A DNA stretch of 64,000 nucleotides from positions 1-64,000 of the IMG/VR virus record IMGVR_UViG_3300033475_000009, one strand, 5' to 3'. Both the position numbers and the translations under genes were made by a program. Source of the stretch: a virus (Duplodnaviria; Caudoviricetes). Shown one piece after another: positions 1-64,000 of this stretch. The notes beneath the pieces are model-generated. The model saw only the letters and a program-made list of their open reading frames with translations. It was not told the DNA's origin and did no database searches. How positions within the stretch are numbered: position 1 is the first letter of the stretch; each line of letters opens with the position of its first letter.

Positions 1-2
1 AG

Positions 3-215
3 TTATATAGTTTTATATGATTCTCTTATTCTATAGTTTTTAATCCAATCAAGATTAGATCTTAATTCTTCTATATGTTTATTAGCTTCTTCTATAGTAT
101 TATGTTTGGTAATATTAGTTGCTAATTCAACTATTAAATCTGGTTCTTTATAGAAGTTATCTTTTATATCTAATATAATAGTTTCTATTTCATGTAATAT
201 ATAAGTTATATACAT
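3..215 (-). CDS. hypothetical protein (70 aa)
   Basis: ORF track; ATG preceded by an A-rich initiation region. Confidence 0.55.
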   Translation of the reverse strand: MYITYILHEIETIILDIKDNFYKEPDLIVELATNITKHNTIEEANKHIEELRSNLDWIKNYRIRESYKTI

Positions 216-351
216 AGTTGTAGTATTTTTAAGGTTTCGTAAGGAGTGAAATAGGGTGAATAGTGAGATGATAGGAAAAGTAGTGAGGTAATGTCTGTAC
301 AGTACAAGTATATATCTACTACTATTCTAAATATATACTTATATTATACTA

Positions 352-591
352 CTACTTCATTATTATACTTAAGGTATCTTCAATAGTATTATTATAATTA
401 CCTCTAAGTTGATTACTAATATCAAAGTACTTACAGGAAGATGGATAGAATTCTATTATTCTATTACCATAATTACATCTGAATACTCCAGGTGTTTGTT
501 CTTTAACTATAACTTTATTCTTTGTAAGTTCTGGAATAACTATAGATTTGAAATACTCTCTTAGAGCTTTCTTAACTGATTCTGAAGCCAT
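352..591 (-). CDS. hypothetical protein (79 aa)
   Basis: ORF track; co-oriented with neighbours. Confidence 0.6.
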   Translation of the reverse strand: MASESVKKALREYFKSIVIPELTKNKVIVKEQTPGVFRCNYGNRIIEFYPSSCKYFDISNQLRGNYNNTIEDTLSIIMK

Positions 592-729
592 ATTATCTGA
601 TTAGATTTAAATTAAAGAAAAAAAATGAAAAAATTTAAGAAAGGTACCCCAAAGAACTAAAACAGCTTCTTTATTAGTAACTATGAGGACTACTCCTCAA
701 AGTTCTAGATTTCTGACCACATTTCCAAA

Positions 730-987
730 CTATTTAACGACTTTATTTATCTTAAAATCATAATCTTTTAGTAGTTCATTGTCTACTAGTACTCTAATTA
801 TTTCATAGTCCTTTGGTATTATTAATTCTTGTTCTAATAACCATAGAATATATTTAGGCTTTTTAAATACTATTTGTCTAATAGTCAAGTATTTATATTT
901 ACCAAAACTTAACATAGTATCCATATTAACTCTAATAGGATTAAACTTTTTATATGATTTGTCTTTATTTACTTTTCTCTTGTACAT
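730..987 (-). CDS. small protein with FGKYK motif (DUF3820 / exonuclease X C-terminal-like)
   Basis: Motif MLSFGKYKYLTIRQIVFKKPKYILWL. Start moved to ATG 987 because the track's GTG start lies inside a hairpin. Confidence 0.6.
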   Translation of the reverse strand: MYKRKVNKDKSYKKFNPIRVNMDTMLSFGKYKYLTIRQIVFKKPKYILWLLEQELIIPKDYEIIRVLVDNELLKDYDFKINKVVK

Positions 988-1023
988 AATTATCTTAATA
1001 ATTCTATATTCTAATAAAAGAAT

Positions 1024-1056
1024 AACCACAGTACCTTATTATAGGATACTGTGGTT
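1024..1056 (-). terminator. hairpin downstream of 1123..1437, possible terminator
   Basis: AACCACAGTA ... TACTGTGGTT inverted repeat. Confidence 0.5.
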
Positions 1057-1122
1057 CTCTACCTTCCGTCACCTCAATCAAGCTTATTATTCTTTATTAC
1101 CATTAGAATATAGAATATAGAA

Positions 1123-1437
1123 TTAGGATAAGCTGAAGGTAGGAGTGATGTTCTTAGAAACCAGGAATTCCATGAGTTCTTTAGAGTCATACTTCTTTAC
1201 TACCTGCTTACCAGCTCCTACATATTCATTTCTGTCTTTTTGAAGTGTACCTTCAGTGCCATCAGACTTGGTATATTTCTCACCAGCCTTTAGAGTTTTG
1301 TAGCTGATTTGTTCAGCGTTAGTGTCAAACTTAGACTTTGGCACCCATACAGTATTACCTGATGCAGTGTTGACAATATACATATCTCTACCATTATAAT
1401 TGGCTGTAGTCCAAGATGAAATTAGTTCTGTGATCAT
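1123..1437 (-). CDS. hypothetical protein (104 aa), possibly beta-rich nucleic-acid-binding
   Basis: Clean ORF with less AT-skewed codons than its neighbours; function is a guess. Confidence 0.7.
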   Translation of the reverse strand: MITELISSWTTANYNGRDMYIVNTASGNTVWVPKSKFDTNAEQISYKTLKAGEKYTKSDGTEGTLQKDRNEYVGAGKQVVKKYDSKELMEFLVSKNITPTFSLS

Positions 1438-1601
1438 AGTTGTAAATATTTATAGGTTGAACATTTTTATAGTAGAGTATACCGGGGTACTCCAACTCAA
1501 CTTCAAGGTGGGGGAGTTTGTAGTGGCAATCCACCATCTAAACATCTACACTATATTTTAAAATTTTATCTATTATAAATTTTTAAAACTAAATTATATA
1601 T

Positions 1602-1609
1602 TATATTTG
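1602..1609 (+). promoter_or_regulatory. Bacteroidota sigma70-type -7 element
   Basis: TATATTTG matches TAnnTTTG, upstream of ORF 1661. Confidence 0.55.
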
Positions 1610-1660
1610 TAATACCTGACCAAGTAGGCAGAGTAATTAAACATTTAAATATTTATTATT

Positions 1661-1936
1661 ATGAAAAGTAAAGTTAGAATTGAATTAGATGAAAATAATT
1701 CACCAGTAGTTGAATTAGAATTTATTGCTTCAGAAGATCTAAGAGATAAAGTAGCACATCAATTTAGAGAAAGATTTGAATACTGGAGTAGTTACTGTAT
1801 AGTTAGATGGGATGATACTCCTGTAGTAGGTAAAGGGTCTAGAATGCTTATATCTCCTGTACCTCCTGATGAAATGGAAGCTTTAGTAGAAAAGATTAAA
1901 GTTAGAATTAAGGAGTATAAAGAAAGAATAAAATAG
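1661..1936 (+). CDS. hypothetical protein (91 aa)
   Basis: ORF track; has its own promoter and terminator. Confidence 0.7.
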   Translation: MKSKVRIELDENNSPVVELEFIASEDLRDKVAHQFRERFEYWSSYCIVRWDDTPVVGKGSRMLISPVPPDEMEALVEKIKVRIKEYKERIK

Positions 1937-1948
1937 AATGTAAACTAT

Positions 1949-1975
1949 AAAGGGTAGTTATTAGCTACCCTTTTT
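1949..1975 (+). terminator. intrinsic terminator, probably bidirectional
   Basis: AAAGGGTAGTTA/TAGCTACCCTTT stem plus T-tract, between convergent genes. Confidence 0.75.
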
Positions 1976-1977
1976 CA

Positions 1978-2148
1978 TTATAAACTTTTATGTCTTATTC
2001 TTTCTAAACTTAAAAATATACTATTAAAATCTTTTTCAGATAAGGCAGTGATAAAAGGCACTGATTTATTACCGTCTTTAATAATAAGATATTTAGTAGC
2101 AAAATACTAAGGATTATTTTTACATTTCTCTAATTCTTTTTTATCCAT
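1978..2148 (-). pseudogene. 56-codon ORF interrupted by an in-frame TAG (2107-2109)
   Basis: MDKKELEKCKNNP*YFATKYLIIKDGNKSVPF...RHKSL; fills the gap between the upstream gene and the terminator. Confidence 0.55.
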
Positions 2149-2159
2149 AATTACTAAAG

Positions 2160-2483
2160 TTAAATCATATATTTTTCTGCTAGTTCTTTAATTCTAGCAA
2201 ACTCTGACATTTGATTATCATCCAATACATCATGATTCTCTATTACTGAACTTGATAATAATTGATACTTATAGATACTTATTATAAAGTCATTCATTAA
2301 GTTTAGTAGTATATCCTGATCTAAGTAATAGAAATCACCTGATTTAATCATAGGCCTTTTATACCAGTATCCATCTATTAGTACTCTTAACTTAGTTTCA
2401 AATCGTATGTAGTAAGTTATATTACCATGTCTATTTATAGTCTTGACTTCTTTTTCTATTTCTGGAAATATATATTCTTTCAT
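2160..2483 (-). CDS. hypothetical protein (107 aa)
   Basis: ORF track; operon packing. Confidence 0.65.
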   Translation of the reverse strand: MKEYIFPEIEKEVKTINRHGNITYYIRFETKLRVLIDGYWYKRPMIKSGDFYYLDQDILLNLMNDFIISIYKYQLLSSSVIENHDVLDDNQMSEFARIKELAEKYMI

Positions 2484-2495
2484 ATTATAAAGAAC

Positions 2496-2798
2496 TTAAA
2501 AGTGTTTATTATTTATTTCTTCTATATATTCTAAAGCTTTATCTATAACTTGTTCTAAAGACAAACATCCTCCAAAACTAGTTAATTCAATTCCACCTTT
2601 TTCTATATAAACGTTATTTTCTTCTTTATCCCAGAACTGAAAATTAAATTGGTACTTACCAGACCAATATTTTATTTTTTCAAATCTACTAAGTTCATCA
2701 TACTTTAATCTCTTATCTGAGATATTTTTATAATGTTGATTTTTATTTTTAGAATTTTCTAATTGTTCTTGCCAATTACTACCTTCATGAAAGCTCAT
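2496..2798 (-). CDS. hypothetical protein (100 aa)
   Basis: ORF track; ATGA overlap with the upstream gene. Confidence 0.65.
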   Translation of the reverse strand: MSFHEGSNWQEQLENSKNKNQHYKNISDKRLKYDELSRFEKIKYWSGKYQFNFQFWDKEENNVYIEKGGIELTSFGGCLSLEQVIDKALEYIEEINNKHF

Positions 2799-3049
2799 AT
2801 TATAGGAAACTTTAAAATTAATTGATCTACTTCTTTAGTTAATTGTTCTTTAATTATATTAACTATCTCTTCACTACTAACTATAGTACATCTTTTCTGT
2901 ATCTCTTCTGTTCTCTTCTTAGGTATATCATAATGATTCTTATGAAACCAACATTTATCTATATCTAACTCCTTTGCCATCTTATGTAAGTTATTTATAG
3001 AATAAGGTTTATAGACTAAATGTCTTTTATTATCGCAATAATAAATCAT
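2795..3049 (-). CDS. DUF4031-like protein
   Basis: Motif LHKMAKELDIDKCWFHKNHYDI. Confidence 0.6.
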   Translation of the reverse strand: MIYYCDNKRHLVYKPYSINNLHKMAKELDIDKCWFHKNHYDIPKKRTEEIQKRCTIVSSEEIVNIIKEQLTKEVDQLILKFPII

Positions 3050-3294
3050 ATATCTATATGTTCTTTTTCAGATATAAATAATATTATATATACTTTACTA
3101 AACCAGCTAATAGATAGTTGGTATCTATCACTATATACTCCATCACTAAATTCATATACATAGTAAGGACCATTAGTAACTTTAAATCTATTAAAACTAA
3201 TGTCTAACTTATTATGCATTCTATCAGTATACATTAAAGTTGTACGTGCTTCATGTATATTTTCCTTTGTATATTTATTATATCTTATTTTCAT
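3046..3294 (-). CDS. hypothetical protein (82 aa)
   Basis: ORF track; overlaps with neighbours. Confidence 0.55.
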   Translation of the reverse strand: MKIRYNKYTKENIHEARTTLMYTDRMHNKLDISFNRFKVTNGPYYVYEFSDGVYSDRYQLSISWFSKVYIILFISEKEHIDI

Positions 3295-3511
3295 GGCTAT
3301 TATCTTTTTCTAAGTAAGGCACTATTTTAAATCTAATATTATTTATAACATAAATTTTATTTAAATCTGAATCTATTTCTACATTAGCAAATGTATCTAG
3401 TACTAACTTTTGTTCTTCAGTAATTCTTATAGTATATTTCGGTACTATTTTACTTATAGTAGTAGAATTATCTAATTCATACTTTTCTCCTATTTCTATA
3501 TTATAGTTCAT
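3278..3511 (-). CDS. hypothetical protein (77 aa)
   Basis: ORF track. Confidence 0.55.
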   Translation of the reverse strand: MNYNIEIGEKYELDNSTTISKIVPKYTIRITEEQKLVLDTFANVEIDSDLNKIYVINNIRFKIVPYLEKDNSHENKI

Positions 3512-3512
3512 A

Positions 3513-3752
3513 TTATTCTATATTTTTATCCCATTCTTTTAATATACTACTCCAGATTTCTTTGTCTTTATACCAACTCTCAGTTAGTTCTCTACCTTCC
3601 TTATCATACTAACATATACAATACCAACTCTTACCCTGCTTCCAGGATTGTAATACTATATCTTTAAAGTAAGGTATTTGTATATGTAGTAAATCATCTA
3701 TATAAATCTTTATATAATTACCTGTTATCTTTAACTCTACTTTACTATTCAT
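3513..3752 (-). pseudogene. 79-codon ORF interrupted by an in-frame TAG (3609-3611)
   Basis: MNSKVELKITGNYIKIYIDDLLHIQ...WYCIC*YDKEGRELTESWYKDKEIWSSILKEWDKNIE; ATGA overlap upstream and stop 1 nt before the next ATG. Confidence 0.6.
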
Positions 3753-4510
3753 ATACTTTTTAAGAGTTTATATAATTCATAATTCCATCTTGCATCAGAG
3801 AGTGCATTATATTCATTGGTTTGAGTAGGGTAATTAGGATGTGTTTTTATTTCATGTCCATAAATAAATTGATCCTTATTAGATCCAAAATAAATTCTAC
3901 CATCACCTGTTTTATCATAAGCTTCAGTAATCTTATTTTCTAATTCCTGTTTCAGATCAATGCAATACATCGGAAATCCTTTGGGAAGATCAATCATCCT
4001 ACCAAATAACCAGCAGAATACTACCCAATCATAGTCTGAATAAAAGCCATAAAATTGAGGTAGTCTATTTTCTCTTTTTAATAATTCTATTCTGCCTTCG
4101 TAAGTTGATCTAGCTTCAGATGTCATTTTATTCCTAATAGTAAGTCCATTTTTTAAATCTAACTGATCTTTATAAGAAACAAAATCTTTAATCTCTTCTG
4201 CTATTTGTTTATTAGATTTACCAAAATGATTTATAAGTCTAGTAAATTCTTGTAGGTAGACTATCTCAGAGTAGTGTTGATATTTATCATTATTAAAAAG
4301 ATTCTTTAATACATTGTCTCTTAACCACTCATTATTCCAGGCAGCTTTTATATCAAAATCTTTAGATATGGCGTAGTACTCTCTACCATCTTCAGCTACT
4401 ACACCTATTGAAATTAATTCAATAGTATCTACTGGTTTATTACTCATTAAAATATCTAAAAGATTCTTCTTTTGATATTCATGAAATTCTGTATCTATAA
4501 AATATTTCAT
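3749..4510 (-). CDS. DEDD 3'-5' exo(ribo)nuclease, DUF5051/Rv2179c-like
   Basis: N-terminal YFIDTEF, ELISIGVVAEDGREYYA, YSDYDWVVFCWLFGRMIDLP, C-terminal NALSDARWN. Confidence 0.85.
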   Translation of the reverse strand: MKYFIDTEFHEYQKKNLLDILMSNKPVDTIELISIGVVAEDGREYYAISKDFDIKAAWNNEWLRDNVLKNLFNNDKYQHYSEIVYLQEFTRLINHFGKSNKQIAEEIKDFVSYKDQLDLKNGLTIRNKMTSEARSTYEGRIELLKRENRLPQFYGFYSDYDWVVFCWLFGRMIDLPKGFPMYCIDLKQELENKITEAYDKTGDGRIYFGSNKDQFIYGHEIKTHPNYPTQTNEYNALSDARWNYELYKLLKSI

Positions 4511-4511
4511 A

Positions 4512-4877
4512 TTAGTCTATAATCATATAGTTATTTAATTCCATATCTTCTCTTACATAATGATTAAAGCCTAACTCTTTATATCTAGTTTGTATAATTA
4601 AATCTTCACTATTAATTGATTTATTTACATATAACACTCTATCATATACTATATCATATAACTTCATGCCTTCTTTAAGTTCTTTATATGAAATAATATT
4701 TCTTAAAGTAGAACGGATTAATGCTCTCTTTTCATTAAGTAGAGTTAATATATAACTATAATCTACATATGATTTTTCTATGATACTTCCTAATTCTCCT
4801 GTATAAGCATGTGTATGAGGAAGGGATTGAAGTAGTTCTATTTCTACTTCTAATTTAAGTTTTTCTTTTTCTGTCAT
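4512..4877 (-). CDS. hypothetical protein (121 aa)
   Basis: ORF track. Confidence 0.65.
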   Translation of the reverse strand: MTEKEKLKLEVEIELLQSLPHTHAYTGELGSIIEKSYVDYSYILTLLNEKRALIRSTLRNIISYKELKEGMKLYDIVYDRVLYVNKSINSEDLIIQTRYKELGFNHYVREDMELNNYMIID

Positions 4878-4919
4878 AAATATTTATTTTGGGTTGTTTG
4901 CAATTTAGTAAAATATTAT

Positions 4920-4927
4920 TACCTTTA
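4920..4927 (+). promoter_or_regulatory. -7-like promoter element for leader 1
   Basis: TACCTTTA, TTTG at 4897-4900, ATG 4 nt downstream. Confidence 0.55.
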
Positions 4928-4931
4928 CATT

Positions 4932-4985
4932 ATGTTATTCACTAGAAAAAATAATAATGGTAAGGATTGGGCTAGAAGGGTCTAA
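4932..4985 (+). CDS. attenuator leader peptide 1 MLFTRKNNNGKDWARRV
   Basis: 17-codon ORF; KNNNGKDW run matches downstream tRNAs Trp/Gly/Asn/Asp/Lys. Confidence 0.85.
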   Translation: MLFTRKNNNGKDWARRV

Positions 4986-5012
4986 GGCTAAACTATTATA
5001 TAAATATATTAG

Positions 5013-5050
5013 AATCCTTAGACCTGATAAATCTAAGGATTTTTTATTTT
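5013..5050 (+). terminator. attenuator terminator 1
   Basis: AATCCTTAGA/TCTAAGGATT stem + TTTTATTTT; 5' arm can instead pair with GGTCTAAGG (4979-4987). Confidence 0.85.
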
Positions 5051-5052
5051 AT

Positions 5053-5121
5053 ACACTTTAGGCTAAGGTAGCCAAGAGATCTCCAAAATCTTAGGAAGTA
5101 GTTCGATTCTACTAGAGTGTG
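5053..5121 (+). tRNA. trnW: tRNA-Trp(CCA)
   Basis: ACACTTT/AGAGTGT acceptor, GAGAT-CTCCAAA-ATCTT anticodon arm, AGTAG-TTCGATT-CTACT T arm. Confidence 0.85.
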
Positions 5122-5126
5122 CATAA

Positions 5127-5198
5127 GCAGTATAAGTGTTGATGAATACATACCTGACTTCCAATCAGGAGTAGACAGATTATTACTGTCATACTGCT
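5127..5198 (+). tRNA. trnG: tRNA-Gly(TCC), atypical T loop
   Basis: GCAGTAT/ATACTGC, CCTGA-CTTCCAA-TCAGG, T loop ATTATTA, U73. Confidence 0.8.
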
Positions 5199-5203
5199 CT
5201 AAA

Positions 5204-5275
5204 GAGATAGGTAATAGTTCGATTCTATTTATAATATCTTAAAGATATTATAAGGTGTACTGGTGGCATAATCTC
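5204..5275 (+). ncRNA. circularly permuted tRNA-like RNA 1
   Basis: GAGAT - T arm AATAG/TTCGATT/CTATT - closed acceptor-like hairpin TATAATATCTT/AAGATATTATA - D arm GTGT/ACTGGTG/GCAT - ATCTC. Confidence 0.7.
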
Positions 5276-5279
5276 GCAT

Positions 5280-5351
5280 GGGAAGTTAGCTTAATGGTAA
5301 AGCTTCTAGCTGTTAACTAGAAAGATATTAGTTCGAGTCTAATACTTCCCT
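5280..5351 (+). tRNA. trnN: tRNA-Asn(GTT)
   Basis: GGGAAGT/ACTTCCC, TCTAG-CTGTTAA-CTAGA, canonical D and T arms. Confidence 0.95.
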
Positions 5352-5357
5352 CTACAA

Positions 5358-5513
5358 TGTTAGGTGATGAAATTGGTAGACATTTCCCTACTGTCTCTAG
5401 GGAGAGGAACAACTGATAAACTCAGAATAGTGGATTGACCACCAAAGTAAGTTAAAAGATATTTTGTTCTGAAGCTAAAGTCCTCGTGTAAGGTTCGAGT
5501 CCTTCCCTAACAG
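5358..5513 (+). ncRNA. tRNA-like RNA with GTC anticodon and 85-nt variable arm
   Basis: TGTTAGG/CCTAACA acceptor, class II-type D arm, TCCCTA-CTGTCTC-TAGGGA, variable arm closed by GAGGA/TCCTC, T loop TTCGAGT. Confidence 0.8.
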
Positions 5514-5514
5514 C

Positions 5515-5638
5515 TAAGAAAGAAGAATAGGTTAAAAACCTATATAAGTAAATGTTGGCTAGAACTAAAATATTAAAAGTAATATAGATAACGCTTTTAT
5601 TTTATACTTATTGATGTAACTGACAGCATACTTTCTTA
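5515..5638 (+). ncRNA. circularly permuted tRNA-like RNA 2
   Basis: TAAGAAAG - ATAGG/TTAAAAA/CCTAT - ATAAGTA...54 nt...TACTTAT - TG - ATGT/AACTGACA/GCAT - A - CTTTCTTA. Confidence 0.6.
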
Positions 5639-5642
5639 ACCT

Positions 5643-5714
5643 GGTCTATTAGTATAATGGTTATTATATTCCACTGTCACTGGAAAGAAGAGAATTCAAT
5701 TTTCTCATAGACCG
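5643..5714 (+). tRNA. trnD: tRNA-Asp(GTC)
   Basis: GGTCTAT/ATAGACC, TTCCA-CTGTCAC-TGGAA, G73. Confidence 0.9.
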
Positions 5715-5719
5715 CTTAT

Positions 5720-5793
5720 TTCCTTGTAGCTTAATTGGCTAAAGCACCATCCTTTTAAGATGGGTTATGTGAGTTCAAATCTCACCAGGGAAA
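5720..5793 (+). tRNA. trnK: tRNA-Lys(TTT)
   Basis: TTCCTTG/CAGGGAA, CCATC-CTTTTAA-GATGG. Confidence 0.92.
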
Positions 5794-5809
5794 CTAAAAT
5801 TTATTTTAT

Positions 5810-5817
5810 TATCTTTA
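5810..5817 (+). promoter_or_regulatory. -7-like element for HNH 1
   Basis: TATCTTTA-CAAA-ATG, same spacing as leaders 1 and 3. Confidence 0.45.
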
Positions 5818-5821
5818 CAAA

Positions 5822-6271
5822 ATGAAAAAATGTACTAGATGTAAAGAAGAAAAATCTTTTGAATCCTTTAGTATAAAAGGAAATAGAAAAAAAGATAATA
5901 GTATTATATATCAAGATTTTTGTAAGAATTGTCAAAATGAATATACTAAAAAATGGTATATAGAGAATAAAGAGAAACATAAAAGAAATACAGCTATTCT
6001 AAATAAGAAAAACTTTGAAAGTATTCGATATTACATATACAATTATTTAAAAGATAAAGAATGCATAGATTGTAAATCAATAGATTTTAGAACTTTTCAA
6101 TTTGATCATAGAGATAGAAATAACAAAGTTTCAGAAATATCTACAATGGTAAAAAATAGAGTTAGACTAGAATTGATAAAGTTAGAAATAAATAAATGTG
6201 ATATAAGATGTGCTAATTGTCATATCATTAAAACAGGTATTGAAAATAATGCTTGGTGGACAAAATTATAA
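5822..6271 (+). CDS. HNH endonuclease, homing type, with Zn-binding N-terminus
   Basis: CTRC...CKNC; CIDC...FQFDHRD...KCDIRCANCHIIKT. Confidence 0.85.
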   Translation: MKKCTRCKEEKSFESFSIKGNRKKDNSIIYQDFCKNCQNEYTKKWYIENKEKHKRNTAILNKKNFESIRYYIYNYLKDKECIDCKSIDFRTFQFDHRDRNNKVSEISTMVKNRVRLELIKLEINKCDIRCANCHIIKTGIENNAWWTKL

Positions 6272-6312
6272 AATATTTTTGTTTACTATTTTGAACTTTT
6301 AATTATTAATAT

Positions 6313-6320
6313 TAGTTTTG
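6313..6320 (+). promoter_or_regulatory. -7 promoter element for tRNA-Met and leader 2
   Basis: TAGTTTTG matches TAnnTTTG, 8 nt before the tRNA. Confidence 0.55.
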
Positions 6321-6328
6321 TACCATAT

Positions 6329-6401
6329 TGCGAGTAGGACAAGTGGCTAAGTCAGAAGTCTCATAAGCTTTCAGGAGTGGGTTCAATTCCCACACTCGCT
6401 A
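6329..6401 (+). tRNA. trnM: tRNA-Met(CAT), probably initiator type
   Basis: TGCGAGT/ACTCGCT with 1:72 mismatch, GAAGT-CTCATAA-GCTTT, A73. Confidence 0.85.
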
Positions 6402-6412
6402 CTAAAAATAAT

Positions 6413-6481
6413 ATGAAAAATTTATCACTATATAGTTTATGTTCGTATCTCTTATATAAAGAGGTTGATATAACTATATAG
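6413..6481 (+). CDS. attenuator leader peptide 2 MKNLSLYSLCSYLLYKEVDITI
   Basis: 22-codon ORF; 12 consecutive Leu/Ser/Tyr/Cys codons matching the downstream array. Confidence 0.88.
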   Translation: MKNLSLYSLCSYLLYKEVDITI

Positions 6482-6510
6482 TAAATAAAAAACTAATAAA
6501 TAGTTATTTG

Positions 6511-6545
6511 ACCTCTAGGAATAAAATCTTAGAGGTTTTTTATTT
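6511..6545 (+). terminator. attenuator terminator 2
   Basis: ACCTCTAGGA/TCTTAGAGGT + TTTTTATTT; alternative helix 6460-6477 with 6500-6516. Confidence 0.85.
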
Positions 6546-6548
6546 CAG

Positions 6549-6622
6549 GTCCTTATGATGGAATAGGTATACATACTAGTTTTAGAAACTAGGTTCTGTA
6601 GGTTCGAGTCCTACTAAGGATA
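6549..6622 (+). tRNA. trnL: tRNA-Leu(TAG), short variable region
   Basis: GTCCTTA/TAAGGAT, CTAGT-TTTAGAA-ACTAG, A73. Confidence 0.88.
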
Positions 6623-6625
6623 CAA

Positions 6626-6703
6626 GTACCATTGGTGGAATAGGTAGACACGCTACACTTAAGATGTAGTCTTCGGGTATAAGTTCGAGTCTTATATGGT
6701 ACA
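6626..6703 (+). tRNA. trnL: tRNA-Leu(TAA)
   Basis: GTACCAT/ATGGTAC, CTACA-CTTAAGA-TGTAG, miniature UUCG variable arm. Confidence 0.92.
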
Positions 6704-6708
6704 CAATA

Positions 6709-6779
6709 GGGATAAAGGTCAGGGTAACTCACAATGACTGTAAATCATAGGTGCTGAAGTTCGATTCTTCATTATCCCA
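6709..6779 (+). tRNA. trnY: tRNA-Tyr(GTA), short variable region
   Basis: GGGATAA/TTATCCC, ATGA-CTGTAAA-TCAT, TGAAG-TTCGATT-CTTCA, A73. Confidence 0.8.
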
Positions 6780-6784
6780 CTTAT

Positions 6785-6870
6785 AGAGAGTAAACTAATC
6801 AGGGGATTAGACCTTCCTGCTAAGAAGTGTGAAGCCTAAAAACTTTGAGTTTCGAGTACTCTGCTCTCTG
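6785..6870 (+). tRNA. trnS: tRNA-Ser(GCT)
   Basis: AGAGAGT/GCTCTCT, CTTC-CTGCTAA-GAAG, long variable arm, G73. Confidence 0.88.
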
Positions 6871-6876
6871 CTATAA

Positions 6877-6967
6877 GGAGGTTATCTGGCTGGATGAAGA
6901 GCCTGTCTTGAAAACAGGTAAGTCGATTTAATAAGTTGGCTTGTGAGTTCGAGTCTCACAGCCTCCT
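6877..6967 (+). tRNA. trnS: tRNA-Ser(TGA)
   Basis: GGAGGTT/AGCCTCC, CCTGT-CTTGAAA-ACAGG, long variable arm. Confidence 0.9.
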
Positions 6968-6970
6968 CTT

Positions 6971-7042
6971 GTCTAGTATTACTAATGGATAGTATATAGT
7001 CTGCAAAACTATAAATAGAAAGTTCGATTCTTTCACTAGACT
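6971..7042 (+). tRNA. trnC: tRNA-Cys(GCA)
   Basis: GTCTAGT/ACTAGAC, ATAGT-CTGCAAA-ACTAT, U73. Confidence 0.9.
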
Positions 7043-7066
7043 CTTGTTTATTTAAAATAAAATATA

Positions 7067-7074
7067 TAATTTTA
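7067..7074 (+). promoter_or_regulatory. -7-like element for leader 3
   Basis: TAATTTTA-CATT-ATG; TTTACATTATG is identical to leader 1. Confidence 0.5.
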
Positions 7075-7078
7075 CATT

Positions 7079-7153
7079 ATGAAACAGATAATAATAGCCA
7101 TTATTCGTATAGCAGTCAGATCTAATCTGAGTGAGGATAATGTTATTATATAA
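7079..7153 (+). CDS. attenuator leader peptide 3 MKQIIIAIIRIAVRSNLSEDNVII
   Basis: 24-codon ORF; 11 consecutive Ile/Ala/Arg/Val codons matching the downstream array. Confidence 0.88.
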   Translation: MKQIIIAIIRIAVRSNLSEDNVII

Positions 7154-7186
7154 GATACGATTGTTGTAGATTTTGATTAATACACT

Positions 7187-7221
7187 AGCCTTACTCTAAA
7201 AAAGTAGGGCTTTTGTATTTT
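7187..7221 (+). terminator. attenuator terminator 3
   Basis: AGCCTTACT/AGTAGGGCT + TTTGTATTTT; alternative pairing GAGTGAGG (7129-7136) with CCTTACTC (7189-7196). Confidence 0.82.
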
Positions 7222-7223
7222 AT

Positions 7224-7296
7224 GGGGGATTAGTTAAGATGAATATAATAATACACTTGCAATGTATAGTCAGGAGTTTGAGTCTCCTATTCTCCA
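7224..7296 (+). tRNA. trnA: tRNA-Ala(TGC)
   Basis: GGGGGAT/ATTCTCC with G3:U70, ATACA-CTTGCAA-TGTAT. Confidence 0.9.
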
Positions 7297-7301
7297 CTAG
7301 T

Positions 7302-7373
7302 AGGAATATAGTAGAAAGGTTAGCACAATTGCCTGATAAGCAATTAATCCTAGTTCGAGTCTAGGTATTCCTA
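7302..7373 (+). tRNA. trnI: tRNA-Ile(GAT)
   Basis: AGGAATA/TATTCCT, ATTGC-CTGATAA-GCAAT. Confidence 0.9.
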
Positions 7374-7377
7374 CTAT

Positions 7378-7449
7378 AGCTTTATAGTACAATGGATAGT
7401 ACATCTGTCTTCTAAACAGAGAATGATTGTTCGATTCAATCTAAAGCTA
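7378..7449 (+). tRNA. trnR: tRNA-Arg(TCT)
   Basis: AGCTTTA/TAAAGCT, TCTGT-CTTCTAA-ACAGA. Confidence 0.92.
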
Positions 7450-7452
7450 CAG

Positions 7453-7524
7453 GGAAGTATAGTTCAATGAATAGAATCTATAGCTACGGACTATAGGATA
7501 AAGGTTTGAATCCTTTTACTTCCT
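7453..7524 (+). tRNA. trnR: tRNA-Arg(ACG)
   Basis: GGAAGTA/TACTTCC, TATAG-CTACGGA-CTATA. Confidence 0.88.
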
Positions 7525-7529
7525 CTTAT

Positions 7530-7600
7530 TGCTTATTAGTTTAATGGAAGAACACTAGTTTTACATACTAGTAGAGATAGTTCGATTCTATCATAAGCAA
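7530..7600 (+). tRNA. trnV: tRNA-Val(TAC)
   Basis: TGCTTAT/ATAAGCA, CTAGT-TTTACAT-ACTAG. Confidence 0.9.
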
Positions 7601-7605
7601 CATAC

Positions 7606-7680
7606 TGAGAGTTCATATAATGGTTATTATGCCAATCTTATACATTGGTCAAAAGAGTTCAATTCTCTTACTCTCTACCA
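7606..7680 (+). tRNA. trnI: tRNA-Ile(TAT)
   Basis: TGAGAGT/ACTCTCT (1:72 mismatch), CCAAT-CTTATAC-ATTGG, A73, encoded CCA. Confidence 0.85.
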
Positions 7681-7725
7681 TTAAAACTTTTATTATTTTT
7701 ATTTTGTATATATTATACTTTATAT

Positions 7726-7733
7726 TACCTTTG
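7726..7733 (+). promoter_or_regulatory. -7 promoter element for leader 4
   Basis: TACCTTTG, exact TAnnTTTG match; ATG 7 nt downstream. Confidence 0.65.
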
Positions 7734-7740
7734 AATTAAT

Positions 7741-7800
7741 ATGAAGAATGTAACAATCTTTACTCCCTTTACGCAAGAGCATCAGTTTCTGATGGGGTAA
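7741..7800 (+). CDS. attenuator leader peptide 4 MKNVTIFTPFTQEHQFLMG
   Basis: 19-codon ORF; Thr/Phe/Gln/Glu/His make up 10 of 12 codons in the control run, matching the downstream array. Confidence 0.88.
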   Translation: MKNVTIFTPFTQEHQFLMG

Positions 7801-7833
7801 AGGATATTGTTTTCTTCTACATTAAATTTCCTT

Positions 7834-7871
7834 CCCTATCAAACTAAAAATCTGATAGGGTTTTTCTTTTT
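7834..7871 (+). terminator. attenuator terminator 4
   Basis: CCCTATCA/TGATAGGG + TTTTTCTTTTT; alternative pairing TGATGGGG (7790-7797) with CCCTATCA. Confidence 0.85.
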
Positions 7872-7881
7872 ATGTATTTAT

Positions 7882-8382
7882 ATGATAGTAAGTTGTCAAC
7901 ACTGTGGAAAAGATTTTAATTGTACTAGTAGAAGATATAATTTTAATATTAAAAAAGGTTTTAAAATATATTGTTCTAGAGAATGTAATCATAAAGATAA
8001 AATTAAAAACATAATAGTAAGATGTAATTATTGTGGTAAAGAAGTAATTAAAAAACAATATAATCTAAATAAAACTAAATCAGGTAATTATTATTGTAAT
8101 AAGTCTTGTGCTAATTCTATAAATAATTCTTTGTATAAAGTTGGAGAAAAGCATCCTAATTTTATTAATGGTAGATCCTCATATAGAAATATAAAACTTA
8201 GAGATTCTAATTACTGCTGTGAAAATTGTGGAATAACTGATAAAAGAGTTATAGAAGTTCATCATATAGACAGAGATAGAACCAATAATAAATTAGAAAA
8301 TCTTAAAATTTTATGTGCTAATTGTCACTTAATAGAACATTATGAAGAAAGAAAATTAAAAAATGGTGTTAGTGGCAGATAG
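7882..8382 (+). CDS. HNH endonuclease with Cys-rich Zn-binding repeats (166 aa from the corrected start)
   Basis: CQHCGK..YCSREC, CNYCGK..YCNKSC, CENCG..EVHHIDRDRTNNKLENLKILCANCH; start moved downstream of the terminator. Confidence 0.85.
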   Translation: MIVSCQHCGKDFNCTSRRYNFNIKKGFKIYCSRECNHKDKIKNIIVRCNYCGKEVIKKQYNLNKTKSGNYYCNKSCANSINNSLYKVGEKHPNFINGRSSYRNIKLRDSNYCCENCGITDKRVIEVHHIDRDRTNNKLENLKILCANCHLIEHYEERKLKNGVSGR

Positions 8383-8437
8383 GTAATGCGCTAGTTTGTG
8401 AAGCTAGTTTATATGGGTTCAAATCCCATCTAACACC
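8365..8437 (+). tRNA. trnH: tRNA-His(GTG)
   Basis: G-1:C73, GTGTTAG/CTAACAC, CTAGT-TTGTGAA-GCTAG. Confidence 0.92.
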
Positions 8438-8442
8438 TATTA

Positions 8443-8514
8443 GCTCCTGTCGTCTAGTGGCTAGGACGAATGCTTTTCAAGCATTAAAAGAGGGATCGAA
8501 ACCCTTCAGGAGTA
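8443..8514 (+). tRNA. trnE: tRNA-Glu(TTC)
   Basis: GCTCCTG/CAGGAGT, AATGC-TTTTCAA-GCATT. Confidence 0.9.
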
Positions 8515-8520
8515 CTATAT

Positions 8521-8594
8521 TCCAGATTAGTTTTATATGGCTAAAACACATCTCTTGTAAAGATAAGTACTCAGTTCGATGCTGAGATCTGGAT
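8521..8594 (+). tRNA. trnT: tRNA-Thr(TGT)
   Basis: TCCAGAT/ATCTGGA, ATCT-CTTGTAA-AGAT, CTCAG-TTCGATG-CTGAG. Confidence 0.88.
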
Positions 8595-8599
8595 CTTAT

Positions 8600-8672
8600 G
8601 GAACTAAAGCTAATCAGGTGAAAGCACTGGTCTGAAAAACCAGAGAGGTTAGATCGTTACTAACTGGTTCCA
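8600..8672 (+). tRNA. trnF: tRNA-Phe(GAA)
   Basis: GGAACTA/TGGTTCC, CTGGT-CTGAAAA-ACCAG. Confidence 0.88.
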
Positions 8673-8679
8673 CACATAA

Positions 8680-8752
8680 TGTCCTATGGTGTAATTGGCA
8701 ACACGTCTGACTTTGATTCAGGAGAGTCTAGGTTCAAACCCTAGTAGGATAA
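8680..8752 (+). tRNA. trnQ: tRNA-Gln(TTG)
   Basis: TGTCCTA/TAGGATA, TCTGA-CTTTGAT-TCAGG. Confidence 0.92.
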
Positions 8753-8757
8753 CTAAG

Positions 8758-8928
8758 TTATTTTATAATTAATTTTGTTATAAAATTCTTAATTTTAGAT
8801 AATATATTTTCTTCACTAACTATCTGAGTACTAATTTCTTCTATTACCTTAGTATCTTCTACTTTATTTTTATATCTTTTTAAGTGAGTAAATCCACTAT
8901 GTTTTCTATGTCTATTTCTATTTCTCAT
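8758..8928 (-). CDS. small hypothetical protein (56 aa) with basic N-terminus
   Basis: Manual translation MRNRNRHRKHSGFTHLKRYKNKVEDTKVIEEIS...; not in the ORF track. Confidence 0.4.
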   Translation of the reverse strand: MRNRNRHRKHSGFTHLKRYKNKVEDTKVIEEISTQIVSEENILSKIKNFITKLIIK

Positions 8929-8995
8929 ATAACATTTATTTATTTTATATTTAAAATTAATAATTAATTATATGGTTTTATAATTATTTTAATTA

Positions 8996-9003
8996 TATAT
9001 TTG
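8996..9003 (+). promoter_or_regulatory. -7 promoter element at the start of the + strand module
   Basis: TATATTTG upstream of ORF 9030. Confidence 0.55.
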
Positions 9004-9029
9004 TCTAACCAAAACAATAGTAGTTATAT

Positions 9030-9425
9030 ATGTCAGAAGTAGGTACTTCATCCAAGATATTAACTCTTAGGATTAGTCAGGAAGATTATATAGAGAAGTA
9101 CCTACTTCTTTGGAAAGGTTATTTAAATCTTACTAATAGTGATATATCTGTTCTTAAAGAATTTATTATTATATTTCGTAGTATAAATAATACTAATGAG
9201 GATTTAGCTTTCATAGAAGTATTTAATAAAGAAAATAGGAAAGTAGTAGCTGATAGATTAGGCATATCTGAATACTCATTTAATAATATCTTTATGAGGT
9301 TAAAGAATGAGAAAGGTATTATACAGAAGACCAGATATGGATACAGACTTAATCCTAAAGTACTACCAGTAGATGAAATTACCTTTAAATTTAAGATAGA
9401 TGGCATACAATCTAGTACCTACTGA
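9030..9425 (+). CDS. putative winged-helix DNA-binding protein
   Basis: HTH-like RKVVADRLGISEYSFNNIFMRLKNEKGII followed by a beta wing. Confidence 0.6.
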   Translation: MSEVGTSSKILTLRISQEDYIEKYLLLWKGYLNLTNSDISVLKEFIIIFRSINNTNEDLAFIEVFNKENRKVVADRLGISEYSFNNIFMRLKNEKGIIQKTRYGYRLNPKVLPVDEITFKFKIDGIQSSTY

Positions 9426-9735
9426 TCTATATGATAATATAAAAAGAAATGAAGTTACTATAGTTGAAGATTATATTAAGACATTAGAATATAATAATAA
9501 AACTTTAGATTTCATTACTACTTTATTTATGTATGCAGTAACTATGAAGGTATATGATACTGCTAAAATGCTAGCTTGTTATGGAGCTAATACTCATGGA
9601 AACTGGGGAGACTGGGCATTATATTATAATATGAGAAGAAGAGTGCCTTTTATAGGCCCAGTAATTAATGATCCTAGAGAGGTATGCGAATCTTGTGGTA
9701 AAACTACTATATGTAAATGTGGATGTAATGAATAA
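9400..9735 (+). CDS. hypothetical protein with C-terminal Cys cluster
   Basis: CESCGKTTICKCGC. Confidence 0.6.
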   Translation: MAYNLVPTDLYDNIKRNEVTIVEDYIKTLEYNNKTLDFITTLFMYAVTMKVYDTAKMLACYGANTHGNWGDWALYYNMRRRVPFIGPVINDPREVCESCGKTTICKCGCNE

Positions 9736-9994
9736 AGTTATAGCTTATAAAACTATTTTAATAAATACTTCTACTAATTGTACTTTTATAGCTAGTAAAT
9801 TAGACGAACAAATTCAAACAGGTTCTAGAAATAATGATAGCCATATAGAATGGGCAGGGGAACTAGATATTTCTATAATAAATAATTTAAAATACTTACT
9901 TTATGAGTTATACGAAGATATAAAACATGGTGATGAAGAACATCAGTTATGGTTAAAAAATAAAATAGATGATTTTATAAAAATTAAAAGTTAA
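9668..9994 (+). CDS. hypothetical protein; true start probably ATG 9728
   Basis: ORF track; HGDEEHQLWLKNKI motif. Confidence 0.55.
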   Translation: MILERYANLVVKLLYVNVDVMNKVIAYKTILINTSTNCTFIASKLDEQIQTGSRNNDSHIEWAGELDISIINNLKYLLYELYEDIKHGDEEHQLWLKNKIDDFIKIKS

Positions 9995-10006
9995 ACTTAA
10001 AACTAT

Positions 10007-10249
10007 ATGGATTTCGGAAGTGCTTTTACAGCTATAAAAGATAGTACTTTATCTAAAATATTTAATAATAATCCTAAAGGTATGAGGCTACCTTCTTGGA
10101 GTAGTGATGTAATTATTAGAATATATAAACCTATAGAAGGTAGTGATATGACTGCTCCTTATTTATATGTAGAAAGTAGATTTGGTAGAGTACCTTGGAA
10201 AGAAACTATGATTGAACTTTTTTCTGATAATTGGGAATTAGTAGACTAA
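10007..10249 (+). CDS. DUF2829-family protein (Tad2-like)
   Basis: MDFGSAF..K...MRLPSW...MTAPYLY......PWKETMIELFSDNWELV. Confidence 0.7.
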   Translation: MDFGSAFTAIKDSTLSKIFNNNPKGMRLPSWSSDVIIRIYKPIEGSDMTAPYLYVESRFGRVPWKETMIELFSDNWELVD

Positions 10250-10560
10250 AATATTATATGAGTCAATATCTTAATCTATATAAAAGAGTTCAAGCTAATC
10301 TTAAAGCTAAAGGTATAGAAGTAGAGATTAGAGTTATAGAAAAATGCTTCAGACACCAGTTTAAATTTACTAGAAAGATAATAGAAACCGGTGATTGGTA
10401 TGCAGTAAGATTACAGTACTTAGGTATATTTGGAGTTAAAACTAATAGAGTTAAATATACTAATCAGGGTGAGATTAGAAATCAGGTAATAGAAGCTAAT
10501 AAAGGAGATATTGTCACAGTTAAAACCCCATCTAATAAGTACATTAACATACGGGTATAA
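10231..10560 (+). CDS. HU/IHF-like DNA-binding protein
   Basis: Helical N-terminus then VRLQYLGIFGVK arm. Confidence 0.5.
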   Translation: MGISRLKYYMSQYLNLYKRVQANLKAKGIEVEIRVIEKCFRHQFKFTRKIIETGDWYAVRLQYLGIFGVKTNRVKYTNQGEIRNQVIEANKGDIVTVKTPSNKYINIRV

Positions 10561-10720
10561 TAGTATTTCTATTGAAGAGGTATTAAGAGAATCTCTTAGT
10601 AAAGATATTATACTTAGTCAATTCTGTAGTACTAATGAATTTTTCTATGAAAAGAATATTCATTTAACTAATATAGAAAGTAAATATTTATTAGTTATTA
10701 ACATGTTTAGATATGAGTAA
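10511..10720 (+). CDS. hypothetical protein
   Basis: ORF track; start uncertain. Confidence 0.35.
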   Translation: MSQLKPHLISTLTYGYNSISIEEVLRESLSKDIILSQFCSTNEFFYEKNIHLTNIESKYLLVINMFRYE

Positions 10721-11222
10721 TGATGTATTTGAAGTTATTGATGGAGAAATTTTAATCAATGACTTTAATAAAATGATACCTGAGTTTAGAATTCTTACTA
10801 CTAAAGAAGATCTTTTATATGTATATCATATGGGTAGTTATAGATCTCCTTATAGTAATTATGATTCTGATATAAAAAAACAAAAGGTAATAAATGATTT
10901 TTGTCCTGACCTTACTATAAGCATTCATCATCAGCAAGCTATAGATAAATTTATTGAGCTTCAGGAAACACCTAGTATGAGATTTTATTTGGCTAATGAA
11001 AAAGCTATGAAGAATCTTACAGATTTTCTTAATGAAGTAGATATTAGAATTATGGATGATAAAGGTAAACCTATTTATAAACCTTATGATCTTACTAATG
11101 CTATGAAAGAATCAGGTAAAATTATAGAAGCACATAAAACTCTTAAAGAACAGGTAATGAAAGAATCTGTAGTATCTAATACTATTAGAGGAGGTTATGT
11201 ACCTAATAAGTGGGAAGAATAA
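10713..11222 (+). CDS. conserved crAss-like protein upstream of TerL, candidate small terminase
   Basis: Position, helical content, C-terminal IRGG motif. Confidence 0.5.
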   Translation: MSNDVFEVIDGEILINDFNKMIPEFRILTTKEDLLYVYHMGSYRSPYSNYDSDIKKQKVINDFCPDLTISIHHQQAIDKFIELQETPSMRFYLANEKAMKNLTDFLNEVDIRIMDDKGKPIYKPYDLTNAMKESGKIIEAHKTLKEQVMKESVVSNTIRGGYVPNKWEE

Positions 11223-11372
11223 ACTATTAAAATTTAAAATTATGATAACTAAAAAACAAAAATTACATCTCTTAGACCTGGAGATCCTAACTCTAAATGT
11301 AATAAAATTATTAAGTATTATTTTCTAGGCTTATTAGTTTTCAAAAGTGAAGAACTAATAGAGGACTAATTA

Positions 11373-13397
11373 ATGAAATTTACTAATACTAAATATTTCT
11401 CAGAAGCTGGCAATTACTATTTAAAAAATGGTATCTATACTAAAGCTTTACCTAATACAATAGAGCACAGTAAATTTTGGGATGAAGAAAAAAGAAGATG
11501 TATAGAAGGTTATACTATAGGAGATACTGAAATTACAGGAGATCATTACTTTTATTTAAATTATTCTCCTATCAGAAGAGTAGTATATGATAAAGGAGGC
11601 AATGTTACTAAAAATGTATCTAAGAAAGTATCATTACCTGATTTTTGGGATGGGGATTATGAATTTTTTTGGTGTAGAGAAATAGCTAAGAACGGTATAG
11701 ATGAAAATAAATATAAAAGTCTTCAATTAAAATCTAAAATAAAACACTTATCTGGAGGTAGACATTTAATATGTGGTAAATCCAGACGTAAAGGTTTTAG
11801 TTTTAAGACAGGTAGCATAGCTTTAAAAGAATATTTATTCAATCGTAAGAGTCAAACCCTTATAGCTTCTTTTGAAGAAAAATATGCCAAAGATACTTTT
11901 GTAAAAGCTAAAGAATATTCAGATCACTTAAATTCAATAGCTATAAATTCCCCATTTGCTAAGAGAAAACTTATCAATTCTGTAGCTGATCTTCATATGA
12001 AGTCAGGATTTAAGAAATCTATAGATGGTATAGAAGTAGATGCAGGATTTTTATCTGAGATAGTAGGTGTCACTTTTCAAAACAACCCTGATGCTTCTAG
12101 AGGTAAAGACCCTAACCTAGTAATATTTGAAGAAGCTGGTACATTTGCTAATCTTAAAGATGCTTTTAGAGCTGTAGAACCTTCTTTAAAGGATGGAGAT
12201 TATGTAACAGGACAAGCTATTATTTTTGGTACAGGTGGAGATATGGAATATGGTACATTGGAGTTTAATGAAATGTATTATAATCCAGAACCTTATGATA
12301 TGTTAGCTTTTGAAAATATATGGGATGAAGAATATTCAGATCAAACTTGTGGATTTTTCTTTCCTGTATATCTTAATAAAGTAGGTCATATAGATGATGA
12401 TGGTAATTCTAATATAGAATCAGCTATTCAATCAGAGAAGGCTAAAAGAGAACTTATTAAGAAAACAGCTAAAGATAAACAACAATTAGTTAAATATATT
12501 GTAGAGCAACCTTTTACTCCAAAAGAAGCCTTTAGTATATCTTCTACCAATATATTTAATGTATATGAGTTAGATCTTCATTTACGAAGTTTAGAAGCTA
12601 ATCCTACTATAGATAGTACAGGAATAAGAGGATTTTTAACTGTAGGAAGTGCTGGAAATATAGAATTTGTAAAAGACGATACTTTAATAGAATGTGGTTT
12701 TCCAGTTACTGAGAAGGAAAAACATGCAGGTGCTATAGTTATTTATGAGTTTCCTCCTACTGATGGTATACCTGAAACTTTATATATAGCTGGTTTAGAC
12801 CCTTATGCAAAAGATCAGGCCGTATATAGTTCCTCATTAGGAGCCTGTTATATATATAAAAGATCTACTATTAATAATGGTACAGGAGATAGATTAGTAG
12901 CCTCTTATATAGGAAGACCTGAAACTCTTAAACAATATCATGAAGCTGTACGTAGATTACTATTATTCTATAATGCTAAGTGTCTATATGAGAACCAAAT
13001 AAATTCCTTTAAAGAATTTTTGGAAAATAAAAATTGCTTATATTTACTAGCCGAAACTCCAACTTGTCTAAAAGCTACTAAAAATATCATTAGAAAGGGT
13101 TATGGACAAACAATGAATAAAGATGTAAAGTTAGAGTTAGAGACTTATTTAGCTGAATGGTTATTAGAAATTAATTCAGAAGGAGTACCTAATTATAAGT
13201 TTATATATGATAAAGCTTTAATTAAAGAACTTATATCATATAATGATAAAGGAAACTTTGATAGAGTTATAAGTCTTATGTTATGTATTTTATATAAGAT
13301 ACAGTTGACTAAGATTATAATAGAAGAAAGAAAGAAAGTAATTAAAGATTCCTTCTTAACCAGAAGATTATTCTCAAACAGACATATAAATGGCTAG
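11373..13397 (+). CDS. terL: terminase large subunit
   Basis: Walker A-like GKSRRKGFS, Walker B IFEEAG, coupling motif GTGGDM, RNase H nuclease IAGLDPY and DRVISL. Confidence 0.95.
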   Translation: MKFTNTKYFSEAGNYYLKNGIYTKALPNTIEHSKFWDEEKRRCIEGYTIGDTEITGDHYFYLNYSPIRRVVYDKGGNVTKNVSKKVSLPDFWDGDYEFFWCREIAKNGIDENKYKSLQLKSKIKHLSGGRHLICGKSRRKGFSFKTGSIALKEYLFNRKSQTLIASFEEKYAKDTFVKAKEYSDHLNSIAINSPFAKRKLINSVADLHMKSGFKKSIDGIEVDAGFLSEIVGVTFQNNPDASRGKDPNLVIFEEAGTFANLKDAFRAVEPSLKDGDYVTGQAIIFGTGGDMEYGTLEFNEMYYNPEPYDMLAFENIWDEEYSDQTCGFFFPVYLNKVGHIDDDGNSNIESAIQSEKAKRELIKKTAKDKQQLVKYIVEQPFTPKEAFSISSTNIFNVYELDLHLRSLEANPTIDSTGIRGFLTVGSAGNIEFVKDDTLIECGFPVTEKEKHAGAIVIYEFPPTDGIPETLYIAGLDPYAKDQAVYSSSLGACYIYKRSTINNGTGDRLVASYIGRPETLKQYHEAVRRLLLFYNAKCLYENQINSFKEFLENKNCLYLLAETPTCLKATKNIIRKGYGQTMNKDVKLELETYLAEWLLEINSEGVPNYKFIYDKALIKELISYNDKGNFDRVISLMLCILYKIQLTKIIIEERKKVIKDSFLTRRLFSNRHING

Positions 13398-15864
13398 TTC
13401 AATAGAAGTAAAGATTAAAAATGCAGCAGGAAATAATAATACTATTTTCCCTGCATCTATGCCTCCACAAAAGCTGTCTTTTAAAGCTAAAGATGAAGAC
13501 TGGAAAAAAACTTGTATTGATGCTATTATAGCTAAAGGTAATGTAACTTATTATAATACTAGAACTACTAAGTATAATAAACAAGTAAACTATAATTTAG
13601 TAAATAGTATTTTTAGAGAAGAAGATTTTATTTATATAACTGATCCATATGGTTTAAGTAATACTTTTGGTGAAGCTCCTGCTAGAATGGAGAATTACAA
13701 TATTATAAGAAATGTAATAGAGTTCTTAAAAGGAGATGATCTTAGAAGACCTTTTGGTTTTTCAGCAGTAGCAGAGAATGGAGAAGCTATTTCAACAAGA
13801 CAAGAATATAAAGCTAATATGCTTAAACAGGCACTAGCTCAATATATCCAGTCTGAAGAAGCTAAATACGGTCTAGCTCAGCCTCCAGTAGATGCAGATG
13901 GAAATCCTGTGCAACCTCAAACTCCTCACCAGATAGAGGAGTATATGACCTATAGTTATAAAGATATAGCTGAAAAACAAACAAACGATATACTTAATTA
14001 TTTAATTAAAAAAGAAGATATAGTCCTTAAGTTTACTGAAGGCTGGGAACATGGACTAATATCAGGAGAAGAAATATATTATGTAGGTATTAGTTATGAT
14101 GAACCTATACTTAGAGTAGTAAACCCTCTATATTTTGATTATGATAAAAACCCTGATGTAAAAACTATAGAAGATGCTCAGTGGACTAGAGAAGAAAGAT
14201 TTATGACAGTAGGAGAAATTCTTGATGAATATAGGGAATATCTTACTGAGGATGATCTAATAGCTTTAGATGAAGAGTATGTAGGTCTTTCTGAATCAGT
14301 ATCTAAATTTGATGCTTTTCCTGGGTACTCTTATGATAGTTATATTACAGGTAATATGACTACAGCTAATACTAGAAGGGCTAAATATATTAATGTAAAT
14401 GTTTGTTGTTGGAAAACTTGGAAAAAAATAGGTTTCTTTAGTTATACTGATCCTGAGAATAATCAACCTAGATCTCAGATAGTAGATGAAGACTTTAAAG
14501 TACCTAATGAATTTAAACTTCTAAATATACCTTATACTCTTGAATGGGAATGGATTAATGAAGTATGGTCAGGAGTAAAAATAGGTAACCTTATTTATTT
14601 AAATATAGGTCCTATAGAAAATCAATGTAGAACAGCAAATAATCCTTCTTTATGTAAAATGCCTTATGTAGGTAGAATATACAGTGCTACTAACTCAGTA
14701 TCTGTATCAATGGTAGACTTACTTAAGAAGTACCAATTTATATATAATACAATGTGGTATAGGCTTGAAGTAGAAATAGCTAAAGCACAAGGTAAAAAAA
14801 TGGTAATTGACTTAGCTCAAATACCTGAATCAAAAGGAGTAGATCTTGATAAATGGTTATATTACTTTACTAATGTAGGTATAGCTTTTATTAATAGTTT
14901 AGAAGAAGGTAGACCTGGAGATGCTAATTCAGTATCTAAATTTAATCAGTTTACTTCTATAGATATGACAGTATCTCAATCTATAGGGCAGTATATTAGT
15001 GTGATAAATAAGATTGAAGAAGCAGTAGAAAGAGTTTCAGGAGTATCTAGACAAAGATTAGGAGATACTTTCTCTTCTGAATCAGCTACAGGTATACAAA
15101 ATTCAGTAGTACAGTCTAGTATTATTACTGAATTTATGTTCTATAATCATAATAAAGTTAAAGAAAGAGTATTAGCTCAGTTAGTAGAAGCTGCTAAGAT
15201 AGCATATCAAAATAATAAAACTATTACTTATGTAACAGATGATATGCAAAGAGTATTTCTTACAGTAGATTCTGAAAGACTAAATAACTCTGATATAGGT
15301 ATATTTATAAGTAATACTACAAAAGACTTAGATGTTAAACAAAAGATTGAAGGTTTACTTCAGGCAGCTCTACAGAATGATAAAATATCAATGTCCGAAA
15401 TTATTAGAGTTTATAAATCTAATTCTATAGCTGAACTTGATAATATTACTAAACAAGTTGATGCTAGAATGCAGCAACAAGAAGAGCAAGAGAGACAACA
15501 TGCTATGGAGATGCAGCAACAACAATTAGAACAAGCTGCTCAGATACATTCAGAAGAAAGAGAAGATAAAGCTTTAGATAGAGAGAATAAACTTGCTATA
15601 GCTCAATTGCAAACTATAGGATTAGCTTCAAGAAGTAATACTCCAGAGAAAGATAATACTGATGAAATTAGTCTTCAAATTAATGAAGTACTTAATAAAA
15701 GAAAAGAAGCTTCTGATAAAATTAGATTAGAATATGACAAGATAAATGCTAATCAATTAAATGATGATCTTAGAATGCAACATGAGAAAGAGATGAAGGA
15801 TAGAGATTATCAGATTGAAAAGATGAAGATTAAAAGTAAACCAAAACCTGCTAAAAAGAAATAA
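13390..15864 (+). CDS. portal protein (crAss-like, 824 aa)
   Basis: Follows TerL; size; VSGVSRQRLG motif; Gln-rich C-terminal coiled coil. Confidence 0.88.
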   Translation: MASSIEVKIKNAAGNNNTIFPASMPPQKLSFKAKDEDWKKTCIDAIIAKGNVTYYNTRTTKYNKQVNYNLVNSIFREEDFIYITDPYGLSNTFGEAPARMENYNIIRNVIEFLKGDDLRRPFGFSAVAENGEAISTRQEYKANMLKQALAQYIQSEEAKYGLAQPPVDADGNPVQPQTPHQIEEYMTYSYKDIAEKQTNDILNYLIKKEDIVLKFTEGWEHGLISGEEIYYVGISYDEPILRVVNPLYFDYDKNPDVKTIEDAQWTREERFMTVGEILDEYREYLTEDDLIALDEEYVGLSESVSKFDAFPGYSYDSYITGNMTTANTRRAKYINVNVCCWKTWKKIGFFSYTDPENNQPRSQIVDEDFKVPNEFKLLNIPYTLEWEWINEVWSGVKIGNLIYLNIGPIENQCRTANNPSLCKMPYVGRIYSATNSVSVSMVDLLKKYQFIYNTMWYRLEVEIAKAQGKKMVIDLAQIPESKGVDLDKWLYYFTNVGIAFINSLEEGRPGDANSVSKFNQFTSIDMTVSQSIGQYISVINKIEEAVERVSGVSRQRLGDTFSSESATGIQNSVVQSSIITEFMFYNHNKVKERVLAQLVEAAKIAYQNNKTITYVTDDMQRVFLTVDSERLNNSDIGIFISNTTKDLDVKQKIEGLLQAALQNDKISMSEIIRVYKSNSIAELDNITKQVDARMQQQEEQERQHAMEMQQQQLEQAAQIHSEEREDKALDRENKLAIAQLQTIGLASRSNTPEKDNTDEISLQINEVLNKRKEASDKIRLEYDKINANQLNDDLRMQHEKEMKDRDYQIEKMKIKSKPKPAKKK

Positions 15865-15866
15865 AT

Positions 15867-16583
15867 ATGAAAACTAAGAAAGTAATTAAGATTAAAAAAT
15901 ATCCTGAAGGTACTAGTTCAGTTTCTTCCAAAAAAGAAGTATCTAGAATAAGTAAGCCTTTAGATACCTATAATAGAGAAACTACCACTACCTATGAAAC
16001 TAAACCTGGAGTCAAAGGTAAATTATATATTACTAAAGGTACAGTACAAAGAAATTCTATAGGAAAAGGAGTAGATTTTAAACCAGAAGGTACTGAAGAA
16101 AGAAAAAATAATAAGATAGTAGATCCTAAATCCAGAGCATTAGAATCTACTAGTCAAGCTACTCTACGTCAAGCTACTCAAGAAGTACATAAAGATGTAG
16201 ACCTTTCTAAAAGATATAAAGAAGGAGACTATGTAACTTATAATACTAAAAAAGGATCTCAGGTAGCTGGTAGAGTAGATAAAACTCCTGATATACCAGC
16301 AGAATATGAAACTGAAACTAAAAGAGAAGTACAAGTTTCTAGGAAAGGAGATACTAAAGACTCAGGAGGTAGATCAACTTTAGGTAAACAATATGAATCC
16401 CAAGGATATAAGAATATTCCAGGTACGTACAAATATACCAAAGCTGATGAACATAAATTTGTACCTGAGGATCAGGTAGATGCTCATATAAAACAAGGAT
16501 ATTATAGATCAGATAGGGTGAAATCTGAACTAGATAAAAAGAAAAACGGCGTTAAAAAGATTAAAGTATTTAAGAAAAAGTAA
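15867..16583 (+). CDS. Lys-rich protein, probable internal virion protein
   Basis: Between portal and scaffold; KIKKYPEGT N-terminal motif shared with ORF 31656. Confidence 0.6.
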   Translation: MKTKKVIKIKKYPEGTSSVSSKKEVSRISKPLDTYNRETTTTYETKPGVKGKLYITKGTVQRNSIGKGVDFKPEGTEERKNNKIVDPKSRALESTSQATLRQATQEVHKDVDLSKRYKEGDYVTYNTKKGSQVAGRVDKTPDIPAEYETETKREVQVSRKGDTKDSGGRSTLGKQYESQGYKNIPGTYKYTKADEHKFVPEDQVDAHIKQGYYRSDRVKSELDKKKNGVKKIKVFKKK

Positions 16584-16589
16584 TAGTAA

Positions 16590-17084
16590 CTACTCAGTTA
16601 CTATTACTACTACATACCAATCTAATTCATGTATATAACCTATACCAATACCTATTTGAGTATCTTTATTATTAATACCTAATAGATGTTTTCTATGACC
16701 TTTAAATAAACTATTCTTGTCTAAAATTAACTGCTTGCAGATTTTATCAAGACTAGTATTAAAAGCTATAGACTCATTATAACCTAAAGTGCTATGAGAA
16801 CAAGTAATATTATCTTTATTATATTTACTATTAGCTAAGTATTCGGCATAGCTATGTGCTTTCTTACATAGTCTATAACTAATAGTTAGTGAATCTTTAA
16901 TAGATAATGTATCTAATCTTTCACTTACTATATTCTTATCTATAGAATATTTATAAGGATCAGCTCTAGCAGTATTAATCTCTCTTACTAATATCTTAAC
17001 TTCATTAGTAATTAGATTTCTAGGTTGTGCATTAACCACTTTAATACCTAAAATAGTTAATAAAATAAACAATTTAGTTTTCAT
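16590..17084 (-). CDS. secreted CAP/SCP-domain-like protein
   Basis: Signal peptide ending A-Q; INTARA, AHSYAEYL, H-S, GHRKHLLG, QIGIGIG motifs. Confidence 0.7.
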   Translation of the reverse strand: MKTKLFILLTILGIKVVNAQPRNLITNEVKILVREINTARADPYKYSIDKNIVSERLDTLSIKDSLTISYRLCKKAHSYAEYLANSKYNKDNITCSHSTLGYNESIAFNTSLDKICKQLILDKNSLFKGHRKHLLGINNKDTQIGIGIGYIHELDWYVVVIVTE

Positions 17085-17175
17085 AATAGATGTAATTTAG
17101 CCGTTAGTTTAACCAAAATTATAATTTTAAATAAAATAGATATAACAAAATTTGTTATAATTAGTAATTAGTAAT

Positions 17176-17183
17176 TAAATTTG
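17176..17183 (+). promoter_or_regulatory. -7 promoter element for scaffold/MCP
   Basis: TAAATTTG, 7 nt before ATG 17191. Confidence 0.5.
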
Positions 17184-17190
17184 AACATAT

Positions 17191-18261
17191 ATGTTAGACA
17201 ATACCCAAAACAACTCAAAAAAAGTCTCTCATTTTCTTGATGAATTAGTAGAAGAAACTACTACAATAACTAATGTTAAAGATAAGGATGTAAGTCCTAA
17301 TAAAACATTAGAACAAGAAGTAGAGGAAACTGAAGAAGTAGAAGAAATACAGGAAGAAGAAACTAAGACTCCTGAAGAAACTCCTGAAGAAGTACCTACA
17401 GAAGAGGATGATTTTACCTATGCTCCTTTATTTCAAGATTTAATAGACAATGATCTATTACAAGTATCAGAAGAAGGTAAAGAATATGATGATACTATTG
17501 AAGGTGTAAGAGAAGCTATAGATGATACTATTAAAGTAAAATTTCAGCAGTATAAAGATTCATTAGTTAATGATAAATCTAAAAAATTCCTAGAGTATCT
17601 GGAAAATGGAGGCAATCCTGATGAATTTATAGAAAGAACTGTTGAATTTGCTGATTATGAAAGCTTAAATATAGCAGATGAAGAGATAGCTAAGAACGTT
17701 ATATATGATAGTATGATAGTTCAAGGCTTTGATGAAGAAGATATTAAAGCTCAAATAGAAGAATTTTCTGAGATAGGTTCTTTAGCTAGAAATGCTAAGA
17801 TAGCTCAGAAGAAAATGGTTAAGTATGTAGAGGAACAGACTGAAGCTATATTAGCTGAACAAAAAGCTAAGGAGCAAGAAAGAATAAATAGGCTTCAACA
17901 GGAAGCTGAATCATTTAAAAAGATGATTTATGACTCTAAAGATATAGCAGGTTTTAATCTATCTAAAGCACAGAAGGATAAGTTTCTAGATTATATGACT
18001 AAACCTATTAAAGATAATACAGGTAAAGTATATACTCAACATATTCTGGAAACTACAGAAGAAGATAAACTCAAAATGGCTTTATTCAAGTTTATGAAAT
18101 TTGATTTTAAAGAAGTTGAAAAAAATGTTCAAACTAAAACAGTAAATGAACTTCAAATGCAACTTAAGAAAAAAACAGATAAAATAACTACTAGAAATAC
18201 AGCGCAAAATAGAGAAAATGAGGATAATATTAAATTACCTGATTATAATTGGCTATCGTAA
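17191..18261 (+). CDS. capsid scaffolding-type protein
   Basis: Highly acidic N-terminus, coiled coil, directly upstream of the MCP. Confidence 0.7.
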   Translation: MLDNTQNNSKKVSHFLDELVEETTTITNVKDKDVSPNKTLEQEVEETEEVEEIQEEETKTPEETPEEVPTEEDDFTYAPLFQDLIDNDLLQVSEEGKEYDDTIEGVREAIDDTIKVKFQQYKDSLVNDKSKKFLEYLENGGNPDEFIERTVEFADYESLNIADEEIAKNVIYDSMIVQGFDEEDIKAQIEEFSEIGSLARNAKIAQKKMVKYVEEQTEAILAEQKAKEQERINRLQQEAESFKKMIYDSKDIAGFNLSKAQKDKFLDYMTKPIKDNTGKVYTQHILETTEEDKLKMALFKFMKFDFKEVEKNVQTKTVNELQMQLKKKTDKITTRNTAQNRENEDNIKLPDYNWLS

Positions 18262-18290
18262 AAACTTTAAATTTAAAATAAAAACAAAAT

Positions 18291-19748
18291 ATGGCACTAA
18301 CCGTTAGTAAATTTGTAGTCCAACAACCAAGGACTTTTGCTGGTCTGTCAGATACTAATTACTTATATAATAACTATCTAGCAGAACCTGATAAATTAGC
18401 TTCTATCTTTACCTACCAGTTTGGACTATCACAGTATAACATTGTGAATTTACTAACAGGTGGACTAGGAAATGTTTTAGAAGTAAATAGTAATGAGTAC
18501 TGGTGGGATCTATTTTCCAGAAATGATAAATGTCTTACAGTTACTAAAAACTGGGGAGATGGTGGTTCTACACCTGGTATTCAAGGTACTACTTTTAGAC
18601 TTACTATGAATGGAGACTGGTGGGAAGTAGAAGATGTACTTTACTCTGATAAAGGTTCAATGGTACAAGTTAAGGCCAAAGAAATAGATGGAGATGGTTA
18701 TATTTATACTTTAAGACTAACTGACCCAGATCCAATTAAATTCCTTGATTCTACTGAAGTTGCTATAGGAGCATTGTACTCTAAAATGTGGACTGCTGTA
18801 GGAGAATTCTCAGAAAAAGGTGGTGGTATTATTACTTCTACTGGATTTAAACTACACAATAGAACTAATATCCTTCGTAAAGACTATGCAGTAAGTAGAT
18901 CAGCTGCTAATACTCCTCTTACTGTAGATATGTATGCTCCTAATGATCCTAGCAAGAAAACTAGACTTTGGACTACACTACTTGAGTGGACTGCTATGCA
19001 GGAGTTCCATACAGAGATTGAGAAATCTTTAATGTATTCTATCTATAATAAGAATGCTCAGGGTTATGATACTAACTTTGGTAGAAATGCCAGACCTATT
19101 CAAATGGGATCAGGTATTAGAGAACAGATTTCTCCTTCTAATATTAGATATTACTCAGAATTGACCTATGATATTCTAGATAGTTTCCTACTAGATCTTT
19201 CATATAGTGCTAAGCTTTGGGGAGGACAAACTAAGTTTGTAGCTCTTACAGGTAAGATGGGTATGAGAGAGTTCAATAGAGCTATTACTGAGAAAGCTAA
19301 AGGAAATGGATTCTTGGTTTATGATAAAGATACCTTTATCTCAGGTAATGGTACTGAACTAGAATTCTCTGGATACTTTACTAAGGTTAAACTACAAAAT
19401 GGTATTGAACTTTCAGTAGTAGAATTCCCTCTTTATGATGATCTGGAAATGCATAGAGAGCTTCATCCTAAAACTAAATATCCACTTGAGTCTTATAGAT
19501 TTACTATCCTAAATATTGGTAAAGATCAAAAAGGTCAATCTAATATTAGAAAAGTAGTTAGAAAGAATGCTGATATGATCATGTGGCATACAGGAGGTTC
19601 TATTGATATGAGTGGAAAAGTTAAGAATAGTATATCTGTTCTTGGTTCTTCTGCAAGAGATGGAGCTGAAGGTCACTTGGTTACTGAATGTGGAGTTATT
19701 ATTAATGATCCTACTTCATGTGGTGAACTTATAATGAGACTTTATTAA
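18291..19748 (+). CDS. major capsid protein (crAss-like HK97 fold)
   Basis: 485 aa; position; codon bias of a highly expressed gene; motifs EIEKSLMYS, IQMGSGIREQI. Confidence 0.9.
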   Translation: MALTVSKFVVQQPRTFAGLSDTNYLYNNYLAEPDKLASIFTYQFGLSQYNIVNLLTGGLGNVLEVNSNEYWWDLFSRNDKCLTVTKNWGDGGSTPGIQGTTFRLTMNGDWWEVEDVLYSDKGSMVQVKAKEIDGDGYIYTLRLTDPDPIKFLDSTEVAIGALYSKMWTAVGEFSEKGGGIITSTGFKLHNRTNILRKDYAVSRSAANTPLTVDMYAPNDPSKKTRLWTTLLEWTAMQEFHTEIEKSLMYSIYNKNAQGYDTNFGRNARPIQMGSGIREQISPSNIRYYSELTYDILDSFLLDLSYSAKLWGGQTKFVALTGKMGMREFNRAITEKAKGNGFLVYDKDTFISGNGTELEFSGYFTKVKLQNGIELSVVEFPLYDDLEMHRELHPKTKYPLESYRFTILNIGKDQKGQSNIRKVVRKNADMIMWHTGGSIDMSGKVKNSISVLGSSARDGAEGHLVTECGVIINDPTSCGELIMRLY

Positions 19749-19756
19749 CTATAATA

Positions 19757-19788
19757 AGTAGGTAATTATAGAAATATAGTTACCTACT
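19757..19788 (+). terminator. 14-bp GAAA-tetraloop hairpin after the MCP (terminator or mRNA stabiliser)
   Basis: AGTAGGTAATTATA-GAAA-TATAGTTACCTACT; no clear U-tract. Confidence 0.55.
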
Positions 19789-19822
19789 AAATTTAAATTA
19801 ACCCAAACTAAAATAAAATATT

Positions 19823-20614
19823 ATGAATAATACAGTAACTTTAAGAAGAATTAAAAAGCATCAACAACTTGGCGCTCCTGCATATAAAAATGCTAAGGTA
19901 TATTTTTCTGTTAATTTAGATAAAAGAACAGGTGAAAGACCTAGAATTTTAGATGAAGAAGAAGTAAAGTATTTCTCTGAACAATTAGGTATTGATCCTA
20001 AACAATTATCTGTACCTAGTTCAGAATACTGGAGAGACTTTGTATATATTATGCAAGGTGAAAAAGAAGAGTTATCAGAAGATGACCCCTTGCATAAATT
20101 AGTTCTTAAAGTGTTAGAGAGAGATGAAAGAGTAGCTAATGGTCAGGAAGATATTAAAAATAAATCAAGAGCTGAATATCTTCTAGTAAAAGAATCTCAA
20201 GTAATTAAAACAGAACTTGATAGAGCTACTTATAAAATTGATGCAATGGCTAAGTTTGCTCAACTTTCAGAAGAGGATCATATCAATATACTACTAGTAT
20301 ATGGAAGAAATCCTAAAGATATGAAGGCTGATAAAATTAAACTTTCAGTATATCAGGAAATAGAAAGTAATCCTGCTAAGTTCCTTAATATAGTAAATGA
20401 TAAAAACTTTGATACTAAAGTTCTTATTAATGATCTAGTACAAGAAGGTAAGATTAAGAAACAAGGTTCGGCATTTGTCTTTGATGGAGAAATGATAGCT
20501 CATGATCTTGAATCAATGGTTAAATATATTAAAGATCCTAAGAATGTTAATGTTGTTATAGGCTTAAAAAGAGCTTTAAACTCTAGTAGACAATCTGAAA
20601 AGTATAGTGTTTAA
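19823..20614 (+). CDS. conserved crAss-like protein following the MCP
   Basis: Synteny with the crAss capsid module. Confidence 0.6.
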   Translation: MNNTVTLRRIKKHQQLGAPAYKNAKVYFSVNLDKRTGERPRILDEEEVKYFSEQLGIDPKQLSVPSSEYWRDFVYIMQGEKEELSEDDPLHKLVLKVLERDERVANGQEDIKNKSRAEYLLVKESQVIKTELDRATYKIDAMAKFAQLSEEDHINILLVYGRNPKDMKADKIKLSVYQEIESNPAKFLNIVNDKNFDTKVLINDLVQEGKIKKQGSAFVFDGEMIAHDLESMVKYIKDPKNVNVVIGLKRALNSSRQSEKYSV

Positions 20615-21315
20615 TGAATATACAACAAGCACATATAGAATTTAGGCAAGCTATGGATAGGTTAGATTCTTCAGCCTATCCAGACTTCCTACCTGAACAA
20701 GTAGACTATTTTCTAAATGAAGCTTATAATAGATTTATTAAAACTAGATATTCTGGAAATAATCCTGCTAAAACTTCAGTAGAAGAAACACAGAAAAGAA
20801 CAGATGATTTAAGAAATCTAATAGTAACAGATTTTGCTAACACATCATTAAATACTAATGAAGTAAATATATATAATGTATCTCTCACCAGCTTATTTAC
20901 TAATGAGGGTAGAACTGTAAGTTCAACAAATCAATATATGTTTTATTTTAGAGGTAGAGTTAAAGTAAGTAGTCAAAGTTGTGGTAGTAATTATGTATCT
21001 ATAAGAATATATGACCATGATGAAATAAATAAAGTATTAGATGATCCTTTCAAAAAACCAGTAATATATGAACCTGTAGGTTATTTTGAAGGAGATAATT
21101 TATGTGTAGTTACAGATGGTACATTTACAGTAGATAATTTTAAACTTAGTTATATTAAAATACCTACACCTGTTTCTTATAGTGATAATATTACATTTGA
21201 AACAGCACCACATACACATAAAGAAATTATAACTATAGCTGTTTATGTAGCTTTAGAAGATATAGAATCTCCTAGACAACAAACACAAATACAGGCTCAA
21301 TCAATGATGGAATAA
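20614..21315 (+). CDS. head-tail ring/adaptor protein
   Basis: FLPEQVDYFLNEAYNRFIK, EETQKRTDDL, YIKIP, HKEIITIAV motifs. Confidence 0.7.
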   Translation: MNIQQAHIEFRQAMDRLDSSAYPDFLPEQVDYFLNEAYNRFIKTRYSGNNPAKTSVEETQKRTDDLRNLIVTDFANTSLNTNEVNIYNVSLTSLFTNEGRTVSSTNQYMFYFRGRVKVSSQSCGSNYVSIRIYDHDEINKVLDDPFKKPVIYEPVGYFEGDNLCVVTDGTFTVDNFKLSYIKIPTPVSYSDNITFETAPHTHKEIITIAVYVALEDIESPRQQTQIQAQSMME

Positions 21316-21336
21316 ACTTTAAACCTTATAATAAAA

Positions 21337-21786
21337 ATGGCTATTAGTAAAATAAGTAATGTATTTATAAGTACTATAGGATGTTGGACTCCTATTAATA
21401 CAGGTCTTAAGAAAATAAATGAAATTATAGATTATATTAGTAATGGTTCTTTAGTACTTAGTACGCAAACTTTTACACAACAAACTAGTTTAGCTACAGC
21501 TGTACCTACTACAGGTTCTAGTGGGAAGATTGTAACAGTAGATCCCACTTCTGCTGATATAGAAGGACAAGCATATTTTACATTTAGTATGCAAAATCCT
21601 TTGATCACTACTAGTTCTAATATTCAAGCTACTATAAGATATAATCCTGGTGGTTCAGCAGGTATACCAGTAGTTACAGTATCTGCTCAAAATAATGGTA
21701 ACTGTACCTTTAAAGTGTATAATGCTATTGCTACAGGACAACCATTTAATATTACATTAACAATAAACTACTTAATAATAAACTAA
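21337..21786 (+). CDS. virion structural protein (beta-rich)
   Basis: Thr/Ser-rich; structural context. Confidence 0.55.
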   Translation: MAISKISNVFISTIGCWTPINTGLKKINEIIDYISNGSLVLSTQTFTQQTSLATAVPTTGSSGKIVTVDPTSADIEGQAYFTFSMQNPLITTSSNIQATIRYNPGGSAGIPVVTVSAQNNGNCTFKVYNAIATGQPFNITLTINYLIIN

Positions 21787-21810
21787 AATTTAAAATATAT
21801 ATAAATAATT

Positions 21811-23100
21811 ATGGGAAAACCAGTTGAAAAAGTATTAGTAACAAATGTTACTGGTGCAAATACAGGAACAAGTGTAGCCACTATTGTAAATGGTGATATA
21901 CTTATTTTCAATAGAACCTGGGGTACAGCTCTAACTGGTACTCCTACAATTACTTCTAATACTGCTAATGACGTTATCTATATTTCTTTAGGATTAGCTC
22001 CAGAAGGTAACATGACAATGCTTACCTCAGATGCTATACCTGTTAGAAATGTTACAGGATATACTCTTAGCACTTATGTAGCTCCAGTTGAAGAAGTTAT
22101 GACTATACCTTTTGGTACTAATGTTATAACTAGTAATTCTGAGTATTCTTTCGATATTCAGTATATTAACTCTAACTTTAGAGTACTTCAACAAAAGCCT
22201 ATGGCTGAAAGATATAGTTATGTAACTACAGCTAATGCTACTCAAGCTGAATTAGCTTTTGCTATGGCAGTTAGAGCAGGTAATGATAATAACGCTAATA
22301 GATATAGAAAAGTAGAAGTTACTTCAGATGGTACATTTACTGCTTCTTCAGGTGGTGCTGCTACTATGACTCAGTATAGTAAAACATTTACTATTGTTGA
22401 ATCTTCAGGTGGTGCTAATGATGCAGGTCTATATAATGCTGATGGTTCTCAGATGAAGGTAGGAGATATTCTAAAAATAGGTGGTACAAGTGCTACTACT
22501 CCTCTATATCAAATTACAGCAGTAAGCGGTATAGGTACAGCTTTAGCTACTATTAGTATCTCTGAAAGATATCAAGCTACTTCAGGTTCAGTATCAGCAC
22601 CTAATCTATTAGTACAAACTACAGCTGCTACTACTTATAACTTGGTTATTACAGGCTTACCTATTCAACCAACTTCTTCTAGTCCTAATATTCCTCTGGA
22701 TCTATATACTAAAGTAAACTTTACTATTACTTTATTTGAAGTAAATGGACCAGTAGTACCTGCATTTACTCCTACTATAACTACTAGTCTTAACTGGGGT
22801 ATTGGTTATTGGGAAGAAGTTAGAGATAAAGAGTTCTTGGCTTCAGGATACCTTGGAGTACAGAATAGAACTATGTTCCCTGGAATGCTTCTTAACCCTC
22901 CAATCCATGCAGTGTCTGGAAACCAGTATGATTTATTAACTATTTCTTATTATGAGAAAGTAGTAGATGGCCTTAATGCAGTAGATAATAATTCTAAAAT
23001 TCTTACAATTGCATTTAAATCAGATGTAACTACTAAAAGAGCTGCTGTAGTAACTATTCTAAACTCACTATTTGGATCGGTAGGTCTACCAGCACAATAG
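21811..23100 (+). CDS. abundant virion protein, auxiliary capsid-like
   Basis: 429 aa; Thr/Ala/Gly-rich; followed by a terminator. Confidence 0.6.
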   Translation: MGKPVEKVLVTNVTGANTGTSVATIVNGDILIFNRTWGTALTGTPTITSNTANDVIYISLGLAPEGNMTMLTSDAIPVRNVTGYTLSTYVAPVEEVMTIPFGTNVITSNSEYSFDIQYINSNFRVLQQKPMAERYSYVTTANATQAELAFAMAVRAGNDNNANRYRKVEVTSDGTFTASSGGAATMTQYSKTFTIVESSGGANDAGLYNADGSQMKVGDILKIGGTSATTPLYQITAVSGIGTALATISISERYQATSGSVSAPNLLVQTTAATTYNLVITGLPIQPTSSSPNIPLDLYTKVNFTITLFEVNGPVVPAFTPTITTSLNWGIGYWEEVRDKEFLASGYLGVQNRTMFPGMLLNPPIHAVSGNQYDLLTISYYEKVVDGLNAVDNNSKILTIAFKSDVTTKRAAVVTILNSLFGSVGLPAQ

Positions 23101-23149
23101 TGTTCTTAAATAACAGTATATTTAGATGTACTGTTGTTTTGGGTTAATT

Positions 23150-23186
23150 AAGTAAGCTGTAACTAAAAACTACAGCTTACTTTTTA
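23150..23186 (+). terminator. intrinsic terminator
   Basis: AAGTAAGCTGTA/TACAGCTTACTT + T-tract. Confidence 0.8.
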
Positions 23187-23215
23187 TATACTAGTATTTT
23201 ATCTATATTTACTTC

Positions 23216-23929
23216 ATGTCTAAACTCTCAGAAATTATCTCTACTATAAGAAATCTACCTAGAGGTGGTCAGGGTGATTTTGATGATAATGCTTATACTG
23301 ATAGACAAATAGCTTTTATAGTAAACTACTATAGAGCAAAATTAGTACAGCAGGATATAGATAGAGGTAGTTATTTAACTCAGTTCTATAATCAAACATT
23401 AGGTAAAGTAAAACTTATAAGAGCTACTAAAATAGAATGTGGTGATATGGATTGTGAAGTAGGTAACTATATTTTAAGATCTGAATTTGAAATACCTAAA
23501 GCAATAGATACTAAAGACAAAAATTTAATAACTTATGTAGGTACAGTAGATGGTAATTTACCTTATCAAAGAACTACATTTCAAGAAGCTACTTTTGATA
23601 AATATGCTAAATATACCGGTAGAAGAACTAAGTATTATGAATTAAATAATTATATTTATATAATAAATCCACCTACTAATAATCTTAAGTATATTACTAT
23701 AATAGGTGTATTTGAAGACCCTATTAAGGTAAATGAATTTAAGAAAGTAGCTTGTGATAGTAATGACTATTGTTTTAATCCTTTTGATATGGAATATCCA
23801 ATGGGTATGAAATATATAGATACTATTTATAAGTTAATAACAGCTACTGAGTTTAGATTTAATCATATATTACAATATGATACATCTAATAACTCTAAAG
23901 ATGATAATCAAATAGTTCCAGTTCAATGA
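23216..23929 (+). CDS. tail ring protein (crAss-like)
   Basis: TDRQIAFIVNYYRAKL, GVFEDP, EYPM motifs. Confidence 0.65.
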   Translation: MSKLSEIISTIRNLPRGGQGDFDDNAYTDRQIAFIVNYYRAKLVQQDIDRGSYLTQFYNQTLGKVKLIRATKIECGDMDCEVGNYILRSEFEIPKAIDTKDKNLITYVGTVDGNLPYQRTTFQEATFDKYAKYTGRRTKYYELNNYIYIINPPTNNLKYITIIGVFEDPIKVNEFKKVACDSNDYCFNPFDMEYPMGMKYIDTIYKLITATEFRFNHILQYDTSNNSKDDNQIVPVQ

Positions 23930-24444
23930 TAACTAGAATAGCTAAAAACCGTATTACTAATAGAAGGAAAAAGAAGTATACATTTCCTACTTATAATTCG
24001 GATGATATATATAAAAGCTTTAAAATAGCTCAGCAGGAATTACCAGAAGATATTAGAGTTATTATATCCTGTAAAGAATTTAAAGATATAGTGTACGAGG
24101 CTAATAAAGAATTATCTACTATGATAGCTTCAGAAGGTATGTGCTTTAAATTACCTTATAGTCTAGGAGAGTTATCAGTAATAAAAAGTAAAGTTACTTT
24201 TCAGGATAATGAACTCAAAGCTATGATAGATTGGGGTCATTATAATAAAACAAAAGAAAAAAAATTATTTGTTTTAAAAGAAAAAGACTATAGAGCTAGA
24301 TGGTGGTGGAAAAAAAGGCTGTGTAGAGTAAAGAATAAAAATATGTATTCATTTACTCCAACAAGAACTAATACTAGAAAGATAGCTGAAGTAATGCAAA
24401 AGCAATTTGGATATAATACTTATCATACAAAATCTAAATTATAA
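23926..24444 (+). CDS. IHF-like protein of the crAss tail module
   Basis: FKLPYSLGELSV, IDWGHY, WWWKK, YSFTPTRTNTR. Confidence 0.65.
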   Translation: MITRIAKNRITNRRKKKYTFPTYNSDDIYKSFKIAQQELPEDIRVIISCKEFKDIVYEANKELSTMIASEGMCFKLPYSLGELSVIKSKVTFQDNELKAMIDWGHYNKTKEKKLFVLKEKDYRARWWWKKRLCRVKNKNMYSFTPTRTNTRKIAEVMQKQFGYNTYHTKSKL

Positions 24445-25163
24445 TGGTACAAAAGTTTATATCAGTAAATTATGCTATAAGAAAGATCATTAATAATTTA
24501 GGTATTAATGATAAAGAAGTTGCTTTGGATGATTATATAGAATGGATTGGTGAAGCTCTTCAATATATTGGTAGTTACTATCAATATTGTGAAAAACCAG
24601 CAATTATAGAGATAGAAGATTATAAAGGTGAATTACCTTGTGATTTTTGTAAATTAATATCTATAAAGAATGGATATGATAATCTAAGAAATAATTTTAA
24701 TAAACAACTAATAGGTAATAATACACAAGTACTAAATAAAGCTAAACATTCAGAGAGAGATTATAATCTTAATGGAGATGTAATTACAGTAAGTTTTAGA
24801 AAAGGTACATTACATATTCAGTATTTAGCAATACCATTAGATTCTGATGGATTACCCATGATACCTGATGATATTAATTATTTAGATGCAATGGTGTGGA
24901 AATGTGCTTATCAACTTTCTATAAGAGGATATACATTCAAAAGCGCACAGCTAAATAACTTTCAATGGGTAGAAGCTAAATGGAATAGATATTGTTTACA
25001 AGCTAGAACTAGTTTAAATTCTCCTGATCTAGATGCATTAGAAAGAATTAAGAATATAGTAGTAAGATTTAAACCTGATCTTAATGCTTACTATAATGAC
25101 TTTAAAAATCTAGGTAAGCAAACTTATCAACATGAAATAAATGATTATAGAGCTAACTTCTAA
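24444..25163 (+). CDS. tail tubular/ring protein
   Basis: IEWIGEAL, IEDYKGELPCD, YLAIPLDSDGLPMIPD. Confidence 0.7.
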   Translation: MVQKFISVNYAIRKIINNLGINDKEVALDDYIEWIGEALQYIGSYYQYCEKPAIIEIEDYKGELPCDFCKLISIKNGYDNLRNNFNKQLIGNNTQVLNKAKHSERDYNLNGDVITVSFRKGTLHIQYLAIPLDSDGLPMIPDDINYLDAMVWKCAYQLSIRGYTFKSAQLNNFQWVEAKWNRYCLQARTSLNSPDLDALERIKNIVVRFKPDLNAYYNDFKNLGKQTYQHEINDYRANF

Positions 25164-25999
25164 TGGTAAATTTAATAGTTAATGTATTTGATGATAGTAG
25201 TTTTCCTACTCTAACTCCTTTAGATCCTACAGGAATATCTATTACTATAGGTACTAATAGTGCAGTTACAAATGTTAATACTCTTACTACATCTGTATCT
25301 GAAAGTAGCTATATTACAGTATTAGTGACTAAAGAAGGTTATACAGATTACTTTACTACTATAGCTATAGAAAATTCAAATGTAACTATAGTAGTAGCTA
25401 TGACTCCTATTAGTACTCAAGCATGTAGTTTTATTAGTATAACTGAAGGAGTCTGTCATCAATATACTATAACTAACTCAGGTACTACTTCAGATCAGAA
25501 TGTTACCTATAGTATAGTAGATCTTGATTATAATCCTGTAACTGGATATACTAATATACCTTTAAATTATGGTAATACTTCTAATTTTACATCTACTTCA
25601 GATAATGTCTACATTGTAATATTTAGAGATCAATCTTCTAATATAATTTGTAATATGATTATTATGGACTTATGTTCTATAATGAGTTGTATTACAAATA
25701 AATTAAAAGATATATTATGTGATTGTGATTGTAAGAAAGATAAATGTCATGATTTCTGTAAAGATCTATATGATTTAGATAGAATATTAGTATTAGGTTT
25801 TGATTTACTTAATAGAGTTAATAGAGAGTATAGATTAAATTCATTCTATAGTACTATAGATGAAGCTAAAATATATGAACTTAAGACTGCTAAAGATGTA
25901 ATAGATAAATTAAATAGTTATTGTTTTGAATGTATGGACTCTCAACCAGCTTCTAATACATTTATAGGAGTTATTAAAAAAGACTGTGGATGTTCCTAA
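25163..25999 (+). CDS. virion protein with Cys-rich C-terminus
   Basis: Structural context; CDCDCKKDKC and DCGC motifs. Confidence 0.55.
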   Translation: MVNLIVNVFDDSSFPTLTPLDPTGISITIGTNSAVTNVNTLTTSVSESSYITVLVTKEGYTDYFTTIAIENSNVTIVVAMTPISTQACSFISITEGVCHQYTITNSGTTSDQNVTYSIVDLDYNPVTGYTNIPLNYGNTSNFTSTSDNVYIVIFRDQSSNIICNMIIMDLCSIMSCITNKLKDILCDCDCKKDKCHDFCKDLYDLDRILVLGFDLLNRVNREYRLNSFYSTIDEAKIYELKTAKDVIDKLNSYCFECMDSQPASNTFIGVIKKDCGCS

Positions 26000-26439
26000 G
26001 TAATACATGTGAAGTACCAGATTTGTTGCCAGCAGAACAGGTAACTATAGATGTCTATAATACTATAGAATCTTCATTAAAACTTTATATTGATAAAGGA
26101 TATAAGTTAGATAATTATGGAGAATCTAAAGCTAATGATATGTGGGGTTATGGAAGATATATGGTATTTTTAGTAGCTTATTTAAATATTGTTAGAAATA
26201 ATATACAAAAAGACTATTTATCTTGTAATCTAAAAACTTTACAAGAGTATAAACAAATATATAAACTAGATTGTATTAGAGAAAAATTCTCCTGTTTCTC
26301 TATACCTTATGATGTAGATGATCTATATGAAACATTTGGTGCAGGAAAATCTTTAGCCTTTACAGGAATAGCTTATATGGGAGTAGAGATAAATGGAGCT
26401 ACAGTTTGTGGTAAAAGTAGTATTTTAAAAGTTATATAA
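25990..26439 (+). CDS. virion/tail-associated protein
   Basis: Structural context; true start may be downstream. Confidence 0.5.
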   Translation: MFLSNTCEVPDLLPAEQVTIDVYNTIESSLKLYIDKGYKLDNYGESKANDMWGYGRYMVFLVAYLNIVRNNIQKDYLSCNLKTLQEYKQIYKLDCIREKFSCFSIPYDVDDLYETFGAGKSLAFTGIAYMGVEINGATVCGKSSILKVI

Positions 26440-26440
26440 T

Positions 26441-27595
26441 ATGCCTACTAAAAGATTAAGATCCTGGTTCTTTCAACCTACTTCAGTACCTAGACTAGAT
26501 GGTACTACAGGTGGAGTTAGATTTAGAACAAATGATGAACCTACTCAGTCTACTTTAGAAGATCTAACTGCTTCAGCAGCTTTCTTTACTGAAAGTAATT
26601 CTAAAGCTAATGTATCTTCTAATTCAGCTATAGAGAATGAGCAGGGGTTAGTAGTTTTAGCTAATGATACTCAAGCTAGGTCTAATAGCTCACAACCGTC
26701 TGATAGATCTATAGTAGTACAACCCTCTCAATTACCTACAGTAGAACAGATAAATATTACAGGTATACAAGATATGCCTGATAGTCAACTACAAATAGGT
26801 ACTAGTGGATTAACTAGTACTAGAAATAGATATATAGTAGGAATGAATACTAGCTGGATTAATTGGTTAATATCAAGAATATTTAAACAAGGAGGAGTAT
26901 CTGGAGATGTACCTATAAAAAATAGTTCTACTAATTATGACTGGTCTTATGGTAATGTGGGTAATAATCCTGCTACTATAAGTGCTTTATTAGCTAATAC
27001 TACTTTCATAAATAATTTAACCACTACTATTATAAATAATAATCCTAGTGCTATCTCTGATGCATTACCTGTAGGTACTACTTTAGATTGGTTAGTAACT
27101 ACTATGCCTAGCTCTAAGTGGCTAAGAATGGATGGTAGTGCTATTTCAAGAACTACTTATTCAGATTTATTTACTTTGTTAGGTACTACTTATGGAGTAG
27201 GAGATGGATCTACTACTTTTAATTTACCTGATTTTAGAGATAGACAATCTACTGGATATTCAGGTACTAAAAGTATTGCAAGTAGTGGTGGAGCAGACTC
27301 CCAAGTAATAGGTACTACTAATCTTCCTCCTCACACACATGATGTAGGATCAATATCTGTAGGTAATCACACCCATACAATAGGTTATAATAATCTTCCA
27401 TTACTAGATGGAGGTAGTGGTTCTCTAGTACATGTTATGAGTCAAACTGATGGTGTATTAGCTAGTTATAATACAGGTTTAGCAGGTGCTGGTTCAGCAA
27501 GTGGAAATACAGGAGATGGAGGATTTGCTAATACTGCTCTTAGTACTATGGATAAATATTTAGCTATAAATAAAATAGTAAAGGTTCTACCTTAA
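26441..27595 (+). CDS. tail fibre-associated protein with phage tail collar domain
   Basis: LPVGTTLDW...WLRMDGSAISRTTYSDLFTLLGTTYGVGDGSTTFNLPDFRDR. Confidence 0.85.
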   Translation: MPTKRLRSWFFQPTSVPRLDGTTGGVRFRTNDEPTQSTLEDLTASAAFFTESNSKANVSSNSAIENEQGLVVLANDTQARSNSSQPSDRSIVVQPSQLPTVEQINITGIQDMPDSQLQIGTSGLTSTRNRYIVGMNTSWINWLISRIFKQGGVSGDVPIKNSSTNYDWSYGNVGNNPATISALLANTTFINNLTTTIINNNPSAISDALPVGTTLDWLVTTMPSSKWLRMDGSAISRTTYSDLFTLLGTTYGVGDGSTTFNLPDFRDRQSTGYSGTKSIASSGGADSQVIGTTNLPPHTHDVGSISVGNHTHTIGYNNLPLLDGGSGSLVHVMSQTDGVLASYNTGLAGAGSASGNTGDGGFANTALSTMDKYLAINKIVKVLP

Positions 27596-30500
27596 ATGAT
27601 AGATCAAAATAATTCTTTTGAAAAAGGTTTAGTAACAGATGTAAATGCTGTAAAACAACCTGAAAATTCTTATATGTATGCATTAAATTTTGTAAGACTT
27701 TCAGAGAAAGGAGACTATTATTCTTTTACTAATGAAAAAGGTACTGAAATCTATTGTGATTTATCTTCTATAAACGGGTATTCAATAATAGGTCAAACAG
27801 TATTAGAATCAGATATAATATTATTTTTAGTAAAAAATGATTTAACAACTTCTCAAATAGGTATAGTAGATAGTAATGGTACGTATACCACTAAATTAAA
27901 TGATATTAATAATGAGTTACATTTAGACTTAGATCATCCTATAGATGCACAAGGTAGGGTATTAATTAATTCTAATAGAATAGTTTACTTTGTAGATAAT
28001 AAAAATCCAGCAAGAACTATAGATCTGGATGATGTACCTCCAGTTGGTTCTATAGATAAATTATCTTCTCTAGTACCTAAATCTAATTTTCCTACTATAG
28101 ATAATTTTACTGTTAAAGATTCTTCTACATCTTTAACTTGTGGTGCTTACCAATTTGCCTTCAGATATCTAGATAGAAAAGGTAATATAACTAATATTAG
28201 TTTACCTTCTGCTTTAGTATCTATAGGTCAAAATTCAGTGTCTTCTGGAGATCAATATGAAGGAGGTTATCCTGATATTATTGCAGCTAAATCTATTTTA
28301 TTAAATATTAATAATGTAGATACAGATTATTTTAAATTAGAAGTAATAGCAATTAATTATGCAGGTACTACTAATACTTTAACTGCTAATGTAGCAGCTC
28401 AAATAGATATTAATAGCAATACTATTATTTATGAATATAAGGGAGAAATACTGTATAATGTAACTATAGAAGAATTACAAGGTTCTATTACTAATTATAG
28501 TACTGCTAAAGCTATACAACAAAAAGATGGTAGATTAATTATTTCTAATTTAAAAGAAGATATTAATATAGAAGCTAACCTTCAGACTATAGCTAATAAT
28601 ATTACTCTAAAATACGATATTACTGAAGAACAAATACCTGCGTATAAATCTGGTAATCATACAGCTTTAGAAGTAGGATATAAAAGAGGAGAAATTTATT
28701 CATTTGCTTTTGGTGTAATATATAAATCAGGTGCTAAATCTTTAGCTTATCATATTCCCGCACCTTATAGTACAGGAATACCAGGAAGTATAGTTACTAA
28801 TGCTAATACAGGAACTAAAGTATTAGGTACTTATCTATCTACTTTAACTTATCCTACAGGTCAGGGATATCCATTAGGTAATATTAGATACCATGTGATG
28901 CCTACTTTTCAACAAGAAGTACCTTATTCTATAGCTGATATTAATAATGGTACTATAAGAATATTAGGTATAAAAATAGATTTTCCTACTGGTGTAATAG
29001 CTGAGTGGGAAGCTATAAAAGACCAGATTCAAGGTATTTATCTAGTAAGAAGAAGTAGAAATAGTATAGAAAATATGTCTATCTTTTCTCAGGGTATTAG
29101 TAATTATCTAATGGATGGGTTTTATATTAATACTGATAGTAATGAAGATGAAGTAGCTACTGCTAATAATGGTACATATGATTTTAGAGTATATGGTTTT
29201 ACAGGAAAATATTTAACTAAAACACCTTTTCTTGGCGGTATAAGTCTTAAAGGTTATATGCCAGATAAAGATGGAAGTTATGATGGAAGTAGTTCAGGTG
29301 GAGATGCCTTACAACCTATTAATCAACCTTTAGCCTATACATATGTAAATTCTGATTCAGTACAAGAATCTTTAAATAGTTTACCTGTAAACAATATAAA
29401 CACTAATAGCTATGGTACAGATAAAACTATAGCTATAGGTCAGTTATATAAAAGATTAATGGTATTTTATTCTCCTGAGTCTGAACTATTACCTAAAATA
29501 GATGCTGGTACTTTTACTAAAGTCAAAAGAGTAGGACAACTTACTTTTTCAGATACTTTAAATGTAAGATGGCAGCATTCAGAATATCAAAATGAATCAG
29601 GTTCTGGAGATGGAGAATCTGAATTAATAAGACCTCCCCTATATTGGAATTATTTTACAAGTACTTCTGTGGATACTTCATTATACTCTAATGATGAGGT
29701 ACAAATAACTAGAAACTTCTATATACCTAGAAATTCTGTTATACCTTCTAATTACTCTACTTTAAATATAGTAAATACAGATCAAGAAGAATTCTTATTA
29801 ATAGAGACTGAAAATAATGATATATTCACTAATAATGAAAATACATTTAAGAAGTACCAAGTACAAAATGTAGATGAAAGTGGGGGAGCTACTAAAAATG
29901 ATAAGATAACTACTTTAGATCTTACTAAAAATATATATGAACTAACTAGTGATAATACTAGTCAGTATGGAGGAGTATCAGGTCAAGAATATATCCTATG
30001 TAAATATATAGTATATGATCAAACTACTACTCCTAATTTAGATAATTATAATGACACTATTTTCTTTGGTGGAGACACTTATATTACAAGAGTAGCTTTT
30101 ACTAATAAAACACCTATTAAATCTAAAGCTTATTTCTTTGCTAGTGCTAATAATTCATTTAGGTATGCAGAAAATGCTCAAGATAATTCTTTTGGTAAAG
30201 AGTATTTAGATTTTAGAAGTGTTATAGAATTTTATGTAGAGACTAGTAAAAATACAGATCTAAGACATTCCTTAGTAGGAGGTAATGGATTCTATAGATA
30301 TTCTTCTTTAGAGAATACTCTTATTACAGATCCTAGTTTAGTAGATGATGCTAAATCATATAATAACCAGTATGATTTTGAAAATGATGTACAATTGTTC
30401 TTTTCAAAATCTGATATAGCTAGTTCTACTAATAGCCACTACAAAACAAGAACTATATGGTCAGATCAAACTATTCTAGGTGAATTAAGAGACAGATATA

Positions 30501-31651
30501 GAGATATTAGACCTGATAATTTCTATGATATTCCTTTTAATACAGGAGAGATATGGGATACTTTTGTATTTAATAATATATTATACTTACATACACCTAA
30601 AACTCTTTGGAGAACTTTCTTTAATGCTATAGAACAAACAGCTTCTACAGCAGGACAAGTAACATTAGGTACGGGTGGAGTGTTTCCAGTAGATTTACCT
30701 CCTCAGCAAGTTATTAATCAAGAAGGTGGATATAGTGGAACTATAAGCCAGTGGGGTGGGTGTAATACTCCTTTTGGGTATATATTTCCTGATGCTTTAC
30801 AAGGTAAAATATTTCTATTAAGTGGAGAAGGATTAGCTGAAATATCTAATCAAGGAATGCAAAGATTCTTTCAGGATAATTTATCAGTACTTGAAAATAA
30901 ATATACTAATTATATAGATAATCCTTATAAATACAATAGTAGAGGTATACTATCTTGTTATGATTATGAATTAAAAAGATGGGTATTAGTTAAAAATCAT
31001 GAAGATCCTTTACAAAGGTTTACTATATCTTATGATTTATTAGGTAACCAATGGAGTAGCTATCATTCTTATAATCCTAATTTATTAGTTGCTAGAGATA
31101 ATAAACTATTTGGATTAATGAATAATAATTTAACTTATCTATATCAACATAATGTAGGAGATTATGGTAAGTTTTATAATAATGATCCTCAAAATTCTAT
31201 AATCACTTTTATAGTTAATAAAGGATTTAATATTGAAAAAGTATTTGATAATATAGTTTTAAGTGCTGGCTCAGATAGTAATACTAAAATACAGGCTTAT
31301 AGAGGTACAGGAGATACTATAACTATATATAATGATAGACAGCATACAGGTGTAACTAATTTAGTATGGAATAATACTTATGGCTATACTCCTGCTAGAA
31401 ATGAATGTAGAGTTCAGATGTTAAGAAATAACTATAACATTAAAGTACCTCTAAATAGTCTTATATCTGATGCTAATGCTATATTTGATTCTAATGGAAA
31501 TTTAATTACTGGTAATATAGATCAGAATAAACTGTTTAGAGATAGATTAAAAGGTAATTATTGTGTAATACAATTTAGTTTTAGTAATCAAGATAATTAT
31601 AGATTGACTTTAAACCAAATAAGTACTACATTTAGAGAGTATTATAGATAA
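27596..31651 (+). CDS. tail stabilisation/muzzle protein (1351 aa)
   Basis: N-terminal FEKGLVTDVNAVKQPENSY; GYKRGEIYSFA; position before the cargo genes. Confidence 0.75.
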   Translation: MIDQNNSFEKGLVTDVNAVKQPENSYMYALNFVRLSEKGDYYSFTNEKGTEIYCDLSSINGYSIIGQTVLESDIILFLVKNDLTTSQIGIVDSNGTYTTKLNDINNELHLDLDHPIDAQGRVLINSNRIVYFVDNKNPARTIDLDDVPPVGSIDKLSSLVPKSNFPTIDNFTVKDSSTSLTCGAYQFAFRYLDRKGNITNISLPSALVSIGQNSVSSGDQYEGGYPDIIAAKSILLNINNVDTDYFKLEVIAINYAGTTNTLTANVAAQIDINSNTIIYEYKGEILYNVTIEELQGSITNYSTAKAIQQKDGRLIISNLKEDINIEANLQTIANNITLKYDITEEQIPAYKSGNHTALEVGYKRGEIYSFAFGVIYKSGAKSLAYHIPAPYSTGIPGSIVTNANTGTKVLGTYLSTLTYPTGQGYPLGNIRYHVMPTFQQEVPYSIADINNGTIRILGIKIDFPTGVIAEWEAIKDQIQGIYLVRRSRNSIENMSIFSQGISNYLMDGFYINTDSNEDEVATANNGTYDFRVYGFTGKYLTKTPFLGGISLKGYMPDKDGSYDGSSSGGDALQPINQPLAYTYVNSDSVQESLNSLPVNNINTNSYGTDKTIAIGQLYKRLMVFYSPESELLPKIDAGTFTKVKRVGQLTFSDTLNVRWQHSEYQNESGSGDGESELIRPPLYWNYFTSTSVDTSLYSNDEVQITRNFYIPRNSVIPSNYSTLNIVNTDQEEFLLIETENNDIFTNNENTFKKYQVQNVDESGGATKNDKITTLDLTKNIYELTSDNTSQYGGVSGQEYILCKYIVYDQTTTPNLDNYNDTIFFGGDTYITRVAFTNKTPIKSKAYFFASANNSFRYAENAQDNSFGKEYLDFRSVIEFYVETSKNTDLRHSLVGGNGFYRYSSLENTLITDPSLVDDAKSYNNQYDFENDVQLFFSKSDIASSTNSHYKTRTIWSDQTILGELRDRYRDIRPDNFYDIPFNTGEIWDTFVFNNILYLHTPKTLWRTFFNAIEQTASTAGQVTLGTGGVFPVDLPPQQVINQEGGYSGTISQWGGCNTPFGYIFPDALQGKIFLLSGEGLAEISNQGMQRFFQDNLSVLENKYTNYIDNPYKYNSRGILSCYDYELKRWVLVKNHEDPLQRFTISYDLLGNQWSSYHSYNPNLLVARDNKLFGLMNNNLTYLYQHNVGDYGKFYNNDPQNSIITFIVNKGFNIEKVFDNIVLSAGSDSNTKIQAYRGTGDTITIYNDRQHTGVTNLVWNNTYGYTPARNECRVQMLRNNYNIKVPLNSLISDANAIFDSNGNLITGNIDQNKLFRDRLKGNYCVIQFSFSNQDNYRLTLNQISTTFREYYR

Positions 31652-31655
31652 GACT

Positions 31656-33659
31656 ATGAAAAAAGTAAAAAAAATTAAAGTTAAAAGATATGCATCAGGT
31701 ACTCAATTAGTAAGTAATACTGATCCTACAACTTTATATTCTACCAATAGACAGAATAGTATTAAAGATACTGAGTTCAATAACTCTCAACAAGCTCAAT
31801 CTAATCAAGATTTAACTAAGTTAGGTTATAATGATAAATTTAATAGTTCTTTACAAAATGTAAGTCAGAATACTTCTAGTAGAGCTTCTGCACAAGGAAC
31901 TATTCAAGGAGTAGCTGGAGCTATTAATCCTTTATATGGAGCTGCCTATGGAGTAGCTAGCAAAGTAGGTAATTCTTTTTCTAATAAAGCTAGCCAGAAT
32001 GAAGTTAATACAGGTAAAGCAGATACTAAAAATAATTTCTTATCTAGTGTAACTACAGATACAGGCAGTAAATTATTGTCCGCTAAAAGTGGTAATGATG
32101 TATTAAATGCTTTTGTTCCTTTCTTAGGAGTAAATAGTACTACAGCAGCTAAAGATGCTCTTAAAGCTAATTATAATAAGAAAAGACAAGACTATGCTAA
32201 TGGTCAAATAGCTAATTATGGAGCTATAGATACTACAGTACAGAATACTCAACTAAAGTCTGGTACTTCTGGTATTCATATAAAACCAGAGAATAAAGGT
32301 AAGTTTAATGCGCTTAAAGCTAGAACAGGTAAATCTACAGAAGAACTAACTCATTCTAAAAATCCTCTTACTAGAAAAAGAGCTATATTTGCTCAAAATG
32401 CAGCTAAGTGGAAACATGAGGATGGCTCTAAAGATATTACCTTAGATAATCTTATAAAAATACATGAACTTCCTTATAATCAAATTGAAAAGAAAGAAGG
32501 CACTAAGATTGAAAAAGATGAACTTAAGGAATTTAAAAAGTTAAAGAAATATGAAACTTCTAAACTAAAGTCAGGTACTAGAATGATAGAAACTGAAGGT
32601 AGAGAACCTATATTCTCTCCTAAGAAATCTGATGGAAGTAGAGATCTGTTATATTATAATCCTAATGCTCCTACACATAAAGAAGGAGGAGTTAAAGCTT
32701 TAGTTACTAAAACTAATAAATTTAAAGTAAATGGACTACTAAATATACCTGAGGGATCAGCTATTGTTACAGCTAATAAAGGTAAGAATAAGGAAGCTAT
32801 TAATGCTTATAAAAAAGGAGATGTTAGTAAATTAGAAAAAGTAATTAAACAAATGCCTTCTGATAAATCTAATAAAAAAGCTGGAGGTACTAGTAATCTA
32901 TTAGATCCTTCTAATAAATATAATCCTTATGGTAAATTAGATCCTAATCAATCTAATCCTTCAGATAAATGGGGTAATGTAGCTACACAAGATTTAGACT
33001 TTAGTAATTCTAATCAAGTAACTTCTACTACTAATACTAATAATACAGGCTCTAAGCTAAATAATTATTTATTAGAGGGAGTACAAGCAGCTCCTAGTTT
33101 ATATAATTTAGGAAGAGGTCTTTATGATAAACCTTATAAGACTAATAGAAGATATATTAATAATCAATCTTATCAATATCAGGATTTATCAGCCCCTTCA
33201 AAAAGAGCAGCTAATGAGGCTTATTTAATGGATTCTCAGAATATTAGAAATGCTACAGGAGGTGCAGGTGCTACTTATCTAGCTAACCAAAACTTAGCTT
33301 CAGCTAATAGATTTAAGAATCTATCAGATATTAATAATCAGCAAGCTGAGCTTAGAATGAATATTAATAATACTAATACAGATCTTAGAAATCAACAGAA
33401 TTCTGCTAACTTAAATCTAGCTAATCAATATGATGATATGGATTTGCAGAATAGAGCTAGAAAAAATGATTTTATAGGATCAGGTTTAACAGGTCTTTCA
33501 GATCTAGCTTACCATAAACAAAGAGATGCTAATATGGTAAATGCTGATAATATTAGATTACAAACTCTACAATCTAATAACTATAGATATGATCCTAATA
33601 AAGGATATATGTTCAAGTCTAAAAAAGGTATTAAGAATATTAAGACTAAGAAGAAATAA
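31656..33659 (+). CDS. internal virion (cargo-associated) protein
   Basis: IHIKPENKGKF...HSKNPLTRKRAIFAQNAAKWKH motif; IETEGRE; repeated K-x-x-G-T/S motifs. Confidence 0.65.
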   Translation: MKKVKKIKVKRYASGTQLVSNTDPTTLYSTNRQNSIKDTEFNNSQQAQSNQDLTKLGYNDKFNSSLQNVSQNTSSRASAQGTIQGVAGAINPLYGAAYGVASKVGNSFSNKASQNEVNTGKADTKNNFLSSVTTDTGSKLLSAKSGNDVLNAFVPFLGVNSTTAAKDALKANYNKKRQDYANGQIANYGAIDTTVQNTQLKSGTSGIHIKPENKGKFNALKARTGKSTEELTHSKNPLTRKRAIFAQNAAKWKHEDGSKDITLDNLIKIHELPYNQIEKKEGTKIEKDELKEFKKLKKYETSKLKSGTRMIETEGREPIFSPKKSDGSRDLLYYNPNAPTHKEGGVKALVTKTNKFKVNGLLNIPEGSAIVTANKGKNKEAINAYKKGDVSKLEKVIKQMPSDKSNKKAGGTSNLLDPSNKYNPYGKLDPNQSNPSDKWGNVATQDLDFSNSNQVTSTTNTNNTGSKLNNYLLEGVQAAPSLYNLGRGLYDKPYKTNRRYINNQSYQYQDLSAPSKRAANEAYLMDSQNIRNATGGAGATYLANQNLASANRFKNLSDINNQQAELRMNINNTNTDLRNQQNSANLNLANQYDDMDLQNRARKNDFIGSGLTGLSDLAYHKQRDANMVNADNIRLQTLQSNNYRYDPNKGYMFKSKKGIKNIKTKKK

Positions 33660-33682
33660 TTTGTCTTTAATATAATTAAAGG

Positions 33683-33723
33683 TATATTTGTAATAGCTAG
33701 TAAATCAATAAGTTACTAGCTAT
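33683..33723 (+). promoter_or_regulatory. -7 promoter followed immediately by an 11-bp hairpin
   Basis: TATATTTG (33683-33690); ATAGCTAGTAA/TTACTAGCTAT (33693-33723). Confidence 0.5.
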
Positions 33724-33757
33724 TTCTATTATAGATATAATTATAAATATTATATAA

Positions 33758-34468
33758 ATGATAATAAGTACATTAGCTGGTAATATAGAAGTAGTTAATA
33801 AATATCCTTTTATCTTACCAGAAGATTATAATTTTCATACAAGAATTTATTGTAAAGAACCCTGTATATATTTAATTAAATTTCCAAACAATAAAATTTA
33901 TATAGGTTCTGCTATAGATCTAAGAAAAAGAATAAAATTACACAGACAAAGTACAGATAAAAATAGTCACTTTAATAAAATGATTATAAGATCAATAAAT
34001 AAATATGGTATTAAAGATATTGAAATTTATACTCTTGAAGAAAATATATCTAGAGAAATACTACTAAGTAGAGAACAATATCATTTAGATTTATATAAAC
34101 CATATAGTAGAGAAATAGGTTATAATATATGTACTATAGCAGGATCTAGATTAGGAACTAAACAATCATTAGAAACTATCGAAAAAAGAAGGAAATCTTT
34201 AATTGGTAGGACTTTATCTAAAGAACATAAAGAAAAAATATCAAAGAATAGATTAGGTAAAATAGGAAACCTATCTAATAATCCTAGATTAAGACCTATA
34301 ATTCAGAAAGATTTATTAGGAAATATAGTTGTTGAATATGATTGTATTGCTGATACTTTTAGAAAACTAAGTAGAAAAAATAATTTATCTTGTATAGGAA
34401 ATTGTCTAAGAGGTAGAAGTAATACAGCTCTAGGATATAAATGGGAATATAAAAATATTATAAAATAA
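33758..34468 (+). mobile_element. free-standing GIY-YIG homing endonuclease with NUMOD3/NUMOD1-like repeats
   Basis: CIYLIKFPNNKIYIGSAIDLRKR, REQYHLD, GYNI, LSKEHKEKIS, CLRGRSNTALGYKWEY. Confidence 0.85.
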
Positions 34469-34469
34469 A

Positions 34470-36434
34470 ATGATTTCTCGCTACGATAATCCTGCACAAC
34501 AACCAGTATATGACACATATGTACCTATTCCTTATCAGGAATTAGCATATGGTCTAAGAAATAAACAGAATGAATATGATGTTCTTAAGAATACTGCTGA
34601 TCAAGCTGATAATGCTATAGCTGCTTTAAAAGCTCCAAGCTTCATTAGAACCTCTACTGATTATTCTCCTACTGGAACTATAGAGAATCCTCAAGCTATG
34701 TTACTAAAACAAGCGCAGGAACAGTTTGCACAGCAAAAACAAGATCTATTAGAATCAGGTCTAGATTTTACTACTCCTGAAGGTAAACAAAAGATTAGTC
34801 AATATGTAAGAAATGCTTCTAACTTCTATAATACTCATGGAAGACAGATACAACAGGATTCACAAAATATAGAACAGCATAATAAAAACTTTGATGAATA
34901 TCTTAAGAAAGGTGTAGGTTACCAAGGTAATGCTTATTATGCTGATAGTAATGTAGATAAATTTCTTAATAATGGTGCTGGATTTGAAGTTACTTCTTTA
35001 AATCCTTATCAAGAAAGAAATAAGATAGTAGGTGATGCTCTAGATAAAATAAAATCTCAGGTTATCACTACTAGGGATAAGAATGGTTTAGTTTCTTTAA
35101 CTGATAAAGAGACAGGTCAAAGATTAGCTACTATACAGAACGGTAGAACTATTTGGGAAGGAGTTAGTAAACAAAGAGTATTAGATGCTTTAAAAGGAGT
35201 AGTAGGTACAGAATTAGAAGGAGGTATCCAAAATGAAGCTAAGTCATACATGGAATATTTACTAGGTAAAAACTCTGATAAAGTATATGATGAAAATGGT
35301 AAGATAAAAAGAGTAGAATATGAAACTAAAGATTCTAAAGGTAATAAAATAAAATTATCCGAAGATGCTGATAAGTATTACTATAATAAAAAATATAGTC
35401 AACTTAATAAAGATCTAGAAGATTATGCTTTAAATACATTTGTATCTTCTAAAGTTAATGATACTCAAACTAATAAATTATTACCAGATGATTATCAATT
35501 AGGTAAAGAAAATATAGCTGGAGGTATACCTACAACAGTTACAGGATATGCTAATGTAGAACAGAATAGTTCCTCTACTCCAGCTAAAGATGCCTATAAT
35601 AGTTTTAGAGAAAAAACTAAACAAAATCCTGTAGTTACTCACAACTATGGAGGAGGCACTGTAGTAGGTGGTTATGATAAAATGCCTTATAAAGAAAAAC
35701 TAAAAGATTTTAAAAGTACTGTTATTAGTTCTTTTAATGATCCTAATGATCGTAAGAAAGCTGAAGTATTACTAAATCAGATAGCTAATGATATGCCTAG
35801 AGGTCATCTGGAAACAGATAAAGAAATTATAAACCAAATAGCTGATGATTTTGATTCTAGATGGAAAAATGTAAAAGCTGATAAACTAGTAAATTTTGTA
35901 CCTACTAAAAATACAGCACAGGTAGAAAAAGCATTTACTAACTTTGTTAAAAATACTGCTGCTGGTTCTATAGTAAGTACTCCTAATGGAGAAGAAACTG
36001 ACTTTGATCCAGATAGTGATTATACTTTCTCTGGTATTATAGTAGGAGATAATGGAGTATCTTTTAATATGAGAAATACTAAGAATCCTAAAGATGTTAT
36101 TAAAGTATATAATAGAAGTAATATAGGAGCTAATAATATTGGTGTAGCTAGAAATGATCTTAAGCAGATAGATAATGCAGGTCATGTACAAGATAATCCT
36201 TTATTAAGAAATTTAGTATCTGCTGTATATGGAGATAAAGGAAGCAATTATACCTATAAGGTAGTAACTGATCCTGATTCTCCTTCATTATCTTCAGTAG
36301 TATTATTGAATAGTGATGGTAGAATTATTGAATCTATACCTGATGAAGTATTAGATAATCTTACATTAGAATCAGTAGCTGCTAGTATGGGAAGTGTAGG
36401 ATTAGGAGCAGCTCCTAAACATAAATTAAAATAA
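34470..36434 (+). CDS. ejected cargo protein 1 (crAss-like)
   Basis: N-terminal SRYDNPAQQPVYDTYVPIPYQEL; precedes the giant RNAP. Confidence 0.65.
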   Translation: MISRYDNPAQQPVYDTYVPIPYQELAYGLRNKQNEYDVLKNTADQADNAIAALKAPSFIRTSTDYSPTGTIENPQAMLLKQAQEQFAQQKQDLLESGLDFTTPEGKQKISQYVRNASNFYNTHGRQIQQDSQNIEQHNKNFDEYLKKGVGYQGNAYYADSNVDKFLNNGAGFEVTSLNPYQERNKIVGDALDKIKSQVITTRDKNGLVSLTDKETGQRLATIQNGRTIWEGVSKQRVLDALKGVVGTELEGGIQNEAKSYMEYLLGKNSDKVYDENGKIKRVEYETKDSKGNKIKLSEDADKYYYNKKYSQLNKDLEDYALNTFVSSKVNDTQTNKLLPDDYQLGKENIAGGIPTTVTGYANVEQNSSSTPAKDAYNSFREKTKQNPVVTHNYGGGTVVGGYDKMPYKEKLKDFKSTVISSFNDPNDRKKAEVLLNQIANDMPRGHLETDKEIINQIADDFDSRWKNVKADKLVNFVPTKNTAQVEKAFTNFVKNTAAGSIVSTPNGEETDFDPDSDYTFSGIIVGDNGVSFNMRNTKNPKDVIKVYNRSNIGANNIGVARNDLKQIDNAGHVQDNPLLRNLVSAVYGDKGSNYTYKVVTDPDSPSLSSVVLLNSDGRIIESIPDEVLDNLTLESVAASMGSVGLGAAPKHKLK

Positions 36435-36447
36435 ATTAACTTTCAAT

Positions 36448-39400
36448 ATGCCAGATCCAAAAGAAAAGAAATCTTCTTTTAATAATATAGATTATAAATC
36501 TATAGCTAATAATATAGTTTCTAGTGATCCTGCTTTTAATCCTTCTCAATACGAAGGAAAACTTGATTTAAAAAGTTCTACTTTAGAAGGTGGAGTACCT
36601 GCTGCTTTAGTAGGTAATCCTTCTGCTGATGAATATCTAGCAGAATTAAAAGCTAAGAGACAAGGACTGTTAGATAAGTTTGCTAATGGTACTTTACAGG
36701 CAGCTAATACTGCTGTGGTAGGTACTATAGGTAATACTGCTGGAGTTATAAATGGTTTGGTAGATTTAGCAGATAATAAATCTTTCTTTGATAACCCTAC
36801 ATTTAAATTTATGGATGAATGGGATGAATCAGTTAAAGAAGCTTTCCCTCTTTATAGATCTAAGAAAGAAATGATAGGATCTGTAGGTGATAGAGTATTA
36901 GATAAAGATTTTCTTTTTGGTGATATTTTTCAAGGTTTAGGGTTTGTAGGTTCTTCTTTAATACCTGGTGCTGGATGGAGTAGAGCAGGTAAAGTAGCCA
37001 GAGGTGCTATATTAGCCAATAGACTAAATAGACTAGAACAATTAGTAGCTAAAGGAGCTGTAACTACAGCTGAATATAATAATCTATCTAAGTTCATTAA
37101 AACTACTGATGATATTATTAGTACAACTTCTAACTTAGGAGCTGCTACTATGGGTAGAATGTATGAAAGTAGACTAGAAGCTAAAGATGTATATGATCAA
37201 ACTTATAATTCTTCTTATGATAAAAAGCTAGATGAATTAAGAACTTCAGGGTTATCAGATGATCAAGCTATGATACAGGCTGATAATTATGCTACTAAGA
37301 AAGCAACTGATGCTAGAAATTATTCTTTTGGAGCTAATATGTTATTATCTATACCTGATTTCTATCAGTATACTAAGATATTTGGAGGTATAGGAAATAA
37401 AGTAAATACTGTTAATAAAATAGCTTCTAAGACTGCTTCAGAGACTATTGAACAAGGATCTAAGGGTTTACTAGGTAAAGCAACTAATCTTCTTGGAAAA
37501 GCTATTAAAAATGAAAAACTTGCAGTAGCAGGTACTGAAGCTTTAGAAGAAGGTACTCAATATAATATCGCTGAAACTGCTAAGAAATTAGCTGAAAGAG
37601 ATTATGATTTTAATGTTTCTAATTTTGTAGACGAGTTTATAAATCAGTCTATTCAGAATATATCTTCTCCTGAGTTTTTAACTTCTTCATTAGCTGGAGC
37701 AGTAATAGGAGGAGGTTTAGGCTTTATAGGTAATAACAATAATACAGATAATCCAAATCTTAAAAATAGTATTCAAGCAGTACAAGAAAATTCAGATCTA
37801 CTAAAATCTACTGAAAAGGCTAGAGATGGATTTTCTAAATTCACTCAGCTAGAACAGAATAAAACAGAATTAGCTGAAAAGATAGCTAATAAAGATACTA
37901 AAGAAGAAGATAAAGTAAGAGCTGAAGTATCACATAGACAATTAGATAATTTATCTTTTGCTCAATCAGTTAAACAAAATGTTGAATCTGGTAAATTAGA
38001 TAATTATCTAATGGAACTAGAAACTATAGGTAATAATACTAAGGAACAAATTACTAGTGATTTTGGTACTACTTCTTTTGAGTATAAATCTAATGGAGAT
38101 GAACTTAGTCCAAAAGAAGTTATTGATAAAAAGATTCAAAGAGCTAAAAGACAAGCAGCCGTTTATCAGGATATACAAACTAAATTTAATAATTTATCTC
38201 AGGTAAGTAAAGATGAACTGTACAATCTTCAAGTAACTACTGATTATAATAGAGAAAAATTAGGAGTAGTTACAGGTATGATAGATAGATTAACTCTAGA
38301 AAAACAAAATTCAGAGTTATCTAAAATTCCTTTTACTGCTGAAAAACAATCAGATCTTAATAATTTAAATAAAGAAAAAGAGTATCTAATTGAAGATCAA
38401 AAGAAAATAGACGAAAGATTTCTAGATATTAAATCAGGTAAAGCAGAAGATAGAAAGTTAAAAACTGACAATCTTCCTACTCCTTCAATCCCTAAAGTAA
38501 AACAAGAACAAGTAGAAACTCCTATAGAGACTATTAAAGCTTCTAAAGAAGGTAAATACAAAGGTTCAAATATTGAGGTGTTAAGTAAAACTCCTATAGG
38601 AGATAGAATTACTTTTAGAGTAGAAGGTAATAACTCTAAAATATCTTTATCAGAAGAAGAATTTAATAAACAAGTATTATCTAAAGGATCAGATACTAAT
38701 TATAATACAGGAGATACAGTTATACTTTCCGATGGTAAAAATGTAATAGATACTAGTAAGTTGTCTAATAATAGAAAAGAATTAGGTACAGTTTCTTTCT
38801 TTAATAGCCCTATAGAATTTAAGTCTAATACTATACTAGATAGAAAAAATGAAATATTATCTGATCCTAATTGGAAATCTAAGTTTAGAATTAAAGTTAC
38901 AGATTTCTATGCTAAGAATAAACCTTTAGCTACTAAAGCTTATTCTAATAGTGAAGTACACACATATACTAATGGAGGAGATAATGCTATAGATATTATA
39001 TTGGAATATAATGATACTATAGATGATAAAGATAATTGGGTTACTTATGGATCTTTACCTTATTCTGGTATGATTAGAGATTCTAAAGGTAAACCTTATG
39101 ATTTATCTACTATGAATTATTCTGATTTTGTTAGTAAATTTTATATAGCAAAAATCATAGATAGTAATGGAGTAGAGCAAACTATAGAATATACTCCTGA
39201 TCAATTTAGCCAGCTTAAAATAGAACAATCTAAATTTAATGAATTTGAAGAGTTGCTAAAACAACAGTTTAATAAAAATAACAAAGAAGAAGCTATACTA
39301 CCTACTAATGTAGTAGATACCAGAATATCCTATTTCGTTAATTCTGTAGATACTTTATTAAACAATATTCTAACTAATCCTGAATTTACTAATAGTAAAT

Positions 39401-42400
39401 TATTAGTTATTTCAGATGGTAAAATAAATAAGGATCTTACTAATACAGATAGAAGATTAGCTATACCTGATTATTTAACAGAAACTTATGGTACTAACAA
39501 TAAAACATTTATAAATGTAGAACTACCTAATGGAGTATCTTTCTGGACTATAGCTTATGTAAAAGGTAATAATAAAAAATTAGAATCAGAAATCATAGCT
39601 GATCTAATTGGGCTTATTACTAATTATAGTAAGATTTCAGTGAATCCTGAAAATGATAATAAAGTAAATAATATAATTAAAGATATAAATAGCAAACTAT
39701 TTATAAGTAATAGTTTATCTAGCTATCTAAGTTTTAGAGCTTATCCTTTAGAAGATAAAACAGGATATAAGATAAAAGTACAATTAAAAACAGATGCAGG
39801 TACTAAATATATAGATATTTTTAATCCTGAAATTACAGTTAAATCTGATGGTACTTCTTTAACTATAAATGACTTAAATTCTTACTTTAGTTTTGATAAT
39901 TTATCTACTTTAATAAATAGTGGATTTAGTAAATTAGGTTCTCCTATTAATATTAATGCTGAGAATTTTATATCCAATAATACTAAAGGTAATCCTAAGT
40001 TAGAGGATTTAACAGTACCTATAGGTTCTCTAAATTATAATATTAAATTAGAATATAATAGTAATAATTTACCTACATTAACTTCTTCTGAAACTTTAGA
40101 TAAATCTACTAATAAGGATTTAGATAATGAAGTAGAGAATGATGTAGCTGATTTAGTAGCTAAGAGCAAAGAGAAAAAGAAAACTAAATTTAGTTTAGAA
40201 TATAATAGTATTGATAATACTAAAGTATCTAGGCAGTATTTAGAAAATATAGCTACTAAGATTAATTCTCAATACAATTTAAATGTATCTATAGAACCAG
40301 TATTTGATAATTCAGGTAGACCAGTTAAAGGTAAATTTGAAAATGGTACTGTTTATCTAAATCCTCAGTTTGCTACAGAAGATACTCCTATACATGAAGT
40401 AATTCACCCTTTTATCTCTATTATAGAGGATAAGAATCCTTTACTATATAAGAACCTTATTAAAGAAATGAAGGCTTCTAGTATAGGTAAAAGAGTATTA
40501 CAGTCAGTCACTGATAATTATTCAGATCTTACAGATACAGAATTAGAACAAGAAGCTTTAGTTTCATTAATAGGATACTATGCTTCAGGAGTTATACCTA
40601 ATGAAGAAAGAGACTTAATATCTGTTATAAAAGCTTTATTTAAGAAAATAGCTTCTTATATTAAATCTATATTTAATAGAGATATAGATCCTTCTGATAT
40701 AGCTACAACTACTACTATTTCTGATCTATCAGATATTATAGTTAATTCTAATATAGATTTAGGTACAGTAATAACTAGAGATTCTAAAGAAGCTAAATTA
40801 GACTTATTGTCGGCTAATGATAGTAATAAGCTAATAAATACTGTAGGAGCTAAAACAGTATTAAGAATTGATACTAGACCTACTAAAGAGAATCTTAAAC
40901 CTATTATTAATTCTATTATAGAACAAACTAAGCTAGAAAATAATACTAGAAATATAGATGCTTCTAATATAGAAGATTTAGAGGAAAGAAAAGCTTATAA
41001 ATTAAAAAGACACTTAGTTTATGAAGCTTTAAATATTCAGGATAATGTAGATAGTATTATTAAATCAGTCACTGAAGATATACTTAAAATGCATTACTCA
41101 GAAGAAGGTACTTATTCTGAAGAAGATGATACTGTACAGAATGTAAATGATGAAGCTGATATTAGAGATTATGAAGAAGGAGTAGAAAATTCAGGCGGTT
41201 GGAATAATGTAGATCCTGAAGTAAGAAACTTTATATATTATAATACTTATACTTATATAGATGAAGCAGGATATGAAATTACTGAAGCTATAGATGGAGT
41301 AAATGTATATAAAACAATACAATCTTCTTTAGCTGATAAAGATCCTTCAGAATTTATTTCTATACTAGAGGTTATTAGTAAATATGATTTACAGCTTAAA
41401 TCAGTATTAGATAATTTTAAAGTAAAAACAGGTTATGGTATAGAAGGTACTAAAACTTTATCTCAATCTAATTTCTATAATAAATTCTTTAAAGCTTTTG
41501 AAAACTCAAAACTTGAATATGTACAAGTATTTGAAAGTAAAAAAGGTGATCTTATAGTAAATTCTGCTAATAAATCTATGACAGCAGGTAGACTATTTAG
41601 TAGATGGAAAAATAATTTTATAGTTAATAAAGATACTTTAAAAGTAAATTCTGATAAATTAAACAAGATTATAAATGATATAGGTTCAGAAGTAATTTCT
41701 TCTCCTATAGATATAGTTAATAGTTTATATACAGGTTTAAATAATATTGGTATAGGAGTATCTAAACCTTTCATAGAATATTCCTTTATATCCGAATCTC
41801 CTTTATCTACTTTTGAAAAAGAAGGAGTAATTAAACTAGATATTAATACTATAAAGAGGCTTTTAACTTCCATTAAAAAAGATATAGATATTTTTGATAA
41901 AGGAGAAAAAGGAAGTACTGGATTATTATATGAAATAGCTGAAGCTGACGCTATATTTAGAACTGATGCTATTGAAGATACTTATAGAGATTCCAGAGGT
42001 AAACTAAGAAATAGTTTTACTAAACAAAATCTAATAACTAAAGCTATTAGTACCTGGAAAAGAAATATACAAGATTCAGATTTTATTAGATCTATTAAAG
42101 GAGATAAAAATAATTATTATCATTATAATTATTTATTTAATAATAAATTATTTGATTCAGAAGCACAACTTAAAGAAGTATTTAAGAATGCTGATTTAGC
42201 TCTTATAGGTGATATAAGATCGGGTAAAGATAAATATACCACTAGAAATATAGTTACAGATGCTTTCTCTAAGATGCAAATAGCCTTATTTAGAAATGCT
42301 ACTTCTCCTAAAGATATCTCTGATAATAGTTCTTTTAAGTTTGATCCTAGAACTGATTCAAGACAAAAATTTGCTTTTGTAGACTTTGGTAAAATATCAG

Positions 42401-45400
42401 ATAAGAATACAGAAATAGCTTTAAGATTACCTATAGATAATAGATTCTTTGATGGTAAAGAGTTTACAAGTTGGTATATAGATCAATTATATGATACTAT
42501 ATTCCTACAAGAATATAATAAGCTTAAGAACTATGAAACTAAAGGAAGATTATATTATTCTAAAGATAAACCTCTTACTTTAAATCCTAATGTAATTAAA
42601 AATAATAAATTGGGTAATGGCTGGATGAATCTATCAGTATTAAATAATTCAGTAATAGATCAATTTAGTACTACTAATAATAAACCTGAATATCTAGAAT
42701 TAAAGGACTTACTTAAAGTAGAAGATTTATCTACTAAAAAAGAATTAGTTAAGAAATATCTTAATGAAACATTTACCAAAAGCTTTAAAGATTATCTAAA
42801 TATATTACTAAGTGAAGGCTCTATTAATAAAGATTCTGATTTAGTAGAGTTAGGTAATATGTATGCTAATAATTATATACTGAGGACTTCTTTTCAACAA
42901 TTAGTTAAAGGAGATTTAGCAGTATCTAAAGATTTAGATGATGACTTAAAAAGAAATGGTAGAGTTACAGCTTATGGAGATTCAGGAATAGACTTTACAG
43001 GAGATAAAACTAATACTTATAAAGTATTGTATATGACTGAAGCTATTAACTATAAGATTAAAGAAGATAATAACTTTAGAGATTTAACTCCAGAAGAAAA
43101 TAAACTTAGAGAAGAAGGTAAAGAAGTAAAAGGTTTAATAGAAATAAATTCAGATGATGCTGGAGTTAGAATGACAGTTAAACATTTTATAGATACTTTA
43201 CAGAGATTAGGCAGGCTAGATGATAATACTTTAAAGATATTAACTAAACTAGATAATGGAGAACACCTAACTCCTGGAGAAATTAATAAGATAGACTTAA
43301 TACCTCTTAAAGGAGTACATGGAGGATTAGATAAATATTTTAAAATGTCTCAACTTTGTCTTACTAAAGAACTTACTTCAGTTAAAGATAAAGATGGTAA
43401 TTGGATACCTAGATTAGGCAGAGAACAATTACATAATATGAGAGAATTAATGGAAAGAAATAATATAGGTTTGGCTATGCCTAAATCTGCTTCTAAATCT
43501 ATTAGTAAATCTTTATTTAATCAAAAACAATTATTTGAGTCTAGTGATTTTGATATAACTGAACATTCAGAAGATGTTAGTTGGGAAGATTGGAGGTTAC
43601 AAGTAGAAAACCAATCTGGTAAAATAGAAATTTCTCAACCTGTGCAGATTTTACAAATGATTGATGGATCTTCTAAAATATCTCAGGATATTAAAGATAA
43701 ACTTCAAACATTATATGAACAACAGAGAGAAGCTGATATTAATGATGCTATGAATATAGCTACAGGTAATACAGTTTTTGGTAAACAAGCTTTAGTAGAT
43801 AAGTTTTATGATAATGCTATATCTTCAGCTGCTGATGCTAATACTCTAGAGTATTTATCAGGTAATGAAGGAGAATTTAAATATAATCCTAACTTACCTC
43901 ATATAGCATTTACCTTTGAAAATTATTACACTTCTCATTTTAATAAAGGAGTATTAGCGCAGAAAGTAGCTGGTTATAAATGTACATTAGCTCCTTCTAC
44001 AGGCATTAAAGTTTTAAGGAATACTCAGACAGGAGATATAGTAAGATCTGATGCCTATGAAGCTAATAAAACAGAATTTAAAGGTAAAGAATACCAAGTA
44101 TCAGAATTAAGAATTCATTCAGGCATTTCTCCTTATGCTGAATGTTTAATGACTAAATCTCAAGCTCAGAAATTAGGGCTAGTTATTGGAGATAGTATAG
44201 ATCAGGAAGTATTTAAAATGGTAGGAACTAGATTACCTTGTCAAGGTTACAGTTCTATGATACCAATTAAAATAGTAGATTTCTTACCAGAATATTATGG
44301 TTCTACTATTATAGCTCCAGAAGAAATAGTTTATATAGCTGGTTCAGATTATGATGTGGATAGTCTTTTTATAATGAGAAAAGAAGCTTATTTAGATAAA
44401 GAAGGTAATACTAGATATTATACTTATAATGAGTCTAATAATGATCTTAGATGGAATGATTATTACAACTATTTAACTACAGCTAATAAGAATGTAGTTT
44501 CTAAGATTAGGCAAGGTATGCCAGTAGAAGAAGCTTTAAAAGCTTATAATTATTCTTCTACTAAAGAAGAGTTCTTAGCTAAAGAAAAAGAAACTGGTAA
44601 GTTTTTTAACTCTAAGTATTCAGTAACTAATGAGATAGTTAATATCTATGAACAAATATTAACTGATCCTAAGATGTTACCTGACCTTCAGGAACCAGTT
44701 ACTACATCAGGATTTGATATTATAGGTAAGGCTATTTACTTTGGATTATTTAATGAAGGTAGTAAAATGAATTACTTCCATAATTCAGACAAAGCCCTTA
44801 AAAAACATTTTGAATTAGCTACACAAGGTAAAAGAGATGTAGGTCCAGCAGCTTTAGGATCTAGTATTAGTAGTTTCTTTAAAAAACATAAAGTTACTTT
44901 AAATGAAGGAGATGAAAAAAGAAATATCCCTTCATGGCATTTTATGTTTAATAATAAACTAGTTAATAATTTCTATGAAGATGATGTAATAGATTTTGAT
45001 TTTGTATATAAAGATGGTAAACCAGTATTAAATGAAGAAGGCATGCCTCTTACTACAGATATAGCTACTGTATCTAAACAGGAAGTACATTCAGGATTAA
45101 TATCTATTACAGTAGATAACCAGAAAGATCCTGTTTGCTTTATGCTTAATTTAGATGAAACTAATACAGCTATAGCCTCTACAATGATACATTTAGGTAT
45201 AGGAGGTAAAGGATTTATAGCTACTTTAATGAACTCAGGACCAGTTAAATATGGTATAGGTAATCCTTTTGAAGGAAATAGAAACCAAGTTACTAAAGAA
45301 TCTTTAGTTAAATCTATGATGGGTAAAGCTTCTGAAAAAGAAGAAAATGATATAGCTGCTCTATATAAACATTTATCTAATATATCCTCTTCTACTTTTA

Positions 45401-46989
45401 AAGTTAGTACTTTACTAGCTACTAATAAGGGTATAGGATCTACCTTTGATGATCTGGATAGAATATATAATGCTTTTAATGCATTAAAAAATCCTTTAAA
45501 TAATGCTTTTGGTAATATCTTTAAAGCCATTAAAGAAAATAAGAATTTATCTTTTAATTTAAATTCTATTGATAAAATAGATACTGAAGTACTATCTAAA
45601 GTATTCTTAAGTAGATCAGGATTTATGACTAATTTAAGAGAATTATTTACTCCTTCTCTAAAGAAAAATGACATAAATTTAGATAAAGACTTTAGTGGTT
45701 TCTTAATAAGTAATATATTAAAACATAATAGAAATACTGATTTATTTGCAGCTACAGAATTAGCTTTACCTAATAATCAAAGTAGTATAGTTAGTAAGTA
45801 CTATAACTTATTAAAACAATATCCCGAATTTAAGAATAATATTCTAGTTAAGTTCTTAACTACTGAAAGAGGAGATAATGTAAAACCTGATTTATTATAC
45901 TTTAATCAAAGTATTAAGCTAAATGGCAAATCTCTTGAAAATTTAACAGATGGTTATAGAGAATTACTACAATCAGATAATGAAGAAATTTCTTCCTTTG
46001 CTAAAGATATGTTTTATTATCTATTAGTTAAAGATAATATGAAATTTACAGTTAATAGTTTTGGTAGACTAGTAGCTCCTGAAGTATTTGAACAGCTTTC
46101 TAATGAGCTTAAAGTAGCTGTAGAAGGTATTATGGAACAGGATGATACTAAACTAAAATCTATAACTGGAAAGAGTTTTAATACTCTTAGAAATGAATTT
46201 ATAGATACTTATACCAGATGGATAGGTAATATAGATAAATTTGAAAACTATCATCCAAAAATCTTAAAAGGTATGGGATTATCCACTACTAGAACAGAGA
46301 ATAAAGAATTAATATTAGGAGTTAAAGATGAATCTAAATTTACTAAAAGTAAATTCTTTATGAATGGATTTCCTGAATTTTTAAGATCTGATAGTTCTAT
46401 GTATAGATTAATAGAAAATAACGATTATTCAGCTAAATATGCTTATAAATCTCCTATTGGATTATCTATTATATCTCCTTATCATTTAGATTTAGAGACT
46501 AATAAAACTTTATTTAATCATAGAAATGAATTATTAAACACTCCTAAGACAGATAATCAGGATGTGGATTTTACTCCTAATGTAAATATGAGAACTTCTA
46601 TAGTAGGAGATTCAGAAGCTGTTAAACCTGAAGAATATATAGATGATACTACAATAGATGATCAGCCTATAATAATTACAGATAATACAGAACCTAATTA
46701 TAAATATAGTCTAGATCAACCTATAAATATTTTAGAAAGTAATGTCTTAACTAAGCCTTCAGACAAGTTAGAAGGAAGTATAAATGAAGCTCTAGAACAG
46801 AATATCACTAAATATTTTGAAAATTTCTATTATAACTTAAGTAATGAAGATAAATCTAGATTAGCCAATAAAGGAGTACCTAGATTATCTAGTCCTGGAG
46901 ATATTATTAAAGATTTTAATAAAGTTAAAAGTGCTTATAATAATGATTATAATAAGTATTTAGAGTATATTCGTAATTGTAGATTATAA
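36448..46989 (+). CDS. virion-packaged DNA-dependent RNA polymerase polyprotein (3513 aa)
   Basis: RLPCQGYSSM and AGSDYDVDSL (DxDxD at 44347-44361); double-psi barrel RNAP motifs; size and position typical of crAss-like phages. Confidence 0.9.
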   Translation: MPDPKEKKSSFNNIDYKSIANNIVSSDPAFNPSQYEGKLDLKSSTLEGGVPAALVGNPSADEYLAELKAKRQGLLDKFANGTLQAANTAVVGTIGNTAGVINGLVDLADNKSFFDNPTFKFMDEWDESVKEAFPLYRSKKEMIGSVGDRVLDKDFLFGDIFQGLGFVGSSLIPGAGWSRAGKVARGAILANRLNRLEQLVAKGAVTTAEYNNLSKFIKTTDDIISTTSNLGAATMGRMYESRLEAKDVYDQTYNSSYDKKLDELRTSGLSDDQAMIQADNYATKKATDARNYSFGANMLLSIPDFYQYTKIFGGIGNKVNTVNKIASKTASETIEQGSKGLLGKATNLLGKAIKNEKLAVAGTEALEEGTQYNIAETAKKLAERDYDFNVSNFVDEFINQSIQNISSPEFLTSSLAGAVIGGGLGFIGNNNNTDNPNLKNSIQAVQENSDLLKSTEKARDGFSKFTQLEQNKTELAEKIANKDTKEEDKVRAEVSHRQLDNLSFAQSVKQNVESGKLDNYLMELETIGNNTKEQITSDFGTTSFEYKSNGDELSPKEVIDKKIQRAKRQAAVYQDIQTKFNNLSQVSKDELYNLQVTTDYNREKLGVVTGMIDRLTLEKQNSELSKIPFTAEKQSDLNNLNKEKEYLIEDQKKIDERFLDIKSGKAEDRKLKTDNLPTPSIPKVKQEQVETPIETIKASKEGKYKGSNIEVLSKTPIGDRITFRVEGNNSKISLSEEEFNKQVLSKGSDTNYNTGDTVILSDGKNVIDTSKLSNNRKELGTVSFFNSPIEFKSNTILDRKNEILSDPNWKSKFRIKVTDFYAKNKPLATKAYSNSEVHTYTNGGDNAIDIILEYNDTIDDKDNWVTYGSLPYSGMIRDSKGKPYDLSTMNYSDFVSKFYIAKIIDSNGVEQTIEYTPDQFSQLKIEQSKFNEFEELLKQQFNKNNKEEAILPTNVVDTRISYFVNSVDTLLNNILTNPEFTNSKLLVISDGKINKDLTNTDRRLAIPDYLTETYGTNNKTFINVELPNGVSFWTIAYVKGNNKKLESEIIADLIGLITNYSKISVNPENDNKVNNIIKDINSKLFISNSLSSYLSFRAYPLEDKTGYKIKVQLKTDAGTKYIDIFNPEITVKSDGTSLTINDLNSYFSFDNLSTLINSGFSKLGSPININAENFISNNTKGNPKLEDLTVPIGSLNYNIKLEYNSNNLPTLTSSETLDKSTNKDLDNEVENDVADLVAKSKEKKKTKFSLEYNSIDNTKVSRQYLENIATKINSQYNLNVSIEPVFDNSGRPVKGKFENGTVYLNPQFATEDTPIHEVIHPFISIIEDKNPLLYKNLIKEMKASSIGKRVLQSVTDNYSDLTDTELEQEALVSLIGYYASGVIPNEERDLISVIKALFKKIASYIKSIFNRDIDPSDIATTTTISDLSDIIVNSNIDLGTVITRDSKEAKLDLLSANDSNKLINTVGAKTVLRIDTRPTKENLKPIINSIIEQTKLENNTRNIDASNIEDLEERKAYKLKRHLVYEALNIQDNVDSIIKSVTEDILKMHYSEEGTYSEEDDTVQNVNDEADIRDYEEGVENSGGWNNVDPEVRNFIYYNTYTYIDEAGYEITEAIDGVNVYKTIQSSLADKDPSEFISILEVISKYDLQLKSVLDNFKVKTGYGIEGTKTLSQSNFYNKFFKAFENSKLEYVQVFESKKGDLIVNSANKSMTAGRLFSRWKNNFIVNKDTLKVNSDKLNKIINDIGSEVISSPIDIVNSLYTGLNNIGIGVSKPFIEYSFISESPLSTFEKEGVIKLDINTIKRLLTSIKKDIDIFDKGEKGSTGLLYEIAEADAIFRTDAIEDTYRDSRGKLRNSFTKQNLITKAISTWKRNIQDSDFIRSIKGDKNNYYHYNYLFNNKLFDSEAQLKEVFKNADLALIGDIRSGKDKYTTRNIVTDAFSKMQIALFRNATSPKDISDNSSFKFDPRTDSRQKFAFVDFGKISDKNTEIALRLPIDNRFFDGKEFTSWYIDQLYDTIFLQEYNKLKNYETKGRLYYSKDKPLTLNPNVIKNNKLGNGWMNLSVLNNSVIDQFSTTNNKPEYLELKDLLKVEDLSTKKELVKKYLNETFTKSFKDYLNILLSEGSINKDSDLVELGNMYANNYILRTSFQQLVKGDLAVSKDLDDDLKRNGRVTAYGDSGIDFTGDKTNTYKVLYMTEAINYKIKEDNNFRDLTPEENKLREEGKEVKGLIEINSDDAGVRMTVKHFIDTLQRLGRLDDNTLKILTKLDNGEHLTPGEINKIDLIPLKGVHGGLDKYFKMSQLCLTKELTSVKDKDGNWIPRLGREQLHNMRELMERNNIGLAMPKSASKSISKSLFNQKQLFESSDFDITEHSEDVSWEDWRLQVENQSGKIEISQPVQILQMIDGSSKISQDIKDKLQTLYEQQREADINDAMNIATGNTVFGKQALVDKFYDNAISSAADANTLEYLSGNEGEFKYNPNLPHIAFTFENYYTSHFNKGVLAQKVAGYKCTLAPSTGIKVLRNTQTGDIVRSDAYEANKTEFKGKEYQVSELRIHSGISPYAECLMTKSQAQKLGLVIGDSIDQEVFKMVGTRLPCQGYSSMIPIKIVDFLPEYYGSTIIAPEEIVYIAGSDYDVDSLFIMRKEAYLDKEGNTRYYTYNESNNDLRWNDYYNYLTTANKNVVSKIRQGMPVEEALKAYNYSSTKEEFLAKEKETGKFFNSKYSVTNEIVNIYEQILTDPKMLPDLQEPVTTSGFDIIGKAIYFGLFNEGSKMNYFHNSDKALKKHFELATQGKRDVGPAALGSSISSFFKKHKVTLNEGDEKRNIPSWHFMFNNKLVNNFYEDDVIDFDFVYKDGKPVLNEEGMPLTTDIATVSKQEVHSGLISITVDNQKDPVCFMLNLDETNTAIASTMIHLGIGGKGFIATLMNSGPVKYGIGNPFEGNRNQVTKESLVKSMMGKASEKEENDIAALYKHLSNISSSTFKVSTLLATNKGIGSTFDDLDRIYNAFNALKNPLNNAFGNIFKAIKENKNLSFNLNSIDKIDTEVLSKVFLSRSGFMTNLRELFTPSLKKNDINLDKDFSGFLISNILKHNRNTDLFAATELALPNNQSSIVSKYYNLLKQYPEFKNNILVKFLTTERGDNVKPDLLYFNQSIKLNGKSLENLTDGYRELLQSDNEEISSFAKDMFYYLLVKDNMKFTVNSFGRLVAPEVFEQLSNELKVAVEGIMEQDDTKLKSITGKSFNTLRNEFIDTYTRWIGNIDKFENYHPKILKGMGLSTTRTENKELILGVKDESKFTKSKFFMNGFPEFLRSDSSMYRLIENNDYSAKYAYKSPIGLSIISPYHLDLETNKTLFNHRNELLNTPKTDNQDVDFTPNVNMRTSIVGDSEAVKPEEYIDDTTIDDQPIIITDNTEPNYKYSLDQPINILESNVLTKPSDKLEGSINEALEQNITKYFENFYYNLSNEDKSRLANKGVPRLSSPGDIIKDFNKVKSAYNNDYNKYLEYIRNCRL

Positions 46990-47001
46990 AATATAAAACA
47001 T

Positions 47002-47406
47002 ATGCTATTAATAGAAACATATCTTAGAGAAGTATCAGGTAAAGGTATAGGACTCTTTACTAAAAATGATTTATTTGAAGGTCAAATAATTTATGAAGAC
47101 TGTAATATATTTTCAAAAACATTTACAGCGGAAGAATTTAGCTCTCTATCTATTAATCATCAGAATTTTATTAAAATTTATGGTTGTTATATAGAAAAAC
47201 ATAATACTTGGTATTTAGATACAGATAATGGTAGATTTATGAATCATTCTGAAAATCCAAATGTATCTTATGATTGGGGAACATATCTAGAAGGAGGTAA
47301 AGGTACTATGGTAGCACTAAAAAATATTCCAGCAGGTACAGAATTATGTTCTAATTATAGACTACATAGTGATCAATATAAAGATACTCTATTAACATTT
47401 AAATAA
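47002..47406 (+). CDS. SET-domain lysine methyltransferase
   Basis: GKGIGLFTKNDL, RFMNHSENPNV, VALKNIPAGTELCSNY. Confidence 0.88.
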   Translation: MLLIETYLREVSGKGIGLFTKNDLFEGQIIYEDCNIFSKTFTAEEFSSLSINHQNFIKIYGCYIEKHNTWYLDTDNGRFMNHSENPNVSYDWGTYLEGGKGTMVALKNIPAGTELCSNYRLHSDQYKDTLLTFK

Positions 47407-47407
47407 A

Positions 47408-50400
47408 ATGACTAAATGTTTTAATAAAAATCTAAAAGAGTATAAAGTATTACTTAATAAATATAAGTCAGATGCTTTAGTTAATGCTATTATAGAAAAA
47501 CATCAATATAATAAAGGTGATGATACTTATCCTACTATAGAAGAAGCTGAAGAAATATCTAAGGATAAATCTTTTACTAACTATAGTTTAATTAATAATC
47601 TTAAAAAATCATTAGCTATTAGAGTTAAAACTCTTAGAGATGAATTAAGTAAAAGAGAGATTAGTAATAAAATCTATATAGTTAATAAAACTAAAATAGA
47701 TAGGCTTCTTAGACAGATAAATAATTCTCAAGACGAACAAAGCTTTGTATACTCAGTAGAATTTGCTAATCAATATTTAAAAGATATTAAGGACTCCTTA
47801 GAAGATGGAAGATTTGATAAAGCCTCTTTATCTAATAAAGCTAGGTTTTTATCTGATGCTAGTAGATATGTCAAAACTTATGACTCTTTAAGATATATAG
47901 ATACTACTGATTTTTCAGAAAAATCTAAAAAATTGAAAGCAGATTTTAATAATGAGATAGTTATTTTAGAAAAGAAATTACAAGAGTATAAAAAAGAGAC
48001 TGCTATAAATATTGTAGAAGCTCCTTTAACTTCTGAAGAAAAAGAATTTACAGATTTCTCTGATCTACTTACTAATGAGATACAGGATATAAACTCTTTA
48101 GAATTTAGTTTTGGAGCGTTAGCTACTTCTACGAATCCAATACTTGCCAGTATTGATAGAACTTATAAAGCAGAATCAGATAAATCCAGATTAGATACTG
48201 AAGTAGATTATAAAGAACTAGTAGAATTAGATAAAGAACTTACCAAGTTACATGGTTCAGATAAATCCTTTATGTATAATATTTCTTCTGATAATAAAGT
48301 ACAAAATAAATATATAGTATCTGAAATACAACCAGAATTCTATGAACAAAGAGCCAATCTATCTAATCAGTTTCCTACAGTAGATGATAATGGAGATAGA
48401 ATAGAATACAAGTTTGTAGCTAAAGAAGATAATACATCTGAAGCTAATTCTAATAGATTACATAATTTATCTTTAAAGGATAATAAGAAAAAGAAAGGAA
48501 GTTGGTATAAAGAAAACACAGAATACACTAAAGAATTTAAAGATGAACTAGATAAATTTACTAAAGCTAAATATATACTAGTTAATACAGTAAAAGATCC
48601 TAAAGGAAATTCTTTATTTGAGGAATATAGTATTAATCCTAACTTATCTCAACATCAGTATGAACAAATAGAGTACTTTATAGAAACTCAGTTTGATGCA
48701 AGTACCTATTATAGTATAGATAAAGAAGGTAATATTATAGATATAGTAGATCCTTATGATGAAGAAGGTAAGATTAATAATAATTTAGCTGCCTGGAGAC
48801 CCAAAACTAATAATTTTAAACCTAAAGATAAATGGAATGATAGTAGATATAAAGAGTTAATGTCTGGAAGAGATGTTAAATCTGTATATTATCAAACTTA
48901 TAGGAAACTATATGAGAAATACGGTAATAAAGTACCTGAATATTCTTATAAGAATAATGAACTTATAGCTATGCAAAGAAATTGGATTGATAATTTAATA
49001 GATAATCCAAGTTTAAAAAGATTAGGTATTGGTTTATTTCCTGAATGGAAAAGTTCTAATATAAGTAATATAAAAAGAGATGAAAATGGTAATATTATAC
49101 CTATTGGACTAAAACTATTATATACAGGTAGTATAGATACTAATATACAAGATAAAATTAATGCTTTAGAAACTCAGAAACAAAAAGCTTCTACTCAGGA
49201 AGAAATAGATTCTATAGATCTTAAACTTAGTAAATTATATAGTTCAGTTGAGCTTGGTGAAATAAATACTAATCTAACAGAGTCTTTACTTAACTATATG
49301 AATATGGCTAGTAAGTATGAACTTAAAAGTAAATTAGAAAGACAGTTTAGCTTAGTACAGGATGTAGTAGAAGATTCTCAATCTTTTTCTAAAGATTATT
49401 TTACAGGTAAAATTAGACCTACTAATAATAGAATAGCTACTAGATTACAGGATTTTATTAATACTAGAATATATGATGAAGTAAGAGCTGATAGAGATTT
49501 AATTTCTACTAAAATAGCTGATACTATAAGTAAAGTAACTTCTATATCAGGTATAGGATTAGCTATTAGACCTGCATTAGGTAACACTATTACAGCTACT
49601 TTTAATAACTTTATAGAAGGGTTTGGAGGACAGTTCTATTCTACTAATAATTATCTTAAAGGTAAAAAAATAGCGACAGGTAACATTAAACAATTACTTA
49701 ATAGTTTATCTAATGGAGAACAGACTAAAGTTAATGCTCTTATAGATAGATTAGGATTGTTTGAAAAATTTAATCCTGTAAATCCTAATGATGTAGTAGA
49801 GAAACTAGATTGGAAGAGAAAAATGACTTCTGATATATTTTTTATTATGCAAAATGCCTCAGAATACTACGTACAATCTTCTGTAGCTCTAGCTATGACG
49901 CACTCTCACAGAGTAGTAGATGGTAAAATATTAACTGAGTTAGAATATAAAGATTTATATAAAAATAATGAATTTGAAAATTATCCTACCTTTTATGATA
50001 GTATAGATTTTATTGATAATGATATAAAATTTAAAAATGGTTTAGAGGTAAATAATGATAAAACAAAAGATGAAATATTTTTATTTAGTCAAAGAATAAT
50101 AGGTGTTAATCAAAAGATTCATGGTAGATACACTACAGATGATGCTAATAGGTTACAACAATTTGCTTTGGGTAGAATCTTTCAACAATTTAAAAGATGG
50201 ATCTCAGCAGCAGTAGAAGAAAGATTTACTAAGAAACATTATGATTATAGATTACGTTCAGATATAGAAGGTAGATATGTAACTATGTATAGAGTACTCT
50301 CTAATCTAAAGAAAGAAGGTTTAAAAATATTATGGGATTGGAAAAATTTAAATGAATTAGAAAAATCTAATATAAGAAAGATATATATAGAATTATCAGC

Positions 50401-50794
50401 TATTATGACTACTGGTATATTAGCTTATTTAGCTAAAAAAGCTGGAGATAATTTTGATGATGAAGATGAATATTATCTTAGAAAATTAGCTCATTTTGGT
50501 GCTTATATGAGTAATAGAACCTATAGTGAATTAACTACTTTCTATCAACCTAATGTATTATTAACAGCTTCTAATGCTCCAGTATTAGGTACTATTAAAG
50601 AGATGGGTGAATTTGGTAATGCTGTACTTATGTATCCTTTTAGAGATGAAGATACTAATCATTATAGTAGAGGTACTAATAAAGGTAGATTAAAAGTAGA
50701 AAAAGAGTTTGGAGATTTAGTACCTATATGGAAAGATATTAGTTTCTATAACTCTTTAGATGTACAGGGTAATTATTACTTTAGTATAAAATAG
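47408..50794 (+). CDS. ejected cargo protein 3 (1128 aa)
   Basis: Third large helical gene after the RNAP; HGRYTTDD...GRIFQQFKRW motif. Confidence 0.65.
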   Translation: MTKCFNKNLKEYKVLLNKYKSDALVNAIIEKHQYNKGDDTYPTIEEAEEISKDKSFTNYSLINNLKKSLAIRVKTLRDELSKREISNKIYIVNKTKIDRLLRQINNSQDEQSFVYSVEFANQYLKDIKDSLEDGRFDKASLSNKARFLSDASRYVKTYDSLRYIDTTDFSEKSKKLKADFNNEIVILEKKLQEYKKETAINIVEAPLTSEEKEFTDFSDLLTNEIQDINSLEFSFGALATSTNPILASIDRTYKAESDKSRLDTEVDYKELVELDKELTKLHGSDKSFMYNISSDNKVQNKYIVSEIQPEFYEQRANLSNQFPTVDDNGDRIEYKFVAKEDNTSEANSNRLHNLSLKDNKKKKGSWYKENTEYTKEFKDELDKFTKAKYILVNTVKDPKGNSLFEEYSINPNLSQHQYEQIEYFIETQFDASTYYSIDKEGNIIDIVDPYDEEGKINNNLAAWRPKTNNFKPKDKWNDSRYKELMSGRDVKSVYYQTYRKLYEKYGNKVPEYSYKNNELIAMQRNWIDNLIDNPSLKRLGIGLFPEWKSSNISNIKRDENGNIIPIGLKLLYTGSIDTNIQDKINALETQKQKASTQEEIDSIDLKLSKLYSSVELGEINTNLTESLLNYMNMASKYELKSKLERQFSLVQDVVEDSQSFSKDYFTGKIRPTNNRIATRLQDFINTRIYDEVRADRDLISTKIADTISKVTSISGIGLAIRPALGNTITATFNNFIEGFGGQFYSTNNYLKGKKIATGNIKQLLNSLSNGEQTKVNALIDRLGLFEKFNPVNPNDVVEKLDWKRKMTSDIFFIMQNASEYYVQSSVALAMTHSHRVVDGKILTELEYKDLYKNNEFENYPTFYDSIDFIDNDIKFKNGLEVNNDKTKDEIFLFSQRIIGVNQKIHGRYTTDDANRLQQFALGRIFQQFKRWISAAVEERFTKKHYDYRLRSDIEGRYVTMYRVLSNLKKEGLKILWDWKNLNELEKSNIRKIYIELSAIMTTGILAYLAKKAGDNFDDEDEYYLRKLAHFGAYMSNRTYSELTTFYQPNVLLTASNAPVLGTIKEMGEFGNAVLMYPFRDEDTNHYSRGTNKGRLKVEKEFGDLVPIWKDISFYNSLDVQGNYYFSIK

Positions 50795-50880
50795 TGGCTA
50801 AATTACTTATAGTTAATTATTTATACTAATATATAGAATATATTATTTAATTTTACTAGTTTTATAAAAAAATTACAGCT

Positions 50881-51210
50881 ATGTATGGATGGGATTCTTT
50901 CGCCAAGGGTTTAAATGAATTAATAAGAGCTTTTAAAGGAGGTACTAGTCTTGCAGATGAAGTAACTACTTCTACTACAGGTGCTAACTTTGTACAGTTA
51001 GCTGATCACAAATGTTATACAGTTACTATAATAAATGATTCAGGTCAAGATATTAAAGTAAAAGTAAAAACATCTACTGCTTTAATAACAGTATTTAATG
51101 GTTCTTACTTTACCTTTGATGGTATTGAAAACAGTACTAATTTATCTATAAGAAGAAAAGACTCAGTTGGTACAGGAGTTACTGTTCAGTATATTTGTAA
51201 TTCTTATTAA
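50881..51210 (+). CDS. small beta-sandwich virion protein
   Basis: Context; composition. Confidence 0.55.
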   Translation: MYGWDSFAKGLNELIRAFKGGTSLADEVTTSTTGANFVQLADHKCYTVTIINDSGQDIKVKVKTSTALITVFNGSYFTFDGIENSTNLSIRRKDSVGTGVTVQYICNSY

Positions 51211-51223
51211 TCTTTAACAAGCT

Positions 51224-53146
51224 ATGGTTACAGGACAAAAAGGAGGCTTACTTAAAACTGAGTCAAGTAATGATGTATTAAATACTGGATTAGCAGGTTT
51301 TGTAGCTAGTCCTAATACTCCTATAACTAGCTCTGATACTATTTTAACTGCTTTTGATAAAACTCAAGCTCAGTTAAACTCTATAGGTGTAGGCCCATTT
51401 GTAAAAACTGATGGAACCACTCCTCTAACAGGTAATTGGGCTGCTGGTAATTTTTATATATCCGCTCAAACTATAGGTATTAATACAGATGGTACTATTC
51501 CTATTGGTAGTTTACAAGTAGCAGGTAATCTTACTTCTACCATTAGAGGTATAGTTAATGATCAGTATTCTACTGATACTTTATCAGCTAAAATATACAA
51601 TAGAAAAGCTAGAGGTACATTTGCTTCTCCTTCTACTATAATAACTGGAGATGTAATAAGTAATTGGACTTCTTCAGCATATGATGGTACTTCATTTGTA
51701 GATACTGCCGATACAAGAATATTAAGTGCTGGCACTATAAGTACTGGAATAATACCTTCTCAGATGATGTTTAGGACGACTAATAGCTTGGGTACATTAA
51801 CCCAAGCATTAACTATAGATGAAAATCAAAATATATCTGTAGGAAATATCAATCCAGTTACTGGAATGGGAAGAGTTATACATTTGTATAATACTTCTAA
51901 CGTTGCAACATCAGCAGATAATGCATCTTTTTTAGCACAGTCAGTTAATAGAAATTCTTTATTTATAGCAAGAACTTCAGCCACTGGTACTTCATCTTTT
52001 CAACATCAATCTAATGATGGGTTAACAACTTATGGAAGTATGTTATGGTTTGCTTTAGGTGGATCCCATGTTTGGCAAATTAATTCAGATAATACTCAAA
52101 AATTAGCTATAGATACTACTGGATTTTTTTCATTAGGAACTGTAGCCACTCCAACAGCATTACTAGATGTTAATGGTGTATCTACAGCATTTTCTAAAAC
52201 TGCATGGACTACTAATGGAACTATTTTAAGAATCCGACCTTTTACTATTACAGACACAAATTCTTCTGGTACAGTTCCAGCACAATATGTAAATGTTTTT
52301 GGCGCACCAACAATTGCTGCTTCATCAACTACTGCTTATACGTTAAGTGCTAATACATTTATTGCTGGACCTACTGCTGGAACAAATGTAACTCAGACTA
52401 ATACAGCAGCTTTAGTATTAGGAGGAAATTTGTATTTTAATGCTAGTGCGACTGTTGTTGTGGGTACTTTTGATGCACAAACATTAAGTTTAAGAACAAA
52501 TAATACTACTAGACAGTCCATAACTTCAGCGGGAGCATTTACATTTTCATCTTCTGCATTTTCAGGTACACAAGCTTTCATGACCTTTACACCTGGTACA
52601 TCATCATCAGGTACATCATCGGGATTAATTTGGACAGGCGCACCTCATACTGGTCAAACTGCAAGTACTGAGATAATTGATATTAACTATGCTCTTAACA
52701 GAACTATTACATGGTCTACAGGAGCGTTGACTACTCAAAGATTCTTTTTAGTTCAAGCACCTACTATAGCATTTGCAGGAGCTAGTACAGTAACACAAGC
52801 AGCTACATTTGTTATTAGTGCAGCACCTATTGCTGGGGCTAATGCTACTATAACAGAAAGTAATGCTTTTTGGGTACAAAGTGGGCAAAGTAGATTTGAC
52901 GGAGCTATCAAAATAATTGATAATAATATTATTTTAAGCACAGTAACAGGTACTATACTTGGTACATCCACTACTCAGAAATTATCTTTCTGGAATAAAA
53001 CACCAGTAGTTCAACCTACAACATCTATAACAGCGTCTACATTTGCAGCTAACACTTCTGGAATATTGAATGATACAGCTACTTGGGATAGTTATACAAT
53101 AGGAAAAGTAGTAGCAGCTTTAAGACAAGTAGGAATTCTAGCATAA
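51224..53146 (+). CDS. tail fibre / receptor-binding protein (640 aa)
   Basis: Thr/Gly/Ala/Ser-rich beta repeats; C-terminal TQKLSFWNKTPVVQP...LRQVGILA. Confidence 0.75.
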   Translation: MVTGQKGGLLKTESSNDVLNTGLAGFVASPNTPITSSDTILTAFDKTQAQLNSIGVGPFVKTDGTTPLTGNWAAGNFYISAQTIGINTDGTIPIGSLQVAGNLTSTIRGIVNDQYSTDTLSAKIYNRKARGTFASPSTIITGDVISNWTSSAYDGTSFVDTADTRILSAGTISTGIIPSQMMFRTTNSLGTLTQALTIDENQNISVGNINPVTGMGRVIHLYNTSNVATSADNASFLAQSVNRNSLFIARTSATGTSSFQHQSNDGLTTYGSMLWFALGGSHVWQINSDNTQKLAIDTTGFFSLGTVATPTALLDVNGVSTAFSKTAWTTNGTILRIRPFTITDTNSSGTVPAQYVNVFGAPTIAASSTTAYTLSANTFIAGPTAGTNVTQTNTAALVLGGNLYFNASATVVVGTFDAQTLSLRTNNTTRQSITSAGAFTFSSSAFSGTQAFMTFTPGTSSSGTSSGLIWTGAPHTGQTASTEIIDINYALNRTITWSTGALTTQRFFLVQAPTIAFAGASTVTQAATFVISAAPIAGANATITESNAFWVQSGQSRFDGAIKIIDNNIILSTVTGTILGTSTTQKLSFWNKTPVVQPTTSITASTFAANTSGILNDTATWDSYTIGKVVAALRQVGILA

Positions 53147-53170
53147 TAACCATATAAATAAACTATATTC

Positions 53171-54238
53171 ATGAAAAAAATAATATTTTCCTTATTATTA
53201 ACACTATATTTTACAAATTTAAAAGCTCAAAGCTATGGTGGTATTATAGCCTATATAGCAAATTTCAATGATAGTACGTATAGTCTATATCAACAAAATT
53301 CACCAACAAATTTTTATGGTAATAGATTAGAATATATGTGGGTTAGTAGAAAACAAACTCACTTATATGCAAATACTATTTATTTTGATTCATCTAAATA
53401 TAGATCTGATACTCAAATATTAGGCAAACTAATGTGGGTAGATAATAACGGATTAATTAATTATAGTATTATAGATTCACTTAAATTAGGGTATAATAGT
53501 TTACCTTTTACATCTACTACCTTTTTAACTAAAGCTATAGCAGATGGATATTATTATCCTTTAAATACTAATCCTTCTGGATACTTAACTTCTATTACTA
53601 ATTCTCAAGTAATAGGTGCTATTGGATATATTCCTTATAATGGTACTTCTAATTCATTAGGATTTCTTACTAGTTCTTCACTAACTCCTTATCAATTAGT
53701 TTCTAACTTACAAAGTAATTTAATTTCTTCTTCTACTAAATACCCTTCTATAGATGCTGTAAATACAGGACTAGCTACAAAACAAAATACTATAACAGTT
53801 ACTACTATTGGAAATAGTGGAAATGCTACATTTTCAGGTAATACTCTAAATATTCCTAATTATACATATACTCCAATTACCCCTACATTTAATAATAATG
53901 TTTCTAGATCTATAAGTAATTCTACAGGTAGTATTAATCAATATACTATATCTACTACTCAAAATTCTAGAGTAACTTATACTATAACTATAACTTGGAG
54001 TATTACAGCTTTATTAGCTACCTCAGGTACAATATTTTTAGAATATTCTACTAATTCTGGTTCTACTTGGAATATTGTAGCCTCTCCAGGTAAAAGTATT
54101 AATTTAGGATTAGTGCAGTCAGGAACTGATGATTTAAGTGTATCTGGAGATATTCCAGCTAATGCTTTAGTTAGACTTAGACCTTCTAATACTAATTCTT
54201 CTTTTACTTATGTGAGAGGACAAGAAATACTATATTAA
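53171..54238 (+). CDS. fibre-like protein carrying an N-terminal signal peptide
   Basis: MKKIIFSLLLTLYFTNLKA-Q; NPSGYLTSIT repeats. Confidence 0.6.
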   Translation: MKKIIFSLLLTLYFTNLKAQSYGGIIAYIANFNDSTYSLYQQNSPTNFYGNRLEYMWVSRKQTHLYANTIYFDSSKYRSDTQILGKLMWVDNNGLINYSIIDSLKLGYNSLPFTSTTFLTKAIADGYYYPLNTNPSGYLTSITNSQVIGAIGYIPYNGTSNSLGFLTSSSLTPYQLVSNLQSNLISSSTKYPSIDAVNTGLATKQNTITVTTIGNSGNATFSGNTLNIPNYTYTPITPTFNNNVSRSISNSTGSINQYTISTTQNSRVTYTITITWSITALLATSGTIFLEYSTNSGSTWNIVASPGKSINLGLVQSGTDDLSVSGDIPANALVRLRPSNTNSSFTYVRGQEILY

Positions 54239-54261
54239 TACATTATTAAAATATATTTATT

Positions 54262-54486
54262 ATGAAAATACACTTAAAATTTAAAGAAGAAGACAAACCT
54301 CTACAGATGGGTTTAAATCAAATATTTAATTCAGAAGAATTAGATAAATTTCTATTAGATCGTTCTGAAATATTAGTAGGATATACTATCTTTGAAGATA
54401 GATCTCAAATTAATTTCACTAAAGAAGATGGTTCTATAGGAGTAGCCTATTTGACTGAAGTACCTGATGATTTTAAATTAAATTAA
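54262..54486 (+). CDS. hypothetical protein
   Basis: ORF track. Confidence 0.55.
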   Translation: MKIHLKFKEEDKPLQMGLNQIFNSEELDKFLLDRSEILVGYTIFEDRSQINFTKEDGSIGVAYLTEVPDDFKLN

Positions 54487-54507
54487 TTCAATAAAACCAA
54501 AACAATT

Positions 54508-54792
54508 ATGTTATTAGATTTTAATAAAGACTTAAAAAGTCTAGATGGAATTAAAGGAGAAACTCCTATTAATTTAGGACAAGCTCTAGCTAATTTATTA
54601 GTAAATCAACCTAAAGGAGATGCTATTAAGTATTGGGGCTGGGCTTCAAAACTTTATAATAAAGAAGCTATTAATGTAGATGAATCTGATTACAATACTT
54701 TAAAAGATTTTATTAAAAATAATGAATCAGCTTATATTATATTTAAAGCTCAATTATTAGAAGTATTAGGAAGTGAATTTATTAAAGATTAA
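54508..54792 (+). CDS. hypothetical protein, possible fibre chaperone
   Basis: Small helical protein after the fibres. Confidence 0.5.
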   Translation: MLLDFNKDLKSLDGIKGETPINLGQALANLLVNQPKGDAIKYWGWASKLYNKEAINVDESDYNTLKDFIKNNESAYIIFKAQLLEVLGSEFIKD

Positions 54793-54795
54793 GTA

Positions 54796-55176
54796 ATGAT
54801 AATATCCTCTATTATATTTATTTTACTTCAATTAACTGTAGCTGGAGCTTCTACTATACAAATAGGTAATTTTATACTATTTATATTTAACACTTTATAT
54901 AGTATAATTATAACAGCTTTAGTTATACCTACATATAAGGAACATAAACTTATAATGAAAGACTATGAACAAAGAAATAGTCCTCAAGCTAAAATACTGG
55001 CTGATAGAGAAGCTGAAGTAATAAAGAAATATGGTAGTGATATAGCTGAAATAAAACATAGTTTAAATAATCTTACTAATCAATTACAAGTAGCTCTTAA
55101 GAGAAAAGAAGATGAACCTGAATGGGTAGATGTTCTTAAAGCTATAAATAAACTTAATGATAGATTAGATAATTAA
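54796..55176 (+). CDS. holin-like membrane protein
   Basis: Two N-terminal hydrophobic segments, coiled-coil C-terminus. Confidence 0.55.
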   Translation: MIISSIIFILLQLTVAGASTIQIGNFILFIFNTLYSIIITALVIPTYKEHKLIMKDYEQRNSPQAKILADREAEVIKKYGSDIAEIKHSLNNLTNQLQVALKRKEDEPEWVDVLKAINKLNDRLDN

Positions 55177-55202
55177 TTTATTTATTTTAAAATTATAAAT
55201 AG

Positions 55203-55436
55203 ATGAAAAAGTATAAACTTTATTTCTCTATATTTAATGCTGTACAAGAGACACAAAAAGAAATAACCAGACTACAAGTAGCTAATAAAACTCTTATGGC
55301 TGCTTTATTAGGTACTTCTTTTATTTCTGGTTCTCATATTAGTACATTTATAATAGCAGCTGTAGGAGCATCAATAGATTTTATACTTTCATGTTGTTGG
55401 TTAGAAGAGATAAATGGAATTCCTGAAAAACAATAG
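55203..55436 (+). CDS. small membrane protein, holin-like
   Basis: Two hydrophobic helices. Confidence 0.5.
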   Translation: MKKYKLYFSIFNAVQETQKEITRLQVANKTLMAALLGTSFISGSHISTFIIAAVGASIDFILSCCWLEEINGIPEKQ

Positions 55437-55695
55437 TCTTACTATAGTAGTTATTATACTATTACTAATAATTATCTTCTTAGATAATAGGCATAAACCT
55501 ATTAATTCTATAACTCCTATACTTAATAGAGATTCTATAGAATCTAGTATTAAAGAGCAGTATAGAGTTAAACTAGATAGTGCTATAAAAGACCATAATA
55601 CTAAAATAATTCAATTAAAAGCTAAAAATAAAAAGATTGAAAAAGATATTAATAATCTTGATAGTATTATTGGTCAACTTCCTGACTTTAAATAA
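55414..55695 (+). CDS. i-spanin-like protein
   Basis: N-terminal transmembrane helix + coiled coil; overlaps the next gene. Confidence 0.55.
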   Translation: MEFLKNNSLTIVVIILLLIIIFLDNRHKPINSITPILNRDSIESSIKEQYRVKLDSAIKDHNTKIIQLKAKNKKIEKDINNLDSIIGQLPDFK

Positions 55696-56038
55696 AAGTG
55701 TTGCTCAAATTTTTTTAGATAGCAACACTCAACAGGTATATATGCCTAAAACTATCTATAAGGCTATTAGGAGTAAGCTTATATTAAAGGATAGTATTAT
55801 TAGTATACAAAAAGAAATAATAGCTCAGAAAGACTCCATAATTGAAATAGATAGTCTAGAATCTTTAAGCTATAAAACTGAATTATTACAAAAGAATTTT
55901 ACTATAGATACTTTAGCTACTAACTATAATAAACTACAAAAAGACTATAATAAAGAAAAAACCTCTGTAATATCTAACTTTAAATTATGGTTAGGTATTA
56001 CAGTAGGTCTTGTATTTGGAGTACTAATAGCTAATTAA
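55637..56038 (+). CDS. spanin-like protein
   Basis: Signal peptide ending A-Q, coiled coil, C-terminal transmembrane segment. Confidence 0.5.
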   Translation: MKKILIILIVLLVNFLTLNKSVAQIFLDSNTQQVYMPKTIYKAIRSKLILKDSIISIQKEIIAQKDSIIEIDSLESLSYKTELLQKNFTIDTLATNYNKLQKDYNKEKTSVISNFKLWLGITVGLVFGVLIAN

Positions 56039-56040
56039 CA

Positions 56041-56382
56041 CTATTTTCTTCTTGCTCTATCTCTTTTATTATACTTTTTTTGATACTTAATAGTACTTAC
56101 TCTTCTAAGTTTTATATTAGTATCTCTATAATCTTTTGCCATAGCAAATACTAATAATTGGGTAGTTAGTTTCTCCCTAAGTTGAGGAATTGTATACTTT
56201 GTTTTATATTCTCTTATACTTTCTTCAAAAGAACCAGCCTCTATTTTATAAAGCATATAATCTATATGAGTTAATTGTTTAGAAAAATAATGCATTATTT
56301 CTCTTTCCTGATTAATTAACTCTCTAGATTCTAATGTATATAATTCTGTACTTAAACAGCTTCTACCTCCAGTATAACTCAT
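56041..56382 (-). CDS. hypothetical protein
   Basis: ORF track. Confidence 0.6.
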   Translation of the reverse strand: MSYTGGRSCLSTELYTLESRELINQEREIMHYFSKQLTHIDYMLYKIEAGSFEESIREYKTKYTIPQLREKLTTQLLVFAMAKDYRDTNIKLRRVSTIKYQKKYNKRDRARRK

Positions 56383-56395
56383 TTATAATAATTAT

Positions 56396-56860
56396 TTAAA
56401 ATCCAGCTTCACTAAACTTACTAGTTATTATTTTCTTATATTTAATACCATATTTACTAGCTTTTAAGGTATTATCTCTAGGCTCTAATACTTTTATTAA
56501 AACTTCTTCTAAAGTACATACATCTTCTATACTTTTACATAATACTACTTTAATAAGATATTTAGATAAATCTAATCCATGATAAGTGATTCTAGCAATT
56601 CCATTACTAGTTTTATCAGATCTTAAATCTATCCATTTTTGAAAATGTCTATATAGAGTTTTCTTAACATCTGTTTTACTTCTACCTATATATACTACTA
56701 TATCATTTTCTTTAATAAGATATACTCCTGGTCCTGTATAAGATAGAGAACAAATTCTTTTATTATTCTCTATCTTATATGGAGGAAACCATTTACTATA
56801 AATTCTATCCCTCTTTGGCATATTCTCTAATATAGTATTTAAGAAGTTTCTCACAATCAT
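56396..56860 (-). CDS. GIY-YIG family nuclease
   Basis: GPGVYLIKENDIVVYIGRS...LYRHF...LEEVLIKVLEPRDN. Confidence 0.8.
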   Translation of the reverse strand: MIVRNFLNTILENMPKRDRIYSKWFPPYKIENNKRICSLSYTGPGVYLIKENDIVVYIGRSKTDVKKTLYRHFQKWIDLRSDKTSNGIARITYHGLDLSKYLIKVVLCKSIEDVCTLEEVLIKVLEPRDNTLKASKYGIKYKKIITSKFSEAGF

Positions 56861-57044
56861 CTGAATTAAACTCTTCTCTTAAATATTCTTCAAACTGTAA
56901 TAGATTACTAAAATTTAAAGCTTCTCTAATTTGATCTTCAGTAAAAGATATAAACCTACTTTTGCTATAAAAATAGTAATCTATATTTACTGAATTCTCA
57001 TTAGTAATAGTATAATCTTCAATAGTAAATTCTTTCATATACAA
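56805..57044 (-). CDS. hypothetical protein
   Basis: ORF track. Confidence 0.5.
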   Translation of the reverse strand: MYMKEFTIEDYTITNENSVNIDYYFYSKSRFISFTEDQIREALNFSNLLQFEEYLREEFNSDDCEKLLKYYIREYAKEG

Positions 57045-57232
57045 GTTATTAATAAAGTACCTTTAAATTCTTCAAAGTTATTATGTCCTATTGTTACAAA
57101 TTCTACCTTACCAGTATGTTTTCTTTTTATAGGATTATATAAAATAATACCTCTACTAAAATAAGGAGTATATTCTATTAATATAAATAATTCTCCAGTT
57201 TCTATATTTCTATATATTTTACCTTCTTTCAT
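57035..57232 (-). CDS. hypothetical protein
   Basis: ORF track. Confidence 0.55.
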   Translation of the reverse strand: MKEGKIYRNIETGELFILIEYTPYFSRGIILYNPIKRKHTGKVEFVTIGHNNFEEFKGTLLITCI

Positions 57233-57346
57233 TTATTTATCTTTTTCTATAAACATAATAGTTAAGCATATTATTATCCATATACCTACAAATAAAGAAG
57301 TCCAAGGATATTCATTAATTATTTGAAATATTTCTTTTAGCCACAT
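57233..57346 (-). CDS. 37-aa membrane peptide
   Basis: Manual translation MWLKEIFQIINEYPWTSLFVGIWIIICLTIMFIEKDK; abuts both neighbours. Confidence 0.55.
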   Translation of the reverse strand: MWLKEIFQIINEYPWTSLFVGIWIIICLTIMFIEKDK

Positions 57347-57347
57347 A

Positions 57348-57515
57348 TTATTTTAGATTATCTAATTCTTCTTGAACTCTATTAAGTTCATTTTCACAAT
57401 TTTCTAATTCCTTAGTAAGATTTATAATAGCATCTCTCAAATTAGAATTTTCTTCTTCTAACTCTTCTATCTTATTAACAATAGAATCTACTATTTTTTG
57501 ACTATCTAAATTCAT
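57348..57515 (-). CDS. 55-aa coiled-coil protein
   Basis: Manual translation MNLDSQKIVDSIVNKIEELEEENSNLRDAIINLTKELENCENELNRVQEELDNLK. Confidence 0.6.
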   Translation of the reverse strand: MNLDSQKIVDSIVNKIEELEEENSNLRDAIINLTKELENCENELNRVQEELDNLK

Positions 57516-58024
57516 ATCTCTAGTTTATAATTATTACTAATACTAAATGTCTCTTCTATTTCATCAGGTATAGGAAATACTTCATTAATATCTTCTATCT
57601 TTACATCAAATTTATCTGCTAATGCTTTTCTATCTTCAGGAAGAGAGTTAAGAATTTTATTTAATTCTCCTTTCTTTATTTTATAAGTTTTTAATAATAC
57701 TTCTTTAAACCTAGTACTAAAACTATTATACTTACCATTATAAAATAATTTAAAGTCATCTGTATATTCATTAGGAATTTTAAATATATATACTTTGAAT
57801 CCATCTACATCATAATTAGTTATATAAAATCTACTTCTACTAATAATATTATTAGTATCAATAGAAATGTCTTTATATACTACATATATTCTTTCGTCAT
57901 TATTAAATATAGTTTTATAGTATACATTATAAAAATTAGAAAATGCATTTAGATTTATATCTAACATTGGTAATAGAAAGATAGCTGATTTATTATATTG
58001 TTTATCTTTACTTTCTATAATCAT
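57512..58024 (-). CDS. conserved phage hypothetical protein
   Basis: KSAIFLLPML, FYNGKYNSFS motifs. Confidence 0.6.
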   Translation of the reverse strand: MIIESKDKQYNKSAIFLLPMLDINLNAFSNFYNVYYKTIFNNDERIYVVYKDISIDTNNIISRSRFYITNYDVDGFKVYIFKIPNEYTDDFKLFYNGKYNSFSTRFKEVLLKTYKIKKGELNKILNSLPEDRKALADKFDVKIEDINEVFPIPDEIEETFSISNNYKLEI

Positions 58025-58977
58025 AAACTTATTATTTTTCTATACTCTATATATTTTGACTTATCTAAAGTCCAATTATTACTTATAATACAATATTCTA
58101 AATCAGTTAAAGCATTAGTCCATTTATTATAGGCTATATCTTCATCTTTTGAATGTATTTCTACAAAATCTATTATATTAAAAGGATAACTAGTTCTTTG
58201 AGGTATAAATACAAATTTAATATTACTATAAGGTATAATTATTCCAAATCTTTCTTCTATCCATGACTGTACAGCTAATTTATAGAAGCTCTGCTGTATA
58301 TCATATCCATACTTCTTAATAGAATAAATAAATTCAGATAAATTATAAACACTACAGGTTTTTAAGTCTTCTATATACACTTCAGTAAAATTAGGACTAA
58401 TATAAATACAGTCGATCTTTGCTTTAAGTAGTAAATTAGTAAAATTACTTCTCCAGAAAATAATTTGTTCTCTATAAATGGACCACTCCTTATTTCTAGC
58501 CATCTCTAAAATATGATTATCTCTTTGATAAATCATTTTCATAGAATTAGCAGTACTAAACCATTCCTGAGATATTATTTGCTTACCAGAAGCTTCTAAT
58601 AAAGAATTATAATAGTTTTTATATAAAGCTGCTTTAGTACCATTTTCAAAGTCTTCCTTAACCCTACTATGAGATATTTTAAATCCTGAATTAGTATAAG
58701 CTTCTTCAGGTGTCATAGTAATAAGGTATTTAATATAATCTCCCATCATACCACCTATCATAGATGAATCAGGTATAGAAATATATTCTCTATCTACCAA
58801 ATAATTTTCATAATATACTGTATGACAGAATCTACCAAAAGACATATCTTCAGTATCTTGGTGAGGTATATTTTTATCTATATAAAGACCTTTATAAAGA
58901 TATTTATCTTTAATAAAAGTTTTTATCATAGATTGACTAATTCCTTCTTCTTGATAATAATTACTCATTAGCTTCAA
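58021..58977 (-). CDS. PD-(D/E)XK exonuclease (RecE/DUF3799-like)
   Basis: ISQSMIK, FGRFCH, LLKAKID, IEDLKT, YGYDIQQSFY. Confidence 0.85.
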   Translation of the reverse strand: MKLMSNYYQEEGISQSMIKTFIKDKYLYKGLYIDKNIPHQDTEDMSFGRFCHTVYYENYLVDREYISIPDSSMIGGMMGDYIKYLITMTPEEAYTNSGFKISHSRVKEDFENGTKAALYKNYYNSLLEASGKQIISQEWFSTANSMKMIYQRDNHILEMARNKEWSIYREQIIFWRSNFTNLLLKAKIDCIYISPNFTEVYIEDLKTCSVYNLSEFIYSIKKYGYDIQQSFYKLAVQSWIEERFGIIIPYSNIKFVFIPQRTSYPFNIIDFVEIHSKDEDIAYNKWTNALTDLEYCIISNNWTLDKSKYIEYRKIISL

Positions 58978-59377
58978 CTATTTCTTTAAGATCAGGTATA
59001 TTTTCTTCTTCTATTGTTCTAAACTTAATACTAAGTTCCATAATATTAAAATTTAAATCTATATTATCGGTTATCTTATTCATAGGATTATAATCTATTA
59101 TTATAGTAAATAAATATTTTCTATCAAAAAAGAATCTTTCTTTTATTATAGTATAAGGATCTCCAGCTAATATAGCTGAAGCAATTCTTTTAGATTCTTT
59201 CCTGAGAATAGTTTCAAATTGACTATCCCTAAGATCTAATTTATTTTTTAATTTATCTGTAACTAATTTATTTTTAGTTACAATTATATTACTAAATAGA
59301 AGATTTATTTTCTCAGATAGGTGAGCATTAACTACTCCTTCTACTGTAATAGGGCTTTTTGTTTCTTTATTACTCAT
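58961..59377 (-). CDS. hypothetical protein
   Basis: ORF track. Confidence 0.55.
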   Translation of the reverse strand: MSNKETKSPITVEGVVNAHLSEKINLLFSNIIVTKNKLVTDKLKNKLDLRDSQFETILRKESKRIASAILAGDPYTIIKERFFFDRKYLFTIIIDYNPMNKITDNIDLNFNIMELSIKFRTIEEENIPDLKEIVEANE

Positions 59378-59954
59378 TATATACTATTTTACTTATATGA
59401 AATTCCATCTTTTCTTTATGTCTTGGAGTAGGTATCCATTCAGTACCTCCTGAAGCTCTTATATACTCTACTGAATCATCAGGTATAATATTCTTTTTAA
59501 CTAATAAATCAGTAAATACCTTAAAATAAATCGGACCTTTGTTATCAATGTCCACCGGCATCTCGTTAGAATATATAAATAATTGCAATCTTAAAGGAAA
59601 CTCGGTAATAGGTTCTATATTAATCCAATCATCTAAATGGGCTTTTATAATGTTCATATAATTAGATCTTTGTATTGGTTTAATATAGCCATTATATATA
59701 GATTGAAAATTAATAACCCAATATCTTTCTTTACCAACTATTATAGGATTAGAAATTATTTTTTCTTCTGTAAGTACGTTTATTAGTATACCTTGATTAT
59801 TAAAAGTATAATTATTATTATTATATTTTTTTGGAAGAGACTTACCATTAATATTAAATGGTTTATATTTAGATTTTAGATAATATTTAGGTCTAATTTT
59901 TTGACTTATTGTTATCTTATCTAGATAAGGCATCTGTATTATTATCTTTTCCAT
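59370..59954 (-). CDS. RusA-like Holliday junction resolvase
   Basis: DIDN...KVFTDLL...IIPDD acidic triad. Confidence 0.75.
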   Translation of the reverse strand: MEKIIIQMPYLDKITISQKIRPKYYLKSKYKPFNINGKSLPKKYNNNNYTFNNQGILINVLTEEKIISNPIIVGKERYWVINFQSIYNGYIKPIQRSNYMNIIKAHLDDWINIEPITEFPLRLQLFIYSNEMPVDIDNKGPIYFKVFTDLLVKKNIIPDDSVEYIRASGGTEWIPTPRHKEKMEFHISKIVYNE

Positions 59955-60699
59955 TATTAATCATTAAACTATTTAAAAATCCTTCTTTTACATCTACTAA
60001 CCAATTATTATAATCTCTAATAGTATTAAACTTAGGTATATTAAGAGTTTTAGATATTTCAGCTTCTATAGAATCTACGAATATAGTAGGAATACTATAG
60101 TCTTTAATTAGCTTAGTTATCTTATTATAAGTTATTAACTCGTTACCTAAACATCTATTCTTACCATCTTTTATAGCTAATATATAGAAACAATCAAATT
60201 CTGGTTCTACTTTAGCTAATATACAAAGTTTAATATAATAAATATATTCTGGTTTAATACAACATAAATATATAAATCCATTATCATTACCTAAAGTATA
60301 AAAAGATAATATACCAAAAGAAGATCTATGTAATGAATTACTTAAACAAGTAATCATTTGTGATAAATATTTAAGACTAGTATAAGTATTAGCTATAAAT
60401 ATATTATTAGTTCTATAATTAGATAAAAAAGTATTTAAGTTAGCTTTATTAAATTTATCTATTTCTACAAAACTACTTAAATTATAATATTTTTTATTTA
60501 TAGTAATATTATTGATTACACTAGATTCAAAATAAAAAGTATCTTCTATTAAGTTAGTAAAGTCTAATAATTTAAATACAGGATAATGTTTATTAAGATC
60601 CAAATAATAATTTAAATCTGGAAAATCTTGATTTATTTTAGAACTTATAAAACTTTTATCTATGGATATTAGCATATTGTTGTCTTGTATAGTTTTCAA
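59917..60699 (-). CDS. hypothetical protein downstream of E1
   Basis: ORF track; true start probably the second Met. Confidence 0.6.
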   Translation of the reverse strand: MKTIQDNNMLISIDKSFISSKINQDFPDLNYYLDLNKHYPVFKLLDFTNLIEDTFYFESSVINNITINKKYYNLSSFVEIDKFNKANLNTFLSNYRTNNIFIANTYTSLKYLSQMITCLSNSLHRSSFGILSFYTLGNDNGFIYLCCIKPEYIYYIKLCILAKVEPEFDCFYILAIKDGKNRCLGNELITYNKITKLIKDYSIPTIFVDSIEAEISKTLNIPKFNTIRDYNNWLVDVKEGFLNSLMINNGKDNNTDALSR

Positions 60700-61213
60700 A
60701 TAACATCATAGGACTATTAAATGTAGTAGCAAAAGGTATTTCTCTAATATCTATACCTTTCATTTTATTAGCTACAAAGTTTAAAAATCCTATAGATATA
60801 ATACTAGCTATCATAGTACCTGTTTGACAAGTAGCTTTAAAACTACAAGGAGCATCAGGTACTTCTATATCTTCAAATAAAGTAGTCTTATATAGTTCTG
60901 CATCAGCTTTGTTTTTAATAAAGAATACTTGCATAGATTCAATATTCATTCTACTATCAATGAAAATATTTATTTCATTAGGATTTGCTTCTCTATATTC
61001 AGGTGTTTTAGATAACTGATAAGAATACCATTTATCAAATAATATTTTTCTAGCATTCATATTATCAAAGCAACTAAATACAATATTATCTATAGGAGAA
61101 TCTTCATCAAATCTACCTAAAGCAGTATAAGTACTATTACCATATTCTAAAGCAATTTCTTTAGCTTTCTGAGCTTTATTCTTACCTATATCTTTTATAC
61201 CATACATTTGACT
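60656..61213 (-). CDS. ThiF/E1-like adenylating enzyme, exon 2
   Basis: SQMYGIKDIGKNK, FSCFDNMNARK, IDSRM, PCSFKAT. Confidence 0.88.
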   Translation of the reverse strand, partial: SQMYGIKDIGKNKAQKAKEIALEYGNSTYTALGRFDEDSPIDNIVFSCFDNMNARKILFDKWYSYQLSKTPEYREANPNEINIFIDSRMNIESMQVFFIKNKADAELYKTTLFEDIEVPDAPCSFKATCQTGTMIASIISIGFLNFVANKMKGIDIREIPFATTFNSPMMLFENYTRQQYANIHR

Positions 61214-61459
61214 CAAATGTATAAACATATATACTTTCATATATAACTGGACTATACCTTAATCCTATAAGGATTCCCATTGGTAGTCTCTGAGAGCTTA
61301 TCCTTTTTATAAGAATCTATCTCTGCTGATTGTCCAATCTTTTAAATTTTTAGATATTTTATACATTACTATATAAAATTACTATTAAAAGCTCTAAGGA
61401 GTTTCCAGCATATTCTGGGTTTGCTAATTAAATCACTTTAATTAGGGGCAGTCAACTTT
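61214..61459 (-). mobile_element. group I self-splicing intron (246 nt, no ORF)
   Basis: 5' exon ends in U, intron ends in G; P ATGCTGGAAA, Q AATCAGCAG, R TCAGAGACTA, S AAGGTATAGTCC; P1 GGGU/GCCC; P10 UUGACU/AGUCAA; splicing restores the frame. Confidence 0.93.
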
Positions 61460-61642
61460 ACCCACATTAACAGTATCAATAGTATCAAAGTCATATAAAT
61501 AAGTATCATATCCTTGTCTACTTAGTATATAAGATAGATGGCTACCTATTCCTCCTAGTCCTGCTATAATAACTGATAAATTAGGATTAAAAAAAGGAGC
61601 GTCTTTAAAACGCTCCTGTGTTTGTTTAGCTTTTATTTCCAT
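61460..61642 (-). CDS. ThiF/E1-like adenylating enzyme, exon 1
   Basis: IIAGLGGIGS Rossmann motif; LYDFDTIDTVNVG. Confidence 0.88.
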
Positions 61643-62754
61643 TCTTCTGTAATTTCTTGTTTAATTACATCTATTGTATCTTTAATAATGTCTTTAATAG
61701 CTACTTCACTTGGATGTTCTCCCATCATTATTTGAATATGATTTCTAATTTCAAATAATTCAGTAGGGGTAGTATTTTCTCCAAATATTTTATAAAAAAC
61801 ATCTTCAGCAATAGCTTCTATATATTCTTTATATTGCTCTATTACTGACATACCTATTTCTTCATTCCAACTATCTTTAGCTTGAGAAAGTGTTAATAAC
61901 TCACACTCTACACAATCTTCATCCTGCATAATTAAACTAATTAGAAAGTCAGCAGATTTGCCTTTAAGATCTCTCTTTTTACCATTATAAGTATCATATT
62001 TATTTAAAGATTTATTAAAGGATTGTTGATTTTGTGAAACTTGCCATTTATAATTAGGTTGATAAGAAGTATTATAATTCAAATTTAAACTTAGTTGTTT
62101 AGCTTCTTCTTTAGCTATCTTAGCTTGAGTAAGTTTATTAAATTCTTCATCTACGTCATTCTGTATATTTATAATACAATCATAGGTATAGATCACTTCT
62201 ACTTTCTCTACTACAGCTACTTTCTCTACATACCCTTTTTTGAATTTATAGCTATATTTAACGTTACCTTCTTTGAAACCATGTAAAGATACTTTAGCTA
62301 TACAATCTCCTTGTATATTCACTATAACTGATAAAAAATAAGGATAATCCTGAGCTTTCTCTAATAGAGTATCCCAATCTGTGCCAGAAAAGAATACCTT
62401 CATATTATTGTGAGTATGTAGTAAACCTTGTTTTAATTCCATTAACTGAGGTCTTTTATCAAACATTTCTACTACTTGCTCTCCTGTAGGATCTATTTCT
62501 GTAAAAGCTGCTGTTCCTAAATCCATTAATACAAATTCTTCTACATTAAGAATTAAATTATCAGGATCTTCTATACTGCCTTCAGGTCTAAAGTATATAT
62601 AACCTGAATACTCTTCTTTATACTTAGCATGTAAGTAATGAATATCAGACCATATTTTCTGAGGTATATTAACTTTAATCTTTTCACTACATTCAATTTT
62701 GTTCTTTGTCGATGTAGTAGTCATAGACTCTGAAAAGGATGTATTTTTTTGCAT
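61633..62754 (-). CDS. JAB/MPN metallo-isopeptidase
   Basis: EYSG ... HTHNNMKVFFSGTD (E-HxH-x7-SxxD); probable start 62724. Confidence 0.88.
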   Translation of the reverse strand: MQKNTSFSESMTTTSTKNKIECSEKIKVNIPQKIWSDIHYLHAKYKEEYSGYIYFRPEGSIEDPDNLILNVEEFVLMDLGTAAFTEIDPTGEQVVEMFDKRPQLMELKQGLLHTHNNMKVFFSGTDWDTLLEKAQDYPYFLSVIVNIQGDCIAKVSLHGFKEGNVKYSYKFKKGYVEKVAVVEKVEVIYTYDCIINIQNDVDEEFNKLTQAKIAKEEAKQLSLNLNYNTSYQPNYKWQVSQNQQSFNKSLNKYDTYNGKKRDLKGKSADFLISLIMQDEDCVECELLTLSQAKDSWNEEIGMSVIEQYKEYIEAIAEDVFYKIFGENTTPTELFEIRNHIQIMMGEHPSEVAIKDIIKDTIDVIKQEITEEWK

Positions 62755-64000
62755 ATTCTGTTATATTAGGATGTACTACTTTTTTAAAATTAGTATTTTC
62801 ACTACTAACTATATTTTCTATTTCTAAAAAAACTTTCTTATTACCTAAAGTACATAAAGGTTTTATATATTCAGATTCTAAAGGCTCTATATTATTATTA
62901 AGTTTAAAATATTGATTAAGCTCTGTATCTTTATAACAAAACTGTTTATATATAGTAGGGAAATTTAAAGCTAACTCAGTAATAGAATCTTCTAATAAAT
63001 TAAAATCTAAACTAAAGTTATTATTAATCTTATCAAAAGTTAAGTTAATATTAACTTCATTATTAGCTATAGCTTCTGAAATTATTTTCTTTCCATTATT
63101 TTCTATACTATAATTATCTATAGATCTTTTTACTAATAATTGATCTATTCTTCTATGAGGACCACCTTCTATTGATTCCCAGCCTACATATATAGATAAA
63201 GTAGCAAAGAATATTTCATAATCTATTATATTATAATCTCTATATAACTTTCCTTTTAACTCTACTAATGGGCCTGATCCTAAACAGAAAGTATTTATAG
63301 AAAAATCATTATTATTAGGTAAATGAGAATGATGGTATTTATTATGTTTTTCTATATTAGTAAGCTTACTTCTAAAACCAAATGGACCTCTTAGTAATTT
63401 ACCTTGTGTATTAATAGTAATACCTACATATAAATCTTTTATTGTATGGTTAATTTTATCGGCATTAGTAATATTTATTTCTGGAAATTTAATAATTAAA
63501 ACTAGTGGAGCATTAAAGAAATCTAATTCACTATAATAAGTTCTTCTAGTTTGGCAATTTAAATCAAAAGTTTCACTAGTATTCTGTAACCACCAATTAC
63601 CTGGATAGAATTTATCTATAGATTCTTTAAATTCTTTATAAAAAGATAAAGATTCAATATCTATCTTATTATATTTTCTTCTTTGCCATACACCATTAAT
63701 TATAGCAAATCCATTAGAGAGAGCTACTTCTGTATTTATAAAATAATATACAACTTCTCCCTCTTCTACTATTTTTATTAGATTTTTTGTATCATCTGCT
63801 ACACTTACTGTATCTTCAGAATCTATATACGCCTCTACTATTCTATGAATATCTTCATATCTATTATTATAACTAACATAATAATATTCATATCTAGAAA
63901 CCCAATAATTTCTATGGCTTACAAATTCATATTCTGAACTAGCTTCTACAAAACTACCATCTCTTAATTGTATAAGATCTTTAGCTACACTTTCTTCTAC
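62693..64000 (-). CDS. prokaryotic E2-like protein (5' end outside the window)
   Basis: Manual translation of 435 open codons: IKFPEINITN..HTIKDLYV, YHHSHLP, FCLGSGP (Cys 63284-63286), WESIEGGP. Confidence 0.8.
   Translation of the reverse strand, partial: VEESVAKDLIQLRDGSFVEASSEYEFVSHRNYWVSRYEYYYVSYNNRYEDIHRIVEAYIDSEDTVSVADDTKNLIKIVEEGEVVYYFINTEVALSNGFAIINGVWQRRKYNKIDIESLSFYKEFKESIDKFYPGNWWLQNTSETFDLNCQTRRTYYSELDFFNAPLVLIIKFPEINITNADKINHTIKDLYVGITINTQGKLLRGPFGFRSKLTNIEKHNKYHHSHLPNNNDFSINTFCLGSGPLVELKGKLYRDYNIIDYEIFFATLSIYVGWESIEGGPHRRIDQLLVKRSIDNYSIENNGKKIISEAIANNEVNINLTFDKINNNFSLDFNLLEDSITELALNFPTIYKQFCYKDTELNQYFKLNNNIEPLESEYIKPLCTLGNKKVFLEIENIVSSENTNFKKVVHPNITEYAKKYILFRVYDYYIDKEQN

Follow-up and report, generated by a model that had tools for sequence, protein, structure and literature searches.

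Why phages carry tRNA genes, and when those genes are used, is an old open question, for which the explanations offered include compensation for codon usage, substitution for host tRNAs that have been degraded and evasion of defences that cleave tRNAs. The locus analysed here raises it in a specific form, namely whether a block of phage tRNA genes preceded by a short ORF and a hairpin with a U-tract is expressed constitutively or under the control of ribosomes decoding that ORF. The analysed stretch of DNA (i.e. the window) is the first 64 kb (64,000 nucleotides) of a 90.5-kb IMG/VR virus record (IMGVR_UViG_3300033475_000009) with direct terminal repeats. Window positions 7703-7871 probably form a ribosome-mediated (i.e. 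leader-peptide) transcription attenuator that gates an HNH endonuclease gene and tRNAs for His, Glu, Thr, Phe and Gln. The basis for this reading, consisting of sequence anatomy, statistics, an in-silico switch and recurrence in other phages, is shown; the attenuator itself is inferred from the sequence and in-silico folds, with no RNA, ribosome, reporter or bench evidence.

The window has a G+C content of 27.6%, and its large terminase and portal families indicate that it most likely belongs to a crAss-like phage, an assignment made from sequence alone. An ORF of 3,513 aa was also present at 36448-46989, a size fitting the giant protein typical of crAss-like phages. Phage DNA was found only in soil-metagenome sequencing runs (two DNA runs were returned), and no RNA sequencing run containing this DNA is on record.

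The plus-strand tRNA array has a minus-strand replication module (RNase H, 3749-4510) on one side and a plus-strand structural module on the other. ARAGORN called 21 tRNAs at default settings, and the total rose to 23 with the addition of tRNA-Gly(tcc) (5127-5199; Rfam, 35.7 bits) and tRNA-Ser(gct) (6783-6871), both of which were missed by default ARAGORN and found by Rfam and relaxed ARAGORN. Two HNH endonuclease genes (5822-6271 and 7882-8382) interrupt the array. Other tRNA-related sequences were observed, including one at 5358-5514 with class-II-like D and T arms and a 78-nt insertion in the anticodon region, which was called 'Gln(ctg)' by the intron mode of ARAGORN and is of unclear identity and function, and a second T-arm-like remnant at ~5205-5235.

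Anatomy of the L4 unit and its siblings

The unit termed L4 lies entirely on the plus strand. A promoter of the Bacteroidota sigma-A type occupies 7703-7733, with a -33 TTTG (7703-7706), a 19-nt spacer and a -7 box, TACCTTTG (7726-7733), that ends 7 nt before the leader ATG. The leader ORF (7741-7800) starts with ATG at 7741, encodes 19 codons (MKNVTIFTPFTQEHQFLMG) and terminates with TAA at 7798-7800; no Shine-Dalgarno sequence precedes it. Twelve of the codons (7753-7788) form a control run, ACA ATC TTT ACT CCC TTT ACG CAA GAG CAT CAG TTT. The strict promoter pattern TTTG-N19-TAnnTTTG was detected four times in the 64-kb window as compared to an expectation of 0.38, with two of the four copies being inside the tRNA array, namely that of L4 and one directly preceding tRNA-Met, a leaderless gene. 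A like layout was present for the sibling leader L1 and for leaders on two further contigs (i.e. L001 and L032, described below), the box in these cases lying 4 nt upstream of the ATG. This consensus is that of Bacteroides and Flavobacterium promoters, and the lack of a Shine-Dalgarno sequence is normal in Bacteroidota. A Bacteroidota host, use of the host polymerase and nearly leaderless leader mRNAs are thereby suggested, but only as inferences from the consensus; the transcription start is unmapped and is likewise inferred.

Four regions capable of alternative pairings were defined by folding. Region 1 (7743-7785), inside the leader ORF, is the 5' strand of the 1:2 helix. Region 2 (7789-7818) contains the leader stop codon and pairs either with region 1 or, via 7790-7804, with region 3 to form an antiterminator. 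Region 3 (7829-7841), composed of TCCTT followed by CCCTATCA, is both the partner of region 2 and the 5' arm of the terminator, while region 4 (7853-7871) comprises the terminator 3' arm, TGATAGGG (7853-7860), and the U-tract, TTTTTCTTTTT (7861-7871). The 1:2 helix spans 7743-7818 and pairs TTTACTCC (7759-7766) with GGGGTAAA (7794-7801), with CATCAG/CTGATG at the apex. In the 2:3 helix, TGATGGGG (7790-7797) pairs with CCCTATCA (7834-7841) and AAGGA (7800-7804) with TCCTT (7829-7833). The 3:4 helix is an 8-bp stem (7834-7841/7853-7860) followed directly by the U-tract. As isolated helices, 1:2, 2:3 and 3:4 had energies of -21.1, -16.4 and -10.2 kcal/mol, respectively, and their overlapping strands make them mutually exclusive. 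The predicted stability order of 1:2 > 2:3 > 3:4 is that required of a working attenuator, and this hierarchy is predicted to be the best preserved among the four units of the window.

The minimum free energy fold of 7735-7875 consisted of the long 1:2 hairpin and then the 3:4 hairpin with its U-tract (-33.4 kcal/mol; z = -3.44), an energy that was equalled in one of 200 shuffles. Within region 2, CTGATGGGG nearly repeats CTGATAGGG of the terminator 3' arm, as CUGAUGGGG does CUGAUAGGG. A duplex of the terminator 5' arm with the leader had an energy of -11.4 kcal/mol versus -5.6 +/- 1.6 for dinucleotide shuffles (P = 0.007). The terminator has two weak points, an 11-nt loop that is larger than usual and a stem of only -10.2 kcal/mol, and its efficiency is inferred only. 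A simple consensus terminator scan did not list this hairpin because of the 11-nt loop.

Three sibling units with the same geometry were present on the plus strand of the window. Unit L1 (4897-5049) consists of a promoter, a leader at 4932-4985 (MLFTRKNNNGKDWARRV) and a terminator at 5014-5040 with a T-run, and is followed by tRNAs for Trp, Gly(tcc), Asn, Asp and Lys. Unit L2 (6413-6546) has its leader at 6413-6481 (MKNLSLYSLCSYLLYKEVDITI) and its terminator at 6510-6537, and precedes Leu(tag), Leu(taa), Tyr, Ser(gct), Ser(tga) and Cys. Unit L3 (7044-7222) contains a promoter-like box, a leader at 7079-7153 (MKQIIIAIIRIAVRSNLSEDNVII) and a terminator at 7187-7211, upstream of Ala, Ile(gat), Arg(tct), Arg(acg), Val and Ile(tat). 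Four serial modules would thus probably divide the 23-tRNA array into separately gated groups, although this division is read from sequence alone. The tRNA-Met gene (6290-6412 region) has a strict promoter of its own and no leader, and the L2 ATG is only 10 nt past the tRNA-Met 3' end. As the spacing between tRNA-Met and the following leader is short (10 nt here and 13 nt in another phage contig, L090), leader mRNAs of the L2 type could conceivably be freed by tRNA processing.

Codon match between leaders and tRNAs

The block behind L4 (8365-8753, plus strand; Rfam scores of 44.7-62.9 bits, and ARAGORN) comprises tRNA-His(gtg) (8365-8438), tRNA-Glu(ttc) (8443-8515), tRNA-Thr(tgt) (8521-8595), tRNA-Phe(gaa) (8600-8673) and tRNA-Gln(ttg) (8680-8753). 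These five tRNAs can read 10 of the 12 control codons, i.e. three Thr codons (ACA, ACT and ACG), three Phe UUU codons, Gln CAA and CAG, Glu GAG and His CAU; the exceptions, unread by downstream tRNAs, are ATC (Ile) and CCC (Pro). A search for tRNA-Pro elsewhere in the genome for the CCC codon found none, the extra tRNA outside the window being tRNA-Met. A weak Rfam match at 76165 went uncalled by ARAGORN.

Among 416 short ORFs of the window (10-40 codons, ATG start, both strands), the L4 leader ranked first against {H,E,T,F,Q}, and each of the other three tRNA groups likewise had the leader directly upstream of it as its best-matching ORF. Comparison with random proteome segments gave P values of 5.7e-4, <5e-6, <5e-6 and 1.4e-3 for L1, L2, L3 and L4, respectively. 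In a leader-by-group matrix, the diagonal values were 8, 12, 14 and 10 and the off-diagonal values 1-5. The match extends to isoacceptors in the siblings, with L2 containing TTA and CTA/CTC for two Leu tRNAs and TCA/TCG and AGT for two Ser tRNAs, and L3 containing ATA and ATT for two Ile tRNAs and CGT and AGA for two Arg tRNAs. For both of the tRNAs missed by default ARAGORN, the leader of their own group has a codon for the amino acid; AGT is cognate to Ser(gct), and the GGT codon for Gly(tcc) requires four-way U34 wobble. Because sibling leaders match down to isoacceptors, sensing of tRNAs is judged more likely than sensing of amino acids, as inferred from these sequences.

Similar units were sought in other phages. 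A blastn search of the array against 50,697 phage records returned only single-tRNA matches, and a search of IMG/VR with a 21-mer of tRNA-His returned only the L001 contig. Scans for TerL in IMG/VR and in metagenomes each covered 33 loci, and arrays near TerL in these scans were limited to L001 and L032 (= L065); a whole-record tRNA search of five relatives found nothing further. The phage lineage is rare. The closest relative, L001, is a 7-kb fragment with a TerL of 76% identity, in which positions 1-360 form a hybrid unit of an L1-type promoter, an L3-type leader and a terminator before tRNA-Pro and tRNA-His only. This leader mismatches its Pro and His tRNAs, so leader-tRNA matching is not always kept, and L001 is best explained as an array deletion, i.e. 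a collapsed array whose leader no longer matches. In L001, Pro is immediately 5' of His, the position held by an HNH gene in the window phage, which lacks tRNA-Pro though L4 retains one CCC codon.

Matched units were present in more distant genomes. An unrelated contig (L032; TerL 37% identical) carries MVMKQLHLNQPKPLKLFKG and a terminator before Pro, Gln, His, Leu and Arg, and a second unrelated contig (L090), identified via its RNase H, contains three such units. The cultured Maribacter phage Panino also has three units, one of which encodes QRLHQELEQP before Pro, Glu, Gln, His, Leu, Leu and Arg; the Panino paper makes no mention of leader units (PMC11590407). The Panino record additionally contains an annotated phage tmRNA (SsrA) within the tRNA array, between tRNA-Asp and tRNA-Thr (L071 6664-6996). 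In Caulobacter phage phiCbK, small ORFs enriched in matching residues and annotated terminators precede two tRNA blocks, such that two units are clear, and a third, weaker one is located upstream of Glu and Asp; the tRNA arrays of this phage are at 47.7-52.6 kb, with none in the 100-150 kb stretch. The units of Panino, phiCbK, L032 and L090 resemble those of the window in having a promoter, a short ORF spelling the downstream tRNA set and a terminator whose 3' arm is nearly duplicated upstream, but have leaders and terminators of unrelated sequence and group their tRNAs differently. The phiCbK leaders are longer and less pure than those of the window. Codon-matched leaders were absent from the crAss001 array, indicating that this is not a general Crassvirales trait. 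In a pairing test of 11 units from five phages, 10 leaders ranked their own tRNA set first, and none of 500,000 random pairings reached the observed sum.

Predicted dependence of the terminator on ribosome position

The effect of a translating ribosome was modelled by blocking the ribosome footprint at each A-site position and computing the RNA ensemble. For the full L4 transcript, the probability of the terminator was 0.98 without a ribosome; placing the A site on any of codons 6-8 or 10-13 lowered it to 0.00-0.15 and on Pro codon 9 to 0.55, and from codon 14 onward it was again 0.98. The equilibrium fold of full transcripts gave no antitermination for L3 and only partial antitermination for L2. 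Following the failure with L3, the equilibrium model was replaced by a co-transcriptional model in which the transcript was cut before the terminator 3' arm. With this model, sequestration of the L4 terminator 5' arm was 0.98-0.99 for A-site positions through Glu13, varied with the footprint at His14 (0.55-0.98) and was only 0.01 for positions between Gln15 and the stop codon; the switch, falling between His14 and Gln15, held for footprints of A+8 to A+12. For the siblings (L1, W13/A14; L2, Y12/L13; L3, R14/S15) and for the unrelated L032 leader, the switch likewise fell where the control run ends or close to it. Folding order is predicted to matter, by analogy with the trp operon.

The earlier note had placed a control run, the 1:2, 2:3 and 3:4 helices and a U tract at 7741-7871 and had read them as a sensor of Thr, Phe, Gln, Glu and His. 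All of these elements were confirmed at those positions, and multivalent sensing was supported in silico with some restrictions. Thr, Phe, Gln (i.e. CAA) and Glu are predicted to be inside the sensing window of L4 and His14 to be on its edge, whilst CAG15 and UUU16 fall beyond the switch, and the ATC and CCC codons are without a matching tRNA.

In the proposed mechanism, host RNA polymerase would start at the Bacteroidota-type promoter and a ribosome would load on the nearly leaderless 19-codon ORF. With fast decoding of the Thr, Phe, Gln, Glu and probably His codons, the ribosome would reach the end of the ORF and cover region 2, permitting regions 3 and 4 to form the terminator such that transcription would stop at 7861-7871. 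Scarcity of any matching charged tRNA would stall the ribosome on codons 5-13 or 14, where it would hold region 1, so that the 2:3 helix would pair (-16.4 as compared to -10.2 kcal/mol for the terminator) and polymerase would continue by way of the HNH gene into the tRNAs. The tRNAs so made would relieve the stall, constituting negative feedback on tRNA supply. In the absence of translation, both 1:2 and 3:4 would form and termination would be expected. The physiological trigger and the rise in read-through under charged-tRNA limitation are inferred only. L4 has a short ORF that begins with a start codon near the 5' end of the inferred transcript, control codons corresponding to the gated tRNAs, an intrinsic terminator, exclusive helices and an appropriate in-silico stall geometry, and so satisfies the structural criteria for an attenuator.

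The simplest alternative is that an ordinary promoter and an ordinary terminator flank a short ORF that arose by chance and is untranslated, with the hairpin merely ending transcripts of the upstream tRNA group. AT-rich DNA is full of short ORFs (the 416 of 10-40 codons in the window being an illustration), no Shine-Dalgarno sequence is present, and tRNA-Ile(tat) at 7680 has no hairpin terminator behind it, which leaves the end of the upstream unit to be accounted for. Against this explanation, the top-ranked short ORF was correctly placed in all four groups, random pairings never matched the observed sum for the 11 units of five phages, the modelled switch falls where the control run ends, and 2:3 complementarity exceeds that of shuffles; absence of a Shine-Dalgarno sequence is, moreover, unremarkable for Bacteroidota. 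A chance origin is considered very improbable, although translation of the leader remains an inference.

A second alternative retains the codon match as the sensor but has ribosome position acting by a route other than hairpin competition, such as Rho access, RNase processing or action of the leader RNA or peptide in trans. Support for this possibility comes from the crudeness of thermodynamic models, from the lack of L3 antitermination in the equilibrium model and from Sinorhizobium, in which released attenuator RNAs and leader peptides have known functions in trans. Conversely, all four units of the window and the units of other phages have the hairpin, the U-tract and a region 2 containing a near copy of the terminator 3' arm. 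As this near-copy design is required by hairpin competition and not by other routes, hairpin competition is favoured and the alternative is regarded as improbable.

The intervening HNH gene, known attenuators and wider meaning

The HNH homing-endonuclease gene (i.e. HNH2; 7882-8382, plus strand) encodes a 166-aa protein with zf-FCS and HNH domains (PF01844, 26.7 bits) and is located between the L4 attenuator and its tRNAs, such that 500 nt of coding sequence separates the terminator from the tRNAs. The N-terminus of HNH2 aligns residue 1 to residue 1 with an HNH protein of L090 (27% identity; E = 5e-11), which supports the start at ATG 7882. No close relative of HNH2 was found in IMG/VR. The last 18 nt of the HNH2 ORF (8365-8382) overlap tRNA-His, and because the ORF ends inside this tRNA, processing of a read-through transcript by RNase P would remove the HNH2 stop codon; an annotated HNH gene of crAss001 overlaps tRNA-Gly in a similar manner. 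In the first HNH gene of the array (149 aa; window 5800-6271), the ATG follows a TATCTTTA box at a distance of 4 nt. Its product shares only 26% identity with HNH2, from which two independent insertions are inferred.

This arrangement allows for a third alternative, in which L4 is a relic, a once-working attenuator that was uncoupled by the HNH insertion. Transcription of the His-Gln tRNAs would now depend mainly on a start within the HNH gene or shortly ahead of it, leaving the leader and terminator to control only the endonuclease gene, or simply to stand in front of it. The 500-nt gap filled by this gene favours such a scenario, as do two weak -7-like boxes (TAATTTTA) within HNH2 at 7938 and 8157, which might allow attenuator-independent transcription, and a TATATTTG box situated 4 nt before the ATG of the homologous L090 HNH. 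An internal promoter driving the His-Gln array had been named in the earlier note as the observation that would refute its model; a pattern scan of 7861-8365 detected no strict Bacteroidota -33/-7 promoter, leaving only the two weak boxes, and no -7 box directly precedes ATG 7882. Decay would also predict a helix hierarchy other than that of L4, which is the best preserved of the four units.

Further evidence against a relic is that the leader still matches tRNAs beyond the HNH gene, both here and independently in L090. In the latter contig, a leader (MKKGLQHDFRFDGQLPLSSIMG) precedes Pro, Gln and Leu, then the HNH gene, and then Leu, Phe, Asp, His and Gly, and covers tRNAs on both sides of the HNH gene homologous to HNH2. 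This leader begins 13 nt after tRNA-Met (reverse complement 3164-3252), a Met-then-leader order like that of L2. The two loci differ in that HNH2 is directly after the terminator and ahead of all of the regulated tRNAs whereas the L090 HNH gene is inside the gated block. The claim that the match holds across the HNH insertion was therefore supported, by the 10 of 12 readable codons and by the spanning leader of L090, and an uncoupled L4 is thought unlikely.

As a putative attenuator, L4 can be compared with known systems, of which the multivalent thr and ilv attenuators and the pheST leader come nearest to it in logic. Multivalent attenuators of enterobacteria include those of thr (Thr/Ile) and ilvGMEDA (Ile/Leu/Val), and trpL, hisL, pheL and leuL are further examples of leaders. 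These amino-acid attenuators share with L4 a short leader ORF, control codons for multiple amino acids, the 1:2/2:3/3:4 architecture, a stop codon at region 2, a U-tract terminator and predicted read-through on stalling. Enterobacterial attenuators govern biosynthetic enzymes whereas L4 would govern tRNA genes and a homing endonuclease, and the control codons of the window units correspond to the tRNAs encoded downstream, with agreement at the isoacceptor level in the siblings. The window units differ further in being phage-encoded, in occurring four in series per array and in having a nearly leaderless transcript and a Bacteroidota promoter. Membership of the classical amino-acid-operon class (trp/his/thr/ilv) was rejected on the target criterion, the downstream genes being an HNH gene and five tRNAs.

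A parallel may also be drawn with the pheM leader of E. coli pheST, the operon for phenylalanyl-tRNA synthetase, which is also a leader-peptide attenuator that controls a decoding component and responds to charged tRNA; pheST yields a synthetase for one amino acid, whereas L4 would yield the tRNAs themselves, five at once, with direct feedback on supply. The T-box riboswitches of Firmicutes similarly set terminator/antiterminator competition by tRNA status but bind one uncharged tRNA via a specifier codon and the T-box sequence without translation, whereas L4 has an ORF with 12 control codons. A T-box was excluded by an Rfam scan of 4800-9000 at E <= 1, which gave tRNA-clan matches and one sub-threshold Plastid-ycf2 match; no other Rfam cis-regulatory family matched in this interval. 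Leader-peptide control of tRNA genes was not described in the full-text literature searched, including PMC8421152 and PMC11590407. On the basis of the sequence and in-silico folds, L4 would meet every testable structural criterion of an attenuator and depart from classical members in controlling tRNA genes.

The phage, as inferred from this sequence, probably reserves production of these tRNAs for times when they are in short supply at the ribosome. A bolder reading, offered as a possibility, is that the four modules provide an on-demand tRNA supply for each group, with the phage sensing host decoding codon by codon and switching on only the block whose host tRNAs are scarce or destroyed. Potential triggers might be anticodon nucleases, other tRNA-targeting defences or a host with a different tRNA pool. 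Isoacceptor matching would then denote a sensor of tRNA loss and not of amino-acid starvation, and homing endonucleases such as HNH2 may ride on the induced transcripts.

Leader ORFs of 17-45 codons are missed by annotation or labelled as hypothetical proteins. Cultured systems for bench work exist in Maribacter phage Panino with M. halichondriae and in phiCbK with Caulobacter. If the proposed mechanism is true, attenuation of the trp type would extend from enzymes to tRNA genes, and expression of phage tRNAs would be a feedback response to slow decoding of those very codons and not constitutive. Each module would be a natural reporter of the decoding shortage that the phage expects, and the question of when phage tRNA genes are used would become testable.
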